Part shown: positions 1 to 64,000 of the stretch, piece by piece | How the letters are laid out: every line of letters begins with the position of its first letter | How positions within the stretch are numbered: the stretch's first letter is position 1 | Virus record (IMG/VR): IMGVR_UViG_2974731182_000001 | Source: a virus | Taxonomy: Duplodnaviria > Heunggongvirae > Uroviricota > Caudoviricetes > Crassvirales | Length of the DNA: 64,000 nucleotides | Reading direction: 5' to 3' (one strand) | Translations under genes and position numbers: made by a program | Notes under the pieces: model-generated | Seen by the model: the letters and a program-made list of their open reading frames with translations, nothing else | What the model was told of the DNA's origin: nothing | The model's database searches: none

Positions 1-46
1 AAAAAAAAAAAATAAAAGAAAGGCCAGCCAACTAACTGACTGGCCT
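1..46 (-). terminator. Rho-independent terminator for the minus-strand operon ending at nt 55
   Basis: On the minus strand: a 7-bp stem AGGCCAG/CTGGCCT (21-27 and 40-46) with a 12-nt loop, followed by a U-rich tract (the complement of the plus-strand A-run 1-20). Confidence 0.6.
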
Positions 47-54
47 TCCTGAAT

Positions 55-480
55 TTAGGAAAGAATTTTCTTTTTCCTAGGTATGATTATATTTGAAGGA
101 GCCACATCTGGAATTTCCTCATAATCTTCAATTACAAAATCAATGTCTCTGTCTTGAAGTAGTAAACATTGCTTATTATCCAGTTCGATTATGTCAAAAT
201 TGAAGGTTACAACTGGATTATCAGTAACAATACCATCTTTTAAAGATCCCTCCTTATGTTTTTTAACTGCAAATCTAGAAGGATTTATACATACAATATC
301 TCCTACATTAATTCCTCTTACTGAGTCTCCTACAGCAAGTACTGTCTGATATTCTTTTAGAGTCCCTTTTTGTCTACTTGTATCTATTAGGCCAGTAGAG
401 GTTTTTACATCATTCTCATACTTATTCATGGTAGTCACTAATGTAGTGAACATAGGACGTATCTTTTTTACTTTAATCAT
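55..480 (-). CDS. GroES-like co-chaperonin (cpn10 fold, analogous to T4 gp31)
   Basis: Aligns by eye to GroES: 'IRPMFTTLVTT' matches 'IRPLHDRVIVK'; 'TSTGLIDTS...EYQTVLAVGDSV' matches 'KSAGGIVLTGSA...GEVLAVGNG'; 'INVGDIVCIN' matches 'VKVGDIVIFN'. It is longer than GroES and has inserts. Confidence 0.55.
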   Translation of the reverse strand: MIKVKKIRPMFTTLVTTMNKYENDVKTSTGLIDTSRQKGTLKEYQTVLAVGDSVRGINVGDIVCINPSRFAVKKHKEGSLKDGIVTDNPVVTFNFDIIELDNKQCLLLQDRDIDFVIEDYEEIPDVAPSNIIIPRKKKILS

Positions 481-751
481 ATTTATCTTTCTTTCTTAAT
501 TTACTTATATATTCGAATCTCTTTTTCATCCTAGTCATTCTATCGAATGTACAAGATAGTTTTCCCAGGCTTGGAATATTAAAGTTAGTTCTTAATTTAG
601 AGAATTCCTCTTCACTTAGATTATCCTTCAATGGTAAGGATTGAATAGTTTGCCTTATGAACTCCCAATAAGATTTATAGGCTAGTTTTACTACTTCAAT
701 TGGGATACCTAAATCTATAGCAACTTTATTCAAAATGTCTTCATACCTCAT
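473..751 (-). CDS. hypothetical small basic protein (possibly DNA-binding)
   Basis: ORF in the track; packs in the same orientation with a 4-8 nt overlap to its neighbours. Confidence 0.45.
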   Translation of the reverse strand: MRYEDILNKVAIDLGIPIEVVKLAYKSYWEFIRQTIQSLPLKDNLSEEEFSKLRTNFNIPSLGKLSCTFDRMTRMKKRFEYISKLRKKDKYD

Positions 752-1173
752 TTTAATTCAAAATATAACAATAAATGAAAAGCATTACATCCTTCCTCTA
801 TATTAGGTATGAATCTAGGATTTATTCTACCATTTATTATTACCTTGTTCTTCCTTAGCTTTCCCATAATTACTTGAAAATGAGGAAGAGTTATATTACA
901 CTCTTCTCTCACTTTTCTTTTAGTATCTTCACTCATAGTAACTTTATCAAGTATGTCATTATCTTTGATAACTTTACTGAGCTCATATCTATGTTTTACA
1001 AAACATGCAATAACATCTATTTCTCTGTCTGTTAAATTATGGAAAGGTCTAAGAAACTTAAACCAGTACTCAAAAAATTTACCATCTAGTGAAGTAGGAA
1101 TTCTAATAACATTATTAGCTTTCCTATTCATATATTTAATTTTCGGATTGGCCTGAATCTTCTTTAGGTTCAT
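748..1173 (-). CDS. hypothetical protein
   Basis: 141-aa ORF, collinear with the minus-strand operon. Confidence 0.5.
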   Translation of the reverse strand: MNLKKIQANPKIKYMNRKANNVIRIPTSLDGKFFEYWFKFLRPFHNLTDREIDVIACFVKHRYELSKVIKDNDILDKVTMSEDTKRKVREECNITLPHFQVIMGKLRKNKVIINGRINPRFIPNIEEGCNAFHLLLYFELK

Positions 1174-1432
1174 CTTCAGGGTCAGGAAGAGTCATTAAAG
1201 ACTCTATTTCTGAAGTACATTTAGAAATGAATTCTGCATTAAATGCATGAGCATTTTCAATTACCTTAAAGAGATAATCTAATCTTTTGAACATATTCTC
1301 TAGATTAGATTCTTGAAGTTTTGCATACAATTGTCTAACTTGCTCACTCAATTGATGTGCTACATTCTCTAACTGCTCATAACTCATTTTTGCATTCTCT
1401 TTTACTGCTGTATCTTTTACATTCTCTTCCAT
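1136..1432 (-). CDS. hypothetical acidic coiled-coil protein
   Basis: 98-aa ORF with E/D-rich termini. Confidence 0.4.
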   Translation of the reverse strand: MEENVKDTAVKENAKMSYEQLENVAHQLSEQVRQLYAKLQESNLENMFKRLDYLFKVIENAHAFNAEFISKCTSEIESLMTLPDPEDEPKEDSGQSEN

Positions 1433-1440
1433 TATACTAT

Positions 1441-1689
1441 TTATATTAAATGTTTCCCGTATTTCTCTTTATATAATTCTCTCCATTTATCTATATTTGT
1501 TACTAAGACAGATGTGCTTCCACATTCATCACAATAGTCAAGTTCTGGATCATCATCATCTATCTTCATGATATTTAAAGATAGACAGTTTCTACAATAG
1601 GCTACTGGAATCTTCTCATAGTCTTCTTTACTGAGCTTCTCTTTTGTAGTATTTAATAAGTTGTCCATAAATATTCTTCTTGTATTCAT
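1441..1689 (-). CDS. zinc-ribbon protein
   Basis: CRNC...CDEC arrangement (CxxC-x17-CxxC). Confidence 0.45.
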   Translation of the reverse strand: MNTRRIFMDNLLNTTKEKLSKEDYEKIPVAYCRNCLSLNIMKIDDDDPELDYCDECGSTSVLVTNIDKWRELYKEKYGKHLI

Positions 1690-1921
1690 TCACACTTCTA
1701 CTATGAGCTTTTTTCTTTTTACTAGTATTAGCTCTATTATTGAAAGGTCTTCTTGGAATGAGAAATCCTTCTCCAGTTACATGATTTCTTTTAATAGCTC
1801 TCCTCACAGATTTATATCTTCCTACAGCTTCAAAAGTTTTCAATCCACTGTTATCTTTTATGTACTTCTCAAACTCTTCTTGAGGCATTAGTTCTCTTTC
1901 TACTACTTCCTGCTTCTCCAT
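1628..1921 (-). CDS. hypothetical basic protein
   Basis: 97-aa K/R-rich ORF; 62-nt overlap with the downstream ORF, so the true start may be internal. Confidence 0.35.
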   Translation of the reverse strand: MEKQEVVERELMPQEEFEKYIKDNSGLKTFEAVGRYKSVRRAIKRNHVTGEGFLIPRRPFNNRANTSKKKKAHSRSVNEYKKNIYGQLIKYYKREAQ

Positions 1922-2118
1922 ATTAGCTTTCTTTTAAATTGGGATATGTCTATAATAAATAAGATATATCTGGTCTTTGTCTTTCATTATTGAAACTATA
2001 TCTTCTTTAGATATAGAATTATTGTTAGCAAAGTTAATAACTTCTCTCACTGTATTCCCAATGAATACACTCATTACATTTCTCACTTCCATTGCCTTAG
2101 TAAACTAATAAAAACTTA

Positions 2119-2190
2119 GAGCTCCCTAAAGGATTCAAACCTTTATTCTCAGAGTACAAAACTGATTTCCTAGTCGTTAGAAGAAGGGAG
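2119..2190 (-). tRNA. tRNA, anticodon probably UGU (Thr) by manual fold
   Basis: Reverse complement reads GCTCCCT-tc-TTCT-aacgacta-GGAA-a-TCAGT-tttgtac-TCTGA-gaat-AAAGG-tttgaat-CCTTT-AGGGAGC-t. The acceptor stem is a perfect 7 bp and the T-arm is 5 bp with a TTTGAAT loop. The anticodon stem has one mismatch, so the anticodon assignment is tentative. Confidence 0.6.
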
Positions 2191-2197
2191 CAACACA

Positions 2198-2644
2198 TTA
2201 ATAAGGTCTAATATCACATAAACCAAACAAGTACTTATACTTATTAATATTTTGGATAAAAGTCTCACATTCAGATGTTATACCTTTATACACAGTTTCT
2301 TGGGGAATTTTATCATAAAATGATAAAGTATCTATTTTTACCTCTTCTATGAAATCCATAGCATTCAATGTATCACTTGGTATTCCCTTTATCACATTAG
2401 GTTGCATCTTTCCTAGAATTCCCATATAACCTTCAGCCAATCCATCTTGATAATCTCCTAAAATATCTAGGAACTCATCCAGATATACATGAATGTTTTT
2501 CTTGGGAGCAGCCCAATGAAGGTTTTTACATTTAGTTTTCCATCCTTCCAATTTATTCAAGAAGGAGATAAATAAATCCTGAGTACTGTTTACTTCTCCT
2601 TTTCTTGAGGAATCTAAAGGAGTTAATAGTATATCTTCATACAT
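2198..2644 (-). CDS. hypothetical protein
   Basis: 148-aa ORF. Confidence 0.5.
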   Translation of the reverse strand: MYEDILLTPLDSSRKGEVNSTQDLFISFLNKLEGWKTKCKNLHWAAPKKNIHVYLDEFLDILGDYQDGLAEGYMGILGKMQPNVIKGIPSDTLNAMDFIEEVKIDTLSFYDKIPQETVYKGITSECETFIQNINKYKYLFGLCDIRPY

Positions 2645-2721
2645 AATAGTTATATCATTTATGTGTCTACAAAGGTAGACATATTTATTTAAATATACAA
2701 ATAATTTCTTGTTATTTTATG

Positions 2722-3042
2722 TTAAAAATATAGGAAAGATAATATAGCATAAGCTATTTTCGCCCATATACTCTGATCTTTATTAAGATCAACAGTTCCT
2801 GTTCTATCTCTCTTTATATGCAAATTATAAAGGAGATTATGAGCTCTCCATTCATTTATCATTCCAATAATACCTCTATGGTGTATTGCATAAAATTCTT
2901 TACTAGATTCTCTTATCTTATCTAAGATATCCATCATATCGTTCACTGATTTTATCTTATAAGAATCTATAATTGATGTATTGTTTACAGTCAAATTAAC
3001 TTTAACTATATTTCCATTACACTCGATAATTAATTTTTTCAT
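2722..3042 (-). CDS. hypothetical protein
   Basis: 106-aa ORF. Confidence 0.4.
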   Translation of the reverse strand: MKKLIIECNGNIVKVNLTVNNTSIIDSYKIKSVNDMMDILDKIRESSKEFYAIHHRGIIGMINEWRAHNLLYNLHIKRDRTGTVDLNKDQSIWAKIAYAILSFLYF

Positions 3043-3283
3043 AAGTTTTCTTATCCTTTCTTTATCTCATTCAATATATCGACTAATCCTAATTCTGCTG
3101 TTATAGTTCCAGCTATATCCGCTAAATAATTTCTTAAGAACTCTTTTCCCCAGATGGCATTTTACTTTCTATCCTTAGTAATAGATCATAAATAGCCACT
3201 TGAATTTTATTAAGGATCTCTTGGTTCTTTATTATCTCATCTAATTTTTCTTGTATTTTATACATTATAATTGATTATGAATT

Positions 3284-3871
3284 TTATACAAAATCGAACA
3301 AGTTTATTCCTGGTTTTACCTTTAAATAATTTTCTTTATTCTTTCTTCTTGAGTACAATTTCGGAAGTACCTTCTCATACCATTTAGAATCTTTCATTGA
3401 AGAAGCTATCCATAAGTGTATATCTGAATCCACTATATCTGAATCAAATTTATAGAGCTGCTTACCATCTTTTATCCTATATCCTCCGAAGAATCTAATT
3501 TTAGGATAATTTTTCTCCAAATATTTACATAGCTGTATAAATCCTTCATTATCTTCTATGTAAGATACTTTCCCTAGATTTAATCTAATATATACGTTTT
3601 CCTTTTGTAGGAGATCAAGTATATCAAATAATGTATAATTAGATTTATATCTAAATCTCTTATTGGAAAATTCCCACTTTAATGTCTTTTGATTAAAGCT
3701 TATTACTAAATCAAAACAGGATATTTTAATTCCGTTAATATAGGTCTCCAATTGTTCGAAAATATTCTTGGATTGGGTTCTAGAGAATAGAGAGTGCCAT
3801 AGTTTGGATAGCATGCCTGATGAAGGTAAATATGATCTGCTATCATTACTTCCTACAATGATTTCTTTCAT
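3284..3871 (-). CDS. hypothetical protein
   Basis: 195-aa ORF, first gene of the minus-strand block. Confidence 0.5.
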   Translation of the reverse strand: MKEIIVGSNDSRSYLPSSGMLSKLWHSLFSRTQSKNIFEQLETYINGIKISCFDLVISFNQKTLKWEFSNKRFRYKSNYTLFDILDLLQKENVYIRLNLGKVSYIEDNEGFIQLCKYLEKNYPKIRFFGGYRIKDGKQLYKFDSDIVDSDIHLWIASSMKDSKWYEKVLPKLYSRRKNKENYLKVKPGINLFDFV

Positions 3872-4423
3872 GTTACTTTTCCTTTATTTTATATTTTACT
3901 TTATTTCCTTTAGGGTATAGTTATCCCTTATGGATTTGTTAATTTTTTTTAAATCCATTAGAGGATATATTACTATATCCCCTTATCTTAGAATTTCATA
4001 GTGGGCGGTTTACCCCAAGAGCCTTTTACCCTCAACCTTTTCTCATCTACATTGGTAGGCTACCACTCCTTATAACTAAGACAGTTTTTGTATAGGGGTT
4101 ACCTCATTCCTATTTGGAACTACTACCCTATTCATCTCCAAAGCCTGTACATCAACTTTATGGTATGAATCTCTGGAGAGATAAGAACTGTAGATATTCT
4201 CAACAGGTACAAATGTAAGCAAAATAAATAATATATGCAAATTATTTAGTGAGATTTTATTTCGGTGCTATGAAAAATTTATTTTTTATTTTTTTTTTAT
4301 TTTTTTTTCTTAGCTTGTTTTATATGAGAGAGATGTACACCAACCACACCTCCCCCATCACTTAGCCAGTGGGGATATTCCCCCGGTATTAACTTATTAT
4401 CTAACAATTAAATTATTACCATT
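3872..4423. promoter_or_regulatory. 550-bp divergent non-coding region with GC-rich islands and long T/A tracts (candidate divergent promoters, origin or small RNA)
   Basis: No ORF. Local GC-rich segments (GTGGGCGGTTTACCCC, CACCAACCACACCTCCCCCATCACTTAGCCAGTGGGG) sit in an AT-rich genome. A T8/T9/T9 tract lies at 4275-4308. The region sits between diverging genes. Confidence 0.35.
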
Positions 4424-4684
4424 ATGGAAAAGAATCTTGTATTCAATGCAACTTTAACTGTTGAGCAATTTAAGGACAAAATGCATGTTTCACGCATTGA
4501 TGTTAAGAGGAATCCTAAGACAGACAAACTCTTCTTTACATTTGGAAGTAGTACTGGAGCTGTAGCATCAAAAGGAATTCCCACAAATCCTATGCTCAGC
4601 AATGTCACTACTCCTGACGGAGATAACTTCTGGCTTCTACATGAAGAGGGTAATGGTGGAGCACCTGTACTTGCATCATTCTAA
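4424..4684 (+). CDS. hypothetical protein
   Basis: 86-aa ORF followed by an intrinsic terminator. Confidence 0.45.
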   Translation: MEKNLVFNATLTVEQFKDKMHVSRIDVKRNPKTDKLFFTFGSSTGAVASKGIPTNPMLSNVTTPDGDNFWLLHEEGNGGAPVLASF

Positions 4685-4688
4685 AGAA

Positions 4689-4712
4689 AGGGTACTATGT
4701 ACCCTTTTTTTA
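4689..4712 (+). terminator. Rho-independent terminator
   Basis: Stem AGGGTAC/GTACCCT with a 3-nt loop, then T7. Confidence 0.6.
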
Positions 4713-4891
4713 TTCCTCTAAGCTTTAATAGTTTCAATCCTTTTAGTATTAATAGTAATTTATACTAACAGGTTTGAACTATTAAAGTCTAGTACGAAAT
4801 AAGAATGATTAGCAGATTATACTCTCTTAAGTATTATCTGTAAAATATAACTAAATTTACTGAACACATTATAGAATCAAATCTCCTAAAA

Positions 4892-5212
4892 ATGTCCAAA
4901 CACTTCTATAATGGTATACTTTATCAGATAGAGTATCAGCCACAATTGTCTAATAATGACTATACTCAACACAAAGTATATCATATAAAGACAAACGATG
5001 AGAATTATCCTCATGCAAGAAAAGCCATTGCTTCTATTATGGAGAGTGAACTTGGTTATGAGAAAGAAGCAATATGGAACGAAGGTTTATATCAACTGAA
5101 AAATGATAAAGAACCTTCCATATTAAATGCTCTTCATGTATACTATAAGTTCTCATATAATGAAGAACTTAATGTATATGTATATACTTTTGTCAGACCT
5201 TACGATGATTAA
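4892..5212 (+). CDS. hypothetical protein
   Basis: 106-aa ORF. Confidence 0.45.
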   Translation: MSKHFYNGILYQIEYQPQLSNNDYTQHKVYHIKTNDENYPHARKAIASIMESELGYEKEAIWNEGLYQLKNDKEPSILNALHVYYKFSYNEELNVYVYTFVRPYDD

Positions 5213-5654
5213 GATACAAATCATCACTTGATAGTAAACCTAGTATCAAGAGGCCATTGATTGATACATAGTAGATTAATATAATGGTTTACGCTATTCC
5301 CTGGACAAGAATAGTATAATAAAAGTTCCAAAAGATTGTACATACTCTAATATCTAGAGGGTTGTGTTATGTACTCTATAATCCGAAGTATTCACACAGT
5401 ACAAACTTGAATAGACGAAGTACAAGTCTATATCTAGAATTCTAAGTTATCCATAGGAATTATAGGAACTATGGGATTATAGGGATTCATTAAAAACTTA
5501 ATAACTTTCCAAGTCATTGAGGACACCAGTTTCTTATGAGAGATAATGACAATGTTACTTGCAGATTTATATAAATCGAGAGATAATGAGTATACTTGTT
5601 GCAATAAGTTTTAGGTGTAAAATGCAAATAACAGACTAACAAACAATTAAAACT

Positions 5655-5885
5655 ATGTCAAGAACTAAATTTAGAAAGTCGAGAATATGTAGTTCAGATA
5701 ATTACATACTCTCAAGAGAGATATATAAAAGCTATCTCTTGGAGCATCATACCAAAAATATAAAGGTAATTGAGAGTTATACAGAAATAAAATGTGCCTA
5801 TATTAAATGTTTTGATAAGTTAATTCCAATAACAGAACAAGAAGCACATTTAATACAAAACACAGTAACTATAATATGGAAATAA
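5655..5885 (+). CDS. hypothetical protein
   Basis: 76-aa ORF. Confidence 0.3.
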   Translation: MSRTKFRKSRICSSDNYILSREIYKSYLLEHHTKNIKVIESYTEIKCAYIKCFDKLIPITEQEAHLIQNTVTIIWK

Positions 5886-5985
5886 CCATGGAAGAACCTT
5901 ATTACACAATCTTATGCTTGTTATTAACAGGAGCATTCTTTATATATCTTACAGCACAAGATAATAGTTCAAAAAAGTAAGTAAG

Positions 5986-6198
5986 ATGAGAGTCATAAAA
6001 CTGATTATAAAAGGAGTGTTGCTATATGTAACATTCCTTTTGTCTTTTTTCTTCTTAGCAGGAGTAGATAGCATATATGACAATGGGTACTTCCTACACT
6101 TCATAACTATAATAATATCCATGTGTTATATCTGTTACAAGACTATTTCTAAAGAAGAATTGAAAAAATTAACTCTAGATAAATGGTTAAACAAATAA
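5986..6198 (+). CDS. small membrane protein
   Basis: Two hydrophobic helices. Confidence 0.35.
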   Translation: MRVIKLIIKGVLLYVTFLLSFFFLAGVDSIYDNGYFLHFITIIISMCYICYKTISKEELKKLTLDKWLNK

Positions 6199-6321
6199 AA
6201 AAAAGATAACATAAGAACAATAATAGTAATATTTACAGATCATAAAGTACCAGTTAGTGAAATCCCTAACTATAAAAAGTACAAATTTTTATGTAACTAT
6301 GACTTAGTTAAACAATATGAT

Positions 6322-6942
6322 ATGATCGAAGATCCTAGATATTGCCCTCAAATGATGGTAGTAGGATTTGATCCAAGTACAAAAAGGAGACAGAAAGGTT
6401 TGGTTCTTAAGGATATCTATATCACCAGAATAAACGGAAAATGTATTAATCAACCAATAGGATTAATAAATGGTAGCATACCAGAAACATATCACAACTT
6501 AAATAAACGAGAAGCAATCACGGAAGAATCTAGAACAATAAAAGTAACATTAGAACAAGCAAGAGAATGGTACAACAGTAATAATTTAGCACTAAGAACA
6601 CTAGCATTGAGTACTTTCAAGGAAAGTGAATTAAATATAGATCTTGAATATATCATGACGGCTATTATAGGTCGAAGAAAGATTTTTCCACTTACAGCAA
6701 AAGAAGTAACAAAACAACAAACATTAGCACATTTAAAGTTCATTGCTGAGTACTTCAATAAAACTTGGGAAAAAACTACAGAAAATGCTGGATACTTTAT
6801 AGGGAAACTCTATAAAGATGGGGAGATCGAAGTATTTGAACATAAGGGAACACAACATGCAGGTATTATCTATTTTAAGAATCCTGAGGATGCAGAAAAA
6901 GCAATTAAAATTCTAGGGAAAGAAGTACTTAATTTATTTTAA
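6322..6942 (+). CDS. hypothetical protein
   Basis: 206-aa ORF. Confidence 0.5.
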   Translation: MIEDPRYCPQMMVVGFDPSTKRRQKGLVLKDIYITRINGKCINQPIGLINGSIPETYHNLNKREAITEESRTIKVTLEQAREWYNSNNLALRTLALSTFKESELNIDLEYIMTAIIGRRKIFPLTAKEVTKQQTLAHLKFIAEYFNKTWEKTTENAGYFIGKLYKDGEIEVFEHKGTQHAGIIYFKNPEDAEKAIKILGKEVLNLF

Positions 6943-6977
6943 AACGAATTGTTAATCTGCGAAGATAGGCAATATAC

Positions 6978-7049
6978 ACTCTTATAGTTCAATGTATAGA
7001 ACAATTCTCTTCTAGAGAGTAGATATAGGTTCGATTCCTATTAGGAGTG
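6978..7049 (+). tRNA. tRNA, anticodon probably UCU (Arg)
   Basis: ACTCTTA-ta-GTTC-aatgtata-GAAC-a-ATTCT-cttctag-AGAGT-agat-ATAGG-ttcgatt-CCTAT-TAGGAGT-g. All stems pair (one G.U in each of the acceptor and anticodon stems). The T-loop is TTCGATT. Confidence 0.65.
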
Positions 7050-7204
7050 CGCAGGAAATCATAATAATACAAAAAGCCCATGAAAGATAGGAGTAATATA
7101 GGTTCAATAGCAATTATACGTATAGCAAAACACTTATACCTTTCTCAGATTCAATAAAGATTTTTGTTTATTTGACTGATAGGAATAGACTATCATTTTT
7201 AAAA

Positions 7205-7276
7205 GACTCCTTAGTTCAATGGAAAGAACAGTGGCCTTCTAAGCCTCTAATCCCAGTTCGAATCTGGGAGGAGCCA
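7205..7276 (+). tRNA. tRNA, anticodon probably UCU (Arg), different sequence from the first
   Basis: GACTCCT-ta-GTTC-aatggaaa-GAAC-a-GTGGC-cttctaa-GCCTC-taat-CCCAG-ttcgaat-CTGGG-AGGAGCC-a. There is one A-C mismatch at position 2-71. The T-loop is TTCGAAT. Confidence 0.6.
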
Positions 7277-7313
7277 CAATAACTATTTATACCTTTTATT
7301 CATTAACTTTTAA

Positions 7314-7646
7314 CAAAAAAAAACGACAACCAGAAGAAGATTTACTAAGGAAGAAGACAGACTTATCCTTAGTACAGTAGCTAAGAATCCTCACAATTTA
7401 TCAGAATGCTTTAGAGAAGTAGCTACTAAGATAAACAGAAGTCCAAAGTGTATTGCAAACAGATGGTATCATTACCTATCTAAGAAAGACTCCAATGACA
7501 AGACAAATACTGTCTTTATCACAGTAGGGAAGAAGAGTGTAAACTATAACAGAAAGACTGCAATGGAGAACACTCAACAGCCTGAGAAACAAAGATCCGG
7601 TATTTGGAAAACAATATTCAAGTTATTTTTCAGTAAGACGAAATAG
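7314..7646 (+). pseudogene. 110-codon open frame with no start codon, encoding a Myb/SANT-like DNA-binding domain (pseudogene, exon or unusual initiation)
   Basis: Frame open from TAA 7311-7313 to TAG 7644-7646. No ATG/GTG/TTG occurs before codon ~83. The translation contains 'RFTKEEDRLILSTVAKNPHNLSECFREVATKINRSPKCIANRWYHYL' (Myb repeat pattern: W/F...EED...L...RW..HL). It begins immediately after an A9 homopolymer (7314-7322). Confidence 0.4.
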
Positions 7647-7650
7647 AAAA

Positions 7651-7755
7651 ATGAAAAGAATAAATATTAATGATTACAGTAATGAAGAACTCCAGGTGAA
7701 AAAGACAGAGAAAATGAAATCTGGAAAGAAAGTAAGAAAAATGAAAAGAGATTGA
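7651..7755 (+). CDS. very small lysine-rich ORF (34 aa)
   Basis: ATG 7651 to TGA 7753-7755. Not in the track (too short). Confidence 0.2.
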   Translation: MKRININDYSNEELQVKKTEKMKSGKKVRKMKRD

Positions 7756-8319
7756 CTATAGGTGGAAGAAGATGTTACATACAGCAAAAAAATCAGTATT
7801 AACAACTTCTTCCACTATAATACGGGGCATGATTTGGTTTTGATTGCTAATTATTTGGTAAGAGAACATGTAAAGACTGATGGAAAGACATCAAAACTTT
7901 AACTGGCAACACTTATAGAGCTGCCGCCTAACTTATAGGCTGAGCCTCACTTGCTTGGAAACAGAAAGGTGAACAATAGGGTCAAGAAGGAAGTTAATAA
8001 GGCTATACCTACTTTCAATACACCTTTAATTGATCATAGTTTGTTTATTAGTCAAGGAGCAAGCTGTCTGGTGTATACAGAGGGTGTGACCCTTTCAATT
8101 TTAATTCTTATAACTCCTTATGAAGATTTCTCTATTAGATTAAATAGAGTGGTGGATCTGTCAACTATCGGTTGACCCCAGTAGAGAACCTACTACATAT
8201 CAAAGTGGTAAACATGTGAAATTCTTTTATTAAAAGTTAGTAAGACGAGGGTTTAAGTTCGGACCCACTTACTAGTGATAGTATTTACAAAATAGGATGA
8301 ACTCAGGGAACGCTAAAAT

Positions 8320-8470
8320 AAAAGCTCAGAACTAGCTTTTATCATGCCAATCCTGAGCTAAGCATTAGGTACACCTAATGAAAGTGCAACGACTACTGGA
8401 GGAGTACAGTCTCCTTAATTACCAGCTTGAGCGTCCTACCCTCAAATTATTGAGGTGATGATATAGTCTA
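8320..8470 (+). ncRNA. Group I intron-like catalytic core (P4 and P7 element look-alikes)
   Basis: GCTCAG (8324-8329) pairs with CTGAGC inside AATCCTGAGC (8349-8358), resembling the P/Q elements and P4. AACGACTAC (8388-8396) resembles R (cAGAGACUACa). GATATAGTC (8460-8468) resembles S (AAGAUAUAGUCC). GACTA/TAGTC can form P7. Confidence 0.4.
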
Positions 8471-9028
8471 ATCTTCTATGAAAATAGAAGCAGCAATTTC
8501 TCTGAGATAAGCTTTAGTAGTCTCATCTGACATAGTTCCTTTAAGATAATTGATAGGAGTCGCAACAAATTGCACGTTACCTTTAATATATCCTTTAGAA
8601 GAATCTATTCTGTCAAGTGAAGCTCTATATCTTATGTCAGGATTAGTATTCCAAGTAGGTAAAACAAGTTTAAGTCTTGTATAAGGACAAATACCATTTT
8701 GTGAGTTCCAAAGTTCCACAAGATAAGGTAAATCTAGATTAAATTCTTTACACCTGTTTCTTACGGTTCTTAGAATTTCTCTAAATGGTGTGTACTCATC
8801 ATTTCTATTACTACTATAGTTTCTTATAGAGTTTCTAGACCCTATTTGAGCTTGAGTAAGAGGCTTGTTGAGAGATGCAATGTATTTACCGCAACAAGAC
8901 CTTGAACAAAAGTTATGTCTGCCTAATTTAATATTTCTTTTATACTCTGATTCTGGTTTAGAGAAACTCTCTCTACAGTAATCACAAGTGACAGTTACTA
9001 GTTTTCTTTTCTGTTTGTATAACTCCAT
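8468..9028 (-). CDS. HNH homing endonuclease (HNH_3/AP2-type)
   Basis: N-terminal Cys-rich zinc motifs (CDYC...CSRSCC) and 'LDRIDSSKGYIKGNVQFV' (H-N-N type motif). The ORF abuts the intron-like core. Confidence 0.7.
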   Translation of the reverse strand: MELYKQKRKLVTVTCDYCRESFSKPESEYKRNIKLGRHNFCSRSCCGKYIASLNKPLTQAQIGSRNSIRNYSSNRNDEYTPFREILRTVRNRCKEFNLDLPYLVELWNSQNGICPYTRLKLVLPTWNTNPDIRYRASLDRIDSSKGYIKGNVQFVATPINYLKGTMSDETTKAYLREIAASIFIED

Positions 9029-9205
9029 ATTTTAAGTTTTGTACAAAGTTAAGAATAATCAAGCACATAGATAACAGTATAATAGAAATTATTGTGGAAT
9101 ATTAAAGAAATTACTAACTTCGCGAATCCCTCATGCTCCACAAATTCATGAACTATAAGTAAGAGTAAAATTATTTGTAACATTGAAGAAATAAATTATA
9201 TAGTA

Positions 9206-9364
9206 TGGCATATCTAGCAGTTGATAAGGATGGGACGGAAATGATATCGGATTATTCTTTATACAGAAGTGGATATTATAGGAAATACAAAAAATGTGAT
9301 CCTGCTTTATGTGATAAGTGTGTCTTTAACAGGGTAACTTGTAAAGTTGTATGCAGCTTAGACA
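9206..9364 (+). CDS. small Cys-rich ORF (52 aa)
   Basis: ATG 9206; MAYLAVDKDG...CDPALCDKCVFNRVTCKVVC; not in the track. Confidence 0.25.
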
Positions 9365-9616
9365 ATTAAGAAAAGCATGGATTGGAGATTGGAATTATGG
9401 TGTATCTAGTAACCAATTTCTATATGCTATTTGTCACACTAGAGATGGGAGTTTAGATGTTATTTCAACATTTTCATTATGTTCTCTCCCTTTAACATTT
9501 CCAACAAAGGAGATGGCAGCAGATTTCCTTAACTGTTTTATAGACTTATGTGAAGTTGCTAAGATCTTAATATAAAATAAGAGGATAGATATTAACAGAA
9601 AATTTAACTAAATGAC

Positions 9617-9862
9617 ATGAAAATAGAATATACATCTGGATGCATAGCTCATTCTTTAACAATAGATGGAGTTGAGACTATAGATTTAGATCCTAAAGAA
9701 TTTAAAGAGAAGGCTCTAAAGGTTATAGAGAAGATAAATAATGAACAGCTATTGAGAGATTTTCTGATTCAAGCAGTAGAAATAATGGGAGAATCAGAAG
9801 TAATAGCACATTGTGATGAATGCGGAGACAATATTTATAAAGATACCCTAATTATCGATTAA
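9617..9862 (+). CDS. hypothetical protein
   Basis: 81-aa ORF. Confidence 0.4.
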   Translation: MKIEYTSGCIAHSLTIDGVETIDLDPKEFKEKALKVIEKINNEQLLRDFLIQAVEIMGESEVIAHCDECGDNIYKDTLIID

Positions 9863-9864
9863 AT

Positions 9865-10287
9865 ATGATGGAGACTAAGTTAAGCCTAACCATTATTCTT
9901 CCAGGAAGAACAATGTTTAGCAAGGAGGAGTGCCTTAAAACAACTCGCAAAGTAAAAGTATTAAAAAATGGAAAGAAGATATTTAAGAAGGAAACTGCAG
10001 AAGATCCGGAGAAGGTAATCGTCCATACTATAAGAGTAGATGGAAAGAAAAAGGAAAAGCCGGAGGTAATACATTATACTACTAGAAAGTTCAAGCCTGC
10101 CAAGCAGACTATAAACATAAGTAGAGATGCTTATGAAGGAATGATTGATGATATTCCAAAAAAATATCGGAACAGAAAATCATATTGGTTGAGCCTCCCG
10201 GTAAAAGCTAGAGTAGAGTTCAATGTCAATGAGCTGGCCAAATCTCTTGGAGGTATAGTTGATTCTTATGTTATATTTGAGGATTAA
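9865..10287 (+). CDS. hypothetical basic protein
   Basis: 140-aa ORF followed by a terminator. Confidence 0.5.
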   Translation: MMETKLSLTIILPGRTMFSKEECLKTTRKVKVLKNGKKIFKKETAEDPEKVIVHTIRVDGKKKEKPEVIHYTTRKFKPAKQTINISRDAYEGMIDDIPKKYRNRKSYWLSLPVKARVEFNVNELAKSLGGIVDSYVIFED

Positions 10288-10303
10288 CCAATAATGGAAT
10301 AAA

Positions 10304-10338
10304 GCAAGGTAAGTACCTCCTTACCTTGCTTTTTTTTT
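10304..10338 (+). terminator. Rho-independent terminator
   Basis: 10-bp stem GCAAGGTAAG/CTTACCTTGC with a 6-nt loop, then T9. Confidence 0.7.
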
Positions 10339-10356
10339 ACCCTAAAGCAAATAATA

Positions 10357-10896
10357 ATGAAAACAACTAATGCAAAGTTACTATACTATGACAAATATGT
10401 AGATTGCACTTACCCTACTGGGGAATACTTTATGTTGAACGTTGACTATATACATAGTGTAGTTCAGAACATTTTGAAAGTATATGATAAGAAGATAGGA
10501 ACATTATATTTAGTCGGAACTAATAGATCTGGAAATATATTGTTAGGTGGAATAGCTACCAAACTGGTAGAAATGGGAAGAGATGTTGTAGTATATGGAT
10601 TTCCAAGAAGTCATCATGAGGGACGATCTCTTTGTATTCCGACTAATTCTCCTGTCATAATGGTAGATGATTTTATATCTTCAGGAAATACCGTAATCGA
10701 ATTAACTAATCAAGTGTTGAATACTATGGAAGCTTCAAAGAACAAATTGGATATGCTGTGTGTATCAAACGAACTAGATGAAAAGGGAGGGGATTTATGT
10801 AATATTTATGATACATATAAAATCATTAGTAAGCTCTTTAACTATATATGCTGTAATAATAAACAGCTAAGAGAAAGAATACAGACTGTTTGGTAA
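10357..10896 (+). CDS. phosphoribosyltransferase-domain protein (type I PRTase fold)
   Basis: PRPP-binding motif 'VIMVDDFISSGNT' (hydrophobic-x4-DD-x-hydrophobic-SGxT). Confidence 0.55.
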   Translation: MKTTNAKLLYYDKYVDCTYPTGEYFMLNVDYIHSVVQNILKVYDKKIGTLYLVGTNRSGNILLGGIATKLVEMGRDVVVYGFPRSHHEGRSLCIPTNSPVIMVDDFISSGNTVIELTNQVLNTMEASKNKLDMLCVSNELDEKGGDLCNIYDTYKIISKLFNYICCNNKQLRERIQTVW

Positions 10897-10923
10897 TTCT
10901 ACTCTTGATAATACTATTCAAAA

Positions 10924-11127
10924 ATGAGAACAAGCACAATAATTAAGTTAGCAGTGTGGCTTATCCTATTTGTTACTATACTTAATATAGGATTAGTAAT
11001 GATGTCCACATCTAATACAGTAGAGAATATAATTGGATTTTTTATTATCATATTCCTATCGATTATTTCAATCAAAACCAAATATTTAACAATAATAAAA
11101 TTAAAAAGTAAAAAAGATGAAAAGTAA
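10924..11127 (+). CDS. small membrane protein (2 TM)
   Basis: Hydrophobic helices. Confidence 0.4.
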   Translation: MRTSTIIKLAVWLILFVTILNIGLVMMSTSNTVENIIGFFIIIFLSIISIKTKYLTIIKLKSKKDEK

Positions 11128-11920
11128 ATTTATTTTTGGATTACTAGTTGCATTACTAATACTTTCTGTATCTAGTTGTGCTGAGAGAGTAGATGCAGGT
11201 TATGAAGGTATCAAAGTCAATCTTTATGGAGACGACAAAGGGGTTGATAAAGTTACATTAGTAACTGGAATGGTATGGTATAATCCTATAACAACTGCTA
11301 TTTATGAGTATCCAACATTCGTTCAAACTGTAGATTATCCTCCATTTAGTGTCAATGCTAAAGATGGTAGTTCTTTTGTAGTAGATCCTACTATTTCTCT
11401 CAAGATAGTCGATGGTAAATCAGCTGAAGTATTTAAGAAATACAGAAAGGTAAATATTACAGAGGTTATTAATACTACACTATACAACTATGTAAGAAAT
11501 GCTTTCAGAATACAATTAAATGCTTATACTACTGATGAATTAGTTAGTAAGAGAGAAGAATTTGAAAAAGCAATAGAGGATAAACTATCTAAGGAATTAT
11601 TAGAAGAGAATTTCCAACTTGAACAACTTACATCAGGGTTACAATATCCTAAAATTCTGATAGAAGCCATAAATAGTAAAAATGAGGCTGTACAAAAGAG
11701 CCAAAAAGCAGAGAATGAGTTAGCTATTGTTAAAGCTGAGGCTCAAAAGAAGGTAATAGCAGCACAGGCTGAGTATGAGGCTAATGTGCTAAGAACCAAA
11801 TCTTTAACTCCTCAAATATTACAACAAATGTGGATTGAGAAATGGAATGGCACTGTACCGACAGTAACCTCTAATGGAAATAGTGGAGTATTTTTAGATA
11901 TAAGTAAAATAAGCAAATAG
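11117..11920 (+). CDS. lipoprotein with SPFH/band-7-like domain
   Basis: Signal peptide plus lipobox 'LLILSVSSC'. The C-terminal coiled region 'AENELAIVKAEAQKKVIAAQAEYEANVL' resembles prohibitin/HflC family members. Confidence 0.5.
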   Translation: MKSKFIFGLLVALLILSVSSCAERVDAGYEGIKVNLYGDDKGVDKVTLVTGMVWYNPITTAIYEYPTFVQTVDYPPFSVNAKDGSSFVVDPTISLKIVDGKSAEVFKKYRKVNITEVINTTLYNYVRNAFRIQLNAYTTDELVSKREEFEKAIEDKLSKELLEENFQLEQLTSGLQYPKILIEAINSKNEAVQKSQKAENELAIVKAEAQKKVIAAQAEYEANVLRTKSLTPQILQQMWIEKWNGTVPTVTSNGNSGVFLDISKISK

Positions 11921-11921
11921 T

Positions 11922-12287
11922 ATGATTATTTTTGTAGTAATAGCTATGATGGTAATAGGCTTCATATGGAAGAATATTACCGTATATGACTATAATCAAA
12001 CATCCGCAGGTCCTCGTTATTATCCCCAGCATTGGGGATTAGACATGACTTCTGGTAGAAGACTTCCTCTTACTCCAATGCGTATAATAATGCTGCTCTT
12101 ATTGTTAGTTCCATGGTTTAATATAGCATGGTTTATAGTTCTAATAATACAAATATTAGTCAAAACGAGTTATCCTGATGACCCTTATGAGTGTACAATA
12201 TGGGTAGTAGAGATTAAAGAGAATAGTCCTAAACTTACAAAGATGATGCAGTCTATATCAGAATTTCTTAATAAGGAGCTTATATGA
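11922..12287 (+). CDS. membrane protein (NfeD-like partner of SPFH?)
   Basis: Multiple TM helices; adjacent to the SPFH gene. Confidence 0.4.
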   Translation: MIIFVVIAMMVIGFIWKNITVYDYNQTSAGPRYYPQHWGLDMTSGRRLPLTPMRIIMLLLLLVPWFNIAWFIVLIIQILVKTSYPDDPYECTIWVVEIKENSPKLTKMMQSISEFLNKELI

Positions 12288-13507
12288 ATAGAAAAAATCT
12301 TCATCAAAGTGCAGTTGAATTAATTATAGAGAACCCAAGAGTAGCCCTATTATGGGCTACTGGTTTGGGGAAATCTAGAGCAGCTATAGAAATGGCCAAC
12401 TACTTACAGGATAAAGAAAAAGATGGAAACATAAAAGTTCTTCTAGTAGTAGCTGGAACTGCCCATAAATCAAACTGGGAGGCAGAACTATCTAAATGGA
12501 AGTTTAAATCTAACAGTATTAAGATAGAGTGCTATGCTTCTTTATCCAAGTATAGGGATACGTGGTGGGACCTAATTATCTTTGATGAAGCACATCACTT
12601 AGGAACAGATTTGAAAATAGATGTTTTATCTAGCATGACTGTAGATAATGTAATCTTATTATCTGCTACCCTTCCTGAGCGTACAATACAAGCTGTAACT
12701 AGAATTTTTGGAGAATTTATAGTCTCAAAAATTCCACTTAAAAAAGCAATTGAGTGGAAGATACTGCCCAAACCTAGAGTATATCTTGTTCCCTTGTCCC
12801 TAGATGATAAACACCAGACTTGCACTATAATAGAGGAGTGGGGAAGAAAGGAGGATAGGGTTACTTACAACTGTTCATTTCCAGGCAGATGGACGTATTT
12901 AAAGAACAAGTATAAGTACCCGAATGCAACTCTAGTTATACACTGTACTGAGCAACAGAAGTATAATTATTTGTCTGGCCAATTTGAGTATTGGAAGAAA
13001 CTGTTTTTAGCAAGAAGACAAGAATTCATTAAAAACAAGTGGCTTCAAACAGGAGCAAAAAGAAAGAGATTTCTTGGAGAACTAAAAACAGACCTTGTAA
13101 GAACTCTATTACATAAGATTAGAGATAAAAGGTTTATATGTTTCTGTACTAGCATAGAACAAGCTGAACAATTAGGAGGTCAAAATGCCATACATTCCAA
13201 GAGGACTGATTCTTTACAGATAATAAAGGATTTTAATCGTAAGAAAATAAATAACCTGTTTGCTGTTGGAATGTTACAGGAGGGGCAAAACCTAACCGAT
13301 ATCGAAGTTGGAATAATTATACAACTAGATGGACAAGAAAGAGCATTTATCCAGAAATTCGGTAGAAGTTTAAGAGCTGAAGATCCTATTCAATTTATAT
13401 TCTATTATGAAAATACGAGGGACACTGAATATCTTAAGAATGTTCTAGAAGGAATAGATAGGAAATATATAACTAAGATTGACAGATTGGAGGACTTGGA
13501 ATTATGA
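12284..13507 (+). CDS. SF2 DEAH-box helicase
   Basis: Walker A 'TGLGKS', Walker B/DEAH 'IIFDEAHHLG', motif VI 'QKFGRSLR'. Confidence 0.75.
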   Translation: MNRKNLHQSAVELIIENPRVALLWATGLGKSRAAIEMANYLQDKEKDGNIKVLLVVAGTAHKSNWEAELSKWKFKSNSIKIECYASLSKYRDTWWDLIIFDEAHHLGTDLKIDVLSSMTVDNVILLSATLPERTIQAVTRIFGEFIVSKIPLKKAIEWKILPKPRVYLVPLSLDDKHQTCTIIEEWGRKEDRVTYNCSFPGRWTYLKNKYKYPNATLVIHCTEQQKYNYLSGQFEYWKKLFLARRQEFIKNKWLQTGAKRKRFLGELKTDLVRTLLHKIRDKRFICFCTSIEQAEQLGGQNAIHSKRTDSLQIIKDFNRKKINNLFAVGMLQEGQNLTDIEVGIIIQLDGQERAFIQKFGRSLRAEDPIQFIFYYENTRDTEYLKNVLEGIDRKYITKIDRLEDLEL

Positions 13508-14103
13508 CTACGATATGTTTAAATGAGGAAGCTATAAGGCAAAATGATATGTGCCTGGGGGAAGTTCTTTTAATGCTGGCTATATGTAATAAAGCCGATT
13601 TGAAGAAAGCAGAAGTAAGCTTAATTCAAAAAGGTTTTATTACAGCAACTAGAAATGAAAATGGACAGCCTATAGGGTGGAGACTAACCAATGAAGGCTC
13701 CAGAATGATAGATTCAGTCATTTTAGACTCTAGTAAAGAACAGGAGCCCCAAGATAGATTAGTTAGCTTGGCTGAAAGATTAAAAGCAATATTTCCTAAG
13801 GGAAAGAAGGCTGGCACTAATTATTACTGGGCGGAAGGAGTAGCCTTGATTGTAAGAAGGCTCAAGCTGTTTTTCAGGAAATATGGAAATAAATTTACTG
13901 ATGAACAAATAATTCAAGCAGCAGAGAAATATGTGCAAGGATTTAATGGGAACTATACATATATGAGATTGTTAAAGTATTTCATATTTAAAGAAAAGAT
14001 AGGAGCCGCAGGTGAAGTAGAGGGAGATTCTGAGTTAATTAGTTACATTGAGAATGCAGATCAAGAAGAATTAAGTAATGATTGGACATCTACATTAAAA
14101 TGA
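13504..14103 (+). CDS. hypothetical protein (replication module)
   Basis: 199-aa ORF with ATGA overlap to the helicase gene. Confidence 0.5.
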   Translation: MTTICLNEEAIRQNDMCLGEVLLMLAICNKADLKKAEVSLIQKGFITATRNENGQPIGWRLTNEGSRMIDSVILDSSKEQEPQDRLVSLAERLKAIFPKGKKAGTNYYWAEGVALIVRRLKLFFRKYGNKFTDEQIIQAAEKYVQGFNGNYTYMRLLKYFIFKEKIGAAGEVEGDSELISYIENADQEELSNDWTSTLK

Positions 14104-15347
14104 ATACATTAGGAGAAAGGGTATTAGATAATCTCAATATCAGAAGAGAACGGATCCTTAATGGGCAATTGAACTGTATTCCATCTCCCTTCAAGAGATT
14201 CGGTACTGACTTTGTAGGTATAGAACAATCCTGTTATTATACTATAACTAGCTTTACTAAGGGGGGCAAATCACAGTTTGCATCATATACCTTCATCTAT
14301 AAACCGCTAATGTTTTGTTATTACACAAAAGCGGATATAGATATAAAGATATTGTATTTTCCTCTTGAAGAAACTCCTGAGAGGATACTGCAAAGATTTA
14401 TATCATGGTTGTTATTTGACTTTAGTGAAGGAAAGATAAGAATCAGCCCAAGAGATTTGAGGAGTACTATTAAAGCAGTTCCGCAAGAGATACTAGATAT
14501 TATTAGATCTGATAAGGTACAAGACATAATTAGGTATTTTGAGGAGCATGTGATATTTCCTGATGAAGCATGTAACCCAACAGGCATATATAAATATTGT
14601 GTAAAATATGCTGAGGAACATGGAAAAGTTTATCGTAAAATAGGAAAGTACAAAGACGAGTTAGGGATAATTCAAGAGAGAGAAGTATTTGATAGGTATG
14701 AACAGGATAACCCCAATGAGTACAGACTTATAATGATTGACACTATTAATCTTATAGATACTGAAAAGGGGATGACATTAAAGCAGTCTGTTGATAAGCT
14801 CAGTGAATATTGTGCCAAATATTTAAGAAACAGATATCACTATTCTCCAGTAGTCATTCAACAACAAGCCTTTGAACAAGAAGGCAATGAAGCTTTTAAA
14901 ATAGGGAAAGTAAGACCCTCGGTTGCTGGATTAGGAGATAGTAAATATACTTCGAGAGATAGTAATGTAGTCCTTGGTTTATTTTCTCCCTTCCGATTTG
15001 CACTTAGGGAATATGAAGGATATGATATTCTTAAGTTTAAAGATAATATACGATTCCTAGAAGTAATCGTCAACAGAGATGGAGAAATGGGTGGATTATG
15101 TCCTCTATTCTTCGATGGAGCAGTGTGTAGATTTGAAGAACTTCCTAAACCTGGTGACAAGGAAAATATACAAAAAGTGTATCAGTACTTGAATAAGCTG
15201 AGAGATACTACATCTAAACTATTCTTCAAATACAGAAAAAGTGAGGGAAGCACAAGAATGCTACACCATAAATTTAGTAAATTAAGTAATTTCCACACAT
15301 GGGTAGCAGAAGCATATGATAAATTCATTAGTAATAGAAAAAAGTAA
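14082..15347 (+). CDS. DnaB-like replicative helicase
   Basis: Walker A 'FTKGGKSQF', Walker B 'LIMIDTINLI', and a C-terminal 'PSVAGLGDSKYTSRDSNVVLGLF' region resembling the DnaB arginine-finger segment. Confidence 0.65.
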   Translation: MDIYIKMNTLGERVLDNLNIRRERILNGQLNCIPSPFKRFGTDFVGIEQSCYYTITSFTKGGKSQFASYTFIYKPLMFCYYTKADIDIKILYFPLEETPERILQRFISWLLFDFSEGKIRISPRDLRSTIKAVPQEILDIIRSDKVQDIIRYFEEHVIFPDEACNPTGIYKYCVKYAEEHGKVYRKIGKYKDELGIIQEREVFDRYEQDNPNEYRLIMIDTINLIDTEKGMTLKQSVDKLSEYCAKYLRNRYHYSPVVIQQQAFEQEGNEAFKIGKVRPSVAGLGDSKYTSRDSNVVLGLFSPFRFALREYEGYDILKFKDNIRFLEVIVNRDGEMGGLCPLFFDGAVCRFEELPKPGDKENIQKVYQYLNKLRDTTSKLFFKYRKSEGSTRMLHHKFSKLSNFHTWVAEAYDKFISNRKK

Positions 15348-15352
15348 TACAG

Positions 15353-16033
15353 ATGGCAAATGCAGTAATTATTTTAGGGAAGAGTGGTACTGGCAAATCC
15401 AGTAGTATAAAAGGATTGGATCCTAACGAGGTAGTAGTCTTGAATGTTTTAGGTAAAAAACTTCCATTCAAAGACAGTAATAAGCTTTATAATAAAGACA
15501 AGAAGAATTTATTCAGAGTAGATGATTATTCTCAAGTTATAAGCCTGTTGCAGAATATAGATAAGGGAGCTCCACATGTTCATAATGTAATATTAGATGA
15601 TGCCATATATGTTATGAGAAAAGAGTACTTCAAGAGAGCAAAGGAAACTGGATATGGCAAATATACAGAGTTAGCTATGCACTTTCAACAAATTATCTCG
15701 ACTATAGAATCAATGAGAGAAGATATTAATGTTTTCTTGATTCTTCATAGTGAAGAAGTTCAAAGCGATAAAACTATAGTTGGTTACAAGGTGAGTACTA
15801 TAGGACAGCTCATTGATAATCAGTATAATCCAGTAGAGGTTGTACCAATGGTACTTTATTCTGCTATCAAGTATAATGACAAGGGAGAAGCAACTTATGG
15901 ATTCTATACTCACAGGTTTATGGATGGATTGGTAGAAATTCCTGCTAAATCTCCAGCAGATATGTTCAAAGAAGACTTCATACCTAATGATCTTGGGATA
16001 GTATCAAAGGCTATGAAGGAGTATTATGGATAA
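15353..16033 (+). CDS. P-loop ATPase (Sak4/RecA-like or AAA family)
   Basis: Walker A 'ILGKSGTGKSS', Walker B 'VILDDAIYV'. Confidence 0.6.
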   Translation: MANAVIILGKSGTGKSSSIKGLDPNEVVVLNVLGKKLPFKDSNKLYNKDKKNLFRVDDYSQVISLLQNIDKGAPHVHNVILDDAIYVMRKEYFKRAKETGYGKYTELAMHFQQIISTIESMREDINVFLILHSEEVQSDKTIVGYKVSTIGQLIDNQYNPVEVVPMVLYSAIKYNDKGEATYGFYTHRFMDGLVEIPAKSPADMFKEDFIPNDLGIVSKAMKEYYG

Positions 16034-16289
16034 GAAAACTATAATTAGAGTGGTAGATAAAATTACAAGAGGAGGAGCTATTGAAACAGAAGAAGTAATT
16101 AATCTATTCACAGAATATTGTTGTAAAGAGCACAATAAAGATGTTGAGTTAACAAAACATTTTATTAAGATCCTTTTAAGTATTGGGATTATTGGTACAT
16201 ATCTTACTGAAATAGTAGAATATTACAAAAGTAAATTAAATATAGTAGAAGTAAAAGATAGTAACAACAAAATAATTTTAGTGTATTAA
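16026..16289 (+). CDS. hypothetical protein
   Basis: 87-aa ORF, overlapping start. Confidence 0.4.
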   Translation: MDKKTIIRVVDKITRGGAIETEEVINLFTEYCCKEHNKDVELTKHFIKILLSIGIIGTYLTEIVEYYKSKLNIVEVKDSNNKIILVY

Positions 16290-16290
16290 C

Positions 16291-16677
16291 ATGAAAACAA
16301 TTTCAATTAGACAATTAGCTACTATAAAAAGAGTAGCGCAAAATGTAAGTTCCTTGGTTATTAAAAAGAATAAATTAATGGAACAGATAAGAGAGCTAAG
16401 TAAGGAATGCGATAACTTGATTAATGAAATAGAGGGTCATGAAGTTGGAGTAAAAATGCTCACAGGACATACTAGCGAGGAACTAATAACCAGAGTAGTT
16501 GAGGATACTGGTAAAATGGATAGAAACGGGAAACCTATTAAAATAACTAAGTACGAACCAAAAGAAGGTGTATTAGTATTTAATGAGAAAGAGAAAGTGT
16601 ATGAAATCCATGATGAATTCTTCCAATGTTCTGAGATGGATGATGATGTACCATCTGAAGGTCCCAGCTTTAGTTAA
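16291..16677 (+). CDS. hypothetical coiled-coil protein
   Basis: 128-aa ORF. Confidence 0.45.
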   Translation: MKTISIRQLATIKRVAQNVSSLVIKKNKLMEQIRELSKECDNLINEIEGHEVGVKMLTGHTSEELITRVVEDTGKMDRNGKPIKITKYEPKEGVLVFNEKEKVYEIHDEFFQCSEMDDDVPSEGPSFS

Positions 16678-16729
16678 GAAATAGCAAGTAAACAATATTT
16701 ATTATTAAGTATATTAAAAAATATTAAGT

Positions 16730-17641
16730 ATGACGAACAAAATCTTTATGGCTTTTGCTACAGGCAGTGAATCTACAGAAGGTAATGTAGTTAAAAAGTA
16801 CACTGGGGTGGGTTCAGTAAGTGTGCTAGCTGTTAATCCTGATAAGGAAACACTAGAAAAATTGTACAATACTACTATCAATGATGGCCCTTCGTATTTA
16901 AGCGAAGTTGAAGTTGGTCCAGAAGGGGATAAACATACAGTTCCTCAAGTAAGAATAGATTTCATTGTACAGACAGATCCTGAGAAATGCAATGGAATTG
17001 ATATGAAAACCAAAATACCTTTCTTTATTACCAGAGAGGTGAGATATAACAGAGATAGAAGTAAGGTTCAAGTGATAAATAAATATGGAGAGACCACTTG
17101 GTTACCTATAGAGAATGCGAAATCTGGCACTGTTCCAGCTAATCTTAGTTGGTTTGAACCTGCTGATTTTAGACCGGCTTACATAGGAGAAGAGGATCTT
17201 ACAGGATTCTTGAAAGCATACTTGAATATCCCCAATAAATCTTATAGGAAAGCTAGTGGAGAAGTAGTAGAAATACCGAATAAAGCTGATGCAGAGGCTA
17301 GATTGGATAAAATTGACAATTACTTCAAAGGAGACTATTCAGAGTTGAGAGAAGCAATCTCTTTGCAACCTAAGAATAGGGTTAAAGGGTTGTTTGGAGT
17401 GAGAACTACTGAAGATGGTAAACAATATCAAGCTGTTTACACTCAGAAATTCTTGAAGAACAGTGTAACCGACTACAGCAGACTGGATGCAGAACTTCAA
17501 GAGAGAAAAGCTGCTGGAGCTTATCCTACTACAGAGTTTGAGGTCTGTGATTTAAAGGAATACACAGTAGAATCTACTGACTTCAACAATAATCCGGAGC
17601 CTTCTTCTGATATGCCTATGCAAGACTCTCCATGGTTCTAA
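16730..17641 (+). CDS. hypothetical protein, possibly a single-stranded DNA-binding protein
   Basis: 303 aa; acidic/aromatic C-terminal tail '...DMPMQDSPWF', reminiscent of SSB tails. This is weak evidence. Confidence 0.5.
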   Translation: MTNKIFMAFATGSESTEGNVVKKYTGVGSVSVLAVNPDKETLEKLYNTTINDGPSYLSEVEVGPEGDKHTVPQVRIDFIVQTDPEKCNGIDMKTKIPFFITREVRYNRDRSKVQVINKYGETTWLPIENAKSGTVPANLSWFEPADFRPAYIGEEDLTGFLKAYLNIPNKSYRKASGEVVEIPNKADAEARLDKIDNYFKGDYSELREAISLQPKNRVKGLFGVRTTEDGKQYQAVYTQKFLKNSVTDYSRLDAELQERKAAGAYPTTEFEVCDLKEYTVESTDFNNNPEPSSDMPMQDSPWF

Positions 17642-17673
17642 TAGACAGTAATACATAAAAAGATGATAACAGT

Positions 17674-18669
17674 ATGTCATTTATCTCTGGGAGATCTTCA
17701 ATCAGCTTAGAGGACATATTAAAGAAAACTGCGGAATCTAATATCCTATACTTTTACTTAGGTATTACAGATATACCCTGCATAATTAATTCTCCTCTTA
17801 GGGAGGATAAGAGACCTTCCTTTGGATTATACTCTAGAGATGGAAAGAGAATATTCTATACGGATTTATCTACAGGAGATAGGGGAGGACTATTTGATCT
17901 CTTATCTAAAATGTGGGGAATTCCATATGTAGAAGTATTAGAGAGAATAGATAAAGATATACCAAGATTTTCTAGTAGCTCTAATATAAAATCATGTAAC
18001 TCCTGTAATATAATTACCACTCAAAATTATAATAAATCAATTGATTTGCAGTGTAAGGTAAGAGAGTGGAGGAAACATGATATAGAATATTGGGAATCCT
18101 TTGGGATAAGCCTAAAGTGGTTGAAATATGCTGATGTCTATCCTATATCTCATAAAATTATAATAAAAAACGGAGTAAGAAATGTCTATGTAGCAGATAA
18201 ATATGCTTATGCATATGTAGAACGCAAAGAGGGAAAAATCACTTTGAAAATTTATCAACCATTTAACAAAAATGGCTATAAGTGGAGTAACAAACATGAT
18301 TTATCAGTGATTAGCTTATGGACAAAGATACCAGAGTATGGAGACTTAGTATGTATATGTTCCTCCATGAAGGATGCTCTTTGTTTATGGGCTAATACTG
18401 GTATTCCATCTTTAGCGGTTCAAGGAGAAGGCTACAGAATAAGTGATACAGCTATTAATGAGCTTAAAAGAAGGTACAAAAATATATATATACTATTTGA
18501 TAATGATGAAGCAGGGCTCATAGATGGAGAGAAACTGGCTAAATCTACAGGATTTACAAATCTGGTATTACCTAAGTTCGAAGGGGATAAGGATATATCA
18601 GGTTTATATCATTCTCTTCAGGATAAGAAAGATTTCATCAAAATAATAAAGGGTTTATTTGAGAAATAA
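17674..18669 (+). CDS. DnaG-like primase (TOPRIM) with degenerate zinc-binding motif
   Basis: N-terminal 'NSPLREDKRPSFGLY' matches the DnaG zinc-binding-domain core 'CPFHxEKTPSF' but lacks the Cys/His residues. TOPRIM DxD motif 'ILFDNDEAG'. Confidence 0.6.
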   Translation: MSFISGRSSISLEDILKKTAESNILYFYLGITDIPCIINSPLREDKRPSFGLYSRDGKRIFYTDLSTGDRGGLFDLLSKMWGIPYVEVLERIDKDIPRFSSSSNIKSCNSCNIITTQNYNKSIDLQCKVREWRKHDIEYWESFGISLKWLKYADVYPISHKIIIKNGVRNVYVADKYAYAYVERKEGKITLKIYQPFNKNGYKWSNKHDLSVISLWTKIPEYGDLVCICSSMKDALCLWANTGIPSLAVQGEGYRISDTAINELKRRYKNIYILFDNDEAGLIDGEKLAKSTGFTNLVLPKFEGDKDISGLYHSLQDKKDFIKIIKGLFEK

Positions 18670-18701
18670 AAAAAAAAGAAAAACATTTAATAAATACAAT
18701 T

Positions 18702-19307
18702 ATGGAAGCAAGAAAAATCACAATCGTATCGACAAAGAGACAAGAGAAAAGTGTAATTATGTCTGATGCCACTACACTAGAGGAACTGAAAAGAGACTTG
18801 GACAAGGCAAACATAGATTATGAAGGTATGGTATTTTATGAAGGAGTTTCAAAAACTGAGTTAGTTAATAATAATTCTGTTCTTCCTTCTAATATCCCCT
18901 ACAGAGGACAAACTACCAATGAACTTGTATTCATGTTGACTAATCCCAACAAAAAGATTAAGTCTGGAGCTATGAATAGAAAGGAGATCTATGCTCTTAT
19001 CAAGAAACACAATTTGCAAAAGGCCTGTCTTGAAAATTATAAAAAAGATTACACCAGATGTAAATCTGAAGATCTTCTCAAATTAATTGAATATAGTAGT
19101 TGCACTTCTAATAAACAGCCTGTTGAAATGGTAGACCCTAATATCAGGCTAATAAAGGAAGTAGAAGGACTTAGAAAGTCTGTGGATCTTATACTTCAGA
19201 CTCTGCAGCATCCGCATGTCATTAATAATTCAGATAATATAAAATCAGGTGAGATTAATTCATCCTATTCTGATGCTGAAATTGATGAGATGTTTGATTT
19301 TGTTTGA
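18702..19307 (+). CDS. hypothetical protein
   Basis: 201-aa ORF followed by a terminator. The N-terminal ~90 aa have a beta-grasp-like alternation; this is speculative. Confidence 0.5.
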   Translation: MEARKITIVSTKRQEKSVIMSDATTLEELKRDLDKANIDYEGMVFYEGVSKTELVNNNSVLPSNIPYRGQTTNELVFMLTNPNKKIKSGAMNRKEIYALIKKHNLQKACLENYKKDYTRCKSEDLLKLIEYSSCTSNKQPVEMVDPNIRLIKEVEGLRKSVDLILQTLQHPHVINNSDNIKSGEINSSYSDAEIDEMFDFV

Positions 19308-19325
19308 TAAAGTTTTTGTTTATTA

Positions 19326-19359
19326 GCAGGTAAGAATCCTTCTTACCTGCTTTTTTTTT
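19326..19359 (+). terminator. Rho-independent terminator
   Basis: 10-bp stem GCAGGTAAGA/TCTTACCTGC, then T9. Confidence 0.7.
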
Positions 19360-19369
19360 ATTATGTAAT

Positions 19370-20677
19370 ATGGTAGGAGAGAAAACCAGGGAATTCATAA
19401 GAGCTGAACTTGAGAAGCAATTTGAAAAGGTAACAAACGTACTAGGAGTATTTGAAGATTTCTTTGGAGAAGATAAGGTAGACCTACAAGGTATCCCTAC
19501 TGTCTCTAAGATAGAAGAAGTTTTCTTGGGACTCTATGGAGAAAAAAGCATTGGAAGCTTAGGTGAACTATCACATATAGAGGCAGATATGCATAGTACA
19601 GAACTTGTAAAGGATGTGCCAGATGAAATTTTAAGTAGTACTTCTAGTGTTATGGTAGTTATTTCGGAGGTACTTTATCATGTAGTTCATGAAAGCAGTA
19701 TAAAAATTATTGTGTATTTCCCAGAAGTAAGGGTTAGTAATGAGTATAATAAATTTATAGATATTACCGAACTATATACCAAGATATCCTTAGATTTACA
19801 AGGTACGATGGTAGGAAGTTTTTCTTTCAATAGAGGGGAATACACAATAGAGCAATATCTTAGTGACTACATGCATTCTCATGTATGTGGTATACCGAGA
19901 AATAATCCTGAAAGATTTCTTGAAGTATGTTTAGGATCGGGTCCTATAAGAAATACAGTAAATAACTTAAATGCTAATTATGATCTAGATATTTGGAGAC
20001 TATTTTGTGTAGAGTTAGATAAATACGTAGCAACTGAATCTATAAGTGGAGGCCCCTACAGAAGGTTGGGGAATGTAAGTTTTCATGGTACTAGTATGAT
20101 AGCATCCTTGAGTATTAATACTTCAACAGGTATACCACAAAATCTAGTGCCCATGATTAACGAATTTATCAAATACTTCATAAAGCAGAAAAAGTTAGTC
20201 TTTAATTATAGGAACGGAAGCTACTCTATTGGTATGAATTTAACAAAATTTATATTACTAGTAAGCAATGAGTTCATCACTTGGTTCAATACTAATGGTA
20301 GATACAAGTACGCAAAGAGTGAGATAGAAAGAAATTATGCGTCCATGAGAAATATCATAACAACGGTATCTGTAACTAACAATGCTATCTACAAGATAAG
20401 AGAGATGCCTAATCGTTTAATAGATAACGGATCTAATCTTGGAGTAATAGGAACATTTAAAGGGAAAGAGATAGTAGTTCGCATAGTAGGATGGGATAAT
20501 AGCAGTAATAATTTAACTACTATACTGGTTCCAGAAGTAATAGGTTATATATTAGGTAAGATACTAAAGGTAATAAATTGTGAATATGGAAAAAATAGAC
20601 CGAGCTCTAGAAATGAACAAGAACAAAATGGAGAAACAGAGAATTCCAGTAACCAGGAGTACTACTACTACTTATAA
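19370..20677 (+). CDS. hypothetical 435-aa protein upstream of JAB/E1 pair
   Basis: ORF in the track; no motif recognised with confidence. Confidence 0.5.
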   Translation: MVGEKTREFIRAELEKQFEKVTNVLGVFEDFFGEDKVDLQGIPTVSKIEEVFLGLYGEKSIGSLGELSHIEADMHSTELVKDVPDEILSSTSSVMVVISEVLYHVVHESSIKIIVYFPEVRVSNEYNKFIDITELYTKISLDLQGTMVGSFSFNRGEYTIEQYLSDYMHSHVCGIPRNNPERFLEVCLGSGPIRNTVNNLNANYDLDIWRLFCVELDKYVATESISGGPYRRLGNVSFHGTSMIASLSINTSTGIPQNLVPMINEFIKYFIKQKKLVFNYRNGSYSIGMNLTKFILLVSNEFITWFNTNGRYKYAKSEIERNYASMRNIITTVSVTNNAIYKIREMPNRLIDNGSNLGVIGTFKGKEIVVRIVGWDNSSNNLTTILVPEVIGYILGKILKVINCEYGKNRPSSRNEQEQNGETENSSNQEYYYYL

Positions 20678-20678
20678 A

Positions 20679-21773
20679 ATGGTAATACCAAGAGAAATAG
20701 AAGAGAAAATAAGATATATATGTAGAAAGGTATGGAAAGATGAATGGTCTGGAATTCTATTCTATACAGTTGAAGGATCCTTCAAAGATGGTAGCTTAAT
20801 TATAAAGTGTAGGGATATATATGTTATGGATATTGGAAGTGTCACCTATACAGAGTTTGATATGTCCCCTGATGTGGTCAGTTATATGGCAAATAATTCT
20901 GAATTGCTTGATTGTCAGATGGGGCTGATTCATTCACATAACAATATGAGCACATTCTTTAGTGGAACGGATATTCGAACCCTGGAAGAAGAAGGATTGG
21001 ATAGGAATCACTTTGTCTCTTTGATAGTTAATAATCAAGGAAGTTACACAGCTGCTATAACTAGAAAATTAATTAACAAACATATCACTGAAAGTTTCTG
21101 CTATCCTAGTTTTGGAAATGTGCAAATTAGTGAGGTTAGAGATTCTAAAGAGACTACCACTGAAGAATTAGAATATTACTATCTTGATATAGAAGTAGAA
21201 GGATATAATGAACATACAGCATTAGAAACCAGACTTGAAGAGATAGAAAAATCTAAGGAGTCTAAGATCGAAGAGGTAAAAAGTAAATTTAATGCTCCTT
21301 ATAGTAATCTTTTCCCTATACGTAATTCATTGATACGAGAGAATACATACGATCTAGAAGAAAACAAATTGGGTTGGAGACAATCCACTTTAGATTTTGA
21401 AGATAACGTGAAGAAGTATACCTTTAATAAAGCTTTGGCAAAGTCTCTGGCTCTTCAATTAGTAACAGGAAGTGTAGTTATTCCTAGAGAAAGTAAAATA
21501 AATATAAAATCTTGGGTAACAGGAATGGTTCCTATCTATGAGAGAAGATTTGGGAAGGGAGAAGAAGGATTGGATATATTTGAGAAATGGGCTGAAGGGT
21601 TCATAGAGTTTCTATGTTGGTTTACAATAGATGAAGATCTAATTAAACAAGGAGTAGAGGAAGATGAAATGAATGTATTATGTGCTGTAGCTATCAAGGA
21701 AGAACTACAAGAGCTTGATAATAATGTATATATAGAGAAATTTGTTAAAATATTAGATACTTATATTTACTAG
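20679..21773 (+). CDS. JAB/MPN (JAMM) metalloprotease-domain protein
   Basis: JAMM signature E...HxH-x7-S-x2-D: 'REIEEK...' followed by 'LIHSHNNMSTFFSGTDIRT'. The track ORF starts at 20580 and overlaps the upstream gene. The ATG at 20679, right after the upstream stop, is the more likely start. Confidence 0.65.
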   Translation: MVIPREIEEKIRYICRKVWKDEWSGILFYTVEGSFKDGSLIIKCRDIYVMDIGSVTYTEFDMSPDVVSYMANNSELLDCQMGLIHSHNNMSTFFSGTDIRTLEEEGLDRNHFVSLIVNNQGSYTAAITRKLINKHITESFCYPSFGNVQISEVRDSKETTTEELEYYYLDIEVEGYNEHTALETRLEEIEKSKESKIEEVKSKFNAPYSNLFPIRNSLIRENTYDLEENKLGWRQSTLDFEDNVKKYTFNKALAKSLALQLVTGSVVIPRESKINIKSWVTGMVPIYERRFGKGEEGLDIFEKWAEGFIEFLCWFTIDEDLIKQGVEEDEMNVLCAVAIKEELQELDNNVYIEKFVKILDTYIY

Positions 21774-21788
21774 AAGAGATATTATTAT

Positions 21789-22754
21789 ATGAGAAAGTTA
21801 GATGGAAACACTGGGAATGTTTCACCTATCCATCAGGATGTGAAGACCCTAACAAAATTAATTATAAAGGGAGAGATACCAAGCATTGAACAAATTACTT
21901 ATAATGGATTGCCTACTAATAAAGTTAAAATAGGAGATGAAATATTCTATCTCGATGCAGAGGAATGCTCTATGCTAGTAGATGAAATGGTAGCTCACTG
22001 CTTAATTGAAGATAAGATCCCTGAAAATTCTAAGACTTTGTTGATAAGTGAGGAGACATCAAGATTTAGCTCTGCTATTTGGTTTGATAAAATACGTCAG
22101 CAAAATGTTACTCTAGCTGGGTTAGGAGGAATAGGAAGTTACGTGGCATTTCTATTATCTAGATTGGGTATTAATACAATGACACTCTATGATCCAGATA
22201 CAGTAGAGAGAGTTAATCTGTCTGGGCAGCTATATAGTGAAAATCAAATAGGTGATTACAAAGTAAATGCTATATCAGATATGATGGTAAAGTATTCAGA
22301 CTATTATGGTGTTATAGCCAAGAATAAGAAGCTAGATAAGAGCTCAGCGGTAGATAAAATAACTATTTGTGGATTTGATAATATGAAAGCCAGAAAAGAG
22401 GCTTTTGAAAATTGGACTAATCTTGTAGACGGGTTAATTGATGAGGAACGGGAAAAATGTCTATTTATAGACGGTAGATTAGCAGCGGAAGAATTTCAGG
22501 TATTCTGTATAAAAGGGAGTGATATAGGAAGTATGCTGAATTATAGATCTTATTTTTTATTTTCAGATTATCAAGCTGATGCTACAGTATGTAGTTATAA
22601 ACAAACTACCTTTATGGCCAATATGATTGGATCCATTATAGTTAATTTATTTGTTAACTTCATAGCGAATCAGTGTGATCCTCTTATAGATAGGGATCTC
22701 CCATTCTATACTGAATATAATGCGGAAACAATGTACTTTAAAACTGTAGTATAA
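21789..22754 (+). CDS. E1-like ThiF/MoeB-family adenylyltransferase
   Basis: Rossmann nucleotide loop 'LAGLGGIGSYVAFLL' followed by 'LYDPDTVERVNLSGQLY' (equivalent to the ThiF/E1 'D.D.V..SNL.RQ' motif). Confidence 0.65.
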   Translation: MRKLDGNTGNVSPIHQDVKTLTKLIIKGEIPSIEQITYNGLPTNKVKIGDEIFYLDAEECSMLVDEMVAHCLIEDKIPENSKTLLISEETSRFSSAIWFDKIRQQNVTLAGLGGIGSYVAFLLSRLGINTMTLYDPDTVERVNLSGQLYSENQIGDYKVNAISDMMVKYSDYYGVIAKNKKLDKSSAVDKITICGFDNMKARKEAFENWTNLVDGLIDEEREKCLFIDGRLAAEEFQVFCIKGSDIGSMLNYRSYFLFSDYQADATVCSYKQTTFMANMIGSIIVNLFVNFIANQCDPLIDRDLPFYTEYNAETMYFKTVV

Positions 22755-23458
22755 TGGTTTTTTCAGATAGATATATAAGCACTCTACACAGATTATTAGT
22801 AGTTCCTACTTATTCAGTAACTTCTCTAGCACACTTGGACAATAATAATATGAATCCATATAAGGTAATTATTGAGGCTGATATAAAAACAAGTTCAGAG
22901 ATAGAGGTTCCTACTGTATTAAGACAAGTGCTTTACAGAACAAATACAGATATAGCTAGAGAAATACTCTCAAAAAAGAATAGAATAGGGACTCTAGTAG
23001 CCTTGGAAAGCAAAAGTTGTAATGCTTCAGGGAGTATCGCATTAATTAAGGCTCTAACTAGCTCACATCTCTTACATAAAGGATTTTGTAAGGGCCAAAT
23101 ATACTATGGGTGTAAAGGAGTAATATTCGATAAAGATATGAGAATGCTATTAATGGTAAATGAACGTTGCAGGGTTGGTGACCATAGATTTATACCTACT
23201 GGAAAGATAGTAGTGCATGTATCTCCTACAATATTTCTAGATAGATCAGGCATGTTAGAGAAGTATATAATTAATAAGATTATCCCTGCTTTTCTATACA
23301 AAGATGAAAACTATGAAAATAGGTATGAAGTAAAAATAAAGGTAGATAATGCAGAGGAATTTATAAGAACTATTCAGCCTCCTAAAGACAGAGATGTAAA
23401 CGAAACTCTAAACAATCTTTTAGAGAATAATATTAATCACTTATTACTACAGAGATGA
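22754..23458 (+). CDS. hypothetical protein downstream of E1-like gene
   Basis: 234 aa; start overlaps the E1-like stop (TAATG). Confidence 0.5.
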   Translation: MVFSDRYISTLHRLLVVPTYSVTSLAHLDNNNMNPYKVIIEADIKTSSEIEVPTVLRQVLYRTNTDIAREILSKKNRIGTLVALESKSCNASGSIALIKALTSSHLLHKGFCKGQIYYGCKGVIFDKDMRMLLMVNERCRVGDHRFIPTGKIVVHVSPTIFLDRSGMLEKYIINKIIPAFLYKDENYENRYEVKIKVDNAEEFIRTIQPPKDRDVNETLNNLLENNINHLLLQR

Positions 23459-24132
23459 CAATAGAAGAGTACTTTGGTGGTTGGACTAAAGTGATTGATA
23501 AAATAGAGCTTAATCATGTACTGAGTGTGTTATCTAAGGAGTATCTAAGTAAATCTGTATGTCCAAACCAGACTGATGTATTTAAAGCCTTCAAATTATG
23601 TCCATTCGAAGATTTGAAAGTAGTATTTCTAGGGCAGGATCCTTATCCCCAGAAAGGAGTAGCCACTGGTATATTATTTGGGAACAAGAAAGAAGTTCTT
23701 GAAGAGGATTTATCACCTTCTTTGAAAATAATAAAAGAAGCGGTAATAAATTTTGAGATTCCACATAATAATATTATCTTTGACCAAACTTTAGAGAATT
23801 GGGCCAAACAGGGTATATTGATGATTAATTCTGCCCTTACTGTAGAGATGAATAAGATAGGCTCTCATGTCATGTTATGGAGGCCATTCATATCTAAACT
23901 ACTAAAAAATCTTTCAGAAAGCTCATGTTCTATTGTATATGTGTTATTTGGTAAGCAAGCTGAAACATTTAATCCGTATATTAATAAGAAATTTAATCAT
24001 GTCTTGAAAATTGAACATCCAGCATATTTTGCAAGAAATAGAATAAAGATGCCTCATTATCTATTTACTGAAATAGATAAGAAACTAAATGATATTTATG
24101 GATACTCCATAAAATGGTATGAAGAATATTAA
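23455..24132 (+). CDS. ung: uracil-DNA glycosylase (family 1)
   Basis: 'LGQDPYPQKG' matches the UNG water-activating loop 'GQDPYH'. 'ILMINSALTV' matches 'LLLNAVLTV'. The C-terminal 'IEHPAYF' matches the 'HPSPLS' leucine loop. Confidence 0.8.
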   Translation: MTIEEYFGGWTKVIDKIELNHVLSVLSKEYLSKSVCPNQTDVFKAFKLCPFEDLKVVFLGQDPYPQKGVATGILFGNKKEVLEEDLSPSLKIIKEAVINFEIPHNNIIFDQTLENWAKQGILMINSALTVEMNKIGSHVMLWRPFISKLLKNLSESSCSIVYVLFGKQAETFNPYINKKFNHVLKIEHPAYFARNRIKMPHYLFTEIDKKLNDIYGYSIKWYEEY

Positions 24133-24152
24133 CATTAAGAAAAAAAAAAACA

Positions 24153-24701
24153 ATGAGTACAAAGAAGTATTACACGAGAGCAGGTGAAGAAGTAAAGATG
24201 GGTGACGTTCTAAGAAGAGAACGTAGGGGAGATTACTTTGCTATAATTCAAGAATTTACTGTACTTCCTAATAGTATAAGTAAACTAATTAAAAAAGGTT
24301 TAATAGTAGAGAGAGAAGATCCAGAAAAAGGACCCCTTAAATCTGAAAAAGATGCGGAGTATTATCTTAATAAAATATTCCAAAAATCTAGTCTAGATGA
24401 AGAGAATTCTACGGAATTCCTTTTTACCTTACTTAATATTTGGCCAGCTTCACTATATACTATGTTCTTAAGGGAAATAGCTATCGACCTAGATGCTAAT
24501 TATAAAGATCATATTAGTAATAGCCCTAGCATATACATAGTAGATATAGCTAGTATGAGAATTTATAACCTACCCAAAGCATATATCAAGAATTATAAAA
24601 ACTTCGCTGCTTTCAGATCTAGCAAAGAAGCCCTAATTGCTCTTGAATTATTGAAAGAGTTTCAAAATATACTAGAGCACGAATATCCTGACCCTAAATG
24701 A
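24153..24701 (+). CDS. hypothetical protein
   Basis: 182-aa ORF. Confidence 0.5.
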   Translation: MSTKKYYTRAGEEVKMGDVLRRERRGDYFAIIQEFTVLPNSISKLIKKGLIVEREDPEKGPLKSEKDAEYYLNKIFQKSSLDEENSTEFLFTLLNIWPASLYTMFLREIAIDLDANYKDHISNSPSIYIVDIASMRIYNLPKAYIKNYKNFAAFRSSKEALIALELLKEFQNILEHEYPDPK

Positions 24702-25210
24702 AAATTGCGAATAAAAAGATAAGGAATGCTACTGTCTGCAAGGATAGTAGCATTACCTTTAAGAGTGTTACGGAGAAGAGGTTTTATAATATCCTTCTGC
24801 AGCATGGATTCAATCCTCAATATGAGCCTAAGACTTTTACTTTATGGGATGGGTTTCAACCAATAACCCCTTATTACGATAAGGAGACAGACAAGCAGGT
24901 AGCCAAAAGACTCGAAGAAGGAGTAAATGACTGCCCTTCAAAAATGTTAGTACAGAAGACTGGGAAAATAGTAGGCATCAGATATACTCCGGACTTCTAT
25001 TTTAAGTATAATGGACTCAATGTCTATATCGAGGCTAAGGGGATAGAAAATGATGTATTTTATATCAAGAAGAAAATGTTTTTGTATTACTTGGACCAGC
25101 TCTACACAAAGAGCGGTGAAAGATCTATATATTTTGAGGTGTATACAAAAAAACAACTTCTTCAAGCAATAGAAATTATAAAAAATTATGAGCAGCACAC
25201 CTGTAGATAG
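24698..25210 (+). CDS. probable PD-(D/E)XK-fold nuclease
   Basis: 'YTPDFYF...NVYIEAKG' fits a PD...(D/E)xK arrangement. Confidence 0.4.
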   Translation: MKIANKKIRNATVCKDSSITFKSVTEKRFYNILLQHGFNPQYEPKTFTLWDGFQPITPYYDKETDKQVAKRLEEGVNDCPSKMLVQKTGKIVGIRYTPDFYFKYNGLNVYIEAKGIENDVFYIKKKMFLYYLDQLYTKSGERSIYFEVYTKKQLLQAIEIIKNYEQHTCR

Positions 25211-25460
25211 AATTAGGAAATTAATTGGTTTACTTCCTGAAAAGGATATTCATTTAGGCTATAAATTCCTAGATAATAGAGACTTTTACTCGTTGAAGGA
25301 GCTAGTAGATTCTGCAATAAATAAGATACGAATGGACAGAAGGAAAGAAAATCCTAGGCCAGAATATTTAAAGATTGATCTAGACAGCCTTAATGTGTTA
25401 AAGTCTGAGGTAGATGTGTACTTAATGCAACTTGATTTTCCTAGTGATTTAGAGTATTAA
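25188..25460 (+). CDS. hypothetical protein
   Basis: 90-aa ORF. Confidence 0.4.
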   Translation: MSSTPVDRIRKLIGLLPEKDIHLGYKFLDNRDFYSLKELVDSAINKIRMDRRKENPRPEYLKIDLDSLNVLKSEVDVYLMQLDFPSDLEY

Positions 25461-25463
25461 GGT

Positions 25464-26504
25464 ATGAAATCTTTGTATGATATTTCTTGGAAAGTGAATG
25501 AAGAGGAGTATAGATCTGACCCAGCTTATTCTTATTCTGTTATAGCCAGATTTAATAGAGAAGGATTTAATGGTTTAGGCAATCTATATGATAAAATAGA
25601 GACTCCTTCTTTGTTATTTGGAAGTATGGTAGATACTCTTCTTACAGATGGTCAAGAAGAGTTCGATAGAAAATATGAGGTAGCTGAACTTCCTGATATT
25701 AGTGACTCACTAGCTCAAATAGCTAAAATGCTATTCAACACATATCATGAATCTTGTAAGAGTATAGAGCAAATACCAGATGATGCTATATCAAAGATAG
25801 GAGAATCTTGTGGGTATTATTCCAATCCTAAGTATGCCTCCTATAGAATAAGAAAGATAAAAGAAGAGTGTAGAGATTATTACTCTCTATTATTTTTATC
25901 CAAAGATAAAACATTAGTATCAACTAAAGATTACATGAGTGCCTGTGAATGTGTAGAAGTATTGAAAACACATAGAATGACTAAGTGGTACTTTGAACCT
26001 AATAACCCGTTTAATCCTGAAATAGAGAGGTTTTATCAATTAAAGTTCAAAGGAGAATGGAATAGGATCCCATTGAGATGTATGGCCGACTTACTCATAG
26101 TCGATCATAAAGAGAAGTTTATTATACCCTGTGATTTAAAAACATCTGGAAAGAATGAATGGGAATTTTATAAATCTTTTATAGATTGGAACTATTGGAT
26201 TCAAGCCCAGCTTTACTGGTATCTTATAAGACAGGCTCTGGATAAAGATGAACTTTATAAAAATTATAAATTATTAGATTATAGATTTATAGTAATCAAT
26301 AAATATAATAAAAAGCCTCTTGTATGGATATATGATGATACTGTCGGATTTGAGGATCATATCTATGGAAGAAATAGACAATATTTGTGTAGGCATTGGA
26401 GTAAGATAGTATCGGAGCTCCATTATTACTCTACTCATAATGTAGAATATCCTACGAATATTTCAAAAACTAATATAATAACAGAGTGGCTAAATGAAGA
26501 ATGA
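25464..26504 (+). CDS. PD-(D/E)XK exonuclease (YqaJ/lambda-exo-like recombination nuclease)
   Basis: 'MADLLIVDHKEKFIIPCDLKTSGK' (D...D-x-K core) in a 346-aa protein, located near the ATPase/annealing-type genes. Confidence 0.5.
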   Translation: MKSLYDISWKVNEEEYRSDPAYSYSVIARFNREGFNGLGNLYDKIETPSLLFGSMVDTLLTDGQEEFDRKYEVAELPDISDSLAQIAKMLFNTYHESCKSIEQIPDDAISKIGESCGYYSNPKYASYRIRKIKEECRDYYSLLFLSKDKTLVSTKDYMSACECVEVLKTHRMTKWYFEPNNPFNPEIERFYQLKFKGEWNRIPLRCMADLLIVDHKEKFIIPCDLKTSGKNEWEFYKSFIDWNYWIQAQLYWYLIRQALDKDELYKNYKLLDYRFIVINKYNKKPLVWIYDDTVGFEDHIYGRNRQYLCRHWSKIVSELHYYSTHNVEYPTNISKTNIITEWLNEE

Positions 26505-29061
26505 TTTGTTAGATTACTTTAATGGGGATGAATTAGCAGCTTCTACATGGAAAAACAAGTATGCTATGGAAGGAGAGAAAACTCCTGATGATATGCATAG
26601 AAGACTTGCTAAGGAATTTGGTAGAATAGAGAAAAAATATGTGAACAACACTTCTATTAGCCAAAAAGATAAGCTAATGTTATCTCCTTATGGATATAAT
26701 AGAAAAGAGCTGAATGAGAAAAATATATATGAATTATTTAAAGGATTCAAGTATGTAATCCCTGGTGGTTCTGTTATGTCTGGACTTGGTACTGGAAGGT
26801 TAGTTTCCTTATCTAATTGCTTTGTAATAGGATCTCCAGAAGATAGCTATTCTAGTATAATGAATACTAGAAGTCAACAGGTTCAACTTATGAAAAGACG
26901 TGGAGGTGTAGGTTATGATCTATCCAACTTGAGACCAAGAGGAACTAAAGTAAATAATGCTGCAAAAGTATCTACAGGGGCAGCCTCTTTCATGGAAGTA
27001 TGTTCTGATATTACTAATGAAGTAGCACAAGGAGGTCGTAGGGGAGCTTTAATGTTGAGTATAAATATAAATCATCCTGATATTGAGGAATTTATCACTA
27101 AGAAACAAGATCTTACCAAAGTGACTGGTGCTAATATTAGTGTGAAGGTTACAGATGAATTTATGAAAGCAGTAGTTGATGATAAGGATTATTTGCTTAG
27201 ATGGCCAGTACATGCTAACTATGATCCATCACAACTAGAGGAGATGGAATATGACAAGTTGCTTTGTATTGGAGAATCTCTTTCCGTTGATAAGAGGGTT
27301 TATCTGAAAAAGATTAAAGCAAGAAAATTATGGAATACTCTAATGCATTGTGCATACAATACTGCAGAACCTGGAATAATATTTGAAAGTACCATGCATA
27401 ATTATGCTCCTGATGGTGTTTATGAAGAATTTAAGATGATCGGGACAAATCCTTGCGGTGAAATACCAATGGGTCCCTTTGATAGTTGTAGATTAATTCA
27501 TATTAATTTAACAAGTTACATAGTAGACCCATTTACAGATGAAGCTTACATTGATAAAGAATTGCTCTATAAGCATTCTTACGAAGCTATGAGATTAGCA
27601 GATGACTTGGTAGATCTTGAACTGGAAGCCATAGATAAAATCATAAATGTAGTTAAAGATGAAAAAGATTTTGTAGAATTTAATCTGTGGAATAGGATAA
27701 AGGAGACTACTAGAAGAGGTAGAAGAGCAGGTCTTGGGTTTACTGGGTTAGCAGATGCCATAGCTATGTTAGGATTGAAATATGACTCTGACGAGGGTAT
27801 TGAAAATGTAGAGCAACTGATGAAGATTATATTCAATGGTCAGTTTGATGCTCAAATAGATATGGCTATTGAAAGAGGAGCATTCCCAGCCTGGGATGCA
27901 TCCAAGGAGTTTGAAACCAAAGAATCACTTGTTTTTGGTAAGAATGAGTGGTATAATTTCATTAATGAAAATTTCACCTCAACAACTGCTAAAATGAGAT
28001 GTTATGGTCGAAGGAATATAAGCTGGTCAACCGTCGCACCTACAGGTACTGTGAGTATTATGGCTCAATGTTCTTCTGGTATTGAACCTGTGTTTTTACC
28101 TTTCTATGAAAGAAAAAGAAAATGTATGTCTCCTAATGACAGAGCCGACTACACAGATGTGAAGGGGGAGAAATATACCCTATTTACCGTGGTTCATCCT
28201 AATCTAGCAAAGTGGCTTTGTTCTTCTACATTCGGAGGTAACTTTAATAGTAATGAATACCTAGAGAGGTTGCAGGATATAGAGTATCTTAAAGTAGCTT
28301 TCAAGGAGAGTCCATATTATGAATCCACCGCATCAGAAATTAATTGGAGGCAGAGAATTAAGTTGCAGGGCATTATACAAAAATATATTACCCATAGCAT
28401 CAGTTCCACTATAAATCTACCAAAAGAAGTTACTGAGGAAGAAATTGCTGATATCTATATAGAAGCATGGAAAACTGGAAATAAAGGACAGACTATATAT
28501 AGAGATGGTTGTAGGGAAGGAGTCTTGAATAAGATAGAAAAGCCTAGTACTATAAGTAATAGACAAGCTCCTAAGAGACCTAAAGAGCTTGAAGCTGACT
28601 ATCATCAAGTCAAAGTGAAAGGGGAACAATTTATCGTTCTTGTAGGATTGTTAGAAGGGAAACCTTATGAAATTTTTGCATTCAGACCTCTAAGACCTAT
28701 TGATATTCCTCCCCATAAAGGAAAGATTATCAAGAAAGGTAAAATGCACTACAGCTTTGATAGTAAGTTTATTCAATTATCTGATTTACAGTTGGCTAAT
28801 ACTAATATAGAGGAGAAAGCCGCTACTTTATATTCATCAATGCTATTAAGACATGGAGTTAGTATTGAGTTTATTACTAAAACAGCCAAAAAAGTAAATG
28901 ATAATATAACTTCTTTCAGTTCTGCTATGTGTAGGATATTAGCAAAGTATATCAAGTCTTCTGAGGTTAAGGGAGAAGTATGCCCAGAGTGCGGTGGAAA
29001 CCTAGTTAGAGATGGAGGTTGTACACACTGCATGAATTGTGGTTATTCAAGATGTGATTAA
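26494..29061 (+). CDS. nrdJ: Ribonucleotide reductase, class II-like (NrdJ family)
   Basis: Active-site 'TNPCGEIPMG' motif; C-terminal CxxC...CxxC zinc ribbon 'CPECGG...CTHCMNCG'; 855 aa. Confidence 0.75.
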   Translation: MKNDLLDYFNGDELAASTWKNKYAMEGEKTPDDMHRRLAKEFGRIEKKYVNNTSISQKDKLMLSPYGYNRKELNEKNIYELFKGFKYVIPGGSVMSGLGTGRLVSLSNCFVIGSPEDSYSSIMNTRSQQVQLMKRRGGVGYDLSNLRPRGTKVNNAAKVSTGAASFMEVCSDITNEVAQGGRRGALMLSININHPDIEEFITKKQDLTKVTGANISVKVTDEFMKAVVDDKDYLLRWPVHANYDPSQLEEMEYDKLLCIGESLSVDKRVYLKKIKARKLWNTLMHCAYNTAEPGIIFESTMHNYAPDGVYEEFKMIGTNPCGEIPMGPFDSCRLIHINLTSYIVDPFTDEAYIDKELLYKHSYEAMRLADDLVDLELEAIDKIINVVKDEKDFVEFNLWNRIKETTRRGRRAGLGFTGLADAIAMLGLKYDSDEGIENVEQLMKIIFNGQFDAQIDMAIERGAFPAWDASKEFETKESLVFGKNEWYNFINENFTSTTAKMRCYGRRNISWSTVAPTGTVSIMAQCSSGIEPVFLPFYERKRKCMSPNDRADYTDVKGEKYTLFTVVHPNLAKWLCSSTFGGNFNSNEYLERLQDIEYLKVAFKESPYYESTASEINWRQRIKLQGIIQKYITHSISSTINLPKEVTEEEIADIYIEAWKTGNKGQTIYRDGCREGVLNKIEKPSTISNRQAPKRPKELEADYHQVKVKGEQFIVLVGLLEGKPYEIFAFRPLRPIDIPPHKGKIIKKGKMHYSFDSKFIQLSDLQLANTNIEEKAATLYSSMLLRHGVSIEFITKTAKKVNDNITSFSSAMCRILAKYIKSSEVKGEVCPECGGNLVRDGGCTHCMNCGYSRCD

Positions 29062-29078
29062 CTAATAACTATTTAATT

Positions 29079-29294
29079 ATGGAAATTGTAGTATTGGATT
29101 ATCAAAGTTCCACCGTGGATTGTATAAAAATACCAGAGGAGGTGGCTAATAAAATAGATAATGTAGAAGAGTACCTTAAAGCTATAGGATATAACGCAGA
29201 TAGTATCTCTTTTATGGTAGGAAGTAAAATTATGTTTAAAAAGAAGAGGGCTTTGACTCCCCCTCATATAGTAGATTACAATTATTTGTTTTAA
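29079..29294 (+). CDS. hypothetical protein
   Basis: 71-aa ORF. Confidence 0.35.
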   Translation: MEIVVLDYQSSTVDCIKIPEEVANKIDNVEEYLKAIGYNADSISFMVGSKIMFKKKRALTPPHIVDYNYLF

Positions 29295-29317
29295 TAATAA
29301 AAAGAAATAGAATAAAT

Positions 29318-29857
29318 ATGAAGCTTAAGATAAAAGTGAAAGTATTAGTAGATGGCTGCATGCCCGAAATTAGTAAACTTGGAGACTGTATAGATTTGAA
29401 AAGTGCTATTGACATGGACATTCCTGCTCCTCAATCAGGCACTCTCAAGAAAAGAGCAGATCAAGATGGAAATGAAGTTGGATACAGGAATGTAACAATG
29501 GAAACTTACTATATACCACTTGGAGTGGCTATGAAATTACCAAAAGGATTTACAGCCAAAATACTGTCAAGAAGCAGCATACCTAGAAAGATGGGATTGT
29601 TCATTCCTAATGGTATGGGTTTCATAGATAATCTTTATAAAGGAGAAGAAGATGAATGGAACTATATTTGTTCTCCAATGAGAGAAACCTCTATTAAAAA
29701 GGGGGATAGAATCTGCCAATTTGAAATCGGACTTAGTCAACATGCTTCTACATGGCAGAAGTTAAAATGGCTATTAAGTTCTGGAATAAAATTAGTTGAG
29801 GTAGAGAATCTGGAAGGAAAACAAAGAGGAGGTCTTGGTTCCACTGGACTTAGATAA
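29318..29857 (+). CDS. dut: dUTP diphosphatase (trimeric dUTPase)
   Basis: Motif 3 'GMGFIDNLYKGEE' (GxIDxxYxG) and motif 5 'RGGLGSTG'. Confidence 0.8.
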   Translation: MKLKIKVKVLVDGCMPEISKLGDCIDLKSAIDMDIPAPQSGTLKKRADQDGNEVGYRNVTMETYYIPLGVAMKLPKGFTAKILSRSSIPRKMGLFIPNGMGFIDNLYKGEEDEWNYICSPMRETSIKKGDRICQFEIGLSQHASTWQKLKWLLSSGIKLVEVENLEGKQRGGLGSTGLR

Positions 29858-29881
29858 TAACTAAAAAAAAAATTATGAGGC

Positions 29882-30370
29882 ATGATATTAGATATAATAA
29901 TCGTGATATTAATGGTATTAGCAGTAGCTTTTATTGCTAATACCATCATGGAAGTAAGGAATAGAAACAATAGTAAAATCTCCTTTAAAGAATCTATGGA
30001 TTTAACAGAGCTACCAGTAGCAACATTTAACTGTAATAGAAAGAAATTAAATTTTCTATTGGACACAGGTAGTAATTTATCCTATATAAACAGTTCTGTT
30101 TTACCTCTTCTAGACCATGAAATCATTGATAGGGAATCTAGCGTAGTAGGATTTGAAGGAAATGAAGTTAGTACTGGCTCTTGCAAAATTACAGTAACAT
30201 ATAAAAGGAAAAAATTCGAAGAAGAGTTCAGTATGGCTGATTTAGATGCAGCATTCAAGGTGATTAAGCAAGAATCCGGTGTACAACTCCATGGAATCTT
30301 AGGAAGTAGATTCTTTGAAAAATATAAGTATGTCATTGATTTCAAAAACTTGATAGCATATATGAAATAA
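29882..30370 (+). CDS. membrane-anchored retropepsin-like aspartic protease
   Basis: N-terminal TM helix, then 'FLLDTGSNLSYI' (hydrophobic-hydrophobic-DTG[SA]), the hallmark of clan AA aspartic peptidases. Confidence 0.5.
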   Translation: MILDIIIVILMVLAVAFIANTIMEVRNRNNSKISFKESMDLTELPVATFNCNRKKLNFLLDTGSNLSYINSSVLPLLDHEIIDRESSVVGFEGNEVSTGSCKITVTYKRKKFEEEFSMADLDAAFKVIKQESGVQLHGILGSRFFEKYKYVIDFKNLIAYMK

Positions 30371-30639
30371 TGGATAACATAATAAAACTTAATTCTAGGG
30401 GAGGAATAGATAATTGTCTAAGAAAACTCAAGAATATGAGTGGAAAAGATTCCAAAACCTATGTATTAAAGCATGATTATATAAATGTGAAATCTGGGTA
30501 TGTAGAAGAGACTAAGAGATTTATTTCTCCGCCAGGAGGCCCCATGATAATAGAAGGAGAGTTCCTGAAAGAAGCTGGAGCAGTTGTTAAGTCTATTATT
30601 TATTCAATAGGGTATGGACATATTATAATATTTGAATAA
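30370..30639 (+). CDS. hypothetical protein
   Basis: 89-aa ORF. Confidence 0.4.
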   Translation: MDNIIKLNSRGGIDNCLRKLKNMSGKDSKTYVLKHDYINVKSGYVEETKRFISPPGGPMIIEGEFLKEAGAVVKSIIYSIGYGHIIIFE

Positions 30640-32603
30640 TGATATATGTAGTTACGAAAAATATAGAATTATTTGAACCTGAGAAGTACAAAATAATAGG
30701 GGTAGACGAGAGTCTATCCCTACTTAAACCTCTTAGAATTGTAGGAGTTGATACCGAGACTAGTGGATTAAGTTGTCATAAGGATAAGCTCTTGTCATTG
30801 CAATTAGGGTGCTTTGATTTTCAAGTAGTAATAGATTGTCTTACTACAGATATTACTTTATATGAAAACTATCTTGAATCTGATAGGCTTTTCTTATTTC
30901 ATAATGCCAAATTTGATCTACAGTGGCTTTATAAATACCATATAGTTCCTCGTAATGTCTATGACTTGTTTCTAGCAGAGAAACTAATGTGGTTGGGTTA
31001 CCCTACTGTATTAAGTCCGGAAGTATGGGATAAGATACAATGTCCTAGGTATGACTATGTACCAGCAGATCCTAGTAAGAAAAGTTCAAAAGCCAAGTAT
31101 GTCTTGTATATGAATCTGAAAAAGTTAGGTGAAATGTACCTTGGAATAGAACTAGATAAGTCTATAAGAGGACAAATCATCTATAAAGGCCTTACAGAAG
31201 ATGTTATAGTTTATGCTGCTAATGATGTGAAGTACCTTGAGAAGATACGAGAATTACAACTGAAACAATTAGAGAAGCAAGGACTTCTTACTGCCATGGA
31301 GTATGAAAACAAGGCTATACTTCCTATTGCTTATATGTGCTATTGTGGCATAAAGATGGACAAAGATAAATGGCAAAAGAAAATGGAGCATGATCAATCT
31401 ATTCTTAATAGTATTAAAAGTGAAATGGATAAGTGGCTTATAGAGCATGAACCTGATTCAAAATATATTAAGATAGATAGACAAGGTAACCTATTTTTAG
31501 GTTTTAATACCGAGCCCCAAGTAACTCTCAATTGGAATAGTCCTAAACAAGTTATCCCCTTATTCAAGAAATATGGAGTCGATACCACTGCTCTGGATAA
31601 AGAAGATGATGAGGATAAGGACAGTATAGGAGCTAAGGTACTAGGCCCTCAGAAGGATAAGTGCAGTCTTATTCCCTTATATATAAGGTATAAGGAAATG
31701 AAAAAGCTGTGCAGTACTTATGGAGCAAATGTACTTAAGCAGATAGACAAGGATACTGGAAGGCTATATACCAACTTTAACTCATTGGGTACTGATACAG
31801 CAAGAATAAGCTCAGGAGGTAAGGACAAGTCAGCTAAGGTTGAGTACGTAAATATGCTTAATATGCCTGCTGATGCTAGGACTAGGGCTTGTTTCATAGC
31901 TGAAAGTGGCAATAAATGGATAAGTGCTGATTACTCAGGGCAAGAATCATTTATCATGGCTGATGTAGCTGATGATAAGGAGATGATTAGAGAGCTTACC
32001 TATGGTGAGAAGGACCTACATACACTAACTGCAAAGATAGTATTTCCTGAAATTCCTAAAGATATGCCTGCCAAAGAAGTTAAGAAGCAGTATCATAAGT
32101 TGAGAAGTGAGGCTAAAGGTTATGAGTTTGCTTTTAATTACGCTGGTAATGACAACACCATTATGAGGAACTTTGGGCTTACAGCTAAAAGAGCTAAAGA
32201 GATATATGACAATTATATGAAAGGTTTTAATGGTCTTAAAAGATATATTGAGTTCAGAAAGAAGGACTGGTTCAGTAAAGGCTATATAGACCTTAATCCT
32301 AAAGTTGGATATAGAGCCTATATCTATGATTGGAACTATCTTAGGAAGCTACAAGTAAAGTTTAAGGAACCTGGGTTTTGGGATTACTATAGGGAAATGA
32401 AAATAGATGCTCCTAAATGTGATACGGTGCAGATGGTAAAAGAGTTCTTTAAGAGGAAGTCTGATTCTGATAGGCAATCCGTTAATTATCCTATACAGCA
32501 TACTGGAGCATTGTGTTATAAGGTAAGCATGATAAACTTTTTTGAATACTTAAGACGTAATGACTTATTATTCAAGGTATTGATTACTGTAACACCCTAC
32601 GAT
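30639..32603 (+). CDS. polA: DNA polymerase I family A, exon 1 (3'-5' exonuclease plus polymerase motifs A and B)
   Basis: Exo I 'VGVDTETSGL', Exo II 'FHNAKFDLQWL', Exo III 'YAANDVKYL'. Polymerase motif A 'SADYSGQESFIMAD', motif B 'RSEAKGYEFAFNYAG', pre-motif C 'RQSVNYPIQHTGA'. The track ORF runs to the TAA at 32607-32609; the exon ends at 32603 if the intron is spliced. Confidence 0.8.
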
Positions 32604-33467
32604 AAGTAATTTTGTTGTAGTAAAACAGTGTTAATTGCTTGAAACCCTTAAAGATTTAATCACTGAATTATTGTAATAATAAACTAGTAAAAGTATTAAA
32701 TATGATTTTAAGTAACTTAAGAGAAATAGGCAATAAGCAGCTTTATGATTTTACAAGAGAGCAAACTCAGGTTTTTCTTACTGCTATATTAGGGGATGGT
32801 TGCATATCTACTACTAATAGTGGTAGTACTATATATACATCCAATTGTAAGCATAAGGAATACTTAGAGTATAAAAAACAATTAATTGGTAAAGGCAAAA
32901 TAAATCATGTAGATAGCAATGGCTATAACCAAACTCCAATATATACTTATTATGGAGGAGCTTGGTCTTCACTTAAATTAATCAAGGAACTCCCTATAGA
33001 AGAAGTAGTGAGTAATCTTGATGAGTTAGGTTTAGCATTGTGGTTCTATGATGATGGGAGCCTTCATAAGAGGGACTTATATTACAACCTTAATACTCAG
33101 AAATTTTCTCTGAGTATTCAAGAAAATGTATTTATTCCTTTCTTTGAGAGTATAGGAGTAAAAGCTAAAGTAAGAGTAGATAATAATCATAGCAAACCAT
33201 TATATTATTTAGGAATAAATAAATATGAGGGAGCCTATATTATTCATTCTATATTAGCTAAATATCCTATTAATTGTTACTCTTATAAATTATGGAGTTC
33301 AGAGACTATCCAGAAATGGAGTAAGCTGCAAGAGCAGCTGAAAAGCACTGATAGAAATCTAACCAATGGGCAACTAGCCTATATGTGGAGATTTTTATAA
33401 GATATAGTCCGACCTTTAGAGAAATCTAAAGAGAATATGTGGAATCGACATATTCGTAACATATGTG
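32604..33467 (+). mobile_element. Group I intron (864 nt) interrupting polA at motif C, carrying a LAGLIDADG homing endonuclease ORF
   Basis: The 5' exon ends in U (..CTACGAT). P1: the exon CTACGAT pairs with the intron GTTGTAG (32614-32620), including the U.G wobble at the splice site. AAGATATAGTCC (33399-33410) matches the S consensus exactly. The intron ends in G (33467). Joining 32603 to 33468 is in frame and restores '..TPYD-EINCEAPEE..'. Confidence 0.6.
32702..33400 (+). CDS. LAGLIDADG homing endonuclease (double-motif, intron-encoded)
   Basis: Two LAGLIDADG-type motifs: 'FLTAILGDGCIS' and 'LALWFYDDGSL'. The ORF is free-standing with its own ATG inside the intron. Confidence 0.7.
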   Translation: MILSNLREIGNKQLYDFTREQTQVFLTAILGDGCISTTNSGSTIYTSNCKHKEYLEYKKQLIGKGKINHVDSNGYNQTPIYTYYGGAWSSLKLIKELPIEEVVSNLDELGLALWFYDDGSLHKRDLYYNLNTQKFSLSIQENVFIPFFESIGVKAKVRVDNNHSKPLYYLGINKYEGAYIIHSILAKYPINCYSYKLWSSETIQKWSKLQEQLKSTDRNLTNGQLAYMWRFL

Positions 33468-33785
33468 GAAATCAACTGTGAAGCTCCAGAAGAGATAGCG
33501 GAAGATATAGCTAAAGTACTATATGATATAATGGTTAAAGCTGGAGCATATTTTGTTCACAGGGTAAAGTTGGATGTAGACGTGTCCAGACATAAATTAT
33601 GTATAGGAGACTTTGAATTTAATGGAGAGAAGATCATGGTTAAGGGTGATATTATAGCCTCTATGGGGGAAGATGTTCTAGTAAATACCAGAACTAATCA
33701 GTCTTATAAAATAAAAGACTTACCAAAGAGCTATAGAGAATACCTCGACGACAATGGTCCTCTGCCTACTTATTGGGTACATTAA
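33468..33785 (+). CDS. polA: DNA polymerase I family A, exon 2 (C-terminal motif C region)
   Basis: 'EINCEAPEEIAEDIAKVLYDIM' aligns with Taq 'ELVLEAPKERAEAVARLAKEVME' directly after the catalytic HDE. The C-terminus '..TYWVH' matches the conserved family-A terminal W..H. The track calls it as a GTG-initiated ORF from 33465. Confidence 0.6.
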   Translation, partial: EINCEAPEEIAEDIAKVLYDIMVKAGAYFVHRVKLDVDVSRHKLCIGDFEFNGEKIMVKGDIIASMGEDVLVNTRTNQSYKIKDLPKSYREYLDDNGPLPTYWVH

Positions 33786-33821
33786 TTAAGATAGTATAGT
33801 AAAAGAAAATAAGTTAAGGAA

Positions 33822-34250
33822 ATGGTAAAAATTAATAAAGTGTATAAAGATCTTATAGATAAACTTGAAAATGTTATAAGGGCAGGAGTATCTATAGAGG
33901 CTTTAAATCCTATAAGGTCTGTAATGAATGAACTGAAAATCTTAGGGCAAAGACCAAAACTTGACAGTAGTGTAGATTCCTTTATGGACATAACTACTAA
34001 TATGGCTAAGACTTATGCAGCTAAGAATCACGATTATGGTAATTCCTTTGATTGTTCTCTTAATAAGTTTGGACTTATAGCAGGTCTAGTAAGGATGGGA
34101 GACAAGATGAATAGACTGGAGTCATTAGTTAATAAGAAGGCTATGGTTAAGAATGAGTCTATTAAAGATACCCTTCTGGATCTTGCTAATTATGCTATAA
34201 TGACTGTGATGTGGTTGAATAAAAGAGAAACTGGTAATGATTCCGTATAA
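33822..34250 (+). CDS. hypothetical protein (possibly all-alpha nucleotide pyrophosphohydrolase-like)
   Basis: 142 aa; 'KNHDYGNSF...GLVRMGDKMNRL'. The domain assignment is weak. Confidence 0.45.
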   Translation: MVKINKVYKDLIDKLENVIRAGVSIEALNPIRSVMNELKILGQRPKLDSSVDSFMDITTNMAKTYAAKNHDYGNSFDCSLNKFGLIAGLVRMGDKMNRLESLVNKKAMVKNESIKDTLLDLANYAIMTVMWLNKRETGNDSV

Positions 34251-34524
34251 AATGAAACACAAGGCTACTGGGCTTTACTATAAGCCTGGTAGACCTAATT
34301 TGTCTAAGATAGGGAAAGTCTACGGTACAGGAAATAATGGATTAAACTATATGGGAAATAATAAGTTTGTGAATATCATTAGTACTAAAGCACCTTTATC
34401 TAGAAGGCTTGAATCCTTGGGATATAAACTAAGATGGGTTGAATTTGGGACTCACTGTTGCTTTGAGATTCCTAAATCTGAATTTGAAATAGAATATCTA
34501 ACTAGTAACGAAGGAGGGAAGTAG
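34237..34524 (+). CDS. hypothetical protein
   Basis: 95-aa ORF. Confidence 0.4.
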   Translation: MIPYKMKHKATGLYYKPGRPNLSKIGKVYGTGNNGLNYMGNNKFVNIISTKAPLSRRLESLGYKLRWVEFGTHCCFEIPKSEFEIEYLTSNEGGK

Positions 34525-34938
34525 ATGGTAATAGCAGTAGATTTTGATGGAACTTATGTAACTCATGAGTTCCCTAAAATAGGTAAAGATATAGGTGCAA
34601 TACCTGTATTGAGAAAACTAGTAGAGAAAGAACATCAAATTATCTTATATACTATGAGGAGTCACTGTAGCAATAAATGTGTTACCAATGAGGGTGTTAG
34701 ACTTGTGGATACTCTTCAGGAAGCTATTGATTGGTTTCGTAAAAACGAGATTCCTCTATATGGTGTCAATGAAAATCCTACCCAACATAATTGGACTTCC
34801 TCTAAAAAGATATTTGCACATATTTATATAGATGATAGTGCTCTTGGAATACCACTAAAGCATGATGAATATAGTACATTACCCTATGTGGATTGGAATG
34901 GAGTAGAGATTTTACTAAAGATGAGAGGAATTTTGTAG
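34525..34938 (+). CDS. HAD-superfamily phosphatase-like protein
   Basis: Motif I 'IAVDFDGT' (DxDGT) at the N-terminus. Confidence 0.5.
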   Translation: MVIAVDFDGTYVTHEFPKIGKDIGAIPVLRKLVEKEHQIILYTMRSHCSNKCVTNEGVRLVDTLQEAIDWFRKNEIPLYGVNENPTQHNWTSSKKIFAHIYIDDSALGIPLKHDEYSTLPYVDWNGVEILLKMRGIL

Positions 34939-34954
34939 ATTTTAAAAAGATTCC

Positions 34955-35164
34955 ATGCAAAGAAAACAATATACAAGGAGAGAATTTATTAAAATGGTAG
35001 AGAGTAATGGCTTCTATTATGATAGATGTAATGGAAGCCATTCTATTTACATAAATAGTGAAGGGAGGCATATCAGCATCCCGAAGAACATTAAGGACGT
35101 GATTATTAGGAGGTTGATTAAGGAGAATAACCTAGATACGAACTTAAAGAAAAAGAAGAAATGA
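34955..35164 (+). CDS. hypothetical protein
   Basis: 69-aa ORF. Confidence 0.35.
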   Translation: MQRKQYTRREFIKMVESNGFYYDRCNGSHSIYINSEGRHISIPKNIKDVIIRRLIKENNLDTNLKKKKK

Positions 35165-35472
35165 CTGAAAGTGGATATTATCCAGAAGGAGTGGAACATA
35201 ATGATCATTCCCCATGGAATATAAAATCAAATTCAAGTAGGAAAATTGAGGTTGAAGCTACTATAACATTAAGTAAGATAGTACCGATATGGGTAGATGA
35301 CTATACAATAGTGGATTCAGGGGTAGATGAAGATGGGGATTACTTTGAAGACATAGACTACTCAGAATGTGATATAGAAGGAGCAGTAAGAGACCAAATT
35401 ATACTACCAGATAAAGGTAATTTAAATGAGTGGAAGGTAGATAGTCTAGAAGTAGAAATTAAGAAATGTTGA
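35161..35472 (+). CDS. hypothetical acidic protein
   Basis: 103-aa ORF. Confidence 0.4.
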   Translation: MTESGYYPEGVEHNDHSPWNIKSNSSRKIEVEATITLSKIVPIWVDDYTIVDSGVDEDGDYFEDIDYSECDIEGAVRDQIILPDKGNLNEWKVDSLEVEIKKC

Positions 35473-35487
35473 TGATATAATAAAGAA

Positions 35488-35820
35488 ATGAAAGCGAAAG
35501 TTAAAACAACAGGGGAAGTCATAGAGGTATCACAGACAGAAAATATTATCACCAAAAGAGGAGTGGAGCGTCAATATGTTGATAACAAGCGTAGTTGGTG
35601 TACATACGTGCAATCAGAACTTGAATTTATTAAAGAAGAACCATGCAAGACTATTGATTGGGAGCAACGTAGGTACGAGATAGCCAAAGATATGATGACT
35701 TCTGCTGAACAACATAACAATGACACAACAGGATTCAAAAATACAATGGCACAAGCGCAATATGCAATAGAATGTGCCGATGCCCTCATTACGGAATTGA
35801 AGAAAGAAGACAAGCAATGA
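35488..35820 (+). CDS. hypothetical protein
   Basis: 110-aa ORF. Confidence 0.4.
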   Translation: MKAKVKTTGEVIEVSQTENIITKRGVERQYVDNKRSWCTYVQSELEFIKEEPCKTIDWEQRRYEIAKDMMTSAEQHNNDTTGFKNTMAQAQYAIECADALITELKKEDKQ

Positions 35821-36098
35821 ACATACTGATAAGTTTTATAATTTTAATAATAGCGGCCAGCTTATATATTTTCATAAGAAATGAAAAAGTATTTGTTTTC
35901 AGAATGTATATAATAGATAGAGCTTATGATGAGCTACTTCGCATATCACATGAAGATATTGATAAGTATGAATCTATGCATAAAGAATGGAATAAAATTT
36001 ATGATAGACATTCCTATAACAAAATGCTTTTTAGCTTTAAGCCTTTGAAATCAGAACAATGGTTTACTGAGGAAGAAATCAAGAAATTCAATCTATAA
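35772..36098 (+). CDS. hypothetical protein with N-terminal TM helix
   Basis: 108-aa ORF. Confidence 0.4.
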   Translation: MCRCPHYGIEERRQAMNILISFIILIIAASLYIFIRNEKVFVFRMYIIDRAYDELLRISHEDIDKYESMHKEWNKIYDRHSYNKMLFSFKPLKSEQWFTEEEIKKFNL

Positions 36099-36148
36099 TA
36101 TTTCTATTTGGTATGTAAGAAATATGGAAGACTTAAAAAGAAAAGATT

Positions 36149-36784
36149 ATGAAGAAGATTATGTTTAACGATAAATTTCAGCTCACCCAAGCCGTACTTG
36201 AAGGCAGAAAGACTCAGACAAGGCGGATAATTACTCCTCAGCCGACATATAAGGATAATTGCGGAATTTGCTGGAAGGGTTATGCTTACGGTCTTAGTTT
36301 TAGTAATGAGCTGTTAGGCTGTTACATAAATTTTGTATCAGGAACTGAATATGACAAGTCGTGCAAAAGATACAGGAAAGGAGAGTGTGTTGCAGTGGCA
36401 CAGAACTATGGAGACTGTGGAAATCTTCCTGATTATGAGCTTGACGAGGAAGGGTATCCAATAATGCCTAAAAGAAGCGGATACTTCAACAAAATGTTTG
36501 TCCGTGCCGGCCTTATGCCCTACCAAATCCGCATAACCAATGTACGTGTTGAACGGTTACAAGATATTTCAGATGAAGATTGTTTGAAAGAGGGAATAAT
36601 AAAAGGCAAAGTCGGCAGTGAAGATACCCATTTTATGGACGCATATTATATTCCGACATTAAAAAAAGATCCTTTTTGCACGCCACAAGGGGCTTATTCA
36701 TACTTAATCGACAAGATAATCGGTAAAGGCACATGGGAGAGAAACCCCTATGTATTTGTGTATGATTTTGAATTGGTAAAGTGA
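36149..36784 (+). CDS. ASCH-domain protein
   Basis: N-terminal 'MFNDKFQLTQAVLEGRKTQTRRII' matches the ASCH/PUA-like signature (G-R-K-T-x-T-R-R). Confidence 0.55.
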   Translation: MKKIMFNDKFQLTQAVLEGRKTQTRRIITPQPTYKDNCGICWKGYAYGLSFSNELLGCYINFVSGTEYDKSCKRYRKGECVAVAQNYGDCGNLPDYELDEEGYPIMPKRSGYFNKMFVRAGLMPYQIRITNVRVERLQDISDEDCLKEGIIKGKVGSEDTHFMDAYYIPTLKKDPFCTPQGAYSYLIDKIIGKGTWERNPYVFVYDFELVK

Positions 36785-36788
36785 AATT

Positions 36789-37082
36789 ATGGAAGTAGAT
36801 AAAATAGAGGCATTTGATTATATGCTCCATCTTTTTGAGGAGTGGCGGGATAATCATGAAACGATTAAGGGCAAACCGTTTCCTAAACTTACAGCCATGA
36901 AACTGCTGTTTTTGGCTGCTGCTCCTAAGAAAGATGGAGGCGATGACCTTTTAGACATATTCGATAATTTCTATGCTATGCCATATGGCCCGGTAGAGAG
37001 TGATGTATATAATTACATACGACAATGCGAAATGAGGGCAATGATAGGTATATTTGTACTATTAAAGTTCTTGGAGGAATAA
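36789..37082 (+). CDS. hypothetical protein
   Basis: 97-aa ORF. Confidence 0.4.
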   Translation: MEVDKIEAFDYMLHLFEEWRDNHETIKGKPFPKLTAMKLLFLAAAPKKDGGDDLLDIFDNFYAMPYGPVESDVYNYIRQCEMRAMIGIFVLLKFLEE

Positions 37083-37085
37083 AAT

Positions 37086-37478
37086 ATGTATATTGCGAGA
37101 AATAGAGATGGAGAATTAAGCATATTTGAAGAGAAACCTGTAAAAACTGCTTATGTTTGGGTTTCAGACAAAGGTGCTTGGGATATACTTAGCGATGATT
37201 CTAAGTTCCCAGAAGTAAGATGGGAGGATGATGAGCCAAGAAAGTTAGTATTAAACTCTCTAGAAGAGAAAGAAAGCTGTGAAGATAATAGAAAACCTCT
37301 ACATTGTAATAATTGTGGAGGTACAAGTATTCTGAAGCATGCATGGGTAGATGCTAATACTTTAGAATTTGCACAGGAAGATTGGGCAAATAATGAATAC
37401 TGGTGTGAAGATTGTATGGAAATAGTGGATATTGCAGAAGAGGAGGAAACAAATGAAGGTGATAAAGATATATGCTGA
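37086..37478 (+). CDS. zinc-finger protein (CxxC..CxxC)
   Basis: 'CNNCGG...CEDC'. Confidence 0.45.
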   Translation: MYIARNRDGELSIFEEKPVKTAYVWVSDKGAWDILSDDSKFPEVRWEDDEPRKLVLNSLEEKESCEDNRKPLHCNNCGGTSILKHAWVDANTLEFAQEDWANNEYWCEDCMEIVDIAEEEETNEGDKDIC

Positions 37479-37698
37479 TTGGTGTGGGCCATGTAAAGAG
37501 TTGGAAAAGTTATTAAGAGAATGCAATATTGAGCATGAAAGTGTTAATATAGACTCTATGGATGGAGAAGGGCTTTCTCTCAAATATAACATTAAGTCAC
37601 TCCCCACACTTCTAGTTACAGATAACGAAGGTAATCTTTTAAGGAAATTGTCTGGGATGGTATCAAAAGAGAAGTTATTAAAATTTATTTATCAATAA
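37432..37698 (+). CDS. thioredoxin/NrdH-like redoxin
   Basis: Active site 'WCGPCK'. The 5' end overlaps the upstream ORF; the true start may be an internal Met. Confidence 0.65.
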   Translation: MQKRRKQMKVIKIYADWCGPCKELEKLLRECNIEHESVNIDSMDGEGLSLKYNIKSLPTLLVTDNEGNLLRKLSGMVSKEKLLKFIYQ

Positions 37699-38592
37699 TT
37701 GTTGTATATGAAATTAATTAAACCCTCATGGGAGATTTTAGAACAGGAACCTGGAATAGATGGGATATATAAAGCCATAGAAAGAGCTGGAAGGACCTGT
37801 TATAAGTCAGAAGATAAAATGACAGAGGATTCTGCTAAAGGATTTGTAGATAGAATGATTAAGTCTGGTCATGGTGCTATGTTGGAGCATGGTACTGTAT
37901 ATCTTAAAGTAGTAGGAGATGAGAGGATGTCAGAGAAATATCAAAATAATCCTTACTCTAGGGTGATTCTTAGGTATCCTAAAGGAGATATTCCTAATAT
38001 ACATTGTATTCCTACTCATTATATAACTACTAACTTTAGAGTATTGATAGAGAATGGCTGGCTTGATGACTTACAGTATATCTGTGAGCCTACAGAGTAC
38101 CATGAGAAGAGGATAACTGTACACTTTATCTGTGATAGAGGTGTATCACATGAGTTTGTAAGACATAGAGTATTCTCCTTTGCTCAAGAGAGTACCCGTT
38201 ATTGTAACTACTCTAAGGACAAGTTTGGTAATGAGCTTACCTTTATTGAACCTTGCTGGTTGGAGGATTATAACTATGAAAGTAATACCTATTATAATGG
38301 ATTCTTAGTAGCACTAAGAGCTGCCGAGGCTAACTATCTTAACTTACTAAAACAGTGGGAAGATAAGATACCTGACAAGAGGTATAAGACTGGGTTTAGG
38401 AATAATCCCTGGGCTCCTCAACAAGCAAGAGCAGTACTACCTAATGCCTTAAAGACAGAATTAGTAATGACTGGCTTTATTAACGATTGGAAACATTTCT
38501 TTGAATTAAGATGTGCTCCTAATGCTCATCCTAGTGCGAGAGAATTAGCTATTCCTTTAAGTGAAGAATTTATCAAAAGAGGACTGGTATGA
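37699..38592 (+). CDS. thyX: flavin-dependent thymidylate synthase ThyX
   Basis: ThyX signature 'RHRVFSFAQESTRY' (RHRx7S). Confidence 0.85.
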   Translation: MLYMKLIKPSWEILEQEPGIDGIYKAIERAGRTCYKSEDKMTEDSAKGFVDRMIKSGHGAMLEHGTVYLKVVGDERMSEKYQNNPYSRVILRYPKGDIPNIHCIPTHYITTNFRVLIENGWLDDLQYICEPTEYHEKRITVHFICDRGVSHEFVRHRVFSFAQESTRYCNYSKDKFGNELTFIEPCWLEDYNYESNTYYNGFLVALRAAEANYLNLLKQWEDKIPDKRYKTGFRNNPWAPQQARAVLPNALKTELVMTGFINDWKHFFELRCAPNAHPSARELAIPLSEEFIKRGLV

Positions 38593-38783
38593 TGAATATA
38601 GATAAATTAAGAGAAGCCTGGCTGCAGGATAATCCTAAAATATTCTGTTTTTCAAATATTTTTAATTTTGTTCAATTCTGTTGGGCTCACAAGTTTACTC
38701 CCTATAACTCTGCTGTCGCATATGATGCTGAAAATGATGAAATGTATTTAGTAGAAAAAGAATATGAGAACGAATTTAGCTAA
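38589..38783 (+). CDS. hypothetical protein
   Basis: 64-aa ORF. Confidence 0.35.
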   Translation: MMNIDKLREAWLQDNPKIFCFSNIFNFVQFCWAHKFTPYNSAVAYDAENDEMYLVEKEYENEFS

Positions 38784-39519
38784 GAAAAAAGACACAAAAT
38801 CACCTTTAAATGATGGTATGCTTGATATGGTGATTGCATTTGATACTACTGGCTCTATGTGTGCTTACATTGAAGCAGTTAAGTTGAATATAAAGAAACT
38901 GATCCCTAAACTCTTTGAACAGAATTCTAATTTAAGGATAGGATTAGTAGCTTTTGGTGATTATTGTGATATGCTAAGCAAAGATAACTTTGGTAAGGCA
39001 TATTAAGTATGTGAACTCACTAATGATGAGAATAGACTTATAGAGTTTGTCACCAAGGCAAAGAATACAAGTGGAGGTGATGTAGATGAATTTTATGAAC
39101 TTGTCATTAAGAAGATAGTAGAAGAGACTAATTGGAGAGAGGGTTCTACCAAAGCAGTTCTCCTTATTGCAGATGCAGAACCACATGAAGTAGGATACCA
39201 TTATGGTATCAAAGTGATTAATAATCAAATTGATTGGAGAGAAGAAGCTAGGAAAGCTGCTGAAAAAGGAATCAGGTTTGACACAGTGATTATAAATAAA
39301 ACTGAGTGGTATAAAGAACTCTCAAAGATTACTAATGGTGTGAGTACCCCCTTCAGTACAAGCTTAAAGACTTCGCAACTTATTGAAGCTGTTGCATTGG
39401 CAAGAGGAGGAGAAAGGACAAGAGACCTTTATAAGACCACTATGGATAGCTTTGAAGCAAGTGGTGATATTGAAATGGCTGCTGTATATGCAGCTTATTC
39501 AAAAGAAGTAATATTTTAA
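38764..39519 (+). pseudogene. von Willebrand factor A (vWA)-domain gene interrupted by a single in-frame TAA (39004-39006): split gene, pseudogene or programmed readthrough
   Basis: The track ORFs 38764-39006 and 39214-39519 are in the same frame. The 207 nt between them translate without further stops as 'VCELTNDENRLIEFVTKAKNTSGGDVDEFYELV...LLIADAEPHE..'. The MIDAS motif 'AFDTTGSM' lies in the first part and the 'TSGGD' T-motif in the middle part. Confidence 0.5.
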
Positions 39520-39531
39520 AATAATAAAAAC

Positions 39532-40158
39532 ATGAAAGTAAATCTTACAGAAATTGAAGTGGGGGATATCTTCTCAGAAGAGTCTCATTACATTGTAAAA
39601 GAAATAAAGAAGGATAGTGTTGTATTTGAACATCTTGAGAGTGGTAAGACTGTAAGTCTGAGCAATAAGTATGTTCATAATATGCTCAATACTTCTGACC
39701 AGTATGAAAAAGAAGTAAAGGTTACTAAGGAAGATAAGAAAGATGGTACTCCGGGCATAAGAACTATCTTTGAAGGTATTAAGTCCTCTGAGGTATTCAC
39801 TGTGGTCTTCAAGAAACAAGACAAGGCTAAGACTAAGAAACAGTTTGAGTCTGAGAGAGAATCTCAAAGAGCTGAGGCTATTGCATTAATAGATAAAGCT
39901 AAAAGACAAAAGAAGTCTATGGCTACAGCCTATAAGGAAGCTTTAGAATTCATTCAAAACAATCCTGTAAAGGACTATATTGAAGGAGAGGATAGAGTAC
40001 TAAGAGGTTACAAGATGCAGTTTGTTTCTAGAGATGGTAAATATAAATGTATGGATATGGACATCAAAAGAACAGGAAAAGAGACTGGAGAAAGATATGT
40101 AAATATAAATACGATTTCACATCTTATTTATAATGGAGTAAAATATGTAGTAGAGTAA
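39532..40158 (+). CDS. hypothetical protein
   Basis: 208-aa ORF followed by a terminator. Confidence 0.5.
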   Translation: MKVNLTEIEVGDIFSEESHYIVKEIKKDSVVFEHLESGKTVSLSNKYVHNMLNTSDQYEKEVKVTKEDKKDGTPGIRTIFEGIKSSEVFTVVFKKQDKAKTKKQFESERESQRAEAIALIDKAKRQKKSMATAYKEALEFIQNNPVKDYIEGEDRVLRGYKMQFVSRDGKYKCMDMDIKRTGKETGERYVNINTISHLIYNGVKYVVE

Positions 40159-40201
40159 TCTATTTACATCTCTTCCTGACAATATTAGAAAATTTTCAAA
40201 T

Positions 40202-40246
40202 GGGAGTAACGGAGAGATCTTGTTACTCCCTTAGTAATTTTTTTTT
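40202..40246 (+). terminator. Rho-independent terminator
   Basis: 9-bp stem GGGAGTAAC/GTTACTCCC, then T9 after a short spacer. Confidence 0.55.
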
Positions 40247-40436
40247 CTTCTTAAGGTCAAGGAAGAATTCAAAAGGCTACTTTATTCTGATAAAGTAAAT
40301 TAATATAAACATCTTAAAGGGGTTAGATGTAAATATATAAATTAACCTCTTATTTCTTCATACTGTAATTAGTAATCAAATTAATTGATGGTAACTTTCA
40401 CACTTAATATCTTGGTTTATTAAGGATAAATACTTA

Positions 40437-40444
40437 CCTTTGCT
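40437..40444 (+). promoter_or_regulatory. Candidate Bacteroidota-type -7 promoter element (TAnnTTTG) upstream of the giant RNAP-like gene
   Basis: TACCTTTG lies 27 nt upstream of ATG 40471. No clean -33 TTTG was found. Confidence 0.25.
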
Positions 40445-40470
40445 ATTGTTTTATTTAACAAGTATATTAT

Positions 40471-43400
40471 ATGAATAATTGTTTAGTAACAACTGAAGAG
40501 ATTAGGTACCTAACTAAGGAGTTACAAGATGAAACAGAGGAATCTGTAAAGGGTCTTGTAGCTTTGTGGCAAAAAGAGAATAATAAATCTATTGAAGAGT
40601 ATCCTACTGTAAGAGAACTTAATAATTTTAGATTTAAACTAAGAAGTGCAAATACAGTAGAGATGCTCGATGAAGCATTATCTCCTTCATTTGATGCTCC
40701 TAAGGTCTCTTCTATTGAAGAACAAGCTAAGGTTGATTTAGACTTTGATCCAAGAACAAGAAGAGATAGAGTAAGTCTTATTGCAAGGTTCTTTAGTAAT
40801 GAGGTAGATAAAGCACTACAGGAAATGAATGATTCTCTTAATAAGAGAATGGATACAGCTTCTGATGAAGAAAGATTACAATTACAGATGGAGTTAAGCT
40901 CCCTTAATAGATTTGATGCCATAAAGAAATACACCCCTGCTGGATTATTTGATAGAGTATTGGATATATTTCAATCCTATATCAACGATACAGAAGAGAA
41001 TAGAGTACAAATTGAACTTGGGGCAATAAATGCAAGAGAGCAGACATTAATTGATGAGGGTGTTATAGATGAATCTGAAAGATTCTCTGATGAACAAAAA
41101 TTGGATGCTGCAAGAAGAAAAGCTGTATATAAGGAACAAGCTTATAGAAAAGTTGTTGATAACTTTAAACCTTTGGCAGAAGAAGCTAGCACATTACTCA
41201 TAACGACAGAAGGAGTTAGAATTGACTTGAACTATATTGCTCCTAAAGATGCTAACTTAAATGATGATACTCCTGAAGGATACAGTGAGCTTGATGAGCA
41301 AGCTGATGATTATAATAAGGAAGAGACTTTTAAAGATGGCTGGATGACTAACTTTAGACAAGTTAGTTCCCATGAATCATTATCTCAAGCAGTTAGAAAA
41401 GTTATTAGGGAAATACCCAGGCTTGACTATGAAGGAATGTATGAGGAAGATGATTTGGGTAATCTAAGGTATTTAGATGCTGATTATGTTCATGCAACTC
41501 TTATTGATAAATTGAGAGATATGATTACTTCTGAAGATATGATTCCTCTTATACAGGAGCTTGAAAGGAATAAACCCTGGGTGGCTCAAGTAAGAGAATT
41601 ACTTGAGAAAGATGATACTCTATTTTCTCAGTTCTATCAAGATTTTAGAAAGGATTTTATACCCTATTGGATCCAGAAGAAAAAGACGATGCTTGATGGT
41701 ACATTCAAGATGCAAACCATTGCTATTAACAAGCCTGAAGGTGTATATTACCTTCTTGATGCTTGGAGAGATAACTATGAGAATGGTATGCAACTTGATA
41801 ATGATAGTGTATATGAGAAGAATGGGGACATAAATATTGAAAATGCTGAAAAAGGTCTTAAGTGGGTCGAAACTCTAAACAATAAATTCTCTAATTTGGA
41901 TACTGAAGCAAGATTAGAACTTCTTGAGGATGATAGGATCTGGAAAACTATACTAAAGCTGTTGAATATGATTGGTATTGATGCCAATCCCTCTATATTA
42001 AGAAATGCACTAACTGATATTAGAACTTCTGATACAGCTAAGTTTACTGACCCTATTATGGTCCTACTACCTCAATTGAATATTATATTCAAAGGAATCA
42101 AGAAGGGGGAAATAAAGTCAGAAACAGGAGAAGATGGAATAGAGAAGAGAGGAGACTTAATTAATACATTTGGTTCAGCTTATAGTGCAATTGCAAATAT
42201 GATGGCTAATGTAACTGAAGATGCTATTGAAAGTAGTGTTAGAGAGAATGATAAGTCTTATTACTCTCATGTCACCCCAAATTATCTTGGAAAGTTAATT
42301 AAACAGCTTAAGAATGTAAGAGGAGATAGGAAGAGATTTGAAGAATTTATTAATACTGAGTTTAAGCAATATGAGTGGTTCTTTAAAGATGGGAGATGGA
42401 GAAGTGACTGGTTAGAGCAACTGGTTAACTCTGAGGAAATGAGAAGAGGCCTAAATCATAAAGTAGTATTGAACTCTGATAAAGTGGACTACACTAACTG
42501 GGATGACTTAGATTATACCTTAGCACTTCTTACTGAGTATTGGGGAGACCCAGAAGATAGTAGAACAAGTGTGAAGTGGGCCTGGTATCATGTCCCTATT
42601 CTTTCAGATTCTCCTTCTGCTGAATTCATTAGATTCAGAAAATATGTAAGTGGAGTTGAATATGATGAGAATGGGAACAAGCTGACTTATGATGATATTA
42701 TCCTTGATAAACTAACTGATTTAGTCAATCAAGAATATGACAGAATAATGCTTGTCAGAGCAAGAGATGAGGAACTTCAAAATGGCAATCCAAACATCTC
42801 TCCTATAGCAAACTATGATATTGTCAGGAAGAAAGATGGAAGTATAAAGGGTATGGGAGGAGCTGAGTTCAAGTTCTTACCTGCACTTAATTCCATTAGA
42901 TATGATAATGGAGAGACATTCTTTGACAGATTAAGTAGGTTGAGTAGAGAGGGAAGTGGTGCTGAGTTGAAGGATTTTATCAGAGGTGCTCTTAGAGAAG
43001 TCATGGATAATGGTTTTGAAGAAGCATATAGAGATTGGGCAAGAATTGGTCTGCTTGGTGAACTGCCAAATGGGAGATATAAATATCTGCCTTTTGCAGG
43101 GCAAACACAGCAGAACTCAAGGACTGCAAAATCTCTTATTAAGGCTAAAGAGATTCTTGGCACTACTCTATGGACTACTGATATGGAGTTGTTATTGAAA
43201 GATTATAACAACAATAACCCAGTAGATGACAGAGTAGCTGCAAACCTATTTCAACAGATAAGGGATATGGTTACTCAAAGGGTTACAAGAGGTGATATTA
43301 CAAAGCAGGAAGCTGATAGTATCAATAGAAACCTTGTGGTAAAGAACAATGCAAAGGCTGCATTGAGAGAGTATTACTGGAATAGTAAATTAGCCACTTC

Positions 43401-46400
43401 TCAAATCATTGAATTGACTACTACTGATTTGGCATTCTATAAGAATGTAGAGGACTTTCAAAAGAGATATAAGGAGGTTCATGCCCCTGCTCTTAGAATG
43501 AATACCAAAGCAACTTATAAGGGTGAAAAAATTGGTAGAGATTGGGAAAGAACTATTTACTTGAAGGATGATGAGATTACCTCTTCTGTACTAAGTGACA
43601 TTGAGACAGTGATAATGGAAAAGTATAAGAAGGGAGAATTATCAGATTACAATGCTGCATCCATCCTATCTAAGTTTGGGTATTCTAATCATACTGTTAA
43701 AAGTAAAGATGGTCAGGAAAAGAAGTATGCTAAAGTAGGTAATACTATGGTAGAAACTTCTTATGTCAATGTTGCAGATGCACAGGCTTATAGAAGTCTA
43801 AGCTCTTACAGAACAATACTTGGCATGTCTGGTCAATGGACAGATGAAATGGAGCAGGCATATAACAATTTCAAGAATGGTACTTGGAACATTGCTGACT
43901 TCAATATTATCTGGCAGACTAAGAAACCTTATGTATATACTCAGGTTAATAACATGAGTGGTGTACAAGGTCATACAGGTATAAAGACTCCTGTACAGCA
44001 TAAGAACTCTGAGTTCCTATTACTTGCTATGCACGAATTAATTGCTGGACCTCTTGGCAAGTCAAGTAAGCTGAGAGCCATCAATGAGTTCATGGAAGAG
44101 GATAACATTGATGTAGTTCAATTTGAGTCTACTACTAAAGTTGGTAAGCAGGGAATTATTGACCTTAACCAAGTCAGTGATTTCAAGCAAGTGAAGGAGG
44201 TCTTGAAGAATGCTACTACACAAGATGGTGTGGAGAATCCTAATGTAGTTCATAAAGTAAGCTATGAGGATTATGGTATTCAGACTGCAACTCCTGAACA
44301 TGCTATTGATGCTGTACAGCTTGTAGGTACTCAGATTAGAAAGTTGATTACTGCTGATATTGCACCAGATGCCATTATTGAGGTTGATGGTAAAAAGATG
44401 ACCAAGCAAGAATGGCTGGATTTATATAATGCTGTTAACACTGAAAACATCCTTCAGGCATTCAGGGATGTAGATGATATATTCAAAGACCCTAAGAAGG
44501 TAGAGGAGATACTACTTGAAGAGATTAGAGGTAATCAGAGATATGGAATTGACATGATGAGAGCATGTACTCTTAATGAGAATGGTCAGTTCAATATTCC
44601 ATTATTTGACCCTGTACAATCTCAGAGAGTACAGACCCTTTTGAATAGTATCATCAAGAGCAGAATTACCAAGCAGAAGATTAGAGGTGGAGCATTAATT
44701 CAGGTATCTGATTATGGCTTGACTGATGAGCTTCATGTGGTATTTGAAGGAGAAGGTGAGAACAAGAGAATCAAGTATCTTGAATGTTATATGCCAGCTT
44801 ATTCAAGAGAGTTCTATGAGCCTCTTATGAAAGAAGGAACTCATGAACTTGACATCAACAAGTTGCCTGAAGACCTTAGAAAGTTGATTGGCTACAGAGT
44901 TCCAACAGAGGATAAGTATTCAATGGCTCCTCTGTATATCAAGGGATTCTTACCTCAACAGAATGGTTCTGCAATTATGCTCCCTGCTGAGATTACTACT
45001 CTATCAGGTTCAGACTTTGATGTGGATAAAATGTACATCATGTTGCCTGAATTTAAGGTAGAGAAGTTTGATTTCAGAAGAGCAAAGCAGGATTTCAAAG
45101 GTGAGCAAAGAATACTTGATGAATTGGCTTCTTTATTCAGAGAAGGCAGTCTGATGGATGACTTTGCAAATGCACCTGTAGAGTTTAAGGAATGGTTCAA
45201 AGAGAACAAGGAGAAGTACAGACTTGCTACACCTAAGATTAGGAAAGTAAAGTATGACTTTAATAAAGCCCCACAAGAGAATAGTCTTGAAGCAAGAAAT
45301 AACTTGATGATAGATATGATGTGGGGAGTTCTGACAAATGCAGATACAGCTTCTAAGATTCTTAACCCCGGTGGTTCTGATTATCAGAAGAAAGCTGCAA
45401 GAATTGTCAGTATCCTTAGTTCAAGTTATGAATCAGATTTGAGAAGGGATTTGAATATTCCTAATGGTTCAGTTATCACTAAGTTACTTTCAATGGATTT
45501 GGAAGAACTTGACAAACTTGCTGAAAGAACCAAGAGAAAACTTGACCCCATCTCTCCAAGAACTCAGGTACAACTTCACCAACAGAATATGACTGGTGCA
45601 AAGCTGATTGGTATATATGCAAACCATAATGCAAACCATGCTTTGATGCAGCATACTGAATTAGGTCTTGATGTGGAAAATGGCTCATTTGTATTGAATG
45701 GAAAGAGACTAACATCTCTACATGATATTATGAATAGAGACAAAGAGTTCATATCAAAGAATAATGCAGGTTTCTTGGCTGCATCTGTGGATAATGTGAA
45801 AGACCCTGTGCTGGCTGGTATTAACCAGAACACATTTACTGCTGATGCCTCTATGCTTCTTTCAAGACTTGGTTACAATCCTGTTGAAATAGGTCTGCTT
45901 ATGGCACAACCTATTATCATGGATATTACTCAGGCTTATTTCAGAGAGAGTAGAGAAGGTAAAGGTAAGGACACTGTGATTGATGAAATCCTTGTAGAAT
46001 ATAAGAAGAAGGCTGCAATGATGGAAGAAGTTACTTATGATAACTATAAGAATAATGACTTCCTAATTGAAGACCTTGCCAACAACATCCTTATTGCAAA
46101 GGAAATGGCAGGCATCACAAGTGCCCATCAGACTTCTGATTACAGTAAGGTTGAGTTCTACAAGAAACAAGTTGCTGTAGGATTCCTATTTAAGAGAATA
46201 ATGAGAACTGCTGATAGCCTTGGTCAGCTTGTGCAAGCTACAAGGTCTGATACTCAAGGTGGTGCAGCAGGTCCAACTATTGCTGATACAAAGCTCAAAA
46301 TCCAAAAGGTTCAAGACTTCTTGAAAGATATGGAGGAGAATGACAAGTTTCCACTTGTAGGGGCAGATGTAATCAGTGACAGTATTTCTCTTAATGATGA

Positions 46401-47766
46401 CATTGACAACATAAGAGAGCAATTGCTTGCAAGTAAATTGCCTTTCTTACAGGCATTCTACACACTTGGATTGAAGCAATCAGAGAGAATGTTAAGCAAG
46501 TATTTCCCTCAATTCACTGAGTCATTTGATGAGGTAGTTGATGTTCTTAGAAACATGACAAAGACAGGTAGATTAAATGTGAAGACTATGAATAGTATTT
46601 ACAATGATTTGCTTGCTTATATAATGTCTAAGACAGATTTCTTTGGTGCAGAACCTGATTGGAGTTCAGTAGATGAGAATGGTAATCCTACAAAGATGAT
46701 TACATCTGCTGACAAGAGAAGGGACTTCATCAATAATTTCCCAACTTACTTCAAGAAAGTGGTTGCAGAGAATGAGGATATAGCTGACCTTGAGTTTATT
46801 AAGAGACTTAGAGTGATAAGGGCAAATGATACAAATCCTGTGGACACTGTGGTGTTTAAGAATGTTGGTCAATTGAGTCCCACTCTAAGAGAAAGATATA
46901 TGAGAGACTGGACTTCTCTATTATATATGAGTAACCCAGAAGCTCAAAAGCTTGCTCTTAACTTATTCAGATACAGCTTCTACAGAAATGGCTTTGCATT
47001 TGGTCCTTCCACATTTATTCACTTGGCTCCTGTAGCTGTAAGAAATGCAGTTCCAGAGTACATTGAAACACTGAGAAGTCTCCTTACATCTGAGGATGAT
47101 TATAGTAACTTTGTTGAACAGTATATCTATAATCACCTTGATAATAGAAAGCTTGTTCCTGAAGTTCCCGATGATACCTCAACTTCATTTATAGGTGAAG
47201 ACAATGAGATTAAGGATGAAGTTACATTTGTAATAGATGAAAATGCAAACTTTGGAGATAAAAAGATTATCAGGAAGAGAATTGATACTCCTGATGGTCC
47301 TGTATATGATTTCTTTGATTTCATTGCGAGAAGAAACAAAGGTGGATATATTTATTACAGATTAACTACAGACAGAGTTGATGAGTCTAATGTCGCAGTT
47401 TATAGAAGAATTGAACCATTAGGATTCAGAAACAGTTTCATTGAATATGAGTATAGAAAGGAAGCAAGTGAAGTAACTTCTGCTATCGAGAAAAACAAAA
47501 AAGATTATAATTCTAACGCTACTATTGATGAGACATTTGCTTCTTATGATACTCCTCAAATGACAGAAGAAGACTTGGCCAACTATGATATATATAGAGA
47601 ATCGTTCAGTGAAGACACTTTGAATCAAGCTTATGAGAGTGTTTATGGTACTCCTCTTGAAATACCACAAGGTCCTGAGAATGATGTAACATCTATTCAG
47701 CCTAATGTGGAATACAAGGATGAGAATGGTGACAGTATTTGTGGTGCAACAAATTTATTAAGTTAA
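40471..47766 (+). CDS. giant virion-packaged RNA polymerase-like protein (crAss-like vRNAP homologue candidate)
   Basis: 2431 aa. 'LSGSDFDVDKMYIML' resembles the universal catalytic DPBB motif of multisubunit RNA polymerases and of QDE-1-like enzymes (NADFDGDQM). The size and position next to other giant virion genes match crAss-like vRNAP. Confidence 0.6.
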   Translation: MNNCLVTTEEIRYLTKELQDETEESVKGLVALWQKENNKSIEEYPTVRELNNFRFKLRSANTVEMLDEALSPSFDAPKVSSIEEQAKVDLDFDPRTRRDRVSLIARFFSNEVDKALQEMNDSLNKRMDTASDEERLQLQMELSSLNRFDAIKKYTPAGLFDRVLDIFQSYINDTEENRVQIELGAINAREQTLIDEGVIDESERFSDEQKLDAARRKAVYKEQAYRKVVDNFKPLAEEASTLLITTEGVRIDLNYIAPKDANLNDDTPEGYSELDEQADDYNKEETFKDGWMTNFRQVSSHESLSQAVRKVIREIPRLDYEGMYEEDDLGNLRYLDADYVHATLIDKLRDMITSEDMIPLIQELERNKPWVAQVRELLEKDDTLFSQFYQDFRKDFIPYWIQKKKTMLDGTFKMQTIAINKPEGVYYLLDAWRDNYENGMQLDNDSVYEKNGDINIENAEKGLKWVETLNNKFSNLDTEARLELLEDDRIWKTILKLLNMIGIDANPSILRNALTDIRTSDTAKFTDPIMVLLPQLNIIFKGIKKGEIKSETGEDGIEKRGDLINTFGSAYSAIANMMANVTEDAIESSVRENDKSYYSHVTPNYLGKLIKQLKNVRGDRKRFEEFINTEFKQYEWFFKDGRWRSDWLEQLVNSEEMRRGLNHKVVLNSDKVDYTNWDDLDYTLALLTEYWGDPEDSRTSVKWAWYHVPILSDSPSAEFIRFRKYVSGVEYDENGNKLTYDDIILDKLTDLVNQEYDRIMLVRARDEELQNGNPNISPIANYDIVRKKDGSIKGMGGAEFKFLPALNSIRYDNGETFFDRLSRLSREGSGAELKDFIRGALREVMDNGFEEAYRDWARIGLLGELPNGRYKYLPFAGQTQQNSRTAKSLIKAKEILGTTLWTTDMELLLKDYNNNNPVDDRVAANLFQQIRDMVTQRVTRGDITKQEADSINRNLVVKNNAKAALREYYWNSKLATSQIIELTTTDLAFYKNVEDFQKRYKEVHAPALRMNTKATYKGEKIGRDWERTIYLKDDEITSSVLSDIETVIMEKYKKGELSDYNAASILSKFGYSNHTVKSKDGQEKKYAKVGNTMVETSYVNVADAQAYRSLSSYRTILGMSGQWTDEMEQAYNNFKNGTWNIADFNIIWQTKKPYVYTQVNNMSGVQGHTGIKTPVQHKNSEFLLLAMHELIAGPLGKSSKLRAINEFMEEDNIDVVQFESTTKVGKQGIIDLNQVSDFKQVKEVLKNATTQDGVENPNVVHKVSYEDYGIQTATPEHAIDAVQLVGTQIRKLITADIAPDAIIEVDGKKMTKQEWLDLYNAVNTENILQAFRDVDDIFKDPKKVEEILLEEIRGNQRYGIDMMRACTLNENGQFNIPLFDPVQSQRVQTLLNSIIKSRITKQKIRGGALIQVSDYGLTDELHVVFEGEGENKRIKYLECYMPAYSREFYEPLMKEGTHELDINKLPEDLRKLIGYRVPTEDKYSMAPLYIKGFLPQQNGSAIMLPAEITTLSGSDFDVDKMYIMLPEFKVEKFDFRRAKQDFKGEQRILDELASLFREGSLMDDFANAPVEFKEWFKENKEKYRLATPKIRKVKYDFNKAPQENSLEARNNLMIDMMWGVLTNADTASKILNPGGSDYQKKAARIVSILSSSYESDLRRDLNIPNGSVITKLLSMDLEELDKLAERTKRKLDPISPRTQVQLHQQNMTGAKLIGIYANHNANHALMQHTELGLDVENGSFVLNGKRLTSLHDIMNRDKEFISKNNAGFLAASVDNVKDPVLAGINQNTFTADASMLLSRLGYNPVEIGLLMAQPIIMDITQAYFRESREGKGKDTVIDEILVEYKKKAAMMEEVTYDNYKNNDFLIEDLANNILIAKEMAGITSAHQTSDYSKVEFYKKQVAVGFLFKRIMRTADSLGQLVQATRSDTQGGAAGPTIADTKLKIQKVQDFLKDMEENDKFPLVGADVISDSISLNDDIDNIREQLLASKLPFLQAFYTLGLKQSERMLSKYFPQFTESFDEVVDVLRNMTKTGRLNVKTMNSIYNDLLAYIMSKTDFFGAEPDWSSVDENGNPTKMITSADKRRDFINNFPTYFKKVVAENEDIADLEFIKRLRVIRANDTNPVDTVVFKNVGQLSPTLRERYMRDWTSLLYMSNPEAQKLALNLFRYSFYRNGFAFGPSTFIHLAPVAVRNAVPEYIETLRSLLTSEDDYSNFVEQYIYNHLDNRKLVPEVPDDTSTSFIGEDNEIKDEVTFVIDENANFGDKKIIRKRIDTPDGPVYDFFDFIARRNKGGYIYYRLTTDRVDESNVAVYRRIEPLGFRNSFIEYEYRKEASEVTSAIEKNKKDYNSNATIDETFASYDTPQMTEEDLANYDIYRESFSEDTLNQAYESVYGTPLEIPQGPENDVTSIQPNVEYKDENGDSICGATNLLS

Positions 47767-47772
47767 TAAGAT

Positions 47773-50700
47773 ATGTCAAGAAATTGTGCAATTATTCCTC
47801 AAGTAAGAAACAATAAAGATCAGATAGTAGACAGTAGGTTATTCAAAGACCTACTGGCCTACACTGGCAATAACAGAGCAGAAACTACCAGACTTTATTT
47901 AATTACTAAGAGTAGTGAATTTATTAAGGATTGGAATCCAAGACTAACTTTAGATGAAAACAATGAGCCCACACTGAGAAGTCTTTTACAAAAGACCAAT
48001 TTTAGTGATATTATTCCCGAGTCAAAAGTACTTGAAAGACTCAATAGAGAAATAGGGTACTATAAGAGGGGAATGGATAGACCTGCTCTTTGGGTAAATA
48101 ATGATGAGAACTACCAGAAGTTACTACAGAAGGTAATTTCATTCAATCAAACTTCAGATTTCAGGGATGATTATGTAGCTAAGATTATTAAGATTCAGGA
48201 CACTGAATCCCCAAGAATCTTTATAGGAGTAAAGGTTGAGAAAAGAAATAGACTTAACTCAATTGATGCTGACAAAATGGCATATAATGCCAATCTTAAT
48301 AGTAGATTAAGAGACATTTTGGCAGCTAATGGCATTGCAGTAGGTGCTCTTACAGACCTTGAGAAGAGGATGGGAATCAATGGTGTAACTGACTTTGATG
48401 TGGCAAGAACTGCTGCTAATGGAATGATTGAGATGATTAGATTGGCTAATGGTATTGAGGGAGAAAAAGCTCTTCCTGAAGAGTTTGCTCACTTTGCTAT
48501 TGAAGCAATGGGAGAGTCCCCCCTTATCAATAGATTGATTAATAATCTCAGTTCAAGTGGTCTTATAGGTGAAATACTTGGTGATGAGTATGAGACCTAC
48601 AATACTCTCTACAAAGGTGATACTGCAAAGTTAGCTAAAGAAGCAGCAGGTAAATTACTTGCAAAGCACTTATTGAAGTCAGAGCCTATAGGACAGAAAC
48701 CCTACAAGAATTTATTAGAGAGAGTAATCTCAGCTATTAAATCCTTCTTCAAGACCATAAATGTCAACCAGATACAAAAAGCTATATATGAAGCAGATAA
48801 AGATTTTGGTAGATTAGCAAGGGATATCCTTAATGGTAGAATGGATGAGGAGATAAGTATAGATAATATCAAGTCATCTGATCTATTCTATCAAACCAAT
48901 GAAAGAATTCAAAGAGATAGAAAAGTACTACAGAATATTATTAATAATGAGCTTAAAAGACTTAAGATTTATGAAAAGAGAAATCCTAATAGTCAATTTA
49001 GTACCAATCAAAGGCTCCTTATTGATAGACTAGAAATGGAGCTATATGATAACAATGAAATTGAAGGAATTTACTCTTTTCTTGATAATGCTCTTGAAGA
49101 GTTACAAAAAGTAAGTTACAGACTTGAATTACTAAGGGATACTCCGGCAACTAATGTAAATGAGAGAGCTTCTGTATTAAGGGATGTGAGGAATTATATG
49201 TACTCTTATAAGAATATTATAGAGGACATAAGGAAGGCACTAGTGGATGAAGAGAGATATGATGACAATAGGTATGGTCAAAGAGTGAGAGTATTATTAA
49301 ATGATACTTCTAACTTGCTTGGAGACTTATTTGTTAAATATAATAGTGTGTCTATGCCATTATTTGTAGACTTTATCAAACCTTTTGTAGGAGAAAATAT
49401 TATGATACCTTTTGGCAAATTTAAGGGTAAAGTAATTAAGGCCGAGGATTTGGTGAAGATGGCTGATAAGGATATATCTTTCTTTGATAGATGGCTGGAT
49501 AGTATGGCAGATTCTTCGGATTATATGTTAAAGGTAATGGATCAAGCTGTCAAGAAGAGTAAAGAACAGGCAAGATCAAGAACCATTGATGTGATGAAAC
49601 AATTACAGGCTGCTACTATCAAACTTGAAAAGGCTGGTATTAAGAATACTGACTGGATGTTTGAGAGGGATAGTAAGGGTAATTTAAGTGGTAATTACAT
49701 CTCTGAAATCAATCAAGCCCTGTTCAAGGAGAAAGTAAGGGAAATGTTCAAATCTCTTAATGAGAAGTATGGAAAGAACCCTGTTGGTGAAAATGCTGAG
49801 AAGTATAAGAAAGAAAGACAAGCTTGGTTTGATGCCAATATGGAAATAGTCAATGGTAAGAAAGTACCTAAGATGTCAATCTATGGTAATAAGCAATACC
49901 AAAGACTAAATGCAGCTCAGAAAGAGTATTATGATACAGTGATGAACATTAAGTCCCAGTTGGATTCTTATTTGCCTGAGAAGTACACTACACTTACTAA
50001 TGCTGTCAAGATAAGAAAGGACTTACTTGAGAGAGTTAAGTCATCTGATGGTGTGAGGTCAGGGGCAAAGCAGATATGGAAAAGTATCAAGGATGAGTTT
50101 ATTAGAAGAACTGATGATGTGGACTTTGGAGACAGAGCTACAGTGAAGGACTTTGAAGGCAATGAGGTACAGACTCTTCCTATATACTTTACTAAACTGA
50201 AAGAGGGAGAAAGTGCAAATGACTTGTCTACTGACATTGTAAGTACTCTCACAGCCTATGCTGCAATGGCTAATGACTTTGATGAAATGAACAAGGTTAT
50301 TGATGTGCTTGAATTAGGTAGAGACTTGTTAAGAGAAAGGCAAGTAATTCAAACTCAAGGGGGTAAGCCACTTGTAGAAAAGTTCAAGGCAGTAGGTAGA
50401 AAGGTTGAGAGTAAATTAACCAAAGAAGGAGAAGCTACAAGATTTGTCCAAAGACTGAATGACTTCTTTGAAATGCAAGTATATGGAAGATACATGGCAG
50501 ATGAAGGTACATTTGGCAAGACAAATATTGATAAGGGTAAAGTTGCTAACTTTGTAAATAGAGTTACTTCTATGAACAACTTAGCACTCAATGTTCTTTC
50601 AGGTATTTCCAATATAGCTACTGGTAAAGTGATGATGAGAATTGAGTCATTTGCTGGTGAGTTCTTCAATGAGAAGAATACAATTACTGCTGATAGGATA

Positions 50701-51810
50701 TATGGTCAATCTCTTCCTGCATATCTTGCTGAGATAGGCAATAGAGTAAAGACAAGCAAACTTGCCCTATGGGATGAGTTGTTCAATGTAATGCAGGAAT
50801 ATGAGCAGGATGTCAGAGAAGTGAACTTTGATAGGAAGACTTGGTTCAGCAGAATGTTTGGCACATCTACATTATTCTTTATGAATAATGCAGGAGAACA
50901 CTGGATGCAGAATAGAACTTCTTTAGCATTAGCAGATGCTTATAAGATGAAAGCTCCTAATGGTAAGATTGTTAGTCTATGGGATGCCATGGAGGTAGTA
51001 CCTATTGATAAAAATAATAAGAAACTAGGGGCTAAACTTCAATTAAAGCAGGGTTATAAAAAAGCTGATGGTTCTGATTTCACACAAGATGATATTATTA
51101 AATTTAGTCGAAGAAGTGCTGCGATTAATCAGAGAATGCACGGTATTTATAATAAAGCTGATAGATCTGCAGTGCAGAGATTGGCTATTGGTAGAATGGG
51201 TATGATGTTTAGGAAGTGGATAAAACCATCTTTGAATAGAAGATTCAAATCAGCTTCATATAACTATGACTTAGATGCTTGGACTGAAGGTTATTATAGA
51301 ACGAGTGGTAGATTTCTATTGCAGCTTGCAAGAGATTTAAGAGAGACTCAATTTAATATTGCCGCTAGGTGGAATGAACTTACTTCTACTGAAAAAGCTA
51401 ATATAAAAAGAGCCTTAACTGAAACAGGGCATTTCTTAGCAGTAATGGCTATTATAGGTCTCATTGAGTGGTCTGATGATAAGGATAGGCCATGGCTAGT
51501 CAGAATGACTGAATACCAGATGAGAAGATTATATACTGAATTAGGTGCTATGATACCTGGAAAATCTATGATTTCAGAAGGCTTAAAGATCATTAAATCT
51601 CCTGCTGCTGGTGTAAATACAATAGAAAATATACTGGATTTAACTAAATTACTCAATCCTTGGAACTATACAGATGAGATACAATCAGGCAGATATGAAG
51701 GACATAGCACAACATATAAGTCATTCTTTGAATCTCCTGTAATTCCAATGAATAGAACTATATACAGGGGATTACATCCAGAAACAGGAATTCCATTCTT
51801 TAAACAATGA
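47773..51810 (+). CDS. large virion-associated (cargo/ejected) protein
   Basis: 1345 aa, 6 nt downstream of the vRNAP-like gene, same operon. Confidence 0.55.
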   Translation: MSRNCAIIPQVRNNKDQIVDSRLFKDLLAYTGNNRAETTRLYLITKSSEFIKDWNPRLTLDENNEPTLRSLLQKTNFSDIIPESKVLERLNREIGYYKRGMDRPALWVNNDENYQKLLQKVISFNQTSDFRDDYVAKIIKIQDTESPRIFIGVKVEKRNRLNSIDADKMAYNANLNSRLRDILAANGIAVGALTDLEKRMGINGVTDFDVARTAANGMIEMIRLANGIEGEKALPEEFAHFAIEAMGESPLINRLINNLSSSGLIGEILGDEYETYNTLYKGDTAKLAKEAAGKLLAKHLLKSEPIGQKPYKNLLERVISAIKSFFKTINVNQIQKAIYEADKDFGRLARDILNGRMDEEISIDNIKSSDLFYQTNERIQRDRKVLQNIINNELKRLKIYEKRNPNSQFSTNQRLLIDRLEMELYDNNEIEGIYSFLDNALEELQKVSYRLELLRDTPATNVNERASVLRDVRNYMYSYKNIIEDIRKALVDEERYDDNRYGQRVRVLLNDTSNLLGDLFVKYNSVSMPLFVDFIKPFVGENIMIPFGKFKGKVIKAEDLVKMADKDISFFDRWLDSMADSSDYMLKVMDQAVKKSKEQARSRTIDVMKQLQAATIKLEKAGIKNTDWMFERDSKGNLSGNYISEINQALFKEKVREMFKSLNEKYGKNPVGENAEKYKKERQAWFDANMEIVNGKKVPKMSIYGNKQYQRLNAAQKEYYDTVMNIKSQLDSYLPEKYTTLTNAVKIRKDLLERVKSSDGVRSGAKQIWKSIKDEFIRRTDDVDFGDRATVKDFEGNEVQTLPIYFTKLKEGESANDLSTDIVSTLTAYAAMANDFDEMNKVIDVLELGRDLLRERQVIQTQGGKPLVEKFKAVGRKVESKLTKEGEATRFVQRLNDFFEMQVYGRYMADEGTFGKTNIDKGKVANFVNRVTSMNNLALNVLSGISNIATGKVMMRIESFAGEFFNEKNTITADRIYGQSLPAYLAEIGNRVKTSKLALWDELFNVMQEYEQDVREVNFDRKTWFSRMFGTSTLFFMNNAGEHWMQNRTSLALADAYKMKAPNGKIVSLWDAMEVVPIDKNNKKLGAKLQLKQGYKKADGSDFTQDDIIKFSRRSAAINQRMHGIYNKADRSAVQRLAIGRMGMMFRKWIKPSLNRRFKSASYNYDLDAWTEGYYRTSGRFLLQLARDLRETQFNIAARWNELTSTEKANIKRALTETGHFLAVMAIIGLIEWSDDKDRPWLVRMTEYQMRRLYTELGAMIPGKSMISEGLKIIKSPAAGVNTIENILDLTKLLNPWNYTDEIQSGRYEGHSTTYKSFFESPVIPMNRTIYRGLHPETGIPFFKQ

Positions 51811-51835
51811 AGTGTCTACTAATGAAGCATATTGT

Positions 51836-51876
51836 AGATAAAAAAAGGAGGAACAATATTCCTCCTTTTTTTTTGC
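51836..51876. terminator. Bidirectional intrinsic terminator between convergent giant genes
   Basis: A7 - GGAGGA - loop - TCCTCC - T9. It functions on both strands. Confidence 0.7.
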
Positions 51877-51908
51877 TTTCTCCCTAATAAAAAATTTCAC
51901 CATAATGT

Positions 51909-54900
51909 TCAGATGGCTAGACATGCAATAGCTTGATCTCTCTCGGCTATAGAGATAGAGTCAAATTGCTCTTTAGTCCATCCCTTATTAAGTAACTGCA
52001 TTTGAATATCTGAATCTAAAGAATCAAATAACAACTCAATTCCTGTAGATTTTCTAAGCCTATTCAATTCTCTTTCCTTATATTTATTAAACATCGGAAT
52101 AGTTAACAGTTGAATTTTATGACCTACAGCATTATTGGCTCCTTTTCTAGTAATTCTATATAAAAATTCTTCTCTTATATTACTATCACGGAAGGCTCTC
52201 ATGGCTGCATCTACGGTATAATAGGTTTTATAATTGAGTTTTCTCACCTCTTCATTAGCCTTCTTGAATTCATCATTCAATGTTTTTTCCAGCTCTTCTG
52301 GAGATACTATTCTATTCCTAGATTGATTAATTAAGGAAATATCAAGTTTATCTCCAGCATATTTGCCCTCATTTATCATCTGATAATAAGCAATAAGATG
52401 TGGCTGTATCCTATTCCAATTTGTTACCTTTACATATAGGTCCCTAAAGAAATTTTTTATCCTATTAAAAAGTCCTTCAGCTTGCCTAGTTTGCATATAT
52501 TCTCTAAAGCCTTCTGCCATATCCTCCTCAAGATCCAACTCAGATTTATCTCCATACATTTCTCTAGCCTCAGCTAATAATCCTTGCCTTTCTGTTTGGT
52601 CCAGAAGGAGGTTGAAAACAACATGGAATGCTTCATGATAGACAGTTCCTTCTGCAGCTATATCAGATAGAGTAACTATACCATTGTTAAATTGCCCCCA
52701 AGCTAAAGTTCCTTGGCTACCAACTCTAATAAGGCCTTTTACTACTCTTATTCTGTCATCTTCTGATAATTTAGGAAGTACCTTTCTTATCCAAGCAAGT
52801 TCCTTTTCTTGGTTCCAAATACCTCTTACTCCACTATCTACTTCTCTTAATTTATGTCTGGTTCTTGAAGCTTTTCTATTATTTACAGTTTGTTCAGCTT
52901 GAGCTGCTTTAGCTGCTCCAGACTCAGTAGAGGTGGATAATATATTAGCAGGAGTCTCAGGTTTAGGTACTTCAACTGCAGGAGCAGATGAAGGATCGAA
53001 TATAAGAGTTTTCTCATTTGATATATCTAGCACTCTCTGAGGATTACCATTAAGTATCTTCCTGATAGTATCCTTAGCTTGCTGTTCAGTAAGAGTCATT
53101 GGGTCATTCTTAATAAGAGTAATTGAATTACCATTAGGAAATATCGCCATATATGAATTACTTGCAACATGAGCTTCTTCACCCTGTCTACCAAATCCCT
53201 TAGTTATATTAGGTATCTTAGCCATATACACATCAACACCATTCACTTTACCAATAGGAGTTAAGTAGCTCTTATGCAACTTACTATCTCTTACGAAATA
53301 GCCTACTTTGCTATCCTCAAGACTATATTCAGGAAGTACATTATTAATAGGATCTTGTGTTTCAAGAGCACTATTAAAGACTGGTACTGTTGAATTAGTA
53401 GAAGTAGGCTCACTTGCTTTTACAGCACCTACTAATGGCACATTAACACTAGGATTATAAGTAATTATTATACCCTTCTCCTTTGTTACTCCCTCAACAA
53501 TATCCTTATTATAGCTAGTAACAAATGGTAAAATAGCAAGTGTTGTAACAGGAGCATGATACTGAGACTCAAATAGATTTTTGTATGCAGATAATTGTAG
53601 AGTATAATAGTCTCTAGTACTTATTCTTTGAGTGGCTGATGGATTAGTAAAGTAATTTACTTTGTTACCATATCTATCTATAAAGTCATAAAAACTATAC
53701 CTACTTGTTTTTACATCATATATTCTAAAATTTCCATCTGCATCAACTGAAAGAATATCAACTTCTCCTGCAACTCTTGTTCCATCAGCATACTTTTGAA
53801 ATAGTACAATATTATTAGTTAAAAATCTCTCACCTCTTGATTCAATATTAGATCTAATTTCTGTAAGTGAAGAAATTAAGTCTGCAAAGGCTTTCTCATT
53901 CATATTATCAGGTCTTATAGGGGTATCATTCGATGTAAAGAAGTTCCTGATTACACTATCTACGGCAGTGCCAGCATTTAGAGCTCTCTGTGACTTAGTT
54001 TCAGACATACTATCCCTTATAATGTTTACAATAGTATCTCTATTTCTTACATCAATCTTCCCACTAAAAGCACTTAAATCAACTTTCCAGTGATTACCTA
54101 AATACTTCAAATAGTTATTATACTGAGTAACATTATCTGATAATTGAGATAATTTTACTCTTATATCTTTGAGAGAATCAGACTGTTTCTTTGACTCAAC
54201 CCAATTACTTCCTAATCTATTATGTACTCTTTCATATGCATGATACTGGCCATCTTCCTCAAGTATATAGTAGAATTCACTATCAGTTCTTGCCTTATCT
54301 ACTTTCTTTTGGTTCTCAGCTATTTGTGCTATGACTTTCTTACTATCTCCTACAGTTCTTTCTCTTCCAGCAATCTTATCTTTAACCTTCTGAGCATTTT
54401 CACCTGTTAAATATTTTTGAGTTCCTCTATCTAATACCTGACCACTTGGTAATAGAATTCTGTTATTCCATATCAAAGAGCCATTGGTAGCATCACCAAA
54501 GTTAGCATTTGCCCAAGCTAAGTCACTGATTAATTGAGCATTTTCAGGATATATTCTCTGATTATTACTATCGTATATAATACCAGTAGTTAAGTCTACT
54601 CCATAAGTAACACCATCAATAACCACCTTAGTACCTGTGATAACACCTTCAGTTCCACCTACAGGGGTTTCTATCTTCCTTGTAGTATCTGGAGATATGG
54701 ATGCAAGACTTATAGCTTGATGTAGGTTACCCTCTATATCAAAGTAATCAGTAGTAAACCAACTACTTATTACCCTTGCATCTGAGATATTTGATGTAAG
54801 TACATTAGAATTGATAAGCATATTATTGTACCCACCTTTATTCAACATACCTAGATTCACTTGAAGGAGTAAATTGAAGTCAAGAAGAATTTCCCTTATT

Positions 54901-57900
54901 TCCTTCGAGATATCATCAATATTTTTTAAAGCAGGTCCTGTCTGTATCTCCTTATCTCCTATAATAGAATATAGAGTATTTTGGTCCCATTTTTCAGTCA
55001 AGAATACTGTTTTTACAGTCTCCTTCCTTATCCTTTTACCATCTTTCTCTTCATATATCTCATTACCTTGAGCATCTCTTTGTACTTTAGTAAATCTAAT
55101 ACCATTACCTGCATCTGATGTAAACCAATCAATATGCAAATCTCCAGTGTAAAGGTTAGTTGAAAGAGACTTTACTGCATTATTTAAGTCATCTTCACTC
55201 AATGAATTAGCAAGTGCTTCAATAGACTCCTGTATATTTTTATACATCTGTGCGCTTTGTATTTCAATATCATCAGGATTGAATTCAGTTTTATTGAAGT
55301 GCTTCACTCTTAAAGCAGCAGGTGAATATTTACCAGCAGCATTAGGAATAAGTAGATACATTCTACCCTCTTTTTGAGCCATATCTACTGGTTTGATAAT
55401 AAGACTATCATCTATTTTACCATTAGTAGAAAGAGTACCATTCTTGATTATACCAAAGATAGGTTCTCTACCTTCCCCTAATACATTAGGTATATTAGCC
55501 AAGCTTCTTTCCTCAGTACTATAAGGTATTCTACCTACCATTATTTGTGATACTCTTGTGGTAGGAGTAGCAATGAATTTCTTAGTTTTATCACCTCTTT
55601 GTGCAAATTCAGCTTTTATCTTCTCTTCAAGACCAGCAAGACCTTCATATCTACTTACTGAATAGTCAGATTCGTCAAGACTACCTACAATCTGATTGTT
55701 TCTTCTATCTACAATGAAAATTGTATGGTCATTGAATTCAGGGTCAATCATAAATCCAAGCTCATCACCTACCTTTAGATTACTCTCATTCACATAAGTA
55801 AATGCACCATTATCTTTTAGATAGTTATATAACTCATCAAAATTTACCCCATGCTCCCTTTCAGCAGCTACTATATTGAATGGTCTAAAATCTCCCTCCT
55901 TGCTTGCTTGAATATGCAGTTCAGGTATTGAAGGTCTATAATAAGGCCTTTTACCCTTTTGTTTACTATCAAGTGATTGTGGAGTCTCTATTCTGTCATT
56001 AGTTTCCTTATTCTCATCTCTTACTTGAGTTGAAGTTATATTACCTGCAGGAGGCTCATAAGTAGTAACAGGAAACCCTCCAGTATCAACTGAAGGAATA
56101 GTAGAGGTTTCACTATCTCCTGTAGTGTCTTTTGTAGGAGCTGAAGGATTTGGTTTACCTTTTTCCCTTAATGTTCTATAATCTTGTGAGAATCTATTTT
56201 TAAATCTATTTTCATTATTGACTTGATTCATTGCTCTGAGAAGAGCATATTGAGCCTCTTGAAATTTAATAGTATTCTCCTCAGGAGTTAAATTGTCATC
56301 ATATAAAGCATACGAGTTATCAATATATATAGAGTTAGGATTTGCTATCTCTTCTAAATTAGAAGAGTTCTCAAATTGGTCTTGAAGAAGTTTAAGAGCA
56401 TCCATTTTAATATCTGGACTTTCATTGAGAGAATTAATTACTCTTTGTACTTCTGTATTATATGAGTTTGTTTCTTCATAATTCTTAGATATCTCATTAC
56501 CTTCATCCTCAAGAGATTTAAGTGTTTCTTCTTTTATAGCAATATCTTCTTCCTCATTAAGAGCCTGCCTAAACTCAGATAAATTAGTAGCTGAAAGTAA
56601 CTTACTCTTTAGATTATCAGATTTTCTCTTAGATTCCTTCTTAGCAACCTCCTCAGTAGAGGATACTATGTCTTCTTGAAGTTTAGTAGGATTCTCAAGA
56701 TACTCCTTTAGTTTAGTATTATAATTAGCAGTTGCATTTACTAACTTCACAATATCATCAATCTTTTCATTGAATACTTGTGCATCATCAGCAGCTACAC
56801 CACTAAGAGGACTTTCTACTACTGACTTGATTCCCTCTACTAACTTAGGATCTTTTGATAAAAGATAAGTAAAGGTTTTATCATCAAGATTTCTTACAGT
56901 CTCAAGGATAGACATGTTCTTTCTTATCTGCCTTTCATTCTTATCAGCAGAATTATACAAATCAGTTAATCCTGCATGAGCTCTACCTTCCTCAGTCTTA
57001 ACTGAATTATACATATTAGCAAGCTGAGACATACTTCCTAATATAGTACCTATAGTAGGTTTAATCTCACTTGAAAGTTGATTAGCCCTATCCTGCCAAT
57101 TACCAATTTGAGCTTTTAGCCATGTTAATTCTTCAAGCTGTTCATCATTTAACTGTTGTCCTGTTCTTACATCAATATCATCTTTAATCTTAGTATAGCT
57201 TGTGATAGTATTAAGCATCTCATCTTTTGTTTGAGTCAGCTTATCTATCATTTCCTGCTTTCCTTCTGGAGTACTATACATGGGATTACCATTTCTGTCA
57301 ATAAATGGACCAACTTTAACTTCTTTACCACTTTCATCAGTTATAGTGGAAGTAGTATTTTCAACTATAGATGCAAGGTTTTCATCAGAGGTATCATAGG
57401 CGGCATTAACTAGAGTAGTTAAATCCTCAAGTTTTCCCGCATTATCAAACATCGCAATATCAGAAACTAACTGAGCATATTCAGCATTTTTGAACTCAAA
57501 CTCATTATTCTCTTCTACAGCCTGGTTCATATCAGTTTGATATTTATTATGTCTAATGAGCCCTTGGTAATAATTCTTGAATTCAGGAGACTGAACTCTA
57601 TTGTTCATATAATTAGCTATTTCAGTCTCTCTGTTTATCTTATCCATATACTCCCTAAATCCACCATAGATTCCTCCCTCAAGAGTAATAGGAGACTGTA
57701 ATCTACCATCACTACTTCTCACTCCTCTGAATCTAGGCATGCCAAGAGCTCCAGTAAGAGTACCTATAAAAAATTCTTCCCAAGATGATCCATCATTCAC
57801 TGTTTCATTAATTCCTTGAGCAAAGGATTTTATCCAACTTAATGTCTCTTGTTCAGCTTGCGGATCTATTTTAGCTTTATAGAAATTGTTTACATCATCT

Positions 57901-59072
57901 TCGTAATAATTACCGGATATTCTACTTGCTGCTCCTTGTGAAATCTCTTCAAGACCTTCAGAGAGGGCTCCCATAGTAGATTTAGCTACCCCTCTACCTA
58001 TAGTTCTTTTAGTAGTATATTCTCCAGCTTCTCCAACTATGTTAGTTGCCTTTCTTGCTGTCTTAAATCCATTAGCATACATCTTACCGAACTGGATAAT
58101 ATTAGAAGCTGTAAGTACTGGTAGGTTCATCAATAGATCCATATTACCCATCTTCAATCTATCTTCAGTTAATCTACTGATAGACGATGAATGAGCCTCT
58201 TGTAGAGCTAGACCTAATTCACTTATATTCCCAGTTAAAGTAATAGTACCATCTTCTCCTCTCACATAAGATTGACCTATAGCATCTAATCTACTAGTAT
58301 AATCATCATCGATCTGTGCTTTCTGTAAATTAAACCAATCAGTTGAATTATTTAATGCTTCTATTCTACCTTCATTAACAGCAGATGCTACAGCTCCTAC
58401 TCCAGATGTTACAAGCTTTGGAGCTTTTGAGCTCTTTGTTATAGCACCTATTATTTGAGGTAGCCCAGTTGATTTCAAGGTCTTAGAGATGAGATTACCT
58501 CCATAAAAAGCTCCTACTGTAAATCCTAGGTTTTTTATAAACTTGTCCCCTATAAAGTTGGCAGTAAATATATTATCATACCAAGGGCCTTCTTGCTCTT
58601 CTCTGGTGTAGTAATTGGGAAGGGCTTCTTCAGCCCACTCATTAACTGACTGTAATGCTTTATCAAAGGGATTATCCCATAGTCCTGACCATCTTCCTTC
58701 CTCTATAGCTGTTTTAGCACCAAACAATAATCCAAGAGTACCACTTAAGAATGTAGTACCTGCTAGAACTGCACCTTTAGCTAAACCATTTGATATTTGA
58801 GAATACCAGGGTTGTAACTCTCCCCTGGTATTTTCTAAATCTTGTAATTGAGTAAGAGAAGTTATACCTCTATCGAAATAAGAATCTCCTACTCCTACCT
58901 CTCCAACCTCTTGAATTATAGGTTCTGGAGATGCAGCCTTTCTCATTTTATATTCTGGTATACTCCTACTATATCCAAGTTCATCTAGATATCTATTTAT
59001 CCCTTCAGTGGTATTTAAACCTTTTAATCCAGAAATTCCCCTTTTAGAAGGATCATTTATTCCATTTGCCAT
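51909..59072 (-). CDS. giant virion structural/ejected protein with zincin-like HExxH motif
   Basis: 2387 aa; 'GTVYHEAFHVVFNLL' (HExxH) near the C-terminus; long low-complexity S/T/N-rich stretches. Confidence 0.55.
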   Translation of the reverse strand: MANGINDPSKRGISGLKGLNTTEGINRYLDELGYSRSIPEYKMRKAASPEPIIQEVGEVGVGDSYFDRGITSLTQLQDLENTRGELQPWYSQISNGLAKGAVLAGTTFLSGTLGLLFGAKTAIEEGRWSGLWDNPFDKALQSVNEWAEEALPNYYTREEQEGPWYDNIFTANFIGDKFIKNLGFTVGAFYGGNLISKTLKSTGLPQIIGAITKSSKAPKLVTSGVGAVASAVNEGRIEALNNSTDWFNLQKAQIDDDYTSRLDAIGQSYVRGEDGTITLTGNISELGLALQEAHSSSISRLTEDRLKMGNMDLLMNLPVLTASNIIQFGKMYANGFKTARKATNIVGEAGEYTTKRTIGRGVAKSTMGALSEGLEEISQGAASRISGNYYEDDVNNFYKAKIDPQAEQETLSWIKSFAQGINETVNDGSSWEEFFIGTLTGALGMPRFRGVRSSDGRLQSPITLEGGIYGGFREYMDKINRETEIANYMNNRVQSPEFKNYYQGLIRHNKYQTDMNQAVEENNEFEFKNAEYAQLVSDIAMFDNAGKLEDLTTLVNAAYDTSDENLASIVENTTSTITDESGKEVKVGPFIDRNGNPMYSTPEGKQEMIDKLTQTKDEMLNTITSYTKIKDDIDVRTGQQLNDEQLEELTWLKAQIGNWQDRANQLSSEIKPTIGTILGSMSQLANMYNSVKTEEGRAHAGLTDLYNSADKNERQIRKNMSILETVRNLDDKTFTYLLSKDPKLVEGIKSVVESPLSGVAADDAQVFNEKIDDIVKLVNATANYNTKLKEYLENPTKLQEDIVSSTEEVAKKESKRKSDNLKSKLLSATNLSEFRQALNEEEDIAIKEETLKSLEDEGNEISKNYEETNSYNTEVQRVINSLNESPDIKMDALKLLQDQFENSSNLEEIANPNSIYIDNSYALYDDNLTPEENTIKFQEAQYALLRAMNQVNNENRFKNRFSQDYRTLREKGKPNPSAPTKDTTGDSETSTIPSVDTGGFPVTTYEPPAGNITSTQVRDENKETNDRIETPQSLDSKQKGKRPYYRPSIPELHIQASKEGDFRPFNIVAAEREHGVNFDELYNYLKDNGAFTYVNESNLKVGDELGFMIDPEFNDHTIFIVDRRNNQIVGSLDESDYSVSRYEGLAGLEEKIKAEFAQRGDKTKKFIATPTTRVSQIMVGRIPYSTEERSLANIPNVLGEGREPIFGIIKNGTLSTNGKIDDSLIIKPVDMAQKEGRMYLLIPNAAGKYSPAALRVKHFNKTEFNPDDIEIQSAQMYKNIQESIEALANSLSEDDLNNAVKSLSTNLYTGDLHIDWFTSDAGNGIRFTKVQRDAQGNEIYEEKDGKRIRKETVKTVFLTEKWDQNTLYSIIGDKEIQTGPALKNIDDISKEIREILLDFNLLLQVNLGMLNKGGYNNMLINSNVLTSNISDARVISSWFTTDYFDIEGNLHQAISLASISPDTTRKIETPVGGTEGVITGTKVVIDGVTYGVDLTTGIIYDSNNQRIYPENAQLISDLAWANANFGDATNGSLIWNNRILLPSGQVLDRGTQKYLTGENAQKVKDKIAGRERTVGDSKKVIAQIAENQKKVDKARTDSEFYYILEEDGQYHAYERVHNRLGSNWVESKKQSDSLKDIRVKLSQLSDNVTQYNNYLKYLGNHWKVDLSAFSGKIDVRNRDTIVNIIRDSMSETKSQRALNAGTAVDSVIRNFFTSNDTPIRPDNMNEKAFADLISSLTEIRSNIESRGERFLTNNIVLFQKYADGTRVAGEVDILSVDADGNFRIYDVKTSRYSFYDFIDRYGNKVNYFTNPSATQRISTRDYYTLQLSAYKNLFESQYHAPVTTLAILPFVTSYNKDIVEGVTKEKGIIITYNPSVNVPLVGAVKASEPTSTNSTVPVFNSALETQDPINNVLPEYSLEDSKVGYFVRDSKLHKSYLTPIGKVNGVDVYMAKIPNITKGFGRQGEEAHVASNSYMAIFPNGNSITLIKNDPMTLTEQQAKDTIRKILNGNPQRVLDISNEKTLIFDPSSAPAVEVPKPETPANILSTSTESGAAKAAQAEQTVNNRKASRTRHKLREVDSGVRGIWNQEKELAWIRKVLPKLSEDDRIRVVKGLIRVGSQGTLAWGQFNNGIVTLSDIAAEGTVYHEAFHVVFNLLLDQTERQGLLAEAREMYGDKSELDLEEDMAEGFREYMQTRQAEGLFNRIKNFFRDLYVKVTNWNRIQPHLIAYYQMINEGKYAGDKLDISLINQSRNRIVSPEELEKTLNDEFKKANEEVRKLNYKTYYTVDAAMRAFRDSNIREEFLYRITRKGANNAVGHKIQLLTIPMFNKYKERELNRLRKSTGIELLFDSLDSDIQMQLLNKGWTKEQFDSISIAERDQAIACLAI

Positions 59073-59083
59073 TATGATTAATT

Positions 59084-60799
59084 TTAATTTCTATAATAAG
59101 AAGCTGCTTCCTCTTCTTTTGCTGACATAGTATTTCCTTGTGTCTTTGCTATAGAATTAAAGTAACTATCTAAATCTTCCATTAATCTAGTAGATATAGC
59201 AGTAGCAGCTTCTACATCATTATTCTCTATACTCTCATTAATTAAATCTATAAGGTATTGATATCTATTATAGATTCTCCCTCCAACATTTATAGATTCT
59301 CCAGCTATTACTTCTGGGTCAAGAAGGAATGATTTAGTCTTATATGTTTTACCATCTTGAATGCTTCCTCTAAGCACCACACCCAATGAAGGATCAAACT
59401 CAATCTGTGCATCTTTATTAATATAACCAATTACGTCTTCTAACTTAGAAGGTTTACTTTTTACTTTTCCATCCTCTATTTCAAATGCTCCAGTGTCATC
59501 ATTTGCTCTTTGACTTCTGGATCTGATATTCTCTGCTAGTATTCTAGACCCTAAATCAAAGTTCGTGTTTGTAAGAGCATAGCCTGTACTTCTTATAGCA
59601 CTCTTTCTTATTCTAGATTCTAATTCTTCTGCTGCTTTAATTAACCCTTCTGTAGAATTATTTCCGTTATCTCCTATATTAAAGTTAACGTTTATACCAT
59701 ATTTTTTACTTATATCGGAAAGTCTCTTCATATAAGATTGTGTTACAACATCTCCTGGAGCAATATTAATATCAGCACTACCTGGCTCTCCTCTACCTTT
59801 TACCCCAGGGTAATAGGTCTTTTGAACATCAAGAGCTTTTGATGGATTACTTGCTAACTCTCTTAGAAATTCAGCATCACTCTTCATTTGAGTAGTATTC
59901 CTTATTTGTTCATTAGTTCTAGTTATAGGTATGGCTCTCCATGGTACTCTAGGAACTGTTGCTGAAGAAGAGCTTCCAGCAGCTTGTCTAGCAGCTAGTC
60001 TTGCTCCATAATTCTCTATAGGTGTTACTCTTTCCTCTCCAATAGCATCCCATAATCCCATCCCTGCATACTGGTAAGCTCTATCTAATGTATCCATATC
60101 TCCCCAAGAAGGAATAGGAGAAGCATTTACAGCTGCATCCATTATAGCTCTTAATGCTTTATTACTTCTTTTGTCATTAGGATGTTCTATTGCATATAGA
60201 ACATCATCAGAAGATACATTATATTTAGTCAGGAAGGTGTTAGTATAAGCATCGATAGGTTTACCTTTCTTATATTCTTTTAACTCCTTAGCTAAATTTC
60301 TGGCCATTTGAGAAGTTTGAGATGCTAGAGTCTGTCCTGAATAAGCAGTGTAACTTAAGTTAGGATTTCTTACGTAATCATCTAGATTAGTAAAGGCTGC
60401 TTCTCTATCAAACATCAAAGTGTTATCCTTTAACTTAGCTTGTTTCTGAGCTTCTATATCTCTTACTTTAGCTGCATATCCTTGTTCTATAGGTACTATC
60501 TGCTGACTATATCTAGTTCTCATATTATTCAAACCTTGTCTGGAAGCAGGAGTAAGACCAGAAGTAGCTAATTGATCAGCTTGATATTTTAAATCATCTG
60601 CATAGGTCTTATACATATTATATGTGTATGGAGAATCCTGTTCATTAGCTATATTTTCCCATACATTGGCCTTAGTAGATAATTCATTATATTGGTCTTC
60701 TACAGCTTGATGAGCAGCTTCAGCAAGTTGTATAGGTTGTATTAATTCAGCATAAGAAAAGGGTTTGAATTTACTACCGGTTATTACATATCTTGCCAT
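59084..60799 (-). CDS. virion/tail-associated protein
   Basis: 571 aa, collinear with the giant minus-strand gene. Confidence 0.5.
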   Translation of the reverse strand: MARYVITGSKFKPFSYAELIQPIQLAEAAHQAVEDQYNELSTKANVWENIANEQDSPYTYNMYKTYADDLKYQADQLATSGLTPASRQGLNNMRTRYSQQIVPIEQGYAAKVRDIEAQKQAKLKDNTLMFDREAAFTNLDDYVRNPNLSYTAYSGQTLASQTSQMARNLAKELKEYKKGKPIDAYTNTFLTKYNVSSDDVLYAIEHPNDKRSNKALRAIMDAAVNASPIPSWGDMDTLDRAYQYAGMGLWDAIGEERVTPIENYGARLAARQAAGSSSSATVPRVPWRAIPITRTNEQIRNTTQMKSDAEFLRELASNPSKALDVQKTYYPGVKGRGEPGSADINIAPGDVVTQSYMKRLSDISKKYGINVNFNIGDNGNNSTEGLIKAAEELESRIRKSAIRSTGYALTNTNFDLGSRILAENIRSRSQRANDDTGAFEIEDGKVKSKPSKLEDVIGYINKDAQIEFDPSLGVVLRGSIQDGKTYKTKSFLLDPEVIAGESINVGGRIYNRYQYLIDLINESIENNDVEAATAISTRLMEDLDSYFNSIAKTQGNTMSAKEEEAASYYRN

Positions 60800-60800
60800 A

Positions 60801-63461
60801 TTACTTCTTCTTTTTAATAGTTAAATAACCACCTTTAGATCTGGTCTTATATCCTATATTTCCAGTTCTGCCAGTATATCCATATCTAAGTCCTGGATTA
60901 CTATTAATCAAATTAAATATAGTCTCCTCTCTTCCAATATCCCCTAAAGAGTCTAGGAAGTTATTTAAGTTAGCAGATCTAGCAGCAGACACAGCAGAAT
61001 CAATTTGATCTCTAAGTTGAGCTTGAGTAATAGCTGATTTAAGTCTTAGTTCATCATTCTGTTTATTTATTTGACCTGCTCTCAGACCCATTTCAGAATT
61101 AAGTTGGTTAGTTCCTCTATTAAAGGCTTCAACTCTTTCTCTTTGAGCTAAGTTATATTCCTCAGCCTGTCTAGCTAAATCACCTAGTCTCCCTTGTGTA
61201 TTATAATCGGAGGCTACTATCCCTGCTATTTTAGTTGCTCTATTTCCACCAGATAATCCCTCTATTGCTCTTCTTGTAGCAGAAGCTTGAGAATTAAGTT
61301 TATTTATATAGAAATTCCTATCGAAAGGTCTATATGTAAGATAATTTCCTACAGGCTTATAACTCACAGTCTGTAGATTATCTATTACATCTTGAATTAA
61401 ATCTATATTAGAATAGTCATATTTATTTGTTGAGCCAATAAGGTCTGTCAAAGCATTTATTCCAGCCCCTACAGCTGGAGCATATCTCATATATGGCAAT
61501 ACTCCTCCTCCAGCATATTTATTTGAAGTTCTCTTTTTCATCTTACTATTTCTTACCTCTTCTTGAGACATTGCTAATCTAGCCATATTAACATCTAGCC
61601 CAGCTTTACTAATAGGGTCATTAGGTCTTTCTTCACTTTCTTTTTGAATAGATTTAGCTACATCAGCAAAGGTTTTTCCTTTAAATTTATACCTTTTCTT
61701 GAGATTCTTAGGAGCTTTCATTCTATTACTAAATACGTAGTCATTAAATATTACTTCTCCTTCCTCAACTAGATTAGGTATTCCCTGTTCATCTACACCC
61801 ATCTGTACACCTTCTAATGGGTTCTCCTCATGAGTTCCTCCATTACCTACAATGGTGACACCATTATCAAATACTCCTCCATGAGTATTTATAGGACCTC
61901 CTAATTCATAATACCAAAAATTATCCTCTCTGAACTTATTTCTTCTAGTATCTTCTATAGGCTTTGTTTTTCCTTTAGGTGTATAATGTACTTTAGCTTC
62001 TTCTTTTATTTTATTCAAATTCCCCTCTTTTACTGCCTCTAATAATAGAGGATATTTTTTTGCAATATCTCCCTTTATTTGATATGAGAGGTCTACTAAC
62101 CCTCTCATTATTTGAGGAGAGATAGTATCAGTACCTAAAACTTTCTTAATATGCTTTTCCTTTTCTCTAGATATTTTTACTACTTGGTTATTTAGTTCCT
62201 CTATTGTATAGGGTCTATCTTGAGTAAATCCTTTATATGCTCCTAGTTTTATGCCAGGACCTACAGTCTTCTTCCCTCCTTCTGCACTTGGGTGCGGAGA
62301 ATAAGTGTTAGTATTTGGATCCCATCCTTCCTTAATAGAATTTTCAGCTGCCCACCTATCTGCTATATACTGAGCATCTGAAATATAATTATCAGGAGAA
62401 TATACAGGAGCATTATCAGGCTCTTCAAGAGGATTATAGATCCACTCAGGAGCTGGATAAACTAAAGGTGCTACGGTATTAAGATTACCTCCATCAGCAT
62501 GTTTCCATTTAGCTGCATTTCTAGCAAAGTTAGCTTTCTTAACCATAGCTGGAGAGTAGTTTTCCTTATTTGCTAATACTTGAGAAGCAAAAGCCTGCAC
62601 TGATTTACCATGTTTCTTCGCAGCAGCTGTAAAAGTTCCTCTCTTACTAGGTTTAATTCTTATAGCTCCTCCTTTACTATATCTATTTCCAAAAGGAGAC
62701 ATAGGTGAGAATGATCTCATATTTATAGGACCTCCGTAAGCTGAATAATTAGATAATATGTTCATATCATTGATTTCATCTATAGATCTAGCCGAGTTAA
62801 CAAATGAACTCTGTACATGTCTATTTGCCGCATCTATTTTATTATTTAACTCTTTAACTTTTCTTCTGGCCTTAGCATTTCCAGTCAGCCAACCTGCTAT
62901 AGAACTTCCAAGACCCGCAACTCCTCCTACAATAGCTCCTATAGGGCCTCCAATAGAGGCTCCACCCATTGCTCCAGAACCTATCGAGGATAAAGTATTT
63001 AACCCTCTTTGAGCTACGTTTCCTCCTCTAATATCTGAGTAAGTCACATAATCTAATGGATTATAATTGCCCCACTCATCAAGCAAAGACTCATTAGAGT
63101 AGGCTCCTACCTTATAATTAGCAGCAGAATTTATTTGATCTTCCACGTCAGAAGTATCACCTATTCTAGAATTCTGCAGAGATGTCCCAATTACTCCACT
63201 AATCCCCCCTGCAATAGACCCTATATTATTTAACCAATCATTAGAATTTAATATAGAAGGTGTTTCAGGTATATCTTCTAGTCTAAGATCTGCAAGATTA
63301 AAAGATGGAGTATTAAGCGAATAAGGTTTTTGCTTTATATATCCAGTTTGATATCTCTTATTCATACAATAATATTTTATTTGCAAATATAAATCAAACT
63401 TATATTTTATGCAAGATTTATACAAAAAAAGTAACAATGAATAAAACAATTCTTTACTCAT
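60801..63461 (-). CDS. large Gly-rich virion protein (tail/ejection apparatus candidate)
   Basis: 886 aa; the G/S/A-rich flexible segment 'GSGAMGGASIGGPIGAIVGGVAGLGSSIAGW' is typical of phage internal or tail proteins. Confidence 0.5.
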   Translation of the reverse strand: MSKELFYSLLLFLYKSCIKYKFDLYLQIKYYCMNKRYQTGYIKQKPYSLNTPSFNLADLRLEDIPETPSILNSNDWLNNIGSIAGGISGVIGTSLQNSRIGDTSDVEDQINSAANYKVGAYSNESLLDEWGNYNPLDYVTYSDIRGGNVAQRGLNTLSSIGSGAMGGASIGGPIGAIVGGVAGLGSSIAGWLTGNAKARRKVKELNNKIDAANRHVQSSFVNSARSIDEINDMNILSNYSAYGGPINMRSFSPMSPFGNRYSKGGAIRIKPSKRGTFTAAAKKHGKSVQAFASQVLANKENYSPAMVKKANFARNAAKWKHADGGNLNTVAPLVYPAPEWIYNPLEEPDNAPVYSPDNYISDAQYIADRWAAENSIKEGWDPNTNTYSPHPSAEGGKKTVGPGIKLGAYKGFTQDRPYTIEELNNQVVKISREKEKHIKKVLGTDTISPQIMRGLVDLSYQIKGDIAKKYPLLLEAVKEGNLNKIKEEAKVHYTPKGKTKPIEDTRRNKFREDNFWYYELGGPINTHGGVFDNGVTIVGNGGTHEENPLEGVQMGVDEQGIPNLVEEGEVIFNDYVFSNRMKAPKNLKKRYKFKGKTFADVAKSIQKESEERPNDPISKAGLDVNMARLAMSQEEVRNSKMKKRTSNKYAGGGVLPYMRYAPAVGAGINALTDLIGSTNKYDYSNIDLIQDVIDNLQTVSYKPVGNYLTYRPFDRNFYINKLNSQASATRRAIEGLSGGNRATKIAGIVASDYNTQGRLGDLARQAEEYNLAQRERVEAFNRGTNQLNSEMGLRAGQINKQNDELRLKSAITQAQLRDQIDSAVSAARSANLNNFLDSLGDIGREETIFNLINSNPGLRYGYTGRTGNIGYKTRSKGGYLTIKKKK

Positions 63462-63478
63462 TGTTACTTTGATTGTAA

Positions 63479-63850
63479 CTAATATAGATACTTAACTATT
63501 AAATCATGAAGTATAGTTCTGTTAGTATTCTCTGTTGTTCTGGAGAGCTTAAGATATATCCAAGGATTCCTAATTCTATCTCTATGATTAAAACAATCTC
63601 TTGGAATATTGGCCCTCCATATCCTAAATCTTTCTTTCAAAGAAGAGGGGATTGATGATAGATTAGATAGTTTTGTTACTCCTTTCTGATATTCATTCCA
63701 TACATTTAAGGTATCAAAAGTTGAGTTAATTAATTCCCCGGATTTCCATGAATCTGATCTAAATTCAATATTAGTAAATATTTTATCTAGAATAGGGTTC
63801 TCGTTTACTATCACCGTAATATAGAATGGTTGATATTTATCGAAGTACAT
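63479..63850 (-). CDS. hypothetical protein
   Basis: 123-aa ORF. A further minus-strand open frame continues to the window end (63851-64000) but is truncated. Confidence 0.4.
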   Translation of the reverse strand: MYFDKYQPFYITVIVNENPILDKIFTNIEFRSDSWKSGELINSTFDTLNVWNEYQKGVTKLSNLSSIPSSLKERFRIWRANIPRDCFNHRDRIRNPWIYLKLSRTTENTNRTILHDLIVKYLY

Positions 63851-64000
63851 GTTATAATCCCCCTCATTATGGAGCCATAATTTATAGTTAGATTCTTCAG
63901 AGGAAGGTCTTATAAAAAGACCTTTATCTCTTATATTAGAGAAAAACGGAGTATTTTCATAGCTATAAAAGGAAGAGAATTGACCTAGAGGTTCTGAGAA

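Follow-up and report, generated by a model that had tools for sequence, protein, structure and literature searches.

Does a tailed phage of the Crassvirales encode a ubiquitin-like conjugation system of its own? The question is raised by a locus in the window, the whole stretch of 64,000 nucleotides analysed here, which derives from the phage cr128_1 (Steigviridae, Crassvirales). A preliminary description, made from sequence alone, had noted a JAB/MPN metalloprotease gene beside an E1/ThiF-like gene at positions 19370-23458 and proposed that the pair and its uncharacterised neighbours form a system for conjugation and deconjugation of a ubiquitin-like protein (Ubl). All four open reading frames (ORFs) of this span are present on the + strand, as it stated, and the pair does sit among replication genes: the cassette lies in the replication module, with a primase on one side and a UDG on the other. 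The proposed span holds only in part, since the unit reaches upstream to 18702. The whole cassette (18702-23458, + strand) comprises five genes, namely Ubl, E2-like, JAB, E1 and a gene of unknown function (genes 1-5), packed with overlaps of 50, 1 and 4 nt and one gap of 15 nt. A 62-nt gap separates the Ubl gene from the E2-like gene and contains a terminator-like hairpin found by a consensus scan (19325..19351, + strand), a 12-bp stem with T9 after it (RNA fold -17.9 kcal/mol, z -4.9). The equivalent site in crAss001 (z -6.3), bajarodcaudo virus 1 (z -3.3) and Flavobacterium phage FpV4 (z -5.3) also has a hairpin and U-tract, of differing sequence. It is possible, by inference, that the hairpin is an attenuator that would keep the Ubl transcript more abundant than the enzyme transcript.

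Gene 1 (18702..19307, + strand; homologue of crAss001 gp79) encodes a 201-aa protein, which is read here as a Ubl precursor. The earlier suggestion of a beta-grasp-like N-terminus is borne out in the predicted structure, in which residues 1-83 form a ubiquitin-like beta-grasp domain. This domain is followed by a flexible tail (residues 84-89, KKIKSG) ending in an invariant S88-G89 (nt 18963-18968), and by a variable C-terminal extension (residues 90-201) composed of a helical domain, a low-complexity linker and an acidic/aromatic tip with a conserved SxYSDxEIDxMFDF. A bacterial system of the Bil type requires a beta-grasp Ubl whose C-terminal glycine is open to activation; gene 1 meets this requirement with a glycine that is internal in the precursor, and cleavage after Gly89 is inference only. 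A natural split of the gene bears on this point. In three loci (L049, L087 and L097), a free-standing NUMOD4-HNH (homing) endonuclease gene interrupts gene 1 two codons past the SG, where the first ORF ends in KSGIC or KSGKF before its stop codon and the second restarts with MNTNNMTR. No group I intron was detected at the split in these loci, nor is there room for one; thus, the Ubl and the extension can be separate polypeptides. The insertion site could also be explained in part by homing to a DNA sequence that is conserved.

Gene 3 encodes a JAB/MPN+ (JAMM) metalloprotease of 381 aa (20628..21773, + strand; homologue of crAss001 gp77). The preliminary description had placed its start at 20679, giving 364 aa; the annotated ATG at 20628 (MEKQ...) is the more likely start and aligns with the MEEK... 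of crAss001. The added N-terminal residues are conserved, and relatives also show the overlap with gene 2, which amounts to 50 nt with this start. The JAMM signature reported earlier held: E22...H85-S-H87-x7-S95-x2-D98 (numbered from ATG 20679; glutamate at nt 20742-20744, HSH-x7-S-x2-D at nt 20931-20972) is complete, with every metal ligand of the E...HxH...S..D peptidase expected of a Bil-type system, and the absence of metal-binding residues that would have refuted the proposal is not met. In crAss001, bajarodcaudo virus 1 and FpV4 the motif is unchanged, and its residues are found in 84-85 of 86 distinct homologues, the remainder being gaps that stem from truncated or intron-split ORFs. 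Overall similarity is weak: Pfam Prok-JAB just misses its gathering score (E 5.5e-5, 23.4 against 25 bits), and the nearest solved structure by profile is the archaeal JAMM1 (E 0.01), the nearest solved relatives being JAMM1, CSN5 and Rpn11-like proteins. What carries the JAB assignment is therefore the conservation of the catalytic residues. No assignment was reached for the C-terminal half (about 230 residues), and no Pfam match to NlpC/P60 was found in the protein. GenBank annotates gene 3 as 'contains metalloprotease domain'.

Gene 4 (21789..22754, + strand; 321 aa; homologue of crAss001 gp76) begins 15 nt downstream of the JAB gene, not 16 nt as first reported, and encodes an E1-like (ThiF-family) adenylyltransferase. 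The Pfam ThiF model matches with an E-value of 1.1e-17 (64 bits, cutoff 28 bits). The reported GLGGIGS is confirmed within AGLGGIGS at residues 109-116 (GxGGxG loop, nt 22119-22136), and the second motif, said to contain 'SNL', actually contains 'VNL' (D135-P-D-T-V-E-R-V-N143-L-S-G-Q147). R92, the GxGGxG loop, D135, K158, D228 and C268 are invariant in 91/91 homologues. The last of these (nt 22590-22592), within the ThiF domain, is a possible catalytic cysteine by inference, its structural position being unchecked. The adenylation domain with an intact nucleotide-binding site that a Bil-type E1 requires is present, with the caveat that the Arg of the canonical 'NLxRQ' ATP-binding motif is replaced by an invariant Gly (G146); therefore, the adenylation chemistry of gene 4 may be atypical. 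The IAD-AAD-CYS architecture of BilD is not met, as gene 4 contains a single ThiF domain, with neither a second adenylation domain nor an inserted Cys domain. Its N-terminal 95 residues are variable and are missing from FpV4 and a Puia locus, where the core E1 comprises about 230 residues. The best PDB matches (MccB, PaaA, Uba5, TcdA and NAE) cover the nucleotide-binding half only, the PADLOC Cap2 'E1-E2' models match over the E1 part only (up to 4e-14), and every NCBIfam match is far under its cutoff. The crAss001 homologue is named 'thiamine biosynthesis protein, ThiF' in GenBank.

The two flanking proteins had been proposed as E2-like, Ubl or target components, and this holds in part. Gene 2 (19370..20677, + strand; 435 aa; homologue of crAss001 gp78) contains, roughly between residues 92 and 220, a central domain that is a candidate for an E2-like (UBC) fold and carries an invariant H169-S-H171 (nt 19874-19882) and an invariant C187 (nt 19928-19930), the latter a possible catalytic cysteine by inference. 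Its N- and C-terminal domains have no assignment. The similarity is at the fold level only and with modest scores; no sequence similarity to known E2s and no PADLOC or NCBIfam match was found, so that an E2 role is plausible but inferred and not secure. Gene 5 (22754..23458, + strand; 234 aa; homologue of crAss001 gp75) remains unassigned in fold and function, with no match in Pfam or the PDB. An exhaustive HMMER search returned 371 homologues, all of about 220-265 aa, with GEVYYGxxGIILDKD as the sole conserved motif. The gene always lies 3′ of the E1 gene, its start codon overlapping the E1 stop codon, and from this position alone it could conceivably encode an adaptor, an E3-like factor or a substrate.

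Comparison of synteny across related crAss-like genomes, which had been recommended as a check, showed that the five-gene order is kept in the relative loci with enough flank (about 80 viral contigs, crAss001 (gp79-gp75), DAC15-like phages and FpV4), except that no gene 5 could be detected in the three loci that diverge most. The order Ubl, E2-like, JAB, E1 is unbroken in all sufficiently flanked loci, a range running from Steigviridae of the gut to FpV4 and to a Puia contig from soil, and the position of the cassette relative to primase, UDG, exonuclease and polymerase genes is constant. The Ubl and JAB genes are each found in 74 phage records with identical counts per organism name, and the E1 gene is found in 81, that is, the same organism counts plus seven others; the association is thus not due to chance.

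Among known systems, the cassette most invites comparison with Bil (Bacterial ISG15-like) types I and II, which comprise BilA (Ubl), BilB (E2), BilC (JAB) and BilD (E1), lack an E3, couple conjugation to a JAB deconjugase, and have an E2 that is proposed to choose the target (PMC11601596). The phage cassette shares the four component types, the E2 only putatively, in a gene order that tracks the A-D lettering; it likewise has no recognised E3 and pairs its putative conjugation genes with a presumed JAB deconjugase. By contrast, it lies in the replication module of a lytic phage rather than in a bacterial defence island, its E1 consists of one ThiF core (about 230 residues) and a variable N-terminus, its 435-aa E2-like protein has extra domains and no sequence likeness to known E2s, its Ubl bears a fused C-terminal extension, and it has a fifth conserved gene. 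None of the PADLOC/NCBIfam models for Bil, Bub or CBASS matched at threshold; only the generic E1 fold was matched, and the Ubl, E2-like protein and JAB had no match to these models. Bub (6E/DUF6527) systems process a Ubl fusion by their JAB domain, which parallels the processing proposed for gene 1, but their Ubl is fused to E2, they employ Tyr/Ser oxyesters without catalytic cysteines, whereas the phage E1 and E2-like protein each have an invariant cysteine, and their DUF6527 serine protease is missing from the cassette. Type II CBASS shares the pairing of E1 with JAB (Cap2/Cap3); however, Cap2 is an E1-E2 fusion and the phage proteins are separate, and CBASS uses the CD-NTase C-terminus in place of a true beta-grasp Ubl. 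Similarly, archaeal SAMP/UbaA/JAMM1 joins a beta-grasp modifier and a JAMM protease to an E1 of minimal, single-domain form, with Pyrococcus JAMM1 the closest solved JAB by sequence to gene 3, but sampylation is cellular rather than viral, works without an E2 and has a second role in sulfur transfer, and SAMPs end in a free GG. To our knowledge, the only Ubl-JAB association previously known in tailed phages is the Lambda/T1-type TAPI (Ubl)/TAPK (JAB-NlpC/P60), in which the Ubl precedes a C-terminal domain and is probably JAB-processed (PMC1779556); that pair belongs to the tail module, lacks both E1 and E2, and has its JAB fused to NlpC/P60, in contrast to the E1 and E2-like genes of the replication-module cassette.

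On balance, the evidence leans modestly toward the interpretation that 18702-23458 is a phage-owned, Bil-like system of Ubl conjugation and deconjugation, as the preliminary description had proposed. Support for that claim stops short of chemistry: no biochemical data exist for any step, conjugate, thioester and cleavage have not been shown, and the target and purpose are unknown. A feasible model, every chemical step of which is inferred, may be as follows. Gene 1 would be made as a precursor, with the beta-grasp Ubl and its flexible tail to Ser88-Gly89 fused to the C-terminal extension, and the JAMM protease would cleave past Gly89, yielding a Ubl with a free C-terminal glycine and a C-terminal fragment. 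The single-domain E1 would adenylate this glycine with ATP, probably forming a thioester on Cys268, after which the Ubl would move onto Cys187 of the 435-aa protein and from there to a lysine of one or more unidentified phage or host proteins, perhaps with gene 5 as an adaptor or substrate. The JAMM protease may also undo the modification.

Three other explanations can be considered, each of which appears unlikely. The first is a sulfur-carrier system, in which a ThiS/MoaD-like carrier is adenylated by the E1 and converted to a thiocarboxylate that supplies sulfur for nucleotide, tRNA, DNA or cofactor modification, with the JAB baring the glycine as in QbsD/QbsE or Mec+/CysO and the 435-aa protein acting as a sulfur-using enzyme. 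ThiF/MoeB-ThiS/MoaD pairs share the E1 and beta-grasp folds with the cassette, the E1 finds its top NCBIfam matches in ThiF and MoeB models, it carries the 'thiamine biosynthesis protein' label in GenBank, and the neighbours include nucleotide-metabolism genes. On the contrary, the equivalog scores are all far under cutoff (PRK08644, the best, 74.2 bits against 159; MoeB models 35-39 bits against 266-449), and the carrier bears a fused extension of 110 residues that leaves its glycine internal. The 95-kb genome of cr128_1 has no annotated thiamine, molybdopterin or sulfur-transfer partner (rhodanese, cysteine desulfurase, ThiG/H, MoaE, YcaO or PP-loop), unlike the Legionella plasmid cluster MoaD/ThiS-ThiF-YcaO-TfuA. 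Nor were ThiS/ThiG/ThiH, MoaD/MoaE or sulfurtransferase partners found in that annotation or in the neighbourhoods of crAss001, FpV4 and bajarodcaudo virus 1, and the biosynthetic context named earlier as a second refutation is thus not met.

The second is a processing-only module modelled on eukaryotic ubiquitin-ribosomal-protein fusions, in which the Ubl would be an N-terminal chaperone or regulatory domain and JAB cleavage would free an active C-terminal replication factor, with the E1-like and 435-aa proteins doing non-conjugation work, such as the peptide/nucleotide adenylation or cyclisation of MccB, PaaA and TcdA. MccB, PaaA, Uba5 and TcdA do lead the PDB matches of the E1, the extension carries a helical domain and a conserved acidic/aromatic tip, the tip resembling, by eye, an SSB-type interaction tail, and the E2 assignment is insecure. 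However, the MccB and PaaA matches are limited to the generic nucleotide-binding half, and the pairing of an E1 with an invariant glycine tail of the terminal type is the hallmark of activation at the C-terminus. Moreover, the extension is not conserved in the FpV4, Puia and Bacilli-MAG loci, in which the Ubl, SG tail, E1, JAB and 435-aa protein are kept; therefore, selection acts on the Ubl and the enzymes and not on a freed fragment.

The third is a counter-defence device that mainly undoes or jams host Ubl immunity (Bil, Bub or type II CBASS), with the JAB stripping host Ubl off phage proteins or de-priming CD-NTases and the phage Ubl, E1 and E2-like protein serving as decoys or competitors. 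Host Ubl systems that tag phage proteins are known, the E1 resembles Cap2-type E1 domains in PADLOC (4e-14), and this alternative concerns purpose, so that the same chemistry fits it. On the other hand, a deconjugase by itself would suffice, yet the full five-gene set with its own Ubl is strictly conserved; the cassette keeps a fixed site in the replication module, rather than occupying a variable region of accessory or anti-defence genes, even between very distant phages and hosts (Bacteroides, Flavobacterium and Puia among them); and its proteins show no likeness in sequence to the Cap3, BilC or Bil Ubl models. Identification of the cassette as type II CBASS (no CD-NTase annotated, no effector, no E1-E2 fusion), as a Lambda-type tail-assembly Ubl/JAB pair (sited between primase and UDG, no NlpC/P60 match, E1 present) or as the PRTRC of plasmids/ICEs (TIGR03736, 31.8 bits against a cutoff of 144.75; other PRTRC models match no cassette protein) was rejected.

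If the conjugation reading is preferred, its purpose, for which the preliminary description had offered protein modification or counter-defence, is undecided among replication control, host takeover and counter-defence, and a tie to replication is inferred only from the constant place of the cassette between the primase gene and the UDG, exonuclease and polymerase genes. It is tempting to speculate further that Bacteroidota tailed phages (Steigviridae crAss-like phages, FpV4-like Flavobacterium phages and soil relatives) own a complete Ubl cascade, with an E2-like family unrelated in sequence to any known one, that tags phage or host proteins during genome replication, with replisome or nucleoid components as possible targets; the present evidence falls a little short of favouring this bolder reading. 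No prior description of such a phage cassette was found in the literature searched, and cultured relatives of cr128_1 make the proposal testable. If the bolder reading is true, the cassette would be the viral answer, in an offensive or regulatory role, to the defences that bacteria have in Bil, Bub and CBASS, and the first 'ubiquitination' system belonging to a bacterial virus.

The first 64 kb of the genome of the uncultured phage cr128_1 (MT774392; Mahlunavirus rarus, Steigviridae, Crassvirales), which originates from human faeces, is identical to the window, and the two sets of coordinates coincide. In its annotation, the replication module on the + strand runs in the order DnaB helicase, ATPase, primase, five "hypothetical" genes, UDG, resolvase, PD-(D/E)XK exonuclease, RNR, dUTPase and PolA. 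The five genes lie just downstream of the primase (17674-18669, + strand) and encode, in order, a 201-aa putative ubiquitin-like (Ubl) precursor (18702-19307), a 435-aa E2-like candidate (19370-20677), a JAB protein (20628-21773), a 321-aa E1-like protein (21789-22754) and a 234-aa protein (22754-23458).

The preliminary description had taken the third and fourth open reading frames (ORFs) for a JAMM metalloprotease and a ThiF-family E1; the ORFs are present as described, and both readings held. The E1-like protein matches Pfam ThiF at 1.1e-17, and its R92, G111xGG114, D135, K158, D228 and C268 are invariant in 91/91 homologues. At residues 140-147 (22206-22229), the Arg of the canonical NLxRQ ATP-binding motif is replaced by an invariant Gly in all 91, giving the forms NLSGQ, NMSGQ or NTGGQ; the N-terminal arginine finger, R92, is retained. 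The PADLOC Cap2 models match this protein in the E1 part only, and its PDB matches (MccB, PaaA, Uba5, TcdA, NAE, MoeB and Cap2) cover the nucleotide-binding half only. The JAMM signature comprises E22, H85-S-H87, S95 and D98, as numbered from the ATG at 20679. All five catalytic residues are shared by crAss001, bajarodcaudo virus 1 and FpV4 without change and are kept in 84-85 of 86 distinct homologues, the exceptions being gaps, while the Pfam Prok-JAB match itself is sub-threshold (5.5e-5, 23.4 bits vs 25). The annotated start at 20628 fits the homologues better than the ATG at 20679 chosen in the preliminary description. With this start, the JAB gene shares the last 50 nt of the E2-like gene (20628-20677), read in the +1 frame. 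Comparable overlaps, 35-170 nt long, are present at this junction in crAss001, bajarodcaudo, FpV4 and the Bacilli-MAG and soil Puia contigs, and the part of the JAB N-terminus that lies in the overlap is conserved (crAss001 and FpV4 both have KPVLELV). This recurrence points to possible translational coupling.

The 201-aa family is large (3,309 clusters), and no member carries a Pfam domain. The AlphaFold2 model (37 sequences, pLDDT 80) predicts a b-b-a-b...b domain at residues 1-83, followed by a disordered tail at 84-89 after the beta-grasp and then by helices. The tail reads K-K-I-K/R-S-G, and its terminal Ser-Gly is invariant in gut crAss-like phages and is kept outside the gut clade in FpV4 (KSGG), the Puia contig (DSGN) and the Bacilli-MAG contig (KSGS). 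Directly after the Ser-Gly, insertions, deletions and low-complexity sequence set in. The C-terminal extension, made up of a helical domain, a linker and an acidic tip (SxYSDxEIDxMFDF), is conserved only within the gut clade. The 201-aa protein is therefore likely to be a Ubl precursor, with a fold predicted by modelling and a cleavage that is inferred. A HeH/SAP-like reading of the extension was rejected as a mere impression, since the Pfam HeH match occurs in only 1 of 37 members (E 0.044). As a separate observation, a 303-aa ORF upstream of the primase (16730-17641), which has no Pfam match, ends in an acidic/aromatic tip (...MQDSPWF) that to the eye might resemble an SSB interaction tail. 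The end of the Ubl precursor (19260-19307; SYSDAEIDEMFDFV) forms a similar tip, and it is conceivable that both dock on one shared replisome partner.

Three IMG/VR contigs carry gene 1 in two pieces (L049, 3045-4361; L087, 3189-4405; L097, 3389-4345). The first ORF terminates in ...KKIRSGIC-stop or ...KKIKSGKF-stop, two codons past the invariant Ser-Gly. Past this ORF, after 14 nt in L049, comes a gene for a homing endonuclease of the NUMOD4-HNH-NUMOD1 type. The second ORF begins about 20 nt past the endonuclease stop with MNTNNMTRAEAY... and corresponds to the C-terminal extension, which has acquired its own start codon (MNTNNM...). A group I intron was rejected as the cause, with no Rfam match there and only 14-20 nt flanking the endonuclease ORF, too little to hold one; the arrangement is one of genes in pieces with a free-standing endonuclease. 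The E2-like, JAB, E1 and fifth genes are all intact in the three contigs. With gene 1 split into two ORFs, these phages can produce the Ubl, lengthened by two residues, independently of the extension. This is compatible with a physiological cleavage after Gly89, itself inferred, without proving it, and the insertion site may also reflect homing to a conserved DNA sequence.

The HNH ORF inserted in L087 reads M-E-I-TGA-K-D... (3471-3482) where its relatives have MEIW..., and this in-frame TGA may mark a pseudogenised endonuclease or hint at TGA-to-Trp recoding in that phage. A further free-standing NUMOD4-HNH endonuclease gene lies between intact Ubl and E2-like genes (L040, 3588-4142; L052, 3621-4175). 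In L028, the JAB gene is broken by a group I intron (Rfam RF00028, 66 bits; core 4651-4910, exons at about 4368-4700 and 5740-6657) exactly within the metal-binding motif, between GLIH and SHNN. Another group I intron is found in L049 at 9568-9811. The major capsid protein gene of MT774392 (73757-76913, outside the window; locus L098) is annotated as three pieces with small ORFs between them, which may point to introns or endonuclease insertions.

The 435-aa family comprises 168 matches, all crAss-like and none with a Pfam domain. P118, N124, R155, Y167, H169-S-H171, C187, G189, E223-S224, G227 and P229 are invariant. In the model (pLDDT 79), a helix (92-108) is followed by three long antiparallel strands and a short fourth (111-159), a loop bearing the HSH motif and C187, and two helices (192-219), an order of elements that is that of UBC/E2 folds. 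Foldseek of this model against the PDB gave nothing below E 1.4, searches of the family against Pfam, PADLOC and PDB profiles gave noise only, and hhalign against four manually entered eukaryotic E2 sequences gave a probability of 0.1%. Because no sequence or profile method ties the family to E2s, the assignment rests on fold alone. We regard the protein as E2-like with moderate confidence, at the level of a predicted fold only, with C187 as no more than a candidate counterpart of the E2 cysteine. Among the suggestions made in the preliminary description, the beta-grasp-like N-terminus of the 201-aa protein is borne out by the AlphaFold2 model, and the E2-like candidacy of the 435-aa neighbour holds in part, in fold order and without a sequence link.

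The gap between the Ubl and E2-like genes contains a strong 12-bp hairpin followed by T9 (19325-19351, + strand). RNA folding places hairpins with U-tracts in this gap also in crAss001, bajarodcaudo and FpV4 (z -3.3 to -6.3), at about 4015-4050, 3465-3510 and 4560-4595 of loci L002, L004 and L003. Across the four distant phages, the position is conserved and the sequence is not. The hairpin could terminate or attenuate transcription and in this way set the Ubl:enzyme ratio, in which case the Ubl transcript would exceed the enzyme transcript. The fifth gene evolves fast, with two homologues found by word-based search vs 371 by exhaustive HMMER search. It is homologous to crAss001 gp75 (4e-12) and to a bajarodcaudo protein (2e-16), and the only conserved motif of the family is GEVYYGxxGIILDKD. 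Pfam and PDB profile searches with this family revealed no relatives, and its hhalign match to FpV4 gp49 is confined to the motif and not significant.

In a tblastn search of 50,697 phage records, the Ubl and JAB proteins were each found in 74, and their tallies per organism name agree exactly: Bacteroides phages and FpV4-like Flavobacterium phages account for 29 records each, six "cr" phages are each counted twice, and bajarodcaudo, Kehishuvirus, Kolpuevirus and Dulem add a single record apiece. For the E1, the search gave 81 records, made up of the same tallies and seven more, among them weak matches such as Acinetobacter MoeB; p-crAssphage and Cellulophaga phage phi14:2 were absent from the matches. 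An IMG/VR scan placed E1 relatives on 423 contigs. Scanning all fetched loci with an HMM for each of the five proteins gave the order Ubl, E2-like, JAB, E1 and gp75-like on one strand in every sufficiently flanked locus, the fifth gene falling under detection only in FpV4, L016 and the Puia contig (L017). The neighbourhood is a phage replication module in every case, including the Puia soil contig (DnaB, primase, cassette, exonuclease, PolA). No non-phage (cellular) version was found in genome contigs or plasmids. The scan of genome contigs returned just 11 MAG contigs; phage-type genes surround the cassette in the two examined in detail (L015 and L017), and several others are crAss-sized. The MAGs to which contigs L007-L017 were assigned bear the names Clostridium, Bacilli, Spirochaetia and Acholeplasmatales, labels that are likely to reflect contaminated bins. 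Two of the cassettes are on very long contigs (Puia sp., 373 kb; Bacilli MAG, 640 kb), possibly integrated elements or chimeric assemblies. A plasmid version was rejected, the matches being weak, generic ThiF ones and the Legionella case a ThiS-ThiF-YcaO-TfuA cluster.

The simplest reading of the cassette, which we favour without regarding it as secure because its chemistry is inferred, is a cascade of Ubl conjugation and deconjugation. It rests on a predicted beta-grasp whose tail ends in an invariant glycine, an adenylating E1 and a UBC-like protein that each carry an invariant cysteine, a JAMM protease, the strict co-inheritance of these genes, and a gene order (Ubl, E2-like, JAB, E1) that parallels the BilA-D lettering of Bil operons. 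A pure counter-defence model, in which the cassette would serve only against host immunity, is unlikely, as it leaves unexplained why phages with very different hosts keep a full Ubl/E1/E2 set at one constant position among their replication genes. A processing-only model, in which the JAB would cut the extension free and the E1 would serve something other than protein conjugation, is also improbable, given that conservation is lowest in the very extension that would be released. A sulfur-carrier system, the outcome that would have refuted the preliminary description had the E1 been a plain MoeB/ThiF enzyme in a biosynthetic context, is likewise unlikely, since the E1 stays far below the cutoff of every ThiF and MoeB equivalog in NCBIfam, the annotation of the whole cr128_1 genome contains no partner enzyme, and the carrier here is a fusion protein.

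Public records label the cassette genes as hypothetical, "metalloprotease domain", "thiamine biosynthesis protein ThiF" or, once, "E1 enzyme family protein", and all four matched PHROGs families are of unknown function; the ThiF label is misleading and is corrected by the present analysis. No paper linking crAss-like phages with ThiF, E1, JAB or ubiquitin-like systems was found in the literature searched, which excluded papers behind a subscription, among them the original surveys of crAss-like families. The roles so far assigned to prokaryotic Ubl conjugation are sulfur metabolism, archaeal sampylation and, as a recent addition, bacterial defence against phages (CBASS, Bil, Bub). Relative to known Ubl conjugation operons, the cassette is likely to be new in being phage-owned, in its minimal E1, in an E2-like family without sequence kinship to known ones and in a Ubl made as a fusion precursor, its function being inferred. 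The conjugation model is testable in cultured carriers (crAss001, DAC15, the PhiCrAssBcn phages, Kehishuvirus, Kolpuevirus and FpV4) and predicts a diagnostic tryptic Ser-Gly remnant (+144.05 Da) on modified lysines. If it is correct, the known repertoire would gain a further E2-like family as well as a minimal E1, and five "hypothetical" genes in hundreds of gut phage genomes would gain a function. The cassette, fixed in the replication module, ranges from human-gut crAss-like phages to phages of fish-pathogenic Flavobacterium, and a complete Ubl/E2-like/JAB/E1 set belonging to lytic phages would mean that viruses of bacteria use Ubl chemistry too.

What the first reader, a model, noticed from the sequence alone, without database searches (positions are those of the whole stretch)
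30639..33785. Family-A DNA polymerase gene split at catalytic motif C by a group I intron carrying a LAGLIDADG endonuclease
The 656-aa PolA ORF stops just where the invariant (H/Y)DE of motif C should be. A free-standing double-LAGLIDADG ORF follows it (32702-33400). After that comes a 105-codon ORF whose sequence aligns with the family-A C-terminus ('EAPEE..', ending 'YWVH'). Reading the DNA gives a complete set of group I hallmarks. Exon 1 ends in U. The P1 helix CTACGAT/GTTGTAG has a U.G pair at the splice site. An exact S element AAGATATAGTCC lies at 33399-33410. The intron ends in G at 33467. The predicted splice is in frame and yields '...VLITVTPYD|EINCEAPEE...', giving a 760-aa polymerase. 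Note that YDE would replace the usual HDE. Self-splicing introns in phage DNA polymerase genes are known, but this architecture and insertion site next to the catalytic Asp are worth documenting.
Basis: seen in the sequence. Interest (0 to 1): 0.75.

Follow-up and report, generated by a model that had tools for sequence, protein, structure and literature searches.

The report
Mobile intron splitting a crAss-phage polymerase
The DNA polymerase gene of this human-gut crAss-like phage is interrupted, right at its catalytic Asp-Glu pair, by an unannotated 864-base group I intron that carries its own homing endonuclease; this is a real and well supported example of a kind of element already known from other phage polymerase genes.

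Summary
The window is uncultured phage cr128_1 (Crassvirales, Steigviridae). GenBank annotates a truncated "DNA polymerase I" and two hypothetical proteins, with no intron.

Bases 32604-33467 are a discrete 864-nt insertion.
- A ~98% identical IMG/VR phage contig lacks exactly these bases.
- Removing them gives ...VTPYD|EINCEAPEE..., the sequence found in the uninterrupted crAss001 and IAS-virus polymerases.
- YDE is the native motif C of this clade.

Across 14 non-redundant relatives, all inserted at the same (H/Y)D|E site, a group I fold holds: P1, P3/P7 pseudoknot, P4, P6, P7.1, P7.2, P8, P9, P9.1. It has 91% paired cells, against 34-44% for shifted controls, and 38 pairs with compensatory changes. 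P1 and P10 co-vary with the exon codons.

Rfam scores cr128 itself at 35 bits, below the threshold of 50. Two ORF-less relatives just pass it.

The 232-aa ORF is an I-SceI-like two-motif LAGLIDADG enzyme. It runs through most of the ribozyme core.

Splicing and homing are inferred, not shown. The kind is known: ΦI/W31 introns sit at Pol I site 881, and phiNIT1 has a LAGLIDADG polymerase intron. I rate it a new member of a known kind, with moderate-to-low interest.

In passing: the phage's tmRNA gene is also split by a group I intron.

The parts
30639..32603 (+). PolA exon 1 (codons 1-655: 3'-5' exonuclease domain, motifs A and B, and motif C up to Tyr-Asp)
   Evidence: Pfam DNA_pol_A and DNA_pol_A_exo1. 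Collinear with crAss001 gp64. If unspliced, the reading frame stops two codons into the intron (AAG TAA, 32604-32609).
32604..33467 (+). Group I intron, 864 nt, inserted in phase 0 between the Asp and Glu codons of motif C
   Evidence: Absent exactly in the ~98% identical contig L097. Covariation-supported fold. Rfam RF00028 gives 35.1 bits, E 5e-7, on 33197-33431.
32597..32620 (+). P1 helix: exon CUACGAU (32597-32603) pairs with guide sequence GUUGUAG (32614-32620), with U32603.G32614 at the 5' splice site. The P10 strand AUUUU (32609-32613) pairs with exon 2 GAAAU (33468-33472).
   Evidence: P1 is 100% paired in 14 sequences, with 2 positions changed on both sides. P10 is 4-6 bp in all 12 exon/guide combinations and tracks the exon-2 codons.
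32626..32631 (+). P3 5' strand CAGUGU; it pairs with GCACUG at 33345-33350 (long-range, crossing P7)
   Evidence: 100% paired, with 3 of 6 positions compensatory. Also predicted by RNAalifold.
32636..32739 (+). P4 (UGCUUG 32636-32641 / UAAGCA 32734-32739) enclosing P5 and a variable P5 extension. The endonuclease start codon (32702) lies inside this extension.
   Evidence: P4 is 100% paired with one compensatory position. RNAalifold finds a short co-varying 2-bp P5. The P5 extension itself is not resolved.
32702..33400 (+). Intron-encoded two-motif LAGLIDADG homing endonuclease gene (232 aa), I-SceI-like
   Evidence: Pfam LAGLIDADG_2 and phrog_11023. A family profile hits I-SceI (1r7m) at E 1.2e-4 over nearly its full length. 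GDG and DDG are invariant in 8 relatives. The stop codon overlaps J8/7.
32740..33298 (+). P6 (GCUUUAUGAUUU 32740-32751 / AAAUUAUGGAGU 33287-33298) and P6a (AAGAG 32755-32759 / CUCUU 33280-33284). The bulk of the endonuclease ORF forms the P6a loop.
   Evidence: 7 of 12 P6 pairs are compensatory. ORF-less relatives (L017, L010, L029, L035) have a short hairpin here.
33297..33339 (+). R element GUUCAGAGACUA (with the P7 5' strand GACUA at 33304-33308), P7.1 (UCCA-GAAA-UGGA, 33309-33320) and P7.2 (AGCUGC-AAGA-GCAGCU, 33324-33339)
   Evidence: High-confidence part of the Rfam alignment. P7.2 has compensatory changes; P7 and P7.1 are invariant. Having P7.1 and P7.2 marks subgroup IA.
33353..33396 (+). 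P8 (AGAAAUCU 33353-33360 / AGAUUUUU 33389-33396, with internal stems)
   Evidence: 93% paired, 6 of 8 pairs compensatory.
33399..33410 (+). S element / J8/7 AAGAUAUAGUCC, including the P7 3' strand UAGUC (33405-33409)
   Evidence: Invariant in all relatives. Matches the Rfam consensus AAGAUAUAGUC.
33414..33467 (+). P9 (CUUUAGA-GAAA-UCUAAAG, 33414-33431), P9.1 (33433-33455) and the 3' tail ending in the terminal G33467
   Evidence: In P9, 6 of 7 pairs are compensatory; in P9.1, 8 of 8. All 28 distinct family introns end in G.
33468..33785 (+). PolA exon 2 (codons 656-760 plus stop): begins with the catalytic Glu and ends in YWVH
   Evidence: Aligns with the C-termini of crAss001, IAS-virus and cr116_1 PolA. 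GenBank annotates only 33531-33785, as a hypothetical protein.

Best explanation
Bases 32604-33467 are a mobile subgroup-IA group I intron in the family-A DNA polymerase gene of crAss-like phage cr128_1. It sits between the codons for the motif-C Asp and Glu, which correspond to D882 and E883 of E. coli Pol I.

Inferred mechanism. The polymerase pre-mRNA folds so that the guide sequence GUUGUAG pairs with the exon end CUACGAU (P1, with a U.G pair at the splice site). The adjacent AUUUU pairs with the start of exon 2 (P10). A core built from P3-P8, with P7.1/P7.2 and P9/P9.1, positions a guanosine cofactor. Two transesterifications then release the intron, which ends in G33467. They join ...UACGAU to GAAAUC..., giving mRNA for a 760-aa polymerase with the clade's native YDE motif. 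Unspliced RNA would give a 656-aa protein with the exonuclease domain but an incomplete polymerase active site.

The intron also encodes a 232-aa I-SceI-like LAGLIDADG endonuclease. It starts in the P5 extension and its bulk lies in the P6a loop. It then reads on through P6', P7, P7.1, P7.2, P3' and P8 and stops in J8/7. By analogy with other homing endonucleases, it should cut intron-less alleles at about ACACCCTACGAT^GAAATCAACTGT during co-infection, and repair would copy the intron in.

What is shown here: the exact boundaries of the insertion, the collinearity of the spliced product, the conserved and co-varying RNA fold, the family assignment of the endonuclease, and presence/absence polymorphism in nature. 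What is inferred: catalytic self-splicing, endonuclease activity and its target, and homing.
For: 1. Empty site. L097 aligns to window 31435-32603 (98.8%) and 33468-36152 (98.1%) with nothing in between. In addition, 51 IMG/VR contigs carry an uninterrupted PYDEINCEA junction.
2. Collinearity. tblastn of the spliced protein hits crAss001 and relatives in one piece across the junction. The alignment shows identical VTPYDEINCEAPE. The Pfam DNA_pol_A match extends from profile position 333 to 374 of 381 after the join.
3. RNA fold. On 14 non-redundant relatives, 91.2% of cells are paired, against 33.7-43.9% for slid controls. 38 of 74 pairs change on both sides, and 0 of 500 shuffles reach any measure. 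RNAalifold independently recovers P1, P3, P4, P5, P6, P7.1, P7.2, P8 and P9.
4. Splice sites. P1 and P10 co-vary with the exon codons, for example GAAAU/AUUUU, GAGAU/AUCUU, GAGUAU/AUACUU and GAAGUU/AACUUU. Every intron ends in G.
5. Rfam RF00028 gives E 5e-7 on cr128, with well aligned R, S and P9. ORF-less family members L029 and L035 pass the gathering score.
6. Endonuclease. Pfam LAGLIDADG_2; a family profile hits I-SceI; the catalytic-motif acidic residues are invariant.
7. All 28 distinct family introns sit at the same (H/Y)D|E site, in polymerases that are otherwise very divergent. The trimmed intron is 87% identical and its endonuclease 72% identical between cr128 and MT835492, whose polymerases are only 51% identical. 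That pattern fits horizontal spread.
Against: - There is no RNA evidence of splicing. No cultured phage in the collections carries this intron.
- Rfam's own model is below its gathering score on cr128 (35.1 against 50), and it did not report the ORF-less relatives L017 and L010 at that threshold.
- P7 and P7.1 never vary, so they are uninformative.
- The P5 extension is not resolved, and there is no P2.
- Because the endonuclease ORF overlaps 52 of the 74 tested base pairs, some of the sequence conservation could come from the protein rather than the RNA. Compensatory changes are not explained that way.
- The endonuclease's activity and target site are untested.
Confidence: 0.92

Rival explanations
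1. The intron is real, but it is not autonomously self-splicing. It needs a protein cofactor, either a maturase activity of its own LAGLIDADG protein or a host or phage RNA chaperone, to fold and splice in vivo.
For: The endonuclease ORF runs through the core, so ribosomes translating it and ribozyme folding compete on the same RNA. There is no P2 and the sequence is very A+U-rich, giving weak helices. LAGLIDADG maturases and host chaperones such as StpA and S12 are documented for bacterial and phage group I introns (PMC3984707).
Against: Phage IA2 introns with comparable cores self-splice under mild conditions (PMC3428280). ORF-less relatives that lack the protein entirely are maintained in an essential gene, so a cis-encoded maturase cannot be obligatory for the family.
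Confidence: 0.2
2. The gene is a genuinely split or defective polymerase. The insertion is a decayed intron that no longer splices, and either the phage uses two polypeptides or this genome is non-viable.
For: GenBank annotates separate ORFs. A GTG at 33465 could in principle start the C-terminal fragment. Rfam is below its gathering score.
Against: The split would separate the two catalytic carboxylates, Asp and Glu. All core helices are intact and kept so by compensatory changes. The P1 and P10 guide pairings track the exon sequence, which only matters if splicing occurs. Near-identical intron-plus genomes recur in independent assemblies (L030, L032, L037, L038, L041). The endonuclease ORF is intact.
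Confidence: 0.04
3. The interruption is something other than a group I intron, namely an intein, a group II intron, an intergenic free-standing endonuclease cassette or an assembly artefact.
For: LAGLIDADG domains also occur in inteins and as free-standing genes.
Against: The polymerase frame is broken by stop codons, so it is not an intein. No group II model hit was found in the Rfam scans. The same insertion with the same boundaries occurs in many independent contigs. The group I core is present and co-varies.
Confidence: 0.01

Closest known systems
[quoted passage not shown]
   Same: A self-splicing-type group I intron in a family-A phage polymerase, inserted in motif C (reported as E. coli Pol I site 881, the His of HDE). 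According to the abstract as I recall it, the endonuclease ORF lies in P6a. Both have the P7.1/P7.2 architecture of subgroup IA.
   Different: Their endonuclease is HNH, not LAGLIDADG. The hosts are enterobacterial podophages. There is no detectable nucleotide similarity to any annotated phage outside crAss-like genomes. The cr128 site is between residues 882 and 883. I could not read the original paper, so I cannot say whether it is the same phosphodiester bond or one to two codons away. In cr128 the ORF extends through the ribozyme core.
phiNIT1 (Bastillevirinae) DNA polymerase intron encoding a LAGLIDADG_2 / phrog_11023 endonuclease (PMC11878797)
   Same: The same endonuclease PHROG family, which is the best PHROG hit of the cr128 ORF. 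It lies in a group I intron of a phrog_17 family-A polymerase. That paper also notes overlap between nuclease genes and conserved intron elements, and partial Rfam hits split by endonuclease loops.
   Different: A Bacillus phage of the Herelleviridae. The insertion site was not compared here. Splicing was shown experimentally there but not here.
SPO1/SP82/Bastille/Pf-WMP3 polymerase introns (site 674) and the phiL7 intron (site 676)
   Same: Mobile group I introns in conserved catalytic regions of phage family-A polymerases (PMC3428280).
   Different: A different insertion site, in the fingers subdomain rather than motif C, and HNH nicking endonucleases.
Group I introns of Delta and Zeta crAss-like phages (Yutin et al. 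2021, PMC7886860)
   Same: The same virus order. Group I introns with LAGLIDADG or other endonucleases in core genes.
   Different: [quoted passage not shown] The paper describes the alpha-gamma group as lacking mobile-element insertions. A PolA motif-C intron in Steigviridae is not described in the papers I could read, and it is not annotated in the GenBank record.
I-SceI (PDB 1r7m), the monomeric two-motif LAGLIDADG homing endonuclease
   Same: The family profile aligns over almost the whole protein, including both LAGLIDADG motifs. Both fall in Pfam family PF03161.
   Different: The similarity is very distant (E about 1e-4, and only with a profile; a single-sequence search found nothing). 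I-SceI lies in a yeast mitochondrial rRNA intron.

Membership tests
Group I intron (Rfam RF00028) | U at position -1 of the 5' exon, paired with G in P1 formed with an internal guide sequence | tested here: met
   U32603.G32614. P1 is 7 bp, 100% paired in 14 relatives, and co-varies with the His/Tyr codon and the preceding codon.
Group I intron (Rfam RF00028) | Terminal G at the 3' end of the intron, and P10 pairing of the guide sequence with the 3' exon | tested here: met
   G33467. P10 is AUUUU/GAAAU. All 12 exon/guide combinations keep 4-6 bp with compensatory changes.
Group I intron (Rfam RF00028) | Conserved core: P3-P4-P5-P6 and P7-P3'-P8-P7', with the P3/P7 pseudoknot and the P, Q, R, S sequence elements in order | tested here: met
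   All helices were located. 91.2% of cells are paired and 38 pairs are compensatory. RNAalifold agrees. R is GUUCAGAGACUA and S is AAGAUAUAGUCC, both matching the Rfam consensus. P7 is invariant, so it is supported only by sequence.
Group I intron (Rfam RF00028) | Score at or above the curated gathering threshold (50 bits) | tested here: not met
   cr128 scores 35.1 bits, E 5.3e-7, and gives no hit in the gathering-mode scan. In that alignment the 5' half of the model was forced into the ORF. ORF-less members of the same family score 50.6 (L029) and 51.3 (L035). An ORF-deleted cr128 construct could not be scored with the tools available.
Group I intron (Rfam RF00028) | Guanosine-dependent self-splicing | not testable with these tools
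   Needs an in vitro or in vivo RNA assay.
Subgroup IA (IA2-like) | Extra helices P7.1 and P7.2 between P7 and P3' | tested here: met
   UCCA-GAAA-UGGA (33309-33320) and AGCUGC-AAGA-GCAGCU (33324-33339). P7.2 co-varies.
Subgroup IA (IA2-like) | Assignment to IA2 rather than IA1 or IA3 (details of P2, P9 and other peripheral elements) | tested here: inconclusive
   There is no P2: only UAAAA lies between P1 and P3. The ORF in P6a resembles T4 td and PhiI. No subgroup-specific models were available.
LAGLIDADG homing endonuclease (two-motif monomer, PF03161) | Pfam score above the curated cutoff, and two LAGLIDADG motifs each with a conserved acidic residue | tested here: met
   41.9 bits against 25. 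G31-D32-G33 and D117-D118-G119 are invariant in 8 relatives. A profile hits I-SceI at E 1.2e-4.
LAGLIDADG homing endonuclease (two-motif monomer, PF03161) | Site-specific cleavage of the intron-less allele | not testable with these tools
   The candidate target is the L097 junction ACACCCTACGAT|GAAATCAACTGT.
Mobile (homing) intron | Presence/absence polymorphism at the same site among close relatives, with an intact endonuclease gene | tested here: met
   L097 is the empty allele at ~98% identity. There are 51 empty and at least 28 occupied distinct alleles in IMG/VR. ORF-plus and ORF-minus forms of the same intron both exist (L022 versus L010).
Family A DNA polymerase | Pol I-type polymerase domain with motifs A, B and C, and a 3'-5' exonuclease domain | tested here: met
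   Pfam DNA_pol_A 169.7 bits over profile positions 29-374 of 381 after the join, plus DNA_pol_A_exo1. 71.5% identical to crAss001 gp64.

The most novel reading that the evidence does not exclude
This is one member of a previously undescribed intron family that is widespread in the gut virome. The family is specific to the motif-C (H/Y)D|E site of PolA across divergent crAss-like phages, including Steigviridae, a family in which the papers I read report no introns. In this family an I-SceI-like LAGLIDADG gene is co-encoded with the ribozyme core from P5 to J8/7, so protein and RNA co-evolve on the same nucleotides. ORF-less derivatives arise by clean loss of the P6a loop. The endonuclease may act as a weapon between co-infecting crAss-like phages, as shown for an intron endonuclease in PhiPA3 (PMC11620839), and so shape which polymerase alleles persist.
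Probability: 0.3. Interest if true: 0.55.

Novelty: new member of a known kind. Interest (0 to 1): 0.38.

Why it matters
- It corrects the annotation of an essential gene in a RefSeq and ICTV exemplar genome (Mahlunavirus rarus). What is listed as a truncated polymerase plus two hypothetical proteins is one 760-aa polymerase, an intron and a homing endonuclease.
- It shows that self-splicing introns occur in Steigviridae (crAss001-like phages), a family in which the papers I read do not report them. They form a sizeable family: at least 28 distinct variants in IMG/VR, all at the same catalytic site.
- The natural intron-plus and intron-minus pair at ~98% identity gives a ready-made system for testing homing and intron-mediated competition among the most abundant human gut phages.
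- The extensive overlap between the endonuclease ORF and the ribozyme core is a clean case for studying dual coding constraints.
- None of this changes current understanding of group I introns.

Tried and rejected
- Rfam at gathering threshold found no intron in the polymerase gene. The E-value scan found only the 3' half and mis-aligned the 5' half into the ORF.
- My first reading took the local hairpin CAGUGUUAA...UUAAUCACUG (32626-32666) as P2. I rejected it because MT835492 breaks that pairing, while the long-range P3 pairing with 33345-33350 shows two compensatory changes.
- My first guess that AUGAUUUUAAG (the ORF start) pairs with CUUAUAAAUUAU as P6a was replaced by P6 at 32740-51/33287-98, once the Q element GGCAAUAAGCAGC was recognised inside the ORF by comparison with the compact relatives.
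- A single-sequence PDB search with the endonuclease found nothing. Only a family profile reached I-SceI.
- A distant blastn search of the ORF-trimmed intron against 50,697 phage records found only cr128_1, MT835492 and a weak 75-nt match in PQ006092. So no link to the PhiI/W31 or Bacillus-phage introns could be shown.
- The Bonocora & Shub 2004 paper could not be read, so the exact PhiI/W31 insertion point remains second-hand.
- A full-length covariance model of the family was not attempted. At about 380 columns it would exceed the tool's calibration limit.
- I considered co-conversion of flanking exon sequence as evidence for homing and dropped it. The flanks are conserved catalytic sequence anyway, so the signal is uninformative.
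- ARAGORN did not recognise my spliced tmRNA construct. The tmRNA identification rests instead on the annotated cr106_1 homologue.


Full report
**Identity of the window.** Bases 30639-33785 are 100% identical to uncultured phage cr128_1 (MT774392.1 / NC_055885.1; Crassvirales, Steigviridae, Mahlunavirus rarus), and the coordinates are the same. The record annotates a "DNA polymerase I" at 30639-32609, a hypothetical protein at 32702-33400 and another at 33531-33785. No intron is annotated.

**Checking the observation.** The three ORFs are as described.
- The 656-aa ORF has the 3'-5' exonuclease domain. Its DNA_pol_A match stops at profile position 333 of 381.
- The 232-aa ORF matches Pfam LAGLIDADG_2 above the curated cutoff and PHROG 11023, "homing endonuclease with LAGLIDADG motif".
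- The third ORF has no family hit on its own.
- The sequence details hold at the stated positions: U at 32603, CTACGAT/GTTGTAG, AAGATATAGTCC at 33399-33410 and G at 33467.
- Joining 32603 to 33468 gives a 760-aa protein. Its DNA_pol_A match then extends to position 374 of 381 and gains about 21 bits.

**Is the join right?** tblastn of the joined protein hits crAss001, the PhiCrAssBcn isolates, cr112_1 and IAS virus in a single piece that crosses the junction, at up to 71.5% identity. In the alignment, the uninterrupted crAss001 and IAS-virus proteins read LITVTPYDEINCEAPE and LICVTPYDEINCEAPA. The cr128 join therefore restores the conserved sequence residue for residue, and Tyr-Asp-Glu is the normal motif C of this clade. 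More distant relatives have His-Asp-Glu.

The strongest evidence is a natural empty site. IMG/VR contig IMGVR_UViG_3300045988_097391 (L097) aligns to window 31435-32603 at 98.8% and continues directly into window 33468-36152 at 98.1%. A near-identical phage therefore lacks exactly the 864 bases predicted to be the intron. The end-points are unambiguous, because the bases flanking the two junctions differ. A further 50 IMG/VR contigs carry the uninterrupted PYDEINCEA coding junction.

**Is it a group I intron?** Rfam in gathering mode finds a group I intron elsewhere in the window but not here. A permissive scan gives RF00028 at 35.1 bits (E 5e-7; gathering score 50) over 33197-33431. The R element, P3', P8, the S element and the P9 GAAA hairpin align well, but the 5' half of the model is forced into the ORF.

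I therefore collected relatives.
- A search for the R + P7.1 string found 46 IMG/VR contigs.
- A search with the endonuclease found 17, many of them the same contigs.
- These gave 28 distinct introns with identifiable 5' and 3' parts. Every one is inserted after the Asp codon of (H/Y)D|E in a PolA gene. The polymerases are very divergent: exon 2 begins EINCEAPEE, EYLIEPPEE, EVNLEAPEN, EANWEFPKD or EINVECPEY.
- Four of them (L010, L017, L029, L035; 330-369 nt) lack the ORF. They revealed the Q element and a compact P4-P6 domain. That showed that in cr128 the Q element (GGCAAUAAGCAGC, 32729-32741) lies inside the endonuclease reading frame.

I replaced the P6a loop with nothing and aligned 14 non-redundant sequences. 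I then tested a hand-drawn structure of 74 pairs in P1, P3, P4, P6, P6a, P7, P7.1, P7.2, P8, P9 and P9.1.
- 91.2% of cells are paired, against 33.7-43.9% when the 3' partners are slid by 1-3 columns.
- 38 pairs change on both sides. None of 500 shuffles reached the observed value on any measure.
- The long-range P3, which crosses P7, has three compensatory positions. P8, P9 and P9.1 are almost entirely compensatory.
- P7 and P7.1 never vary, so they rest on sequence identity to the consensus.
- RNAalifold, run without my structure, recovered P1, P3, P4, a 2-bp co-varying P5, P6, P7.1, P7.2, P8 and P9.

The guide-sequence pairings are especially telling. P1 follows the exon (CUACGAU/GUUGUAG, ACACGAU/GUUGUGU, CCACGAU/GUUGUGG, GCACGAU/GUUGUGC). 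P10 follows the first two codons of exon 2 (GAAAU/AUUUU, GAGAU/AUCUU, GAGUAU/AUACUU, GAAGUU/AACUUU). Every intron ends in G.

Two ORF-less family members pass Rfam's gathering score: L029 5307-5638 at 50.6 bits and L035 11614-11945 at 51.3 bits. L017 and L010 were not reported at that threshold. P7.1 and P7.2 place the intron in subgroup IA. There is no P2. I could not assign IA1, IA2 or IA3 formally.

**The endonuclease.** The 232-aa protein has two LAGLIDADG motifs. Its GDG and DDG residues are invariant across eight relatives that are 40-79% identical to it. A single-sequence PDB search found nothing. A profile of the family matches I-SceI over nearly its whole length, at E 1.2e-4.

The ORF is not confined to a loop. 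It starts at 32702 in the P5 extension and reads through P5', P4' and P6. Its bulk lies in the P6a loop. It then reads through P6', P7, P7.1, P7.2, P3' and both strands of P8, and stops at the UAA that overlaps J8/7. Thus 52 of the 74 tested pairs have at least one strand inside the ORF. The invariant peptide SSETI.KWSK.QE..K coincides with the R-P7.1-P7.2 segment. Overlap of endonuclease ORFs with core elements is a known arrangement (PMC3984707, Fig. 2b; PMC11878797).

The ORF-less relatives keep recognisable remnants of the N- and C-terminal coding segments, for example MDNQQLYFF... in L017. The intron of L010 (369 nt, no ORF) has the same 5' end, 3' end and exon context as that of L022 (925 nt, with ORF). 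The ORF-less forms therefore look like deletion derivatives.

**Mobility.** The evidence is indirect.
- There is a presence/absence polymorphism at ~98% genome identity, and both empty and occupied sites are common.
- The ORF-trimmed intron is 87% identical and its endonuclease 72% identical between cr128 and MT835492. Their polymerases share only 51% amino-acid identity.
- Flanking-exon co-conversion could not be assessed, because the flanks are conserved catalytic sequence.

**Comparison with what is known.**
- Group I introns in phage family-A polymerase genes are classical. The SPO1, SP82, Bastille and Pf-WMP3 introns are at E. coli Pol I site 674, phiL7 at 676, and the T7-like phages PhiI and W31 at site 881, which is the His of HDE (PMC3428280). 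The cr128 site, between residues 882 and 883, is in the same motif. I could not read the original PhiI/W31 paper to see whether it is the same bond.
- A LAGLIDADG_2 / phrog_11023 endonuclease in a PolA intron is reported for phiNIT1 (PMC11878797).
- Group I introns are reported in Delta and Zeta crAss-like phages (MCP, PolB, primase). The alpha-gamma group is described as free of such insertions (PMC7886860, PMC10136315).
- I found no description of a PolA intron in Steigviridae. Among 50,697 annotated phage records, only cr128_1, MT835492 and possibly PQ006092 carry this family.

I therefore rate the finding as a new member of a known kind. It is useful for annotation and as an experimental system, but not surprising to a specialist.

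**What remains inferred.** Catalysis, endonuclease activity and homing are not shown. A protein-assisted rather than autonomous splicing mechanism cannot be excluded. However, the persistence of ORF-less copies in an essential gene argues against an obligatory cis-encoded maturase.

**Seen in passing.**
- The Rfam group I hit at 8221-8490 (86 bits) belongs to a second intron (8254-9122) that splits the phage's own tmRNA gene in the T-loop. The 5' part starts GGGGCAUGAUUUGG at 7824. The T-stem GAGGG plus UU ends at 8253, with a P1 of GGGUU/GACCC and a U.G pair. The intron ends at G9122. Exon 2 is CGAAUCCCUCAUGCUCCA (9123-9140), which restores a UUCGAAU T-loop and a G3.U70 acceptor stem.
- The uninterrupted tmRNA annotated in cr106_1 reads ...GUAAGACAAGGGUUCGAGUCCCUUAUGCUCCACC and aligns across the junction.
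- That intron contains an HNH/EndoVII-type endonuclease gene on the opposite strand (8468-9028).
- Intron-split tmRNA genes are known in bacteria. The T-loop subsite that appears to match this one (my count: position 3) is reported only from Bacteroidia, and none of the reported introns exceeds 700 bp (PMC11915505). ARAGORN did not detect the gene, even in a spliced construct.

Noticed in passing
window 7824-9140 (exon 1 7824-8253, intron 8254-9122, exon 2 9123-9140): The phage's tmRNA (SsrA) gene is unannotated and is split in its T-loop by a second group I intron of 869 nt (Rfam RF00028, 86 bits, on 8221-8490). Splicing would restore GAGGG-UUCGAAU-CCCUC and a GGGGCAU/AUGCUCC acceptor stem with G3.U70. 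The tag reading frame appears to end ...GNTYRAAA*. The uninterrupted, annotated tmRNA of cr106_1 (MT774378.1, 29657-29960) aligns across the junction. The T-loop subsite appears to match the one reported only from Bacteroidia (PMC11915505), and the intron is longer than any reported there. ARAGORN misses the gene, even in a spliced construct.
   Followed up: partly
window 8468-9028, minus strand: A 186-aa HNH/EndoVII-type endonuclease gene (phrog_3322 at 7e-20; Pfam zf-FCS) lies inside the tmRNA intron, on the strand opposite to the tmRNA. Its 3' end overlaps the P9 region of the ribozyme.
   Followed up: partly
window 33597-33752 (PolA exon 2, residues about 699-750 of the spliced protein): A 52-aa in-frame insertion (LCIGDFEFNGEKIMVKGDIIASMGEDVLVNTRTNQSYKIKDLPKSYREYLDD) lies just before the C-terminal ...LPTYWVH. 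It is absent from crAss001, IAS virus, cr116_1 and most relatives. It is present in cr128-like contigs (L030, L021). It is too short and lacks the right junction residues to be an intein. Its function is unknown.
   Followed up: partly
L029 5307-8053 and L035 11614-13596 (IMG/VR contigs): These relatives carry four Rfam-significant group I introns each within about 2-3 kb, on the same strand as their motif-C intron. This suggests PolA-region genes with multiple introns in some crAss-like phages.
   Followed up: no
L004 (cr116_1, NC_055882.1 record 33303-36278): The PolA gene of cr116_1 is split at a different site (after ...SINYP, before the QxTG region upstream of motif C) by an insertion with an 'endonuclease' ORF. 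RefSeq annotates two 'DNA polymerase I' fragments. This is probably a second, independent intron site in Steigviridae PolA.
   Followed up: no
relatives L008, L009, L022, L045, L052 (P5 extension, about 20-60 nt upstream of the endonuclease start codon); not cr128 itself: Several family members have TAnnTTTG-like strings (TATATTTG, TATCTTTG) just upstream of the endonuclease ORF. From memory, these resemble the Bacteroides -7 promoter element. They might be an internal promoter for the endonuclease. cr128 lacks an exact match.
   Followed up: no
window 6978-7050 and 7205-7277: Two tRNA-Arg(TCT) genes lie just upstream of the tmRNA gene. cr106_1 has a tRNA-Arg and a tRNA-Ile in the same position before its tmRNA, so this is a conserved small-RNA cluster.
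   Followed up: no

Follow-up and report, generated by a model that had tools for sequence, protein, structure and literature searches.

The question raised by this locus is whether two giant ORFs of a gut phage include an RNA polymerase that travels in the virion and, if so, how far the cassette of ejected proteins around it extends. A sequence-only reading of the window (the whole 64,000-nt stretch of DNA that was analysed) had placed the two ORFs at 40471-51810, taken GSDFDVDKMY in the larger as the metal-binding loop of a two-barrel RNA polymerase, and assigned the phage to the crAss-like lineage. ORFs of 2431 and 1345 aa are found at exactly that span, and the lineage is borne out both by homology to gp66 of phage phi14:2 and by a match of the window (100% identity, coordinates unchanged) to GenBank NC_055885.1/MT774392.1, the genome of CrAssphage cr128_1 (Crassvirales, Steigviridae, Mahlunavirus rarus). 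This crAss-like phage has been published from the human gut, and its host is presumably a gut Bacteroidales bacterium. GenBank labels the larger ORF "putative RNA polymerase" and the smaller one "putative RNA-polymerase subunit". The polymerase call is correct and ordinary, being already known from the deposited genome; with the genome deposited, the gene annotated and a crystal structure and biochemistry available for the family, RNAP biology gains nothing new. What is added is modest: a cargo cassette re-delimited to 40.4-63.4 kb as two convergent operons, about 10 Bacteroidota-type promoters shown statistically in cr128_1, that of the RNAP operon among them, and the presence in relatives of group I introns within the catalytic motif or next to it. 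From a more practical viewpoint, one short motif was enough for a reader without tools to spot a crAss-like virion RNA polymerase, and recognizing that enzyme fixes the phage lineage and the likely host phylum. Feature coordinates are collected in Table 1.

Table 1. Features of the polymerase and cargo region of cr128_1.
Coordinates	Strand	Feature	Basis or remark
40202..40246	+	Terminator-like hairpin (40202-40230) and T9 run (40238-40246), closing the upstream replication-gene unit	RNA folding
40412..40442	+	Bacteroidota-type promoter candidate: TTG (40412-40414), 20-nt spacer, TACCTTTG (40435-40442)	29 nt before ATG
40471..47766	+	Virion RNA polymerase gene, 2431 aa, ATG start	Orthologue of phi14:2 gp66 and crAss001 Gp50
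44266..44697	+	Region aligned to gp66 Connector (gp66 residues 1095-1238), between the two barrels; aa 1266-1409	MAFFT, five RNAP orthologues
44901..44902	+	Empty group I intron insertion site, codons V1477/P1478, within invariant IGYR-P block	Comparison with intron-bearing contigs
45013..45027	+	Catalytic metal-binding motif DFDVD (D1515, D1517, D1519; aa 1515-1519; GACTTTGATGTGGAT)	Aligns to gp66 1361-DFDID-1365
45553..45633	+	Region aligned to gp66 bridge helix (gp66 1529-1559); aa 1695-1721	Alignment, homology only
45736..45864	+	Region aligned to gp66 trigger loop (gp66 1598-1636); aa 1756-1798, conserved VDNxKDP	Alignments, homology only
47773..51810	+	Second giant virion protein, 1345 aa, ATG start	Orthologue of crAss001 Gp49, phi14:2 gp65 (KC821624 gp076)
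48478..48492	+	EEFAH, aa 236-240 of 1345-aa protein	Motif scan and MAFFT, seven family members
51840..51872	.	Bidirectional intrinsic terminator between convergent units	14-bp stem flanked by A run and T run
51909..59072	-	Third giant virion protein, 2387 aa, multidomain	Orthologue of crAss001 Gp47, 50% identity
52623-52637	-	HEAFH zincin-type motif of 2387-aa protein, aa 2146-2150	HExxH kept in crAss001 Gp47
53529-54008	-	PD-(D/E)XK-like nuclease region of 2387-aa protein, aa 1689-1848	phrog_298 exonuclease, E 3.4e-7
59084..60799	-	Cargo protein, orthologue of crAss001 Gp46 (C2)	35% identity, E 3e-99
60801..63365	-	Cargo protein, orthologue of crAss001 Gp45 (C1), putative transmembrane channel former	45-49% identity, E 6e-108
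63384..63425	-	Two overlapping TTG-N20-TAnnTTTG promoter candidates, head of minus-strand cargo operon (63365 to 51909)	Pattern match

Evidence for a two-barrel polymerase

A bare DFDxD is weak evidence, since chance alone predicts 0.057 occurrences given the length and composition of the protein; it occurs once in the window, counting stop-free six-frame segments of at least 60 aa. The significance of the motif comes from homology instead. In the comparison with phi14:2 gp66 (PDB 6VR4) that the sequence-only reading had proposed, phmmer matches residues 1097-1872 of the 2431-aa protein to 970-1724 of the chain with E 1.3e-24, with further weak collinear segments, and a family profile reaches gp66 with E 3.3e-38. 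The phmmer alignment sets GSDFDVDKMY on the catalytic GSDFDIDKMY of gp66. The notion that a fibre or other structural protein, not a polymerase, carries DFDVD by coincidence could point to that chance expectation and to Pfam and PHROGs scans of the protein, which gave no match, but those libraries hold no model for this family, so their silence is no argument against a polymerase. With the gp66 match, the profile match and a fold comparison all refuting it, the notion can be dropped with near certainty.

Using domain limits from the gp66 preprint (bioRxiv 10.1101/2020.03.07.982082) and a chain offset of 14, DFDVD falls in register with D1361, D1363 and D1365, and it is unchanged across five divergent RNAP orthologues aligned with MAFFT. 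According to that preprint, position 4 of the motif is I or V in crAss-like RNAPs and all three aspartates are essential in gp66; the V of cr128_1 fits this rule. A lack of structural similarity to double-psi beta-barrel (DPBB) polymerases had been named as grounds for abandoning the call. The fold search, run on an alignment-based AlphaFold model (a single-sequence run of aa 1041-1900, with pLDDT 36, was discarded), found the two-barrel fold, with low confidence in the bridge-helix and trigger-loop part (pLDDT below 50 at model residues 666-728). A likeness to Neurospora QDE-1, which had also been put forward for comparison, holds only at the level of fold: QDE-1 and the cellular RNAPs were reached by the fold comparison but not by a sequence profile search of the PDB. 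QDE-1 and the largest subunits of cellular multisubunit RNAPs belong to the same two-barrel superfamily, yet they have no detectable sequence similarity to the cr128_1 protein, carry G rather than V at motif position 4, and leave about 1,600 residues without counterpart. Finally, the gene lies in the Crassvirales "transcription gene block" (PMC7886860), adjoining other genes for giant virion proteins. Sequence homology, the fold search and identity with a deposited Crassvirales genome thus support the assignment of the 2431-aa protein as a two-barrel crAss-like virion RNA polymerase.

The resemblance to gp66 has its limits. Identity is about 24%, the cr128_1 protein is 251 residues longer, and the N-terminal cleft-blocking region of gp66 (Drobysheva et al., bioRxiv 10.1101/2020.03.07.982082) aligns poorly with it. 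The three giant genes of phi14:2 are co-directional, whereas the third giant of cr128_1 lies on the opposite strand, and the phi14:2 host is a marine Cellulophaga rather than a probable gut Bacteroidales. A different kind of likeness is offered by coliphage N4, whose virion RNAP is a T7-like single-subunit polymerase and not a two-barrel enzyme. In cr128_1, N4 mini-vRNAP chains were non-significant in Foldseek (3c3l, E 1.1; 2po4, E 8.3) and no sequence match to T7-like RNAPs was obtained. The N4 (Schitoviridae) enzyme is a functional analogue, being a giant capsid-packaged protein ejected with accessory proteins that transcribes early genes (PMC13434306).

Signals upstream of the polymerase gene

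The sequence-only reading had noted a terminator ahead of the polymerase gene and a Bacteroidota-type -7 element, and each stands in part. The hairpin upstream of the T9 run folds at -16.6 kcal/mol (z -2.7), and hairpins occupy the matching relative place upstream of the RNAP genes of crAss001 and cr85_1. A consensus terminator scan did not flag it, probably because the loop is long and 7 nt separate the hairpin from the T run, both outside the scan criteria; folding supports the hairpin, but the 7-nt gap keeps it from being a textbook intrinsic terminator.

The consensus for the Bacteroidota primary sigma factor, drawn from Bacteroides promoters, is TTTG at -33 and TAnnTTTG at -7. The -33 box of the RNAP promoter candidate sits in a CTTG context, matching three of the four TTTG bases. 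On its own, the -7 element carries no signal, with 78 occurrences of TAnnTTTG in the window against 75.5 expected. The full pattern behaves differently: TTG-N19-21-TAnnTTTG has 15 matches genome-wide, 10 of them intergenic (binomial P 8e-8, for an intergenic share of 9.2% of the genome). These 10 all have a spacer of 20 and share the strand of the gene that follows; in nine of them the start of that gene is 19-32 nt away. The informative pattern is the composite TTG-N20-TAnnTTTG only, and it also precedes the orthologous RNAP gene in crAss001 and cr85_1. A scan for the sigma-70 consensus, which is irrelevant for Bacteroidota, ran at chance level (56 found, 53.4 expected). By RNA-seq, crAss001 gp49 and gp50 fall in the middle class of transcripts and gp47 in the late class (PMC8375218).

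Companion giants and the convergent cargo operons

The 1345-aa ORF begins 6 nt past the RNAP stop, so co-transcription is probable. Its product is 72% identical to crAss001 Gp49 and matches phi14:2 KC gp076 (E 1e-34), an MS-verified structural protein whose gene is directly downstream of the RNAP gene; it had no Pfam, PHROG or PDB sequence match. EExxH recurs in the same N-terminal region across gp49-like proteins, and phi14:2 gp65, reported as a zincin metalloprotease, has its zincin HExxH (HEIMH, aa 245) nearby, although MAFFT does not place the two in one column. HExxH itself is absent from the 1345-aa protein, in which no Pfam peptidase family was found, and occurs intact in the 2387-aa protein instead; on a sub-region of gp65 Pfam gave only a sub-threshold SprT-like hit (E 0.027). 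In pairwise phmmer, no link emerged among the HExxH stretches of the 2387-aa protein and gp65 and the EExxH stretch of the 1345-aa protein. Judged by position and conservation, EExxH may be a variant zincin motif.

The cassette does not end where the 1345-aa gene does. The region at 40.4-51.8 kb had been marked as the whole ejected-protein cassette; it does belong to one, but minus-strand orthologues of gp47, gp46 and gp45, which are virion cargo proteins in crAss001 (PMC10172136), carry it on to 63.4 kb. Gp46 was detected in crAss001 virions by mass spectrometry, and the putative channel role of Gp45 comes from the same source (PMC10172136). Two operons make up the cargo cassette, a plus-strand one at 40471-51810 and a minus-strand one running from 63365 to 51909. 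They converge on a terminator that folds at -18.2 kcal/mol (z -4.9) on one strand and -17.9 kcal/mol (z -4.1) on the other, and GC skew changes sign there. The promoter candidates of the minus-strand operon precede its first gene start (63365) by 19 and 30 nt. Gene order and convergent strand arrangement are the same in crAss001 (PMC6235969, PMC10172136), a Kehishuvirus whose Gp50 is 68.7% identical to the Mahlunavirus RNAP; crAss001 differs in that a further small gene (Gp48) separates the convergent units, and in having virion proteomics, cr128_1 being uncultured.

Do the giants form one enzyme? On the GenBank labelling, the 1345- and 2387-aa proteins would be true subunits of an obligate multi-subunit RNAP, and there is something to be said for this: the three giant genes are linked throughout Crassvirales, all three products are virion proteins in crAss001 and phi14:2, and p-crAssphage LMMB joins the RNAP with the 1345-aa homologue in one 4070-aa ORF. 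Moreover, recombinant gp66 was reported to transcribe single-stranded and denatured genomic DNA, so that accessory factors might still have a part to play on native templates. On its own, however, gp66 contains both barrels and is catalytically active, and in our searches neither accessory protein resembled an RNAP subunit or a protein of known structure. Outside Crassvirales, Cellulophaga phage phi4:1 has a gp49-like structural protein verified by MS (gp035), and tblastn with the RNAP gave no match in that phage. The 2387-aa protein, for its part, resembles a polyvalent ejected effector, with nuclease-like and zincin-like modules (PDDEXK_1 on a sub-region at E 3.3e-4, just short of the Pfam cutoff) and a relative with an ART-PolyVal hit; the p-crAssphage neighbour is annotated "RNAP associated protein/zincin protease fusion". 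Hence a multi-subunit enzyme is rather unlikely, and there is reason to doubt the "subunit" label of the 1345-aa protein.

We consider it very probable that 40471-47766 encodes a virion-packaged, single-chain, two-barrel DNA-dependent RNAP, the orthologue of gp66 and Gp50, with the following cycle. Its basis in cr128_1 is homology, motif, fold, gene context and promoter statistics, with packaging, ejection, activity and timing extrapolated from relatives. The three motif aspartates are predicted to bind catalytic Mg2+ between two connector-joined double-psi beta-barrels. Host RNA polymerase would make the RNAP transcript in the middle-to-late phase from the TTG-N20-TACCTTTG promoter, and the product, by analogy with its orthologues, would be packed self-inhibited in the capsid with the 1345-aa, 2387-aa and two smaller cargo proteins. 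It would then be ejected through the tail, partly unfolded, ahead of or with the DNA, and may refold to transcribe the phage early genes without the host enzyme. Virion presence is known for the orthologues in phi14:2 (MS/MS) and for crAss001 Gp50, and Mg2+-dependent, rifampicin-resistant, DNA-templated RNA synthesis and early-gene transcription are described for gp66 only.

Group I introns at the catalytic centre of relatives

Two related contigs, L008 and L009, carry a 901-nt insertion exactly at the equivalent of 44901/44902. Nucleotide identity to the cr128_1 RNAP gene is 99.5 and 97.9% in the L008 exons and 87-94% in L009. The L008 copy, which the Rfam Intron_gpI scan covered, contains an HNH_3 endonuclease ORF and matches that model with 54.4 bits (E 9e-13); the L009 copy has the same 181-aa HNH_3 ORF. 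A third contig, L016, is split in the same way, again with an HNH_3 ORF. Among the matches listed from a 5.8-billion-protein collection no protein exceeded 1505 aa, so they give no measure of the frequencies of intact and intron-split alleles.

These alleles bear on whether the protein is a catalytically dead homologue, kept as ejected scaffold or cargo only, a reading that could draw on the gp66 crystal, where the motif conformation is unable to bind Mg2+ (bioRxiv 10.1101/2020.03.07.982082). Against it, conservation covers all three aspartates, the V at motif position 4 and the segments that align with the bridge helix and trigger loop, and the intron alleles fit selection for function, the L008 exons being 98-99.5% identical and the L008 intron scoring as an apparently complete group I intron. 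A dead enzyme is therefore very improbable. Only tentatively, and with some leaning against it, do we propose a two-part extension, namely that the 1345- and 2387-aa giants are polyvalent ejected effectors or ejectosome proteins and not RNAP subunits, and that group I introns and homing endonucleases have invaded the RNAP catalytic centre repeatedly and independently in Steigviridae, with uninvaded sites kept in cr128_1.

As an observation in its own right, group I introns lie at or near the RNAP catalytic motif in relatives, and cr128_1 presents the empty site.

Identity of the 2431-aa protein

The sequence-only reading placed a crAss-like virion RNA polymerase (RNAP) and a second giant protein at 40471-51810, and the ORF listing gives exactly these limits for two adjoining plus-strand ORFs of 2431 and 1345 aa. 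The string GSDFDVDKMY was found as claimed, and its DFDVD is the sole instance of DFDxD in the long six-frame segments of the window. By itself the motif is weak evidence, its chance expectation in the 2431-aa protein being 0.057 occurrences. Neither Pfam nor PHROGs has a model for this protein, and phmmer against all PDB sequences returned one match only, 6VR4, the gp66 virion RNAP of the crAss-like phage phi14:2 (E 1.3e-24, query 1097-1872), flanked on both sides by weak collinear segments. In this alignment, GSDFDVDKMYIMLPEFKVE lies opposite gp66 GSDFDIDKMYVMLPNFKVE, and DFDVD falls on gp66 1361-DFDID-1365 once a 14-residue tag is subtracted. Gp66 is a Mg2+-dependent, rifampicin-resistant DNA-dependent RNAP in which each motif aspartate is essential, and the fourth motif position is I or V in all crAss-like RNAPs (bioRxiv 10.1101/2020.03.07.982082). 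A 40-sequence family profile improved the 6VR4 match to E 3.3e-38. AlphaFold on the single sequence was useless (pLDDT 36); an alignment-based model of the core (aa 1041-1900) reached pLDDT 62, and Foldseek against PDB ranked 6vr4_A first for it (E 7.5e-15), ahead of bacterial beta' chains and QDE-1, whose matches were not significant. Given these sequence and fold matches, structural similarity to a DPBB polymerase is therefore present, and the assignment as a crAss-like virion RNAP stands. Beside the absent Pfam and PHROGs models, the evidence for RNAP identity is consistent and strong.

Aligning five divergent orthologues (cr128_1, crAss001, cr85_1, phi14:2, and p-crAssphage) left 157 invariant columns, with dense blocks at IGYR-P (1473-1478) and GSDFD-D (1513-1519), and mapped three gp66 elements onto the 2431-aa protein (see table). 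Homologues were found in 142 phage records, which are crAss-like with Bacteroidota hosts, judging by organism name and host. In megablast the RNAP ORF matched MT774392.1/NC_055885.1 at 100% identity and at the same coordinates; the record is "CrAssphage cr128_1", obtained from human faeces in Ireland (Crassvirales; Steigviridae; Asinivirinae; Mahlunavirus rarus). That GenBank record labels the gene "putative RNA polymerase" and the genes for the 1345-aa and 2387-aa proteins "putative RNA-polymerase subunit"; thus, the RNAP feature is already public, known and annotated.

For crAss001, gp49 has been termed the predicted catalytic subunit (PMC8375218), and the gp66 crystal structure has been cited as that of a gp49 homologue (PMC10172136). 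Gp49 has no match among PDB sequences; Gp50 bears DFDVD (aa 1483) and matches 6VR4 at E 6e-32. Judged by sequence, the gp66 homologue of crAss001 is Gp50, not Gp49.

Coordinates of the features discussed (window numbering unless stated)
Feature	Location	Strand	Remark
2431-aa protein, RNAP	40471-47766	+	crAss001 Gp50 orthologue, 68.7% identity
DFDVD	45013-45027 (aa 1515-1519)	+
Region aligned to gp66 connector	aa 1266-1409		five-orthologue alignment
Region aligned to gp66 bridge helix	aa 1695-1721		five-orthologue alignment
Region aligned to gp66 trigger loop	aa 1756-1798		five-orthologue alignment
1345-aa protein	47773-51810	+	crAss001 Gp49 orthologue, 72% identity
EEFAH in 1345-aa protein	48478-48492 (aa 236-240)	+
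Bidirectional terminator	51840-51872
2387-aa protein	51909-59072	-	crAss001 Gp47 orthologue, 50% identity
HEAFH in 2387-aa protein	52623-52637 (aa 2146-2150)	-
crAss001 Gp46 orthologue	59084-60799		35% identity
crAss001 Gp45 orthologue	60801-63365		45-49% identity
Hairpin	40202-40230		followed by T9 run
TTG-N20-TAnnTTTG promoter candidate	40412-40442	+	before RNAP gene; only plus-strand intergenic match
TACCTTTG	40435-40442	+	ahead of RNAP gene
Two overlapping TTG-N20-TAnnTTTG candidates	63384-63425		head of minus-strand cargo operon
crAss001 Gp49	L002 (crAss001) 15434-19483
crAss001 Gp50	L002 19486-26724
901-nt insertion	L008 7675-8575; L009 5079-5979		relatives' contigs
Group I intron, unannotated	8221-8490	+	Rfam 86.1 bits, E 1.6e-20
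HNH/endonuclease VII-like gene	8468-9028	-
tRNA-like element	2120-2191	-	Rfam 48.9 bits, gathering score 29
tRNA-Arg(TCT), two	6978-7050; 7205-7277		GenBank
Gene-free stretches >1 kb	5213-6321; 7278-8467

Predicted giant cargo proteins and extent of the cassette

The cassette had been taken to span 40.4-51.8 kb. Its start holds and its end does not, since orthologues of five crAss001 proteins, Gp50, Gp49, Gp47, Gp46, and Gp45, all virion cargo by mass spectrometry (PMC6235969, PMC10172136), extend it to 40.4-63.4 kb. An ejection channel has been proposed from Gp45 and Gp46 (PMC10172136). The cassette comprises two convergent operons with a strong bidirectional terminator between them, at which the GC skew changes sign; the split-strand arrangement was noted earlier for this phage group by Shkoporov et al. 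(PMC6235969).

The 1345-aa protein has no sequence match in Pfam, PHROG, or PDB. It is homologous (E 1e-34) to KC821624 gp076, product of the gene that immediately follows the RNAP gene in phi14:2; from gene position, we equate gp076 with gp65 of the gp66 paper, a structural protein verified by mass spectrometry (MS). In p-crAssphage LMMB, the homologue of the 1345-aa protein and the RNAP are fused in a 4070-aa ORF. Orthologues of gp65 are reported to carry a zincin-like domain, for which RNAP activation or peptidoglycan digestion is a suggested role (bioRxiv 10.1101/2020.03.07.982082). HExxH is absent from the cr128_1 1345-aa protein. Its EEFAH lies within the N-terminal region that holds HEIMH (aa 245) in phi14:2 gp65, and EExxH recurs there in crAss001, cr106_1, IAS virus, and phi4:1 gp035; because MAFFT placed EExxH and HEIMH in different columns, they can be equated only by inference. 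The 2387-aa protein contains an intact HEAFH towards its C-terminal end, in addition to a PD-(D/E)XK-like region. It seems that the zincin module was moved or modified among the giant proteins of the cassette.

The "subunit" label is called into question by Cellulophaga phage phi4:1, a non-Crassvirales Lightbulbvirus, whose gp035 (KC821632.1, L012 7702-13446; 1914 aa, MS-verified structural protein) shares two collinear homologous regions with crAss001 Gp49 (domain E 1.7e-9 and 2.8e-4). Among the tblastn matches listed for the RNAP, only two were Cellulophaga records, neither of them phi4:1. The presence of a gp49-like virion protein in phi4:1, together with no phi4:1 match among those listed for the RNAP, argues that the giants may serve in ejection or as effectors and may not be obligate polymerase subunits. 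Separately, a 2773-aa gp47-like protein of a relative has a precomputed Pfam match to ART-PolyVal, the ADP-ribosyltransferase of polyvalent proteins (contig L016, 13363-14880, minus strand), consistent with giants as polyvalent ejected effectors.

Transcription signals

The sequence-only reading saw Bacteroidota-type signals in the terminator and -7-like element before the RNAP gene, where a hairpin and T9 run do lie upstream of TACCTTTG. The bare element TAnnTTTG fails as such a signal, at chance level (78 found, 75.5 expected), and a sigma-70 consensus scan also gave chance level. What survives is the composite TTG-N19-21-TAnnTTTG, with 15 occurrences in the 95-kb genome, 10 of them in intergenic sequence, which makes up 9.2% of the genome (P 8e-8). 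In all 10 the spacer is 20 nt and the strand matches that of the next gene downstream; 9 of them sit 19-32 nt before that gene's start. In crAss001 and cr85_1, a hairpin and then TTG-N20-TAnnTTTG likewise precede the orthologous RNAP gene, in diverged sequence.

In the published picture, early genes are transcribed by the virion RNAP, and middle and late genes by host RNAP; crAss001 gp49 and gp50 are middle class and gp47 late class (PMC8375218). The promoter arrangement fits this division. Homology, fold, context, and promoter statistics are what the analysis shows; the mechanism proposed beyond them is drawn from the orthologues. Host RNAP would express both cargo operons, and the polymerase would be packaged in self-inhibited form. 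It would leave the virion partly unfolded, alongside the other cargo proteins, then refold and transcribe the early genes without the host enzyme.

Introns and other elements

Many database relatives of the RNAP are listed as fragments of 1477 and 947 aa. In two relatives, L008 (99.5/97.9% nucleotide identity) and L009 (87-94%), a 901-nt insertion with an HNH_3 homing-endonuclease ORF lies between window nt 44901 and 44902, where it separates V1477 from P1478 at a point 37 codons ahead of DFDVD. The L008 insertion is a group I intron (Rfam Intron_gpI 54.4 bits, E 9e-13; gathering score 50), hence the two fragments given by gene callers; a promoter-like TTG-N20-TATCTTTG site belongs to its endonuclease ORF. 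The RNAP is similarly split in L016, with an HNH_3 ORF between fragments (about 5082-6000), and such contigs have C-terminal fragments of 959-960 aa (about 72% identity), the length predicted from crAss001 numbering and consistent with a split at the same site. Bajarodcaudo virus 1 (PQ006092.1, L011, about 4751-5668) has its own, distinct group I-like intron, which also holds an endonuclease ORF and is detected as two Rfam pieces of 47 and 32 bits, just below the gathering score of 50; it splits the gene within the motif, DFD|VD, exon 1 ending GSDFD and exon 2 beginning VDKMY. The window carries the uninterrupted, intron-less allele. The two introns together suggest that the RNAP catalytic region is a favoured target of homing.

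Elsewhere in the window, an unannotated group I intron sits in a 1.2-kb stretch without annotated genes, abutted on the opposite strand by an HNH/endonuclease VII-like gene; no interrupted host gene was found, and the small ORFs on either side lack PHROG matches. A tRNA-like element has neither an ARAGORN call nor GenBank annotation, the record's only tRNAs being two tRNA-Arg(TCT). The region that separates the minus-strand genes at 55-3871 from the replication module contains two gene-free stretches longer than 1 kb; in phi14:2, long non-coding intergenic regions near early genes are highly transcribed (bioRxiv 10.1101/2020.03.07.982082). Outside the window, the cr128_1 major capsid protein gene (NC_055885.1 73757-76913; L007 14758-17914) is annotated as three fragments separated by two genes, one for an HNH endonuclease and one for a homing endonuclease, suggesting further introns in this genome.
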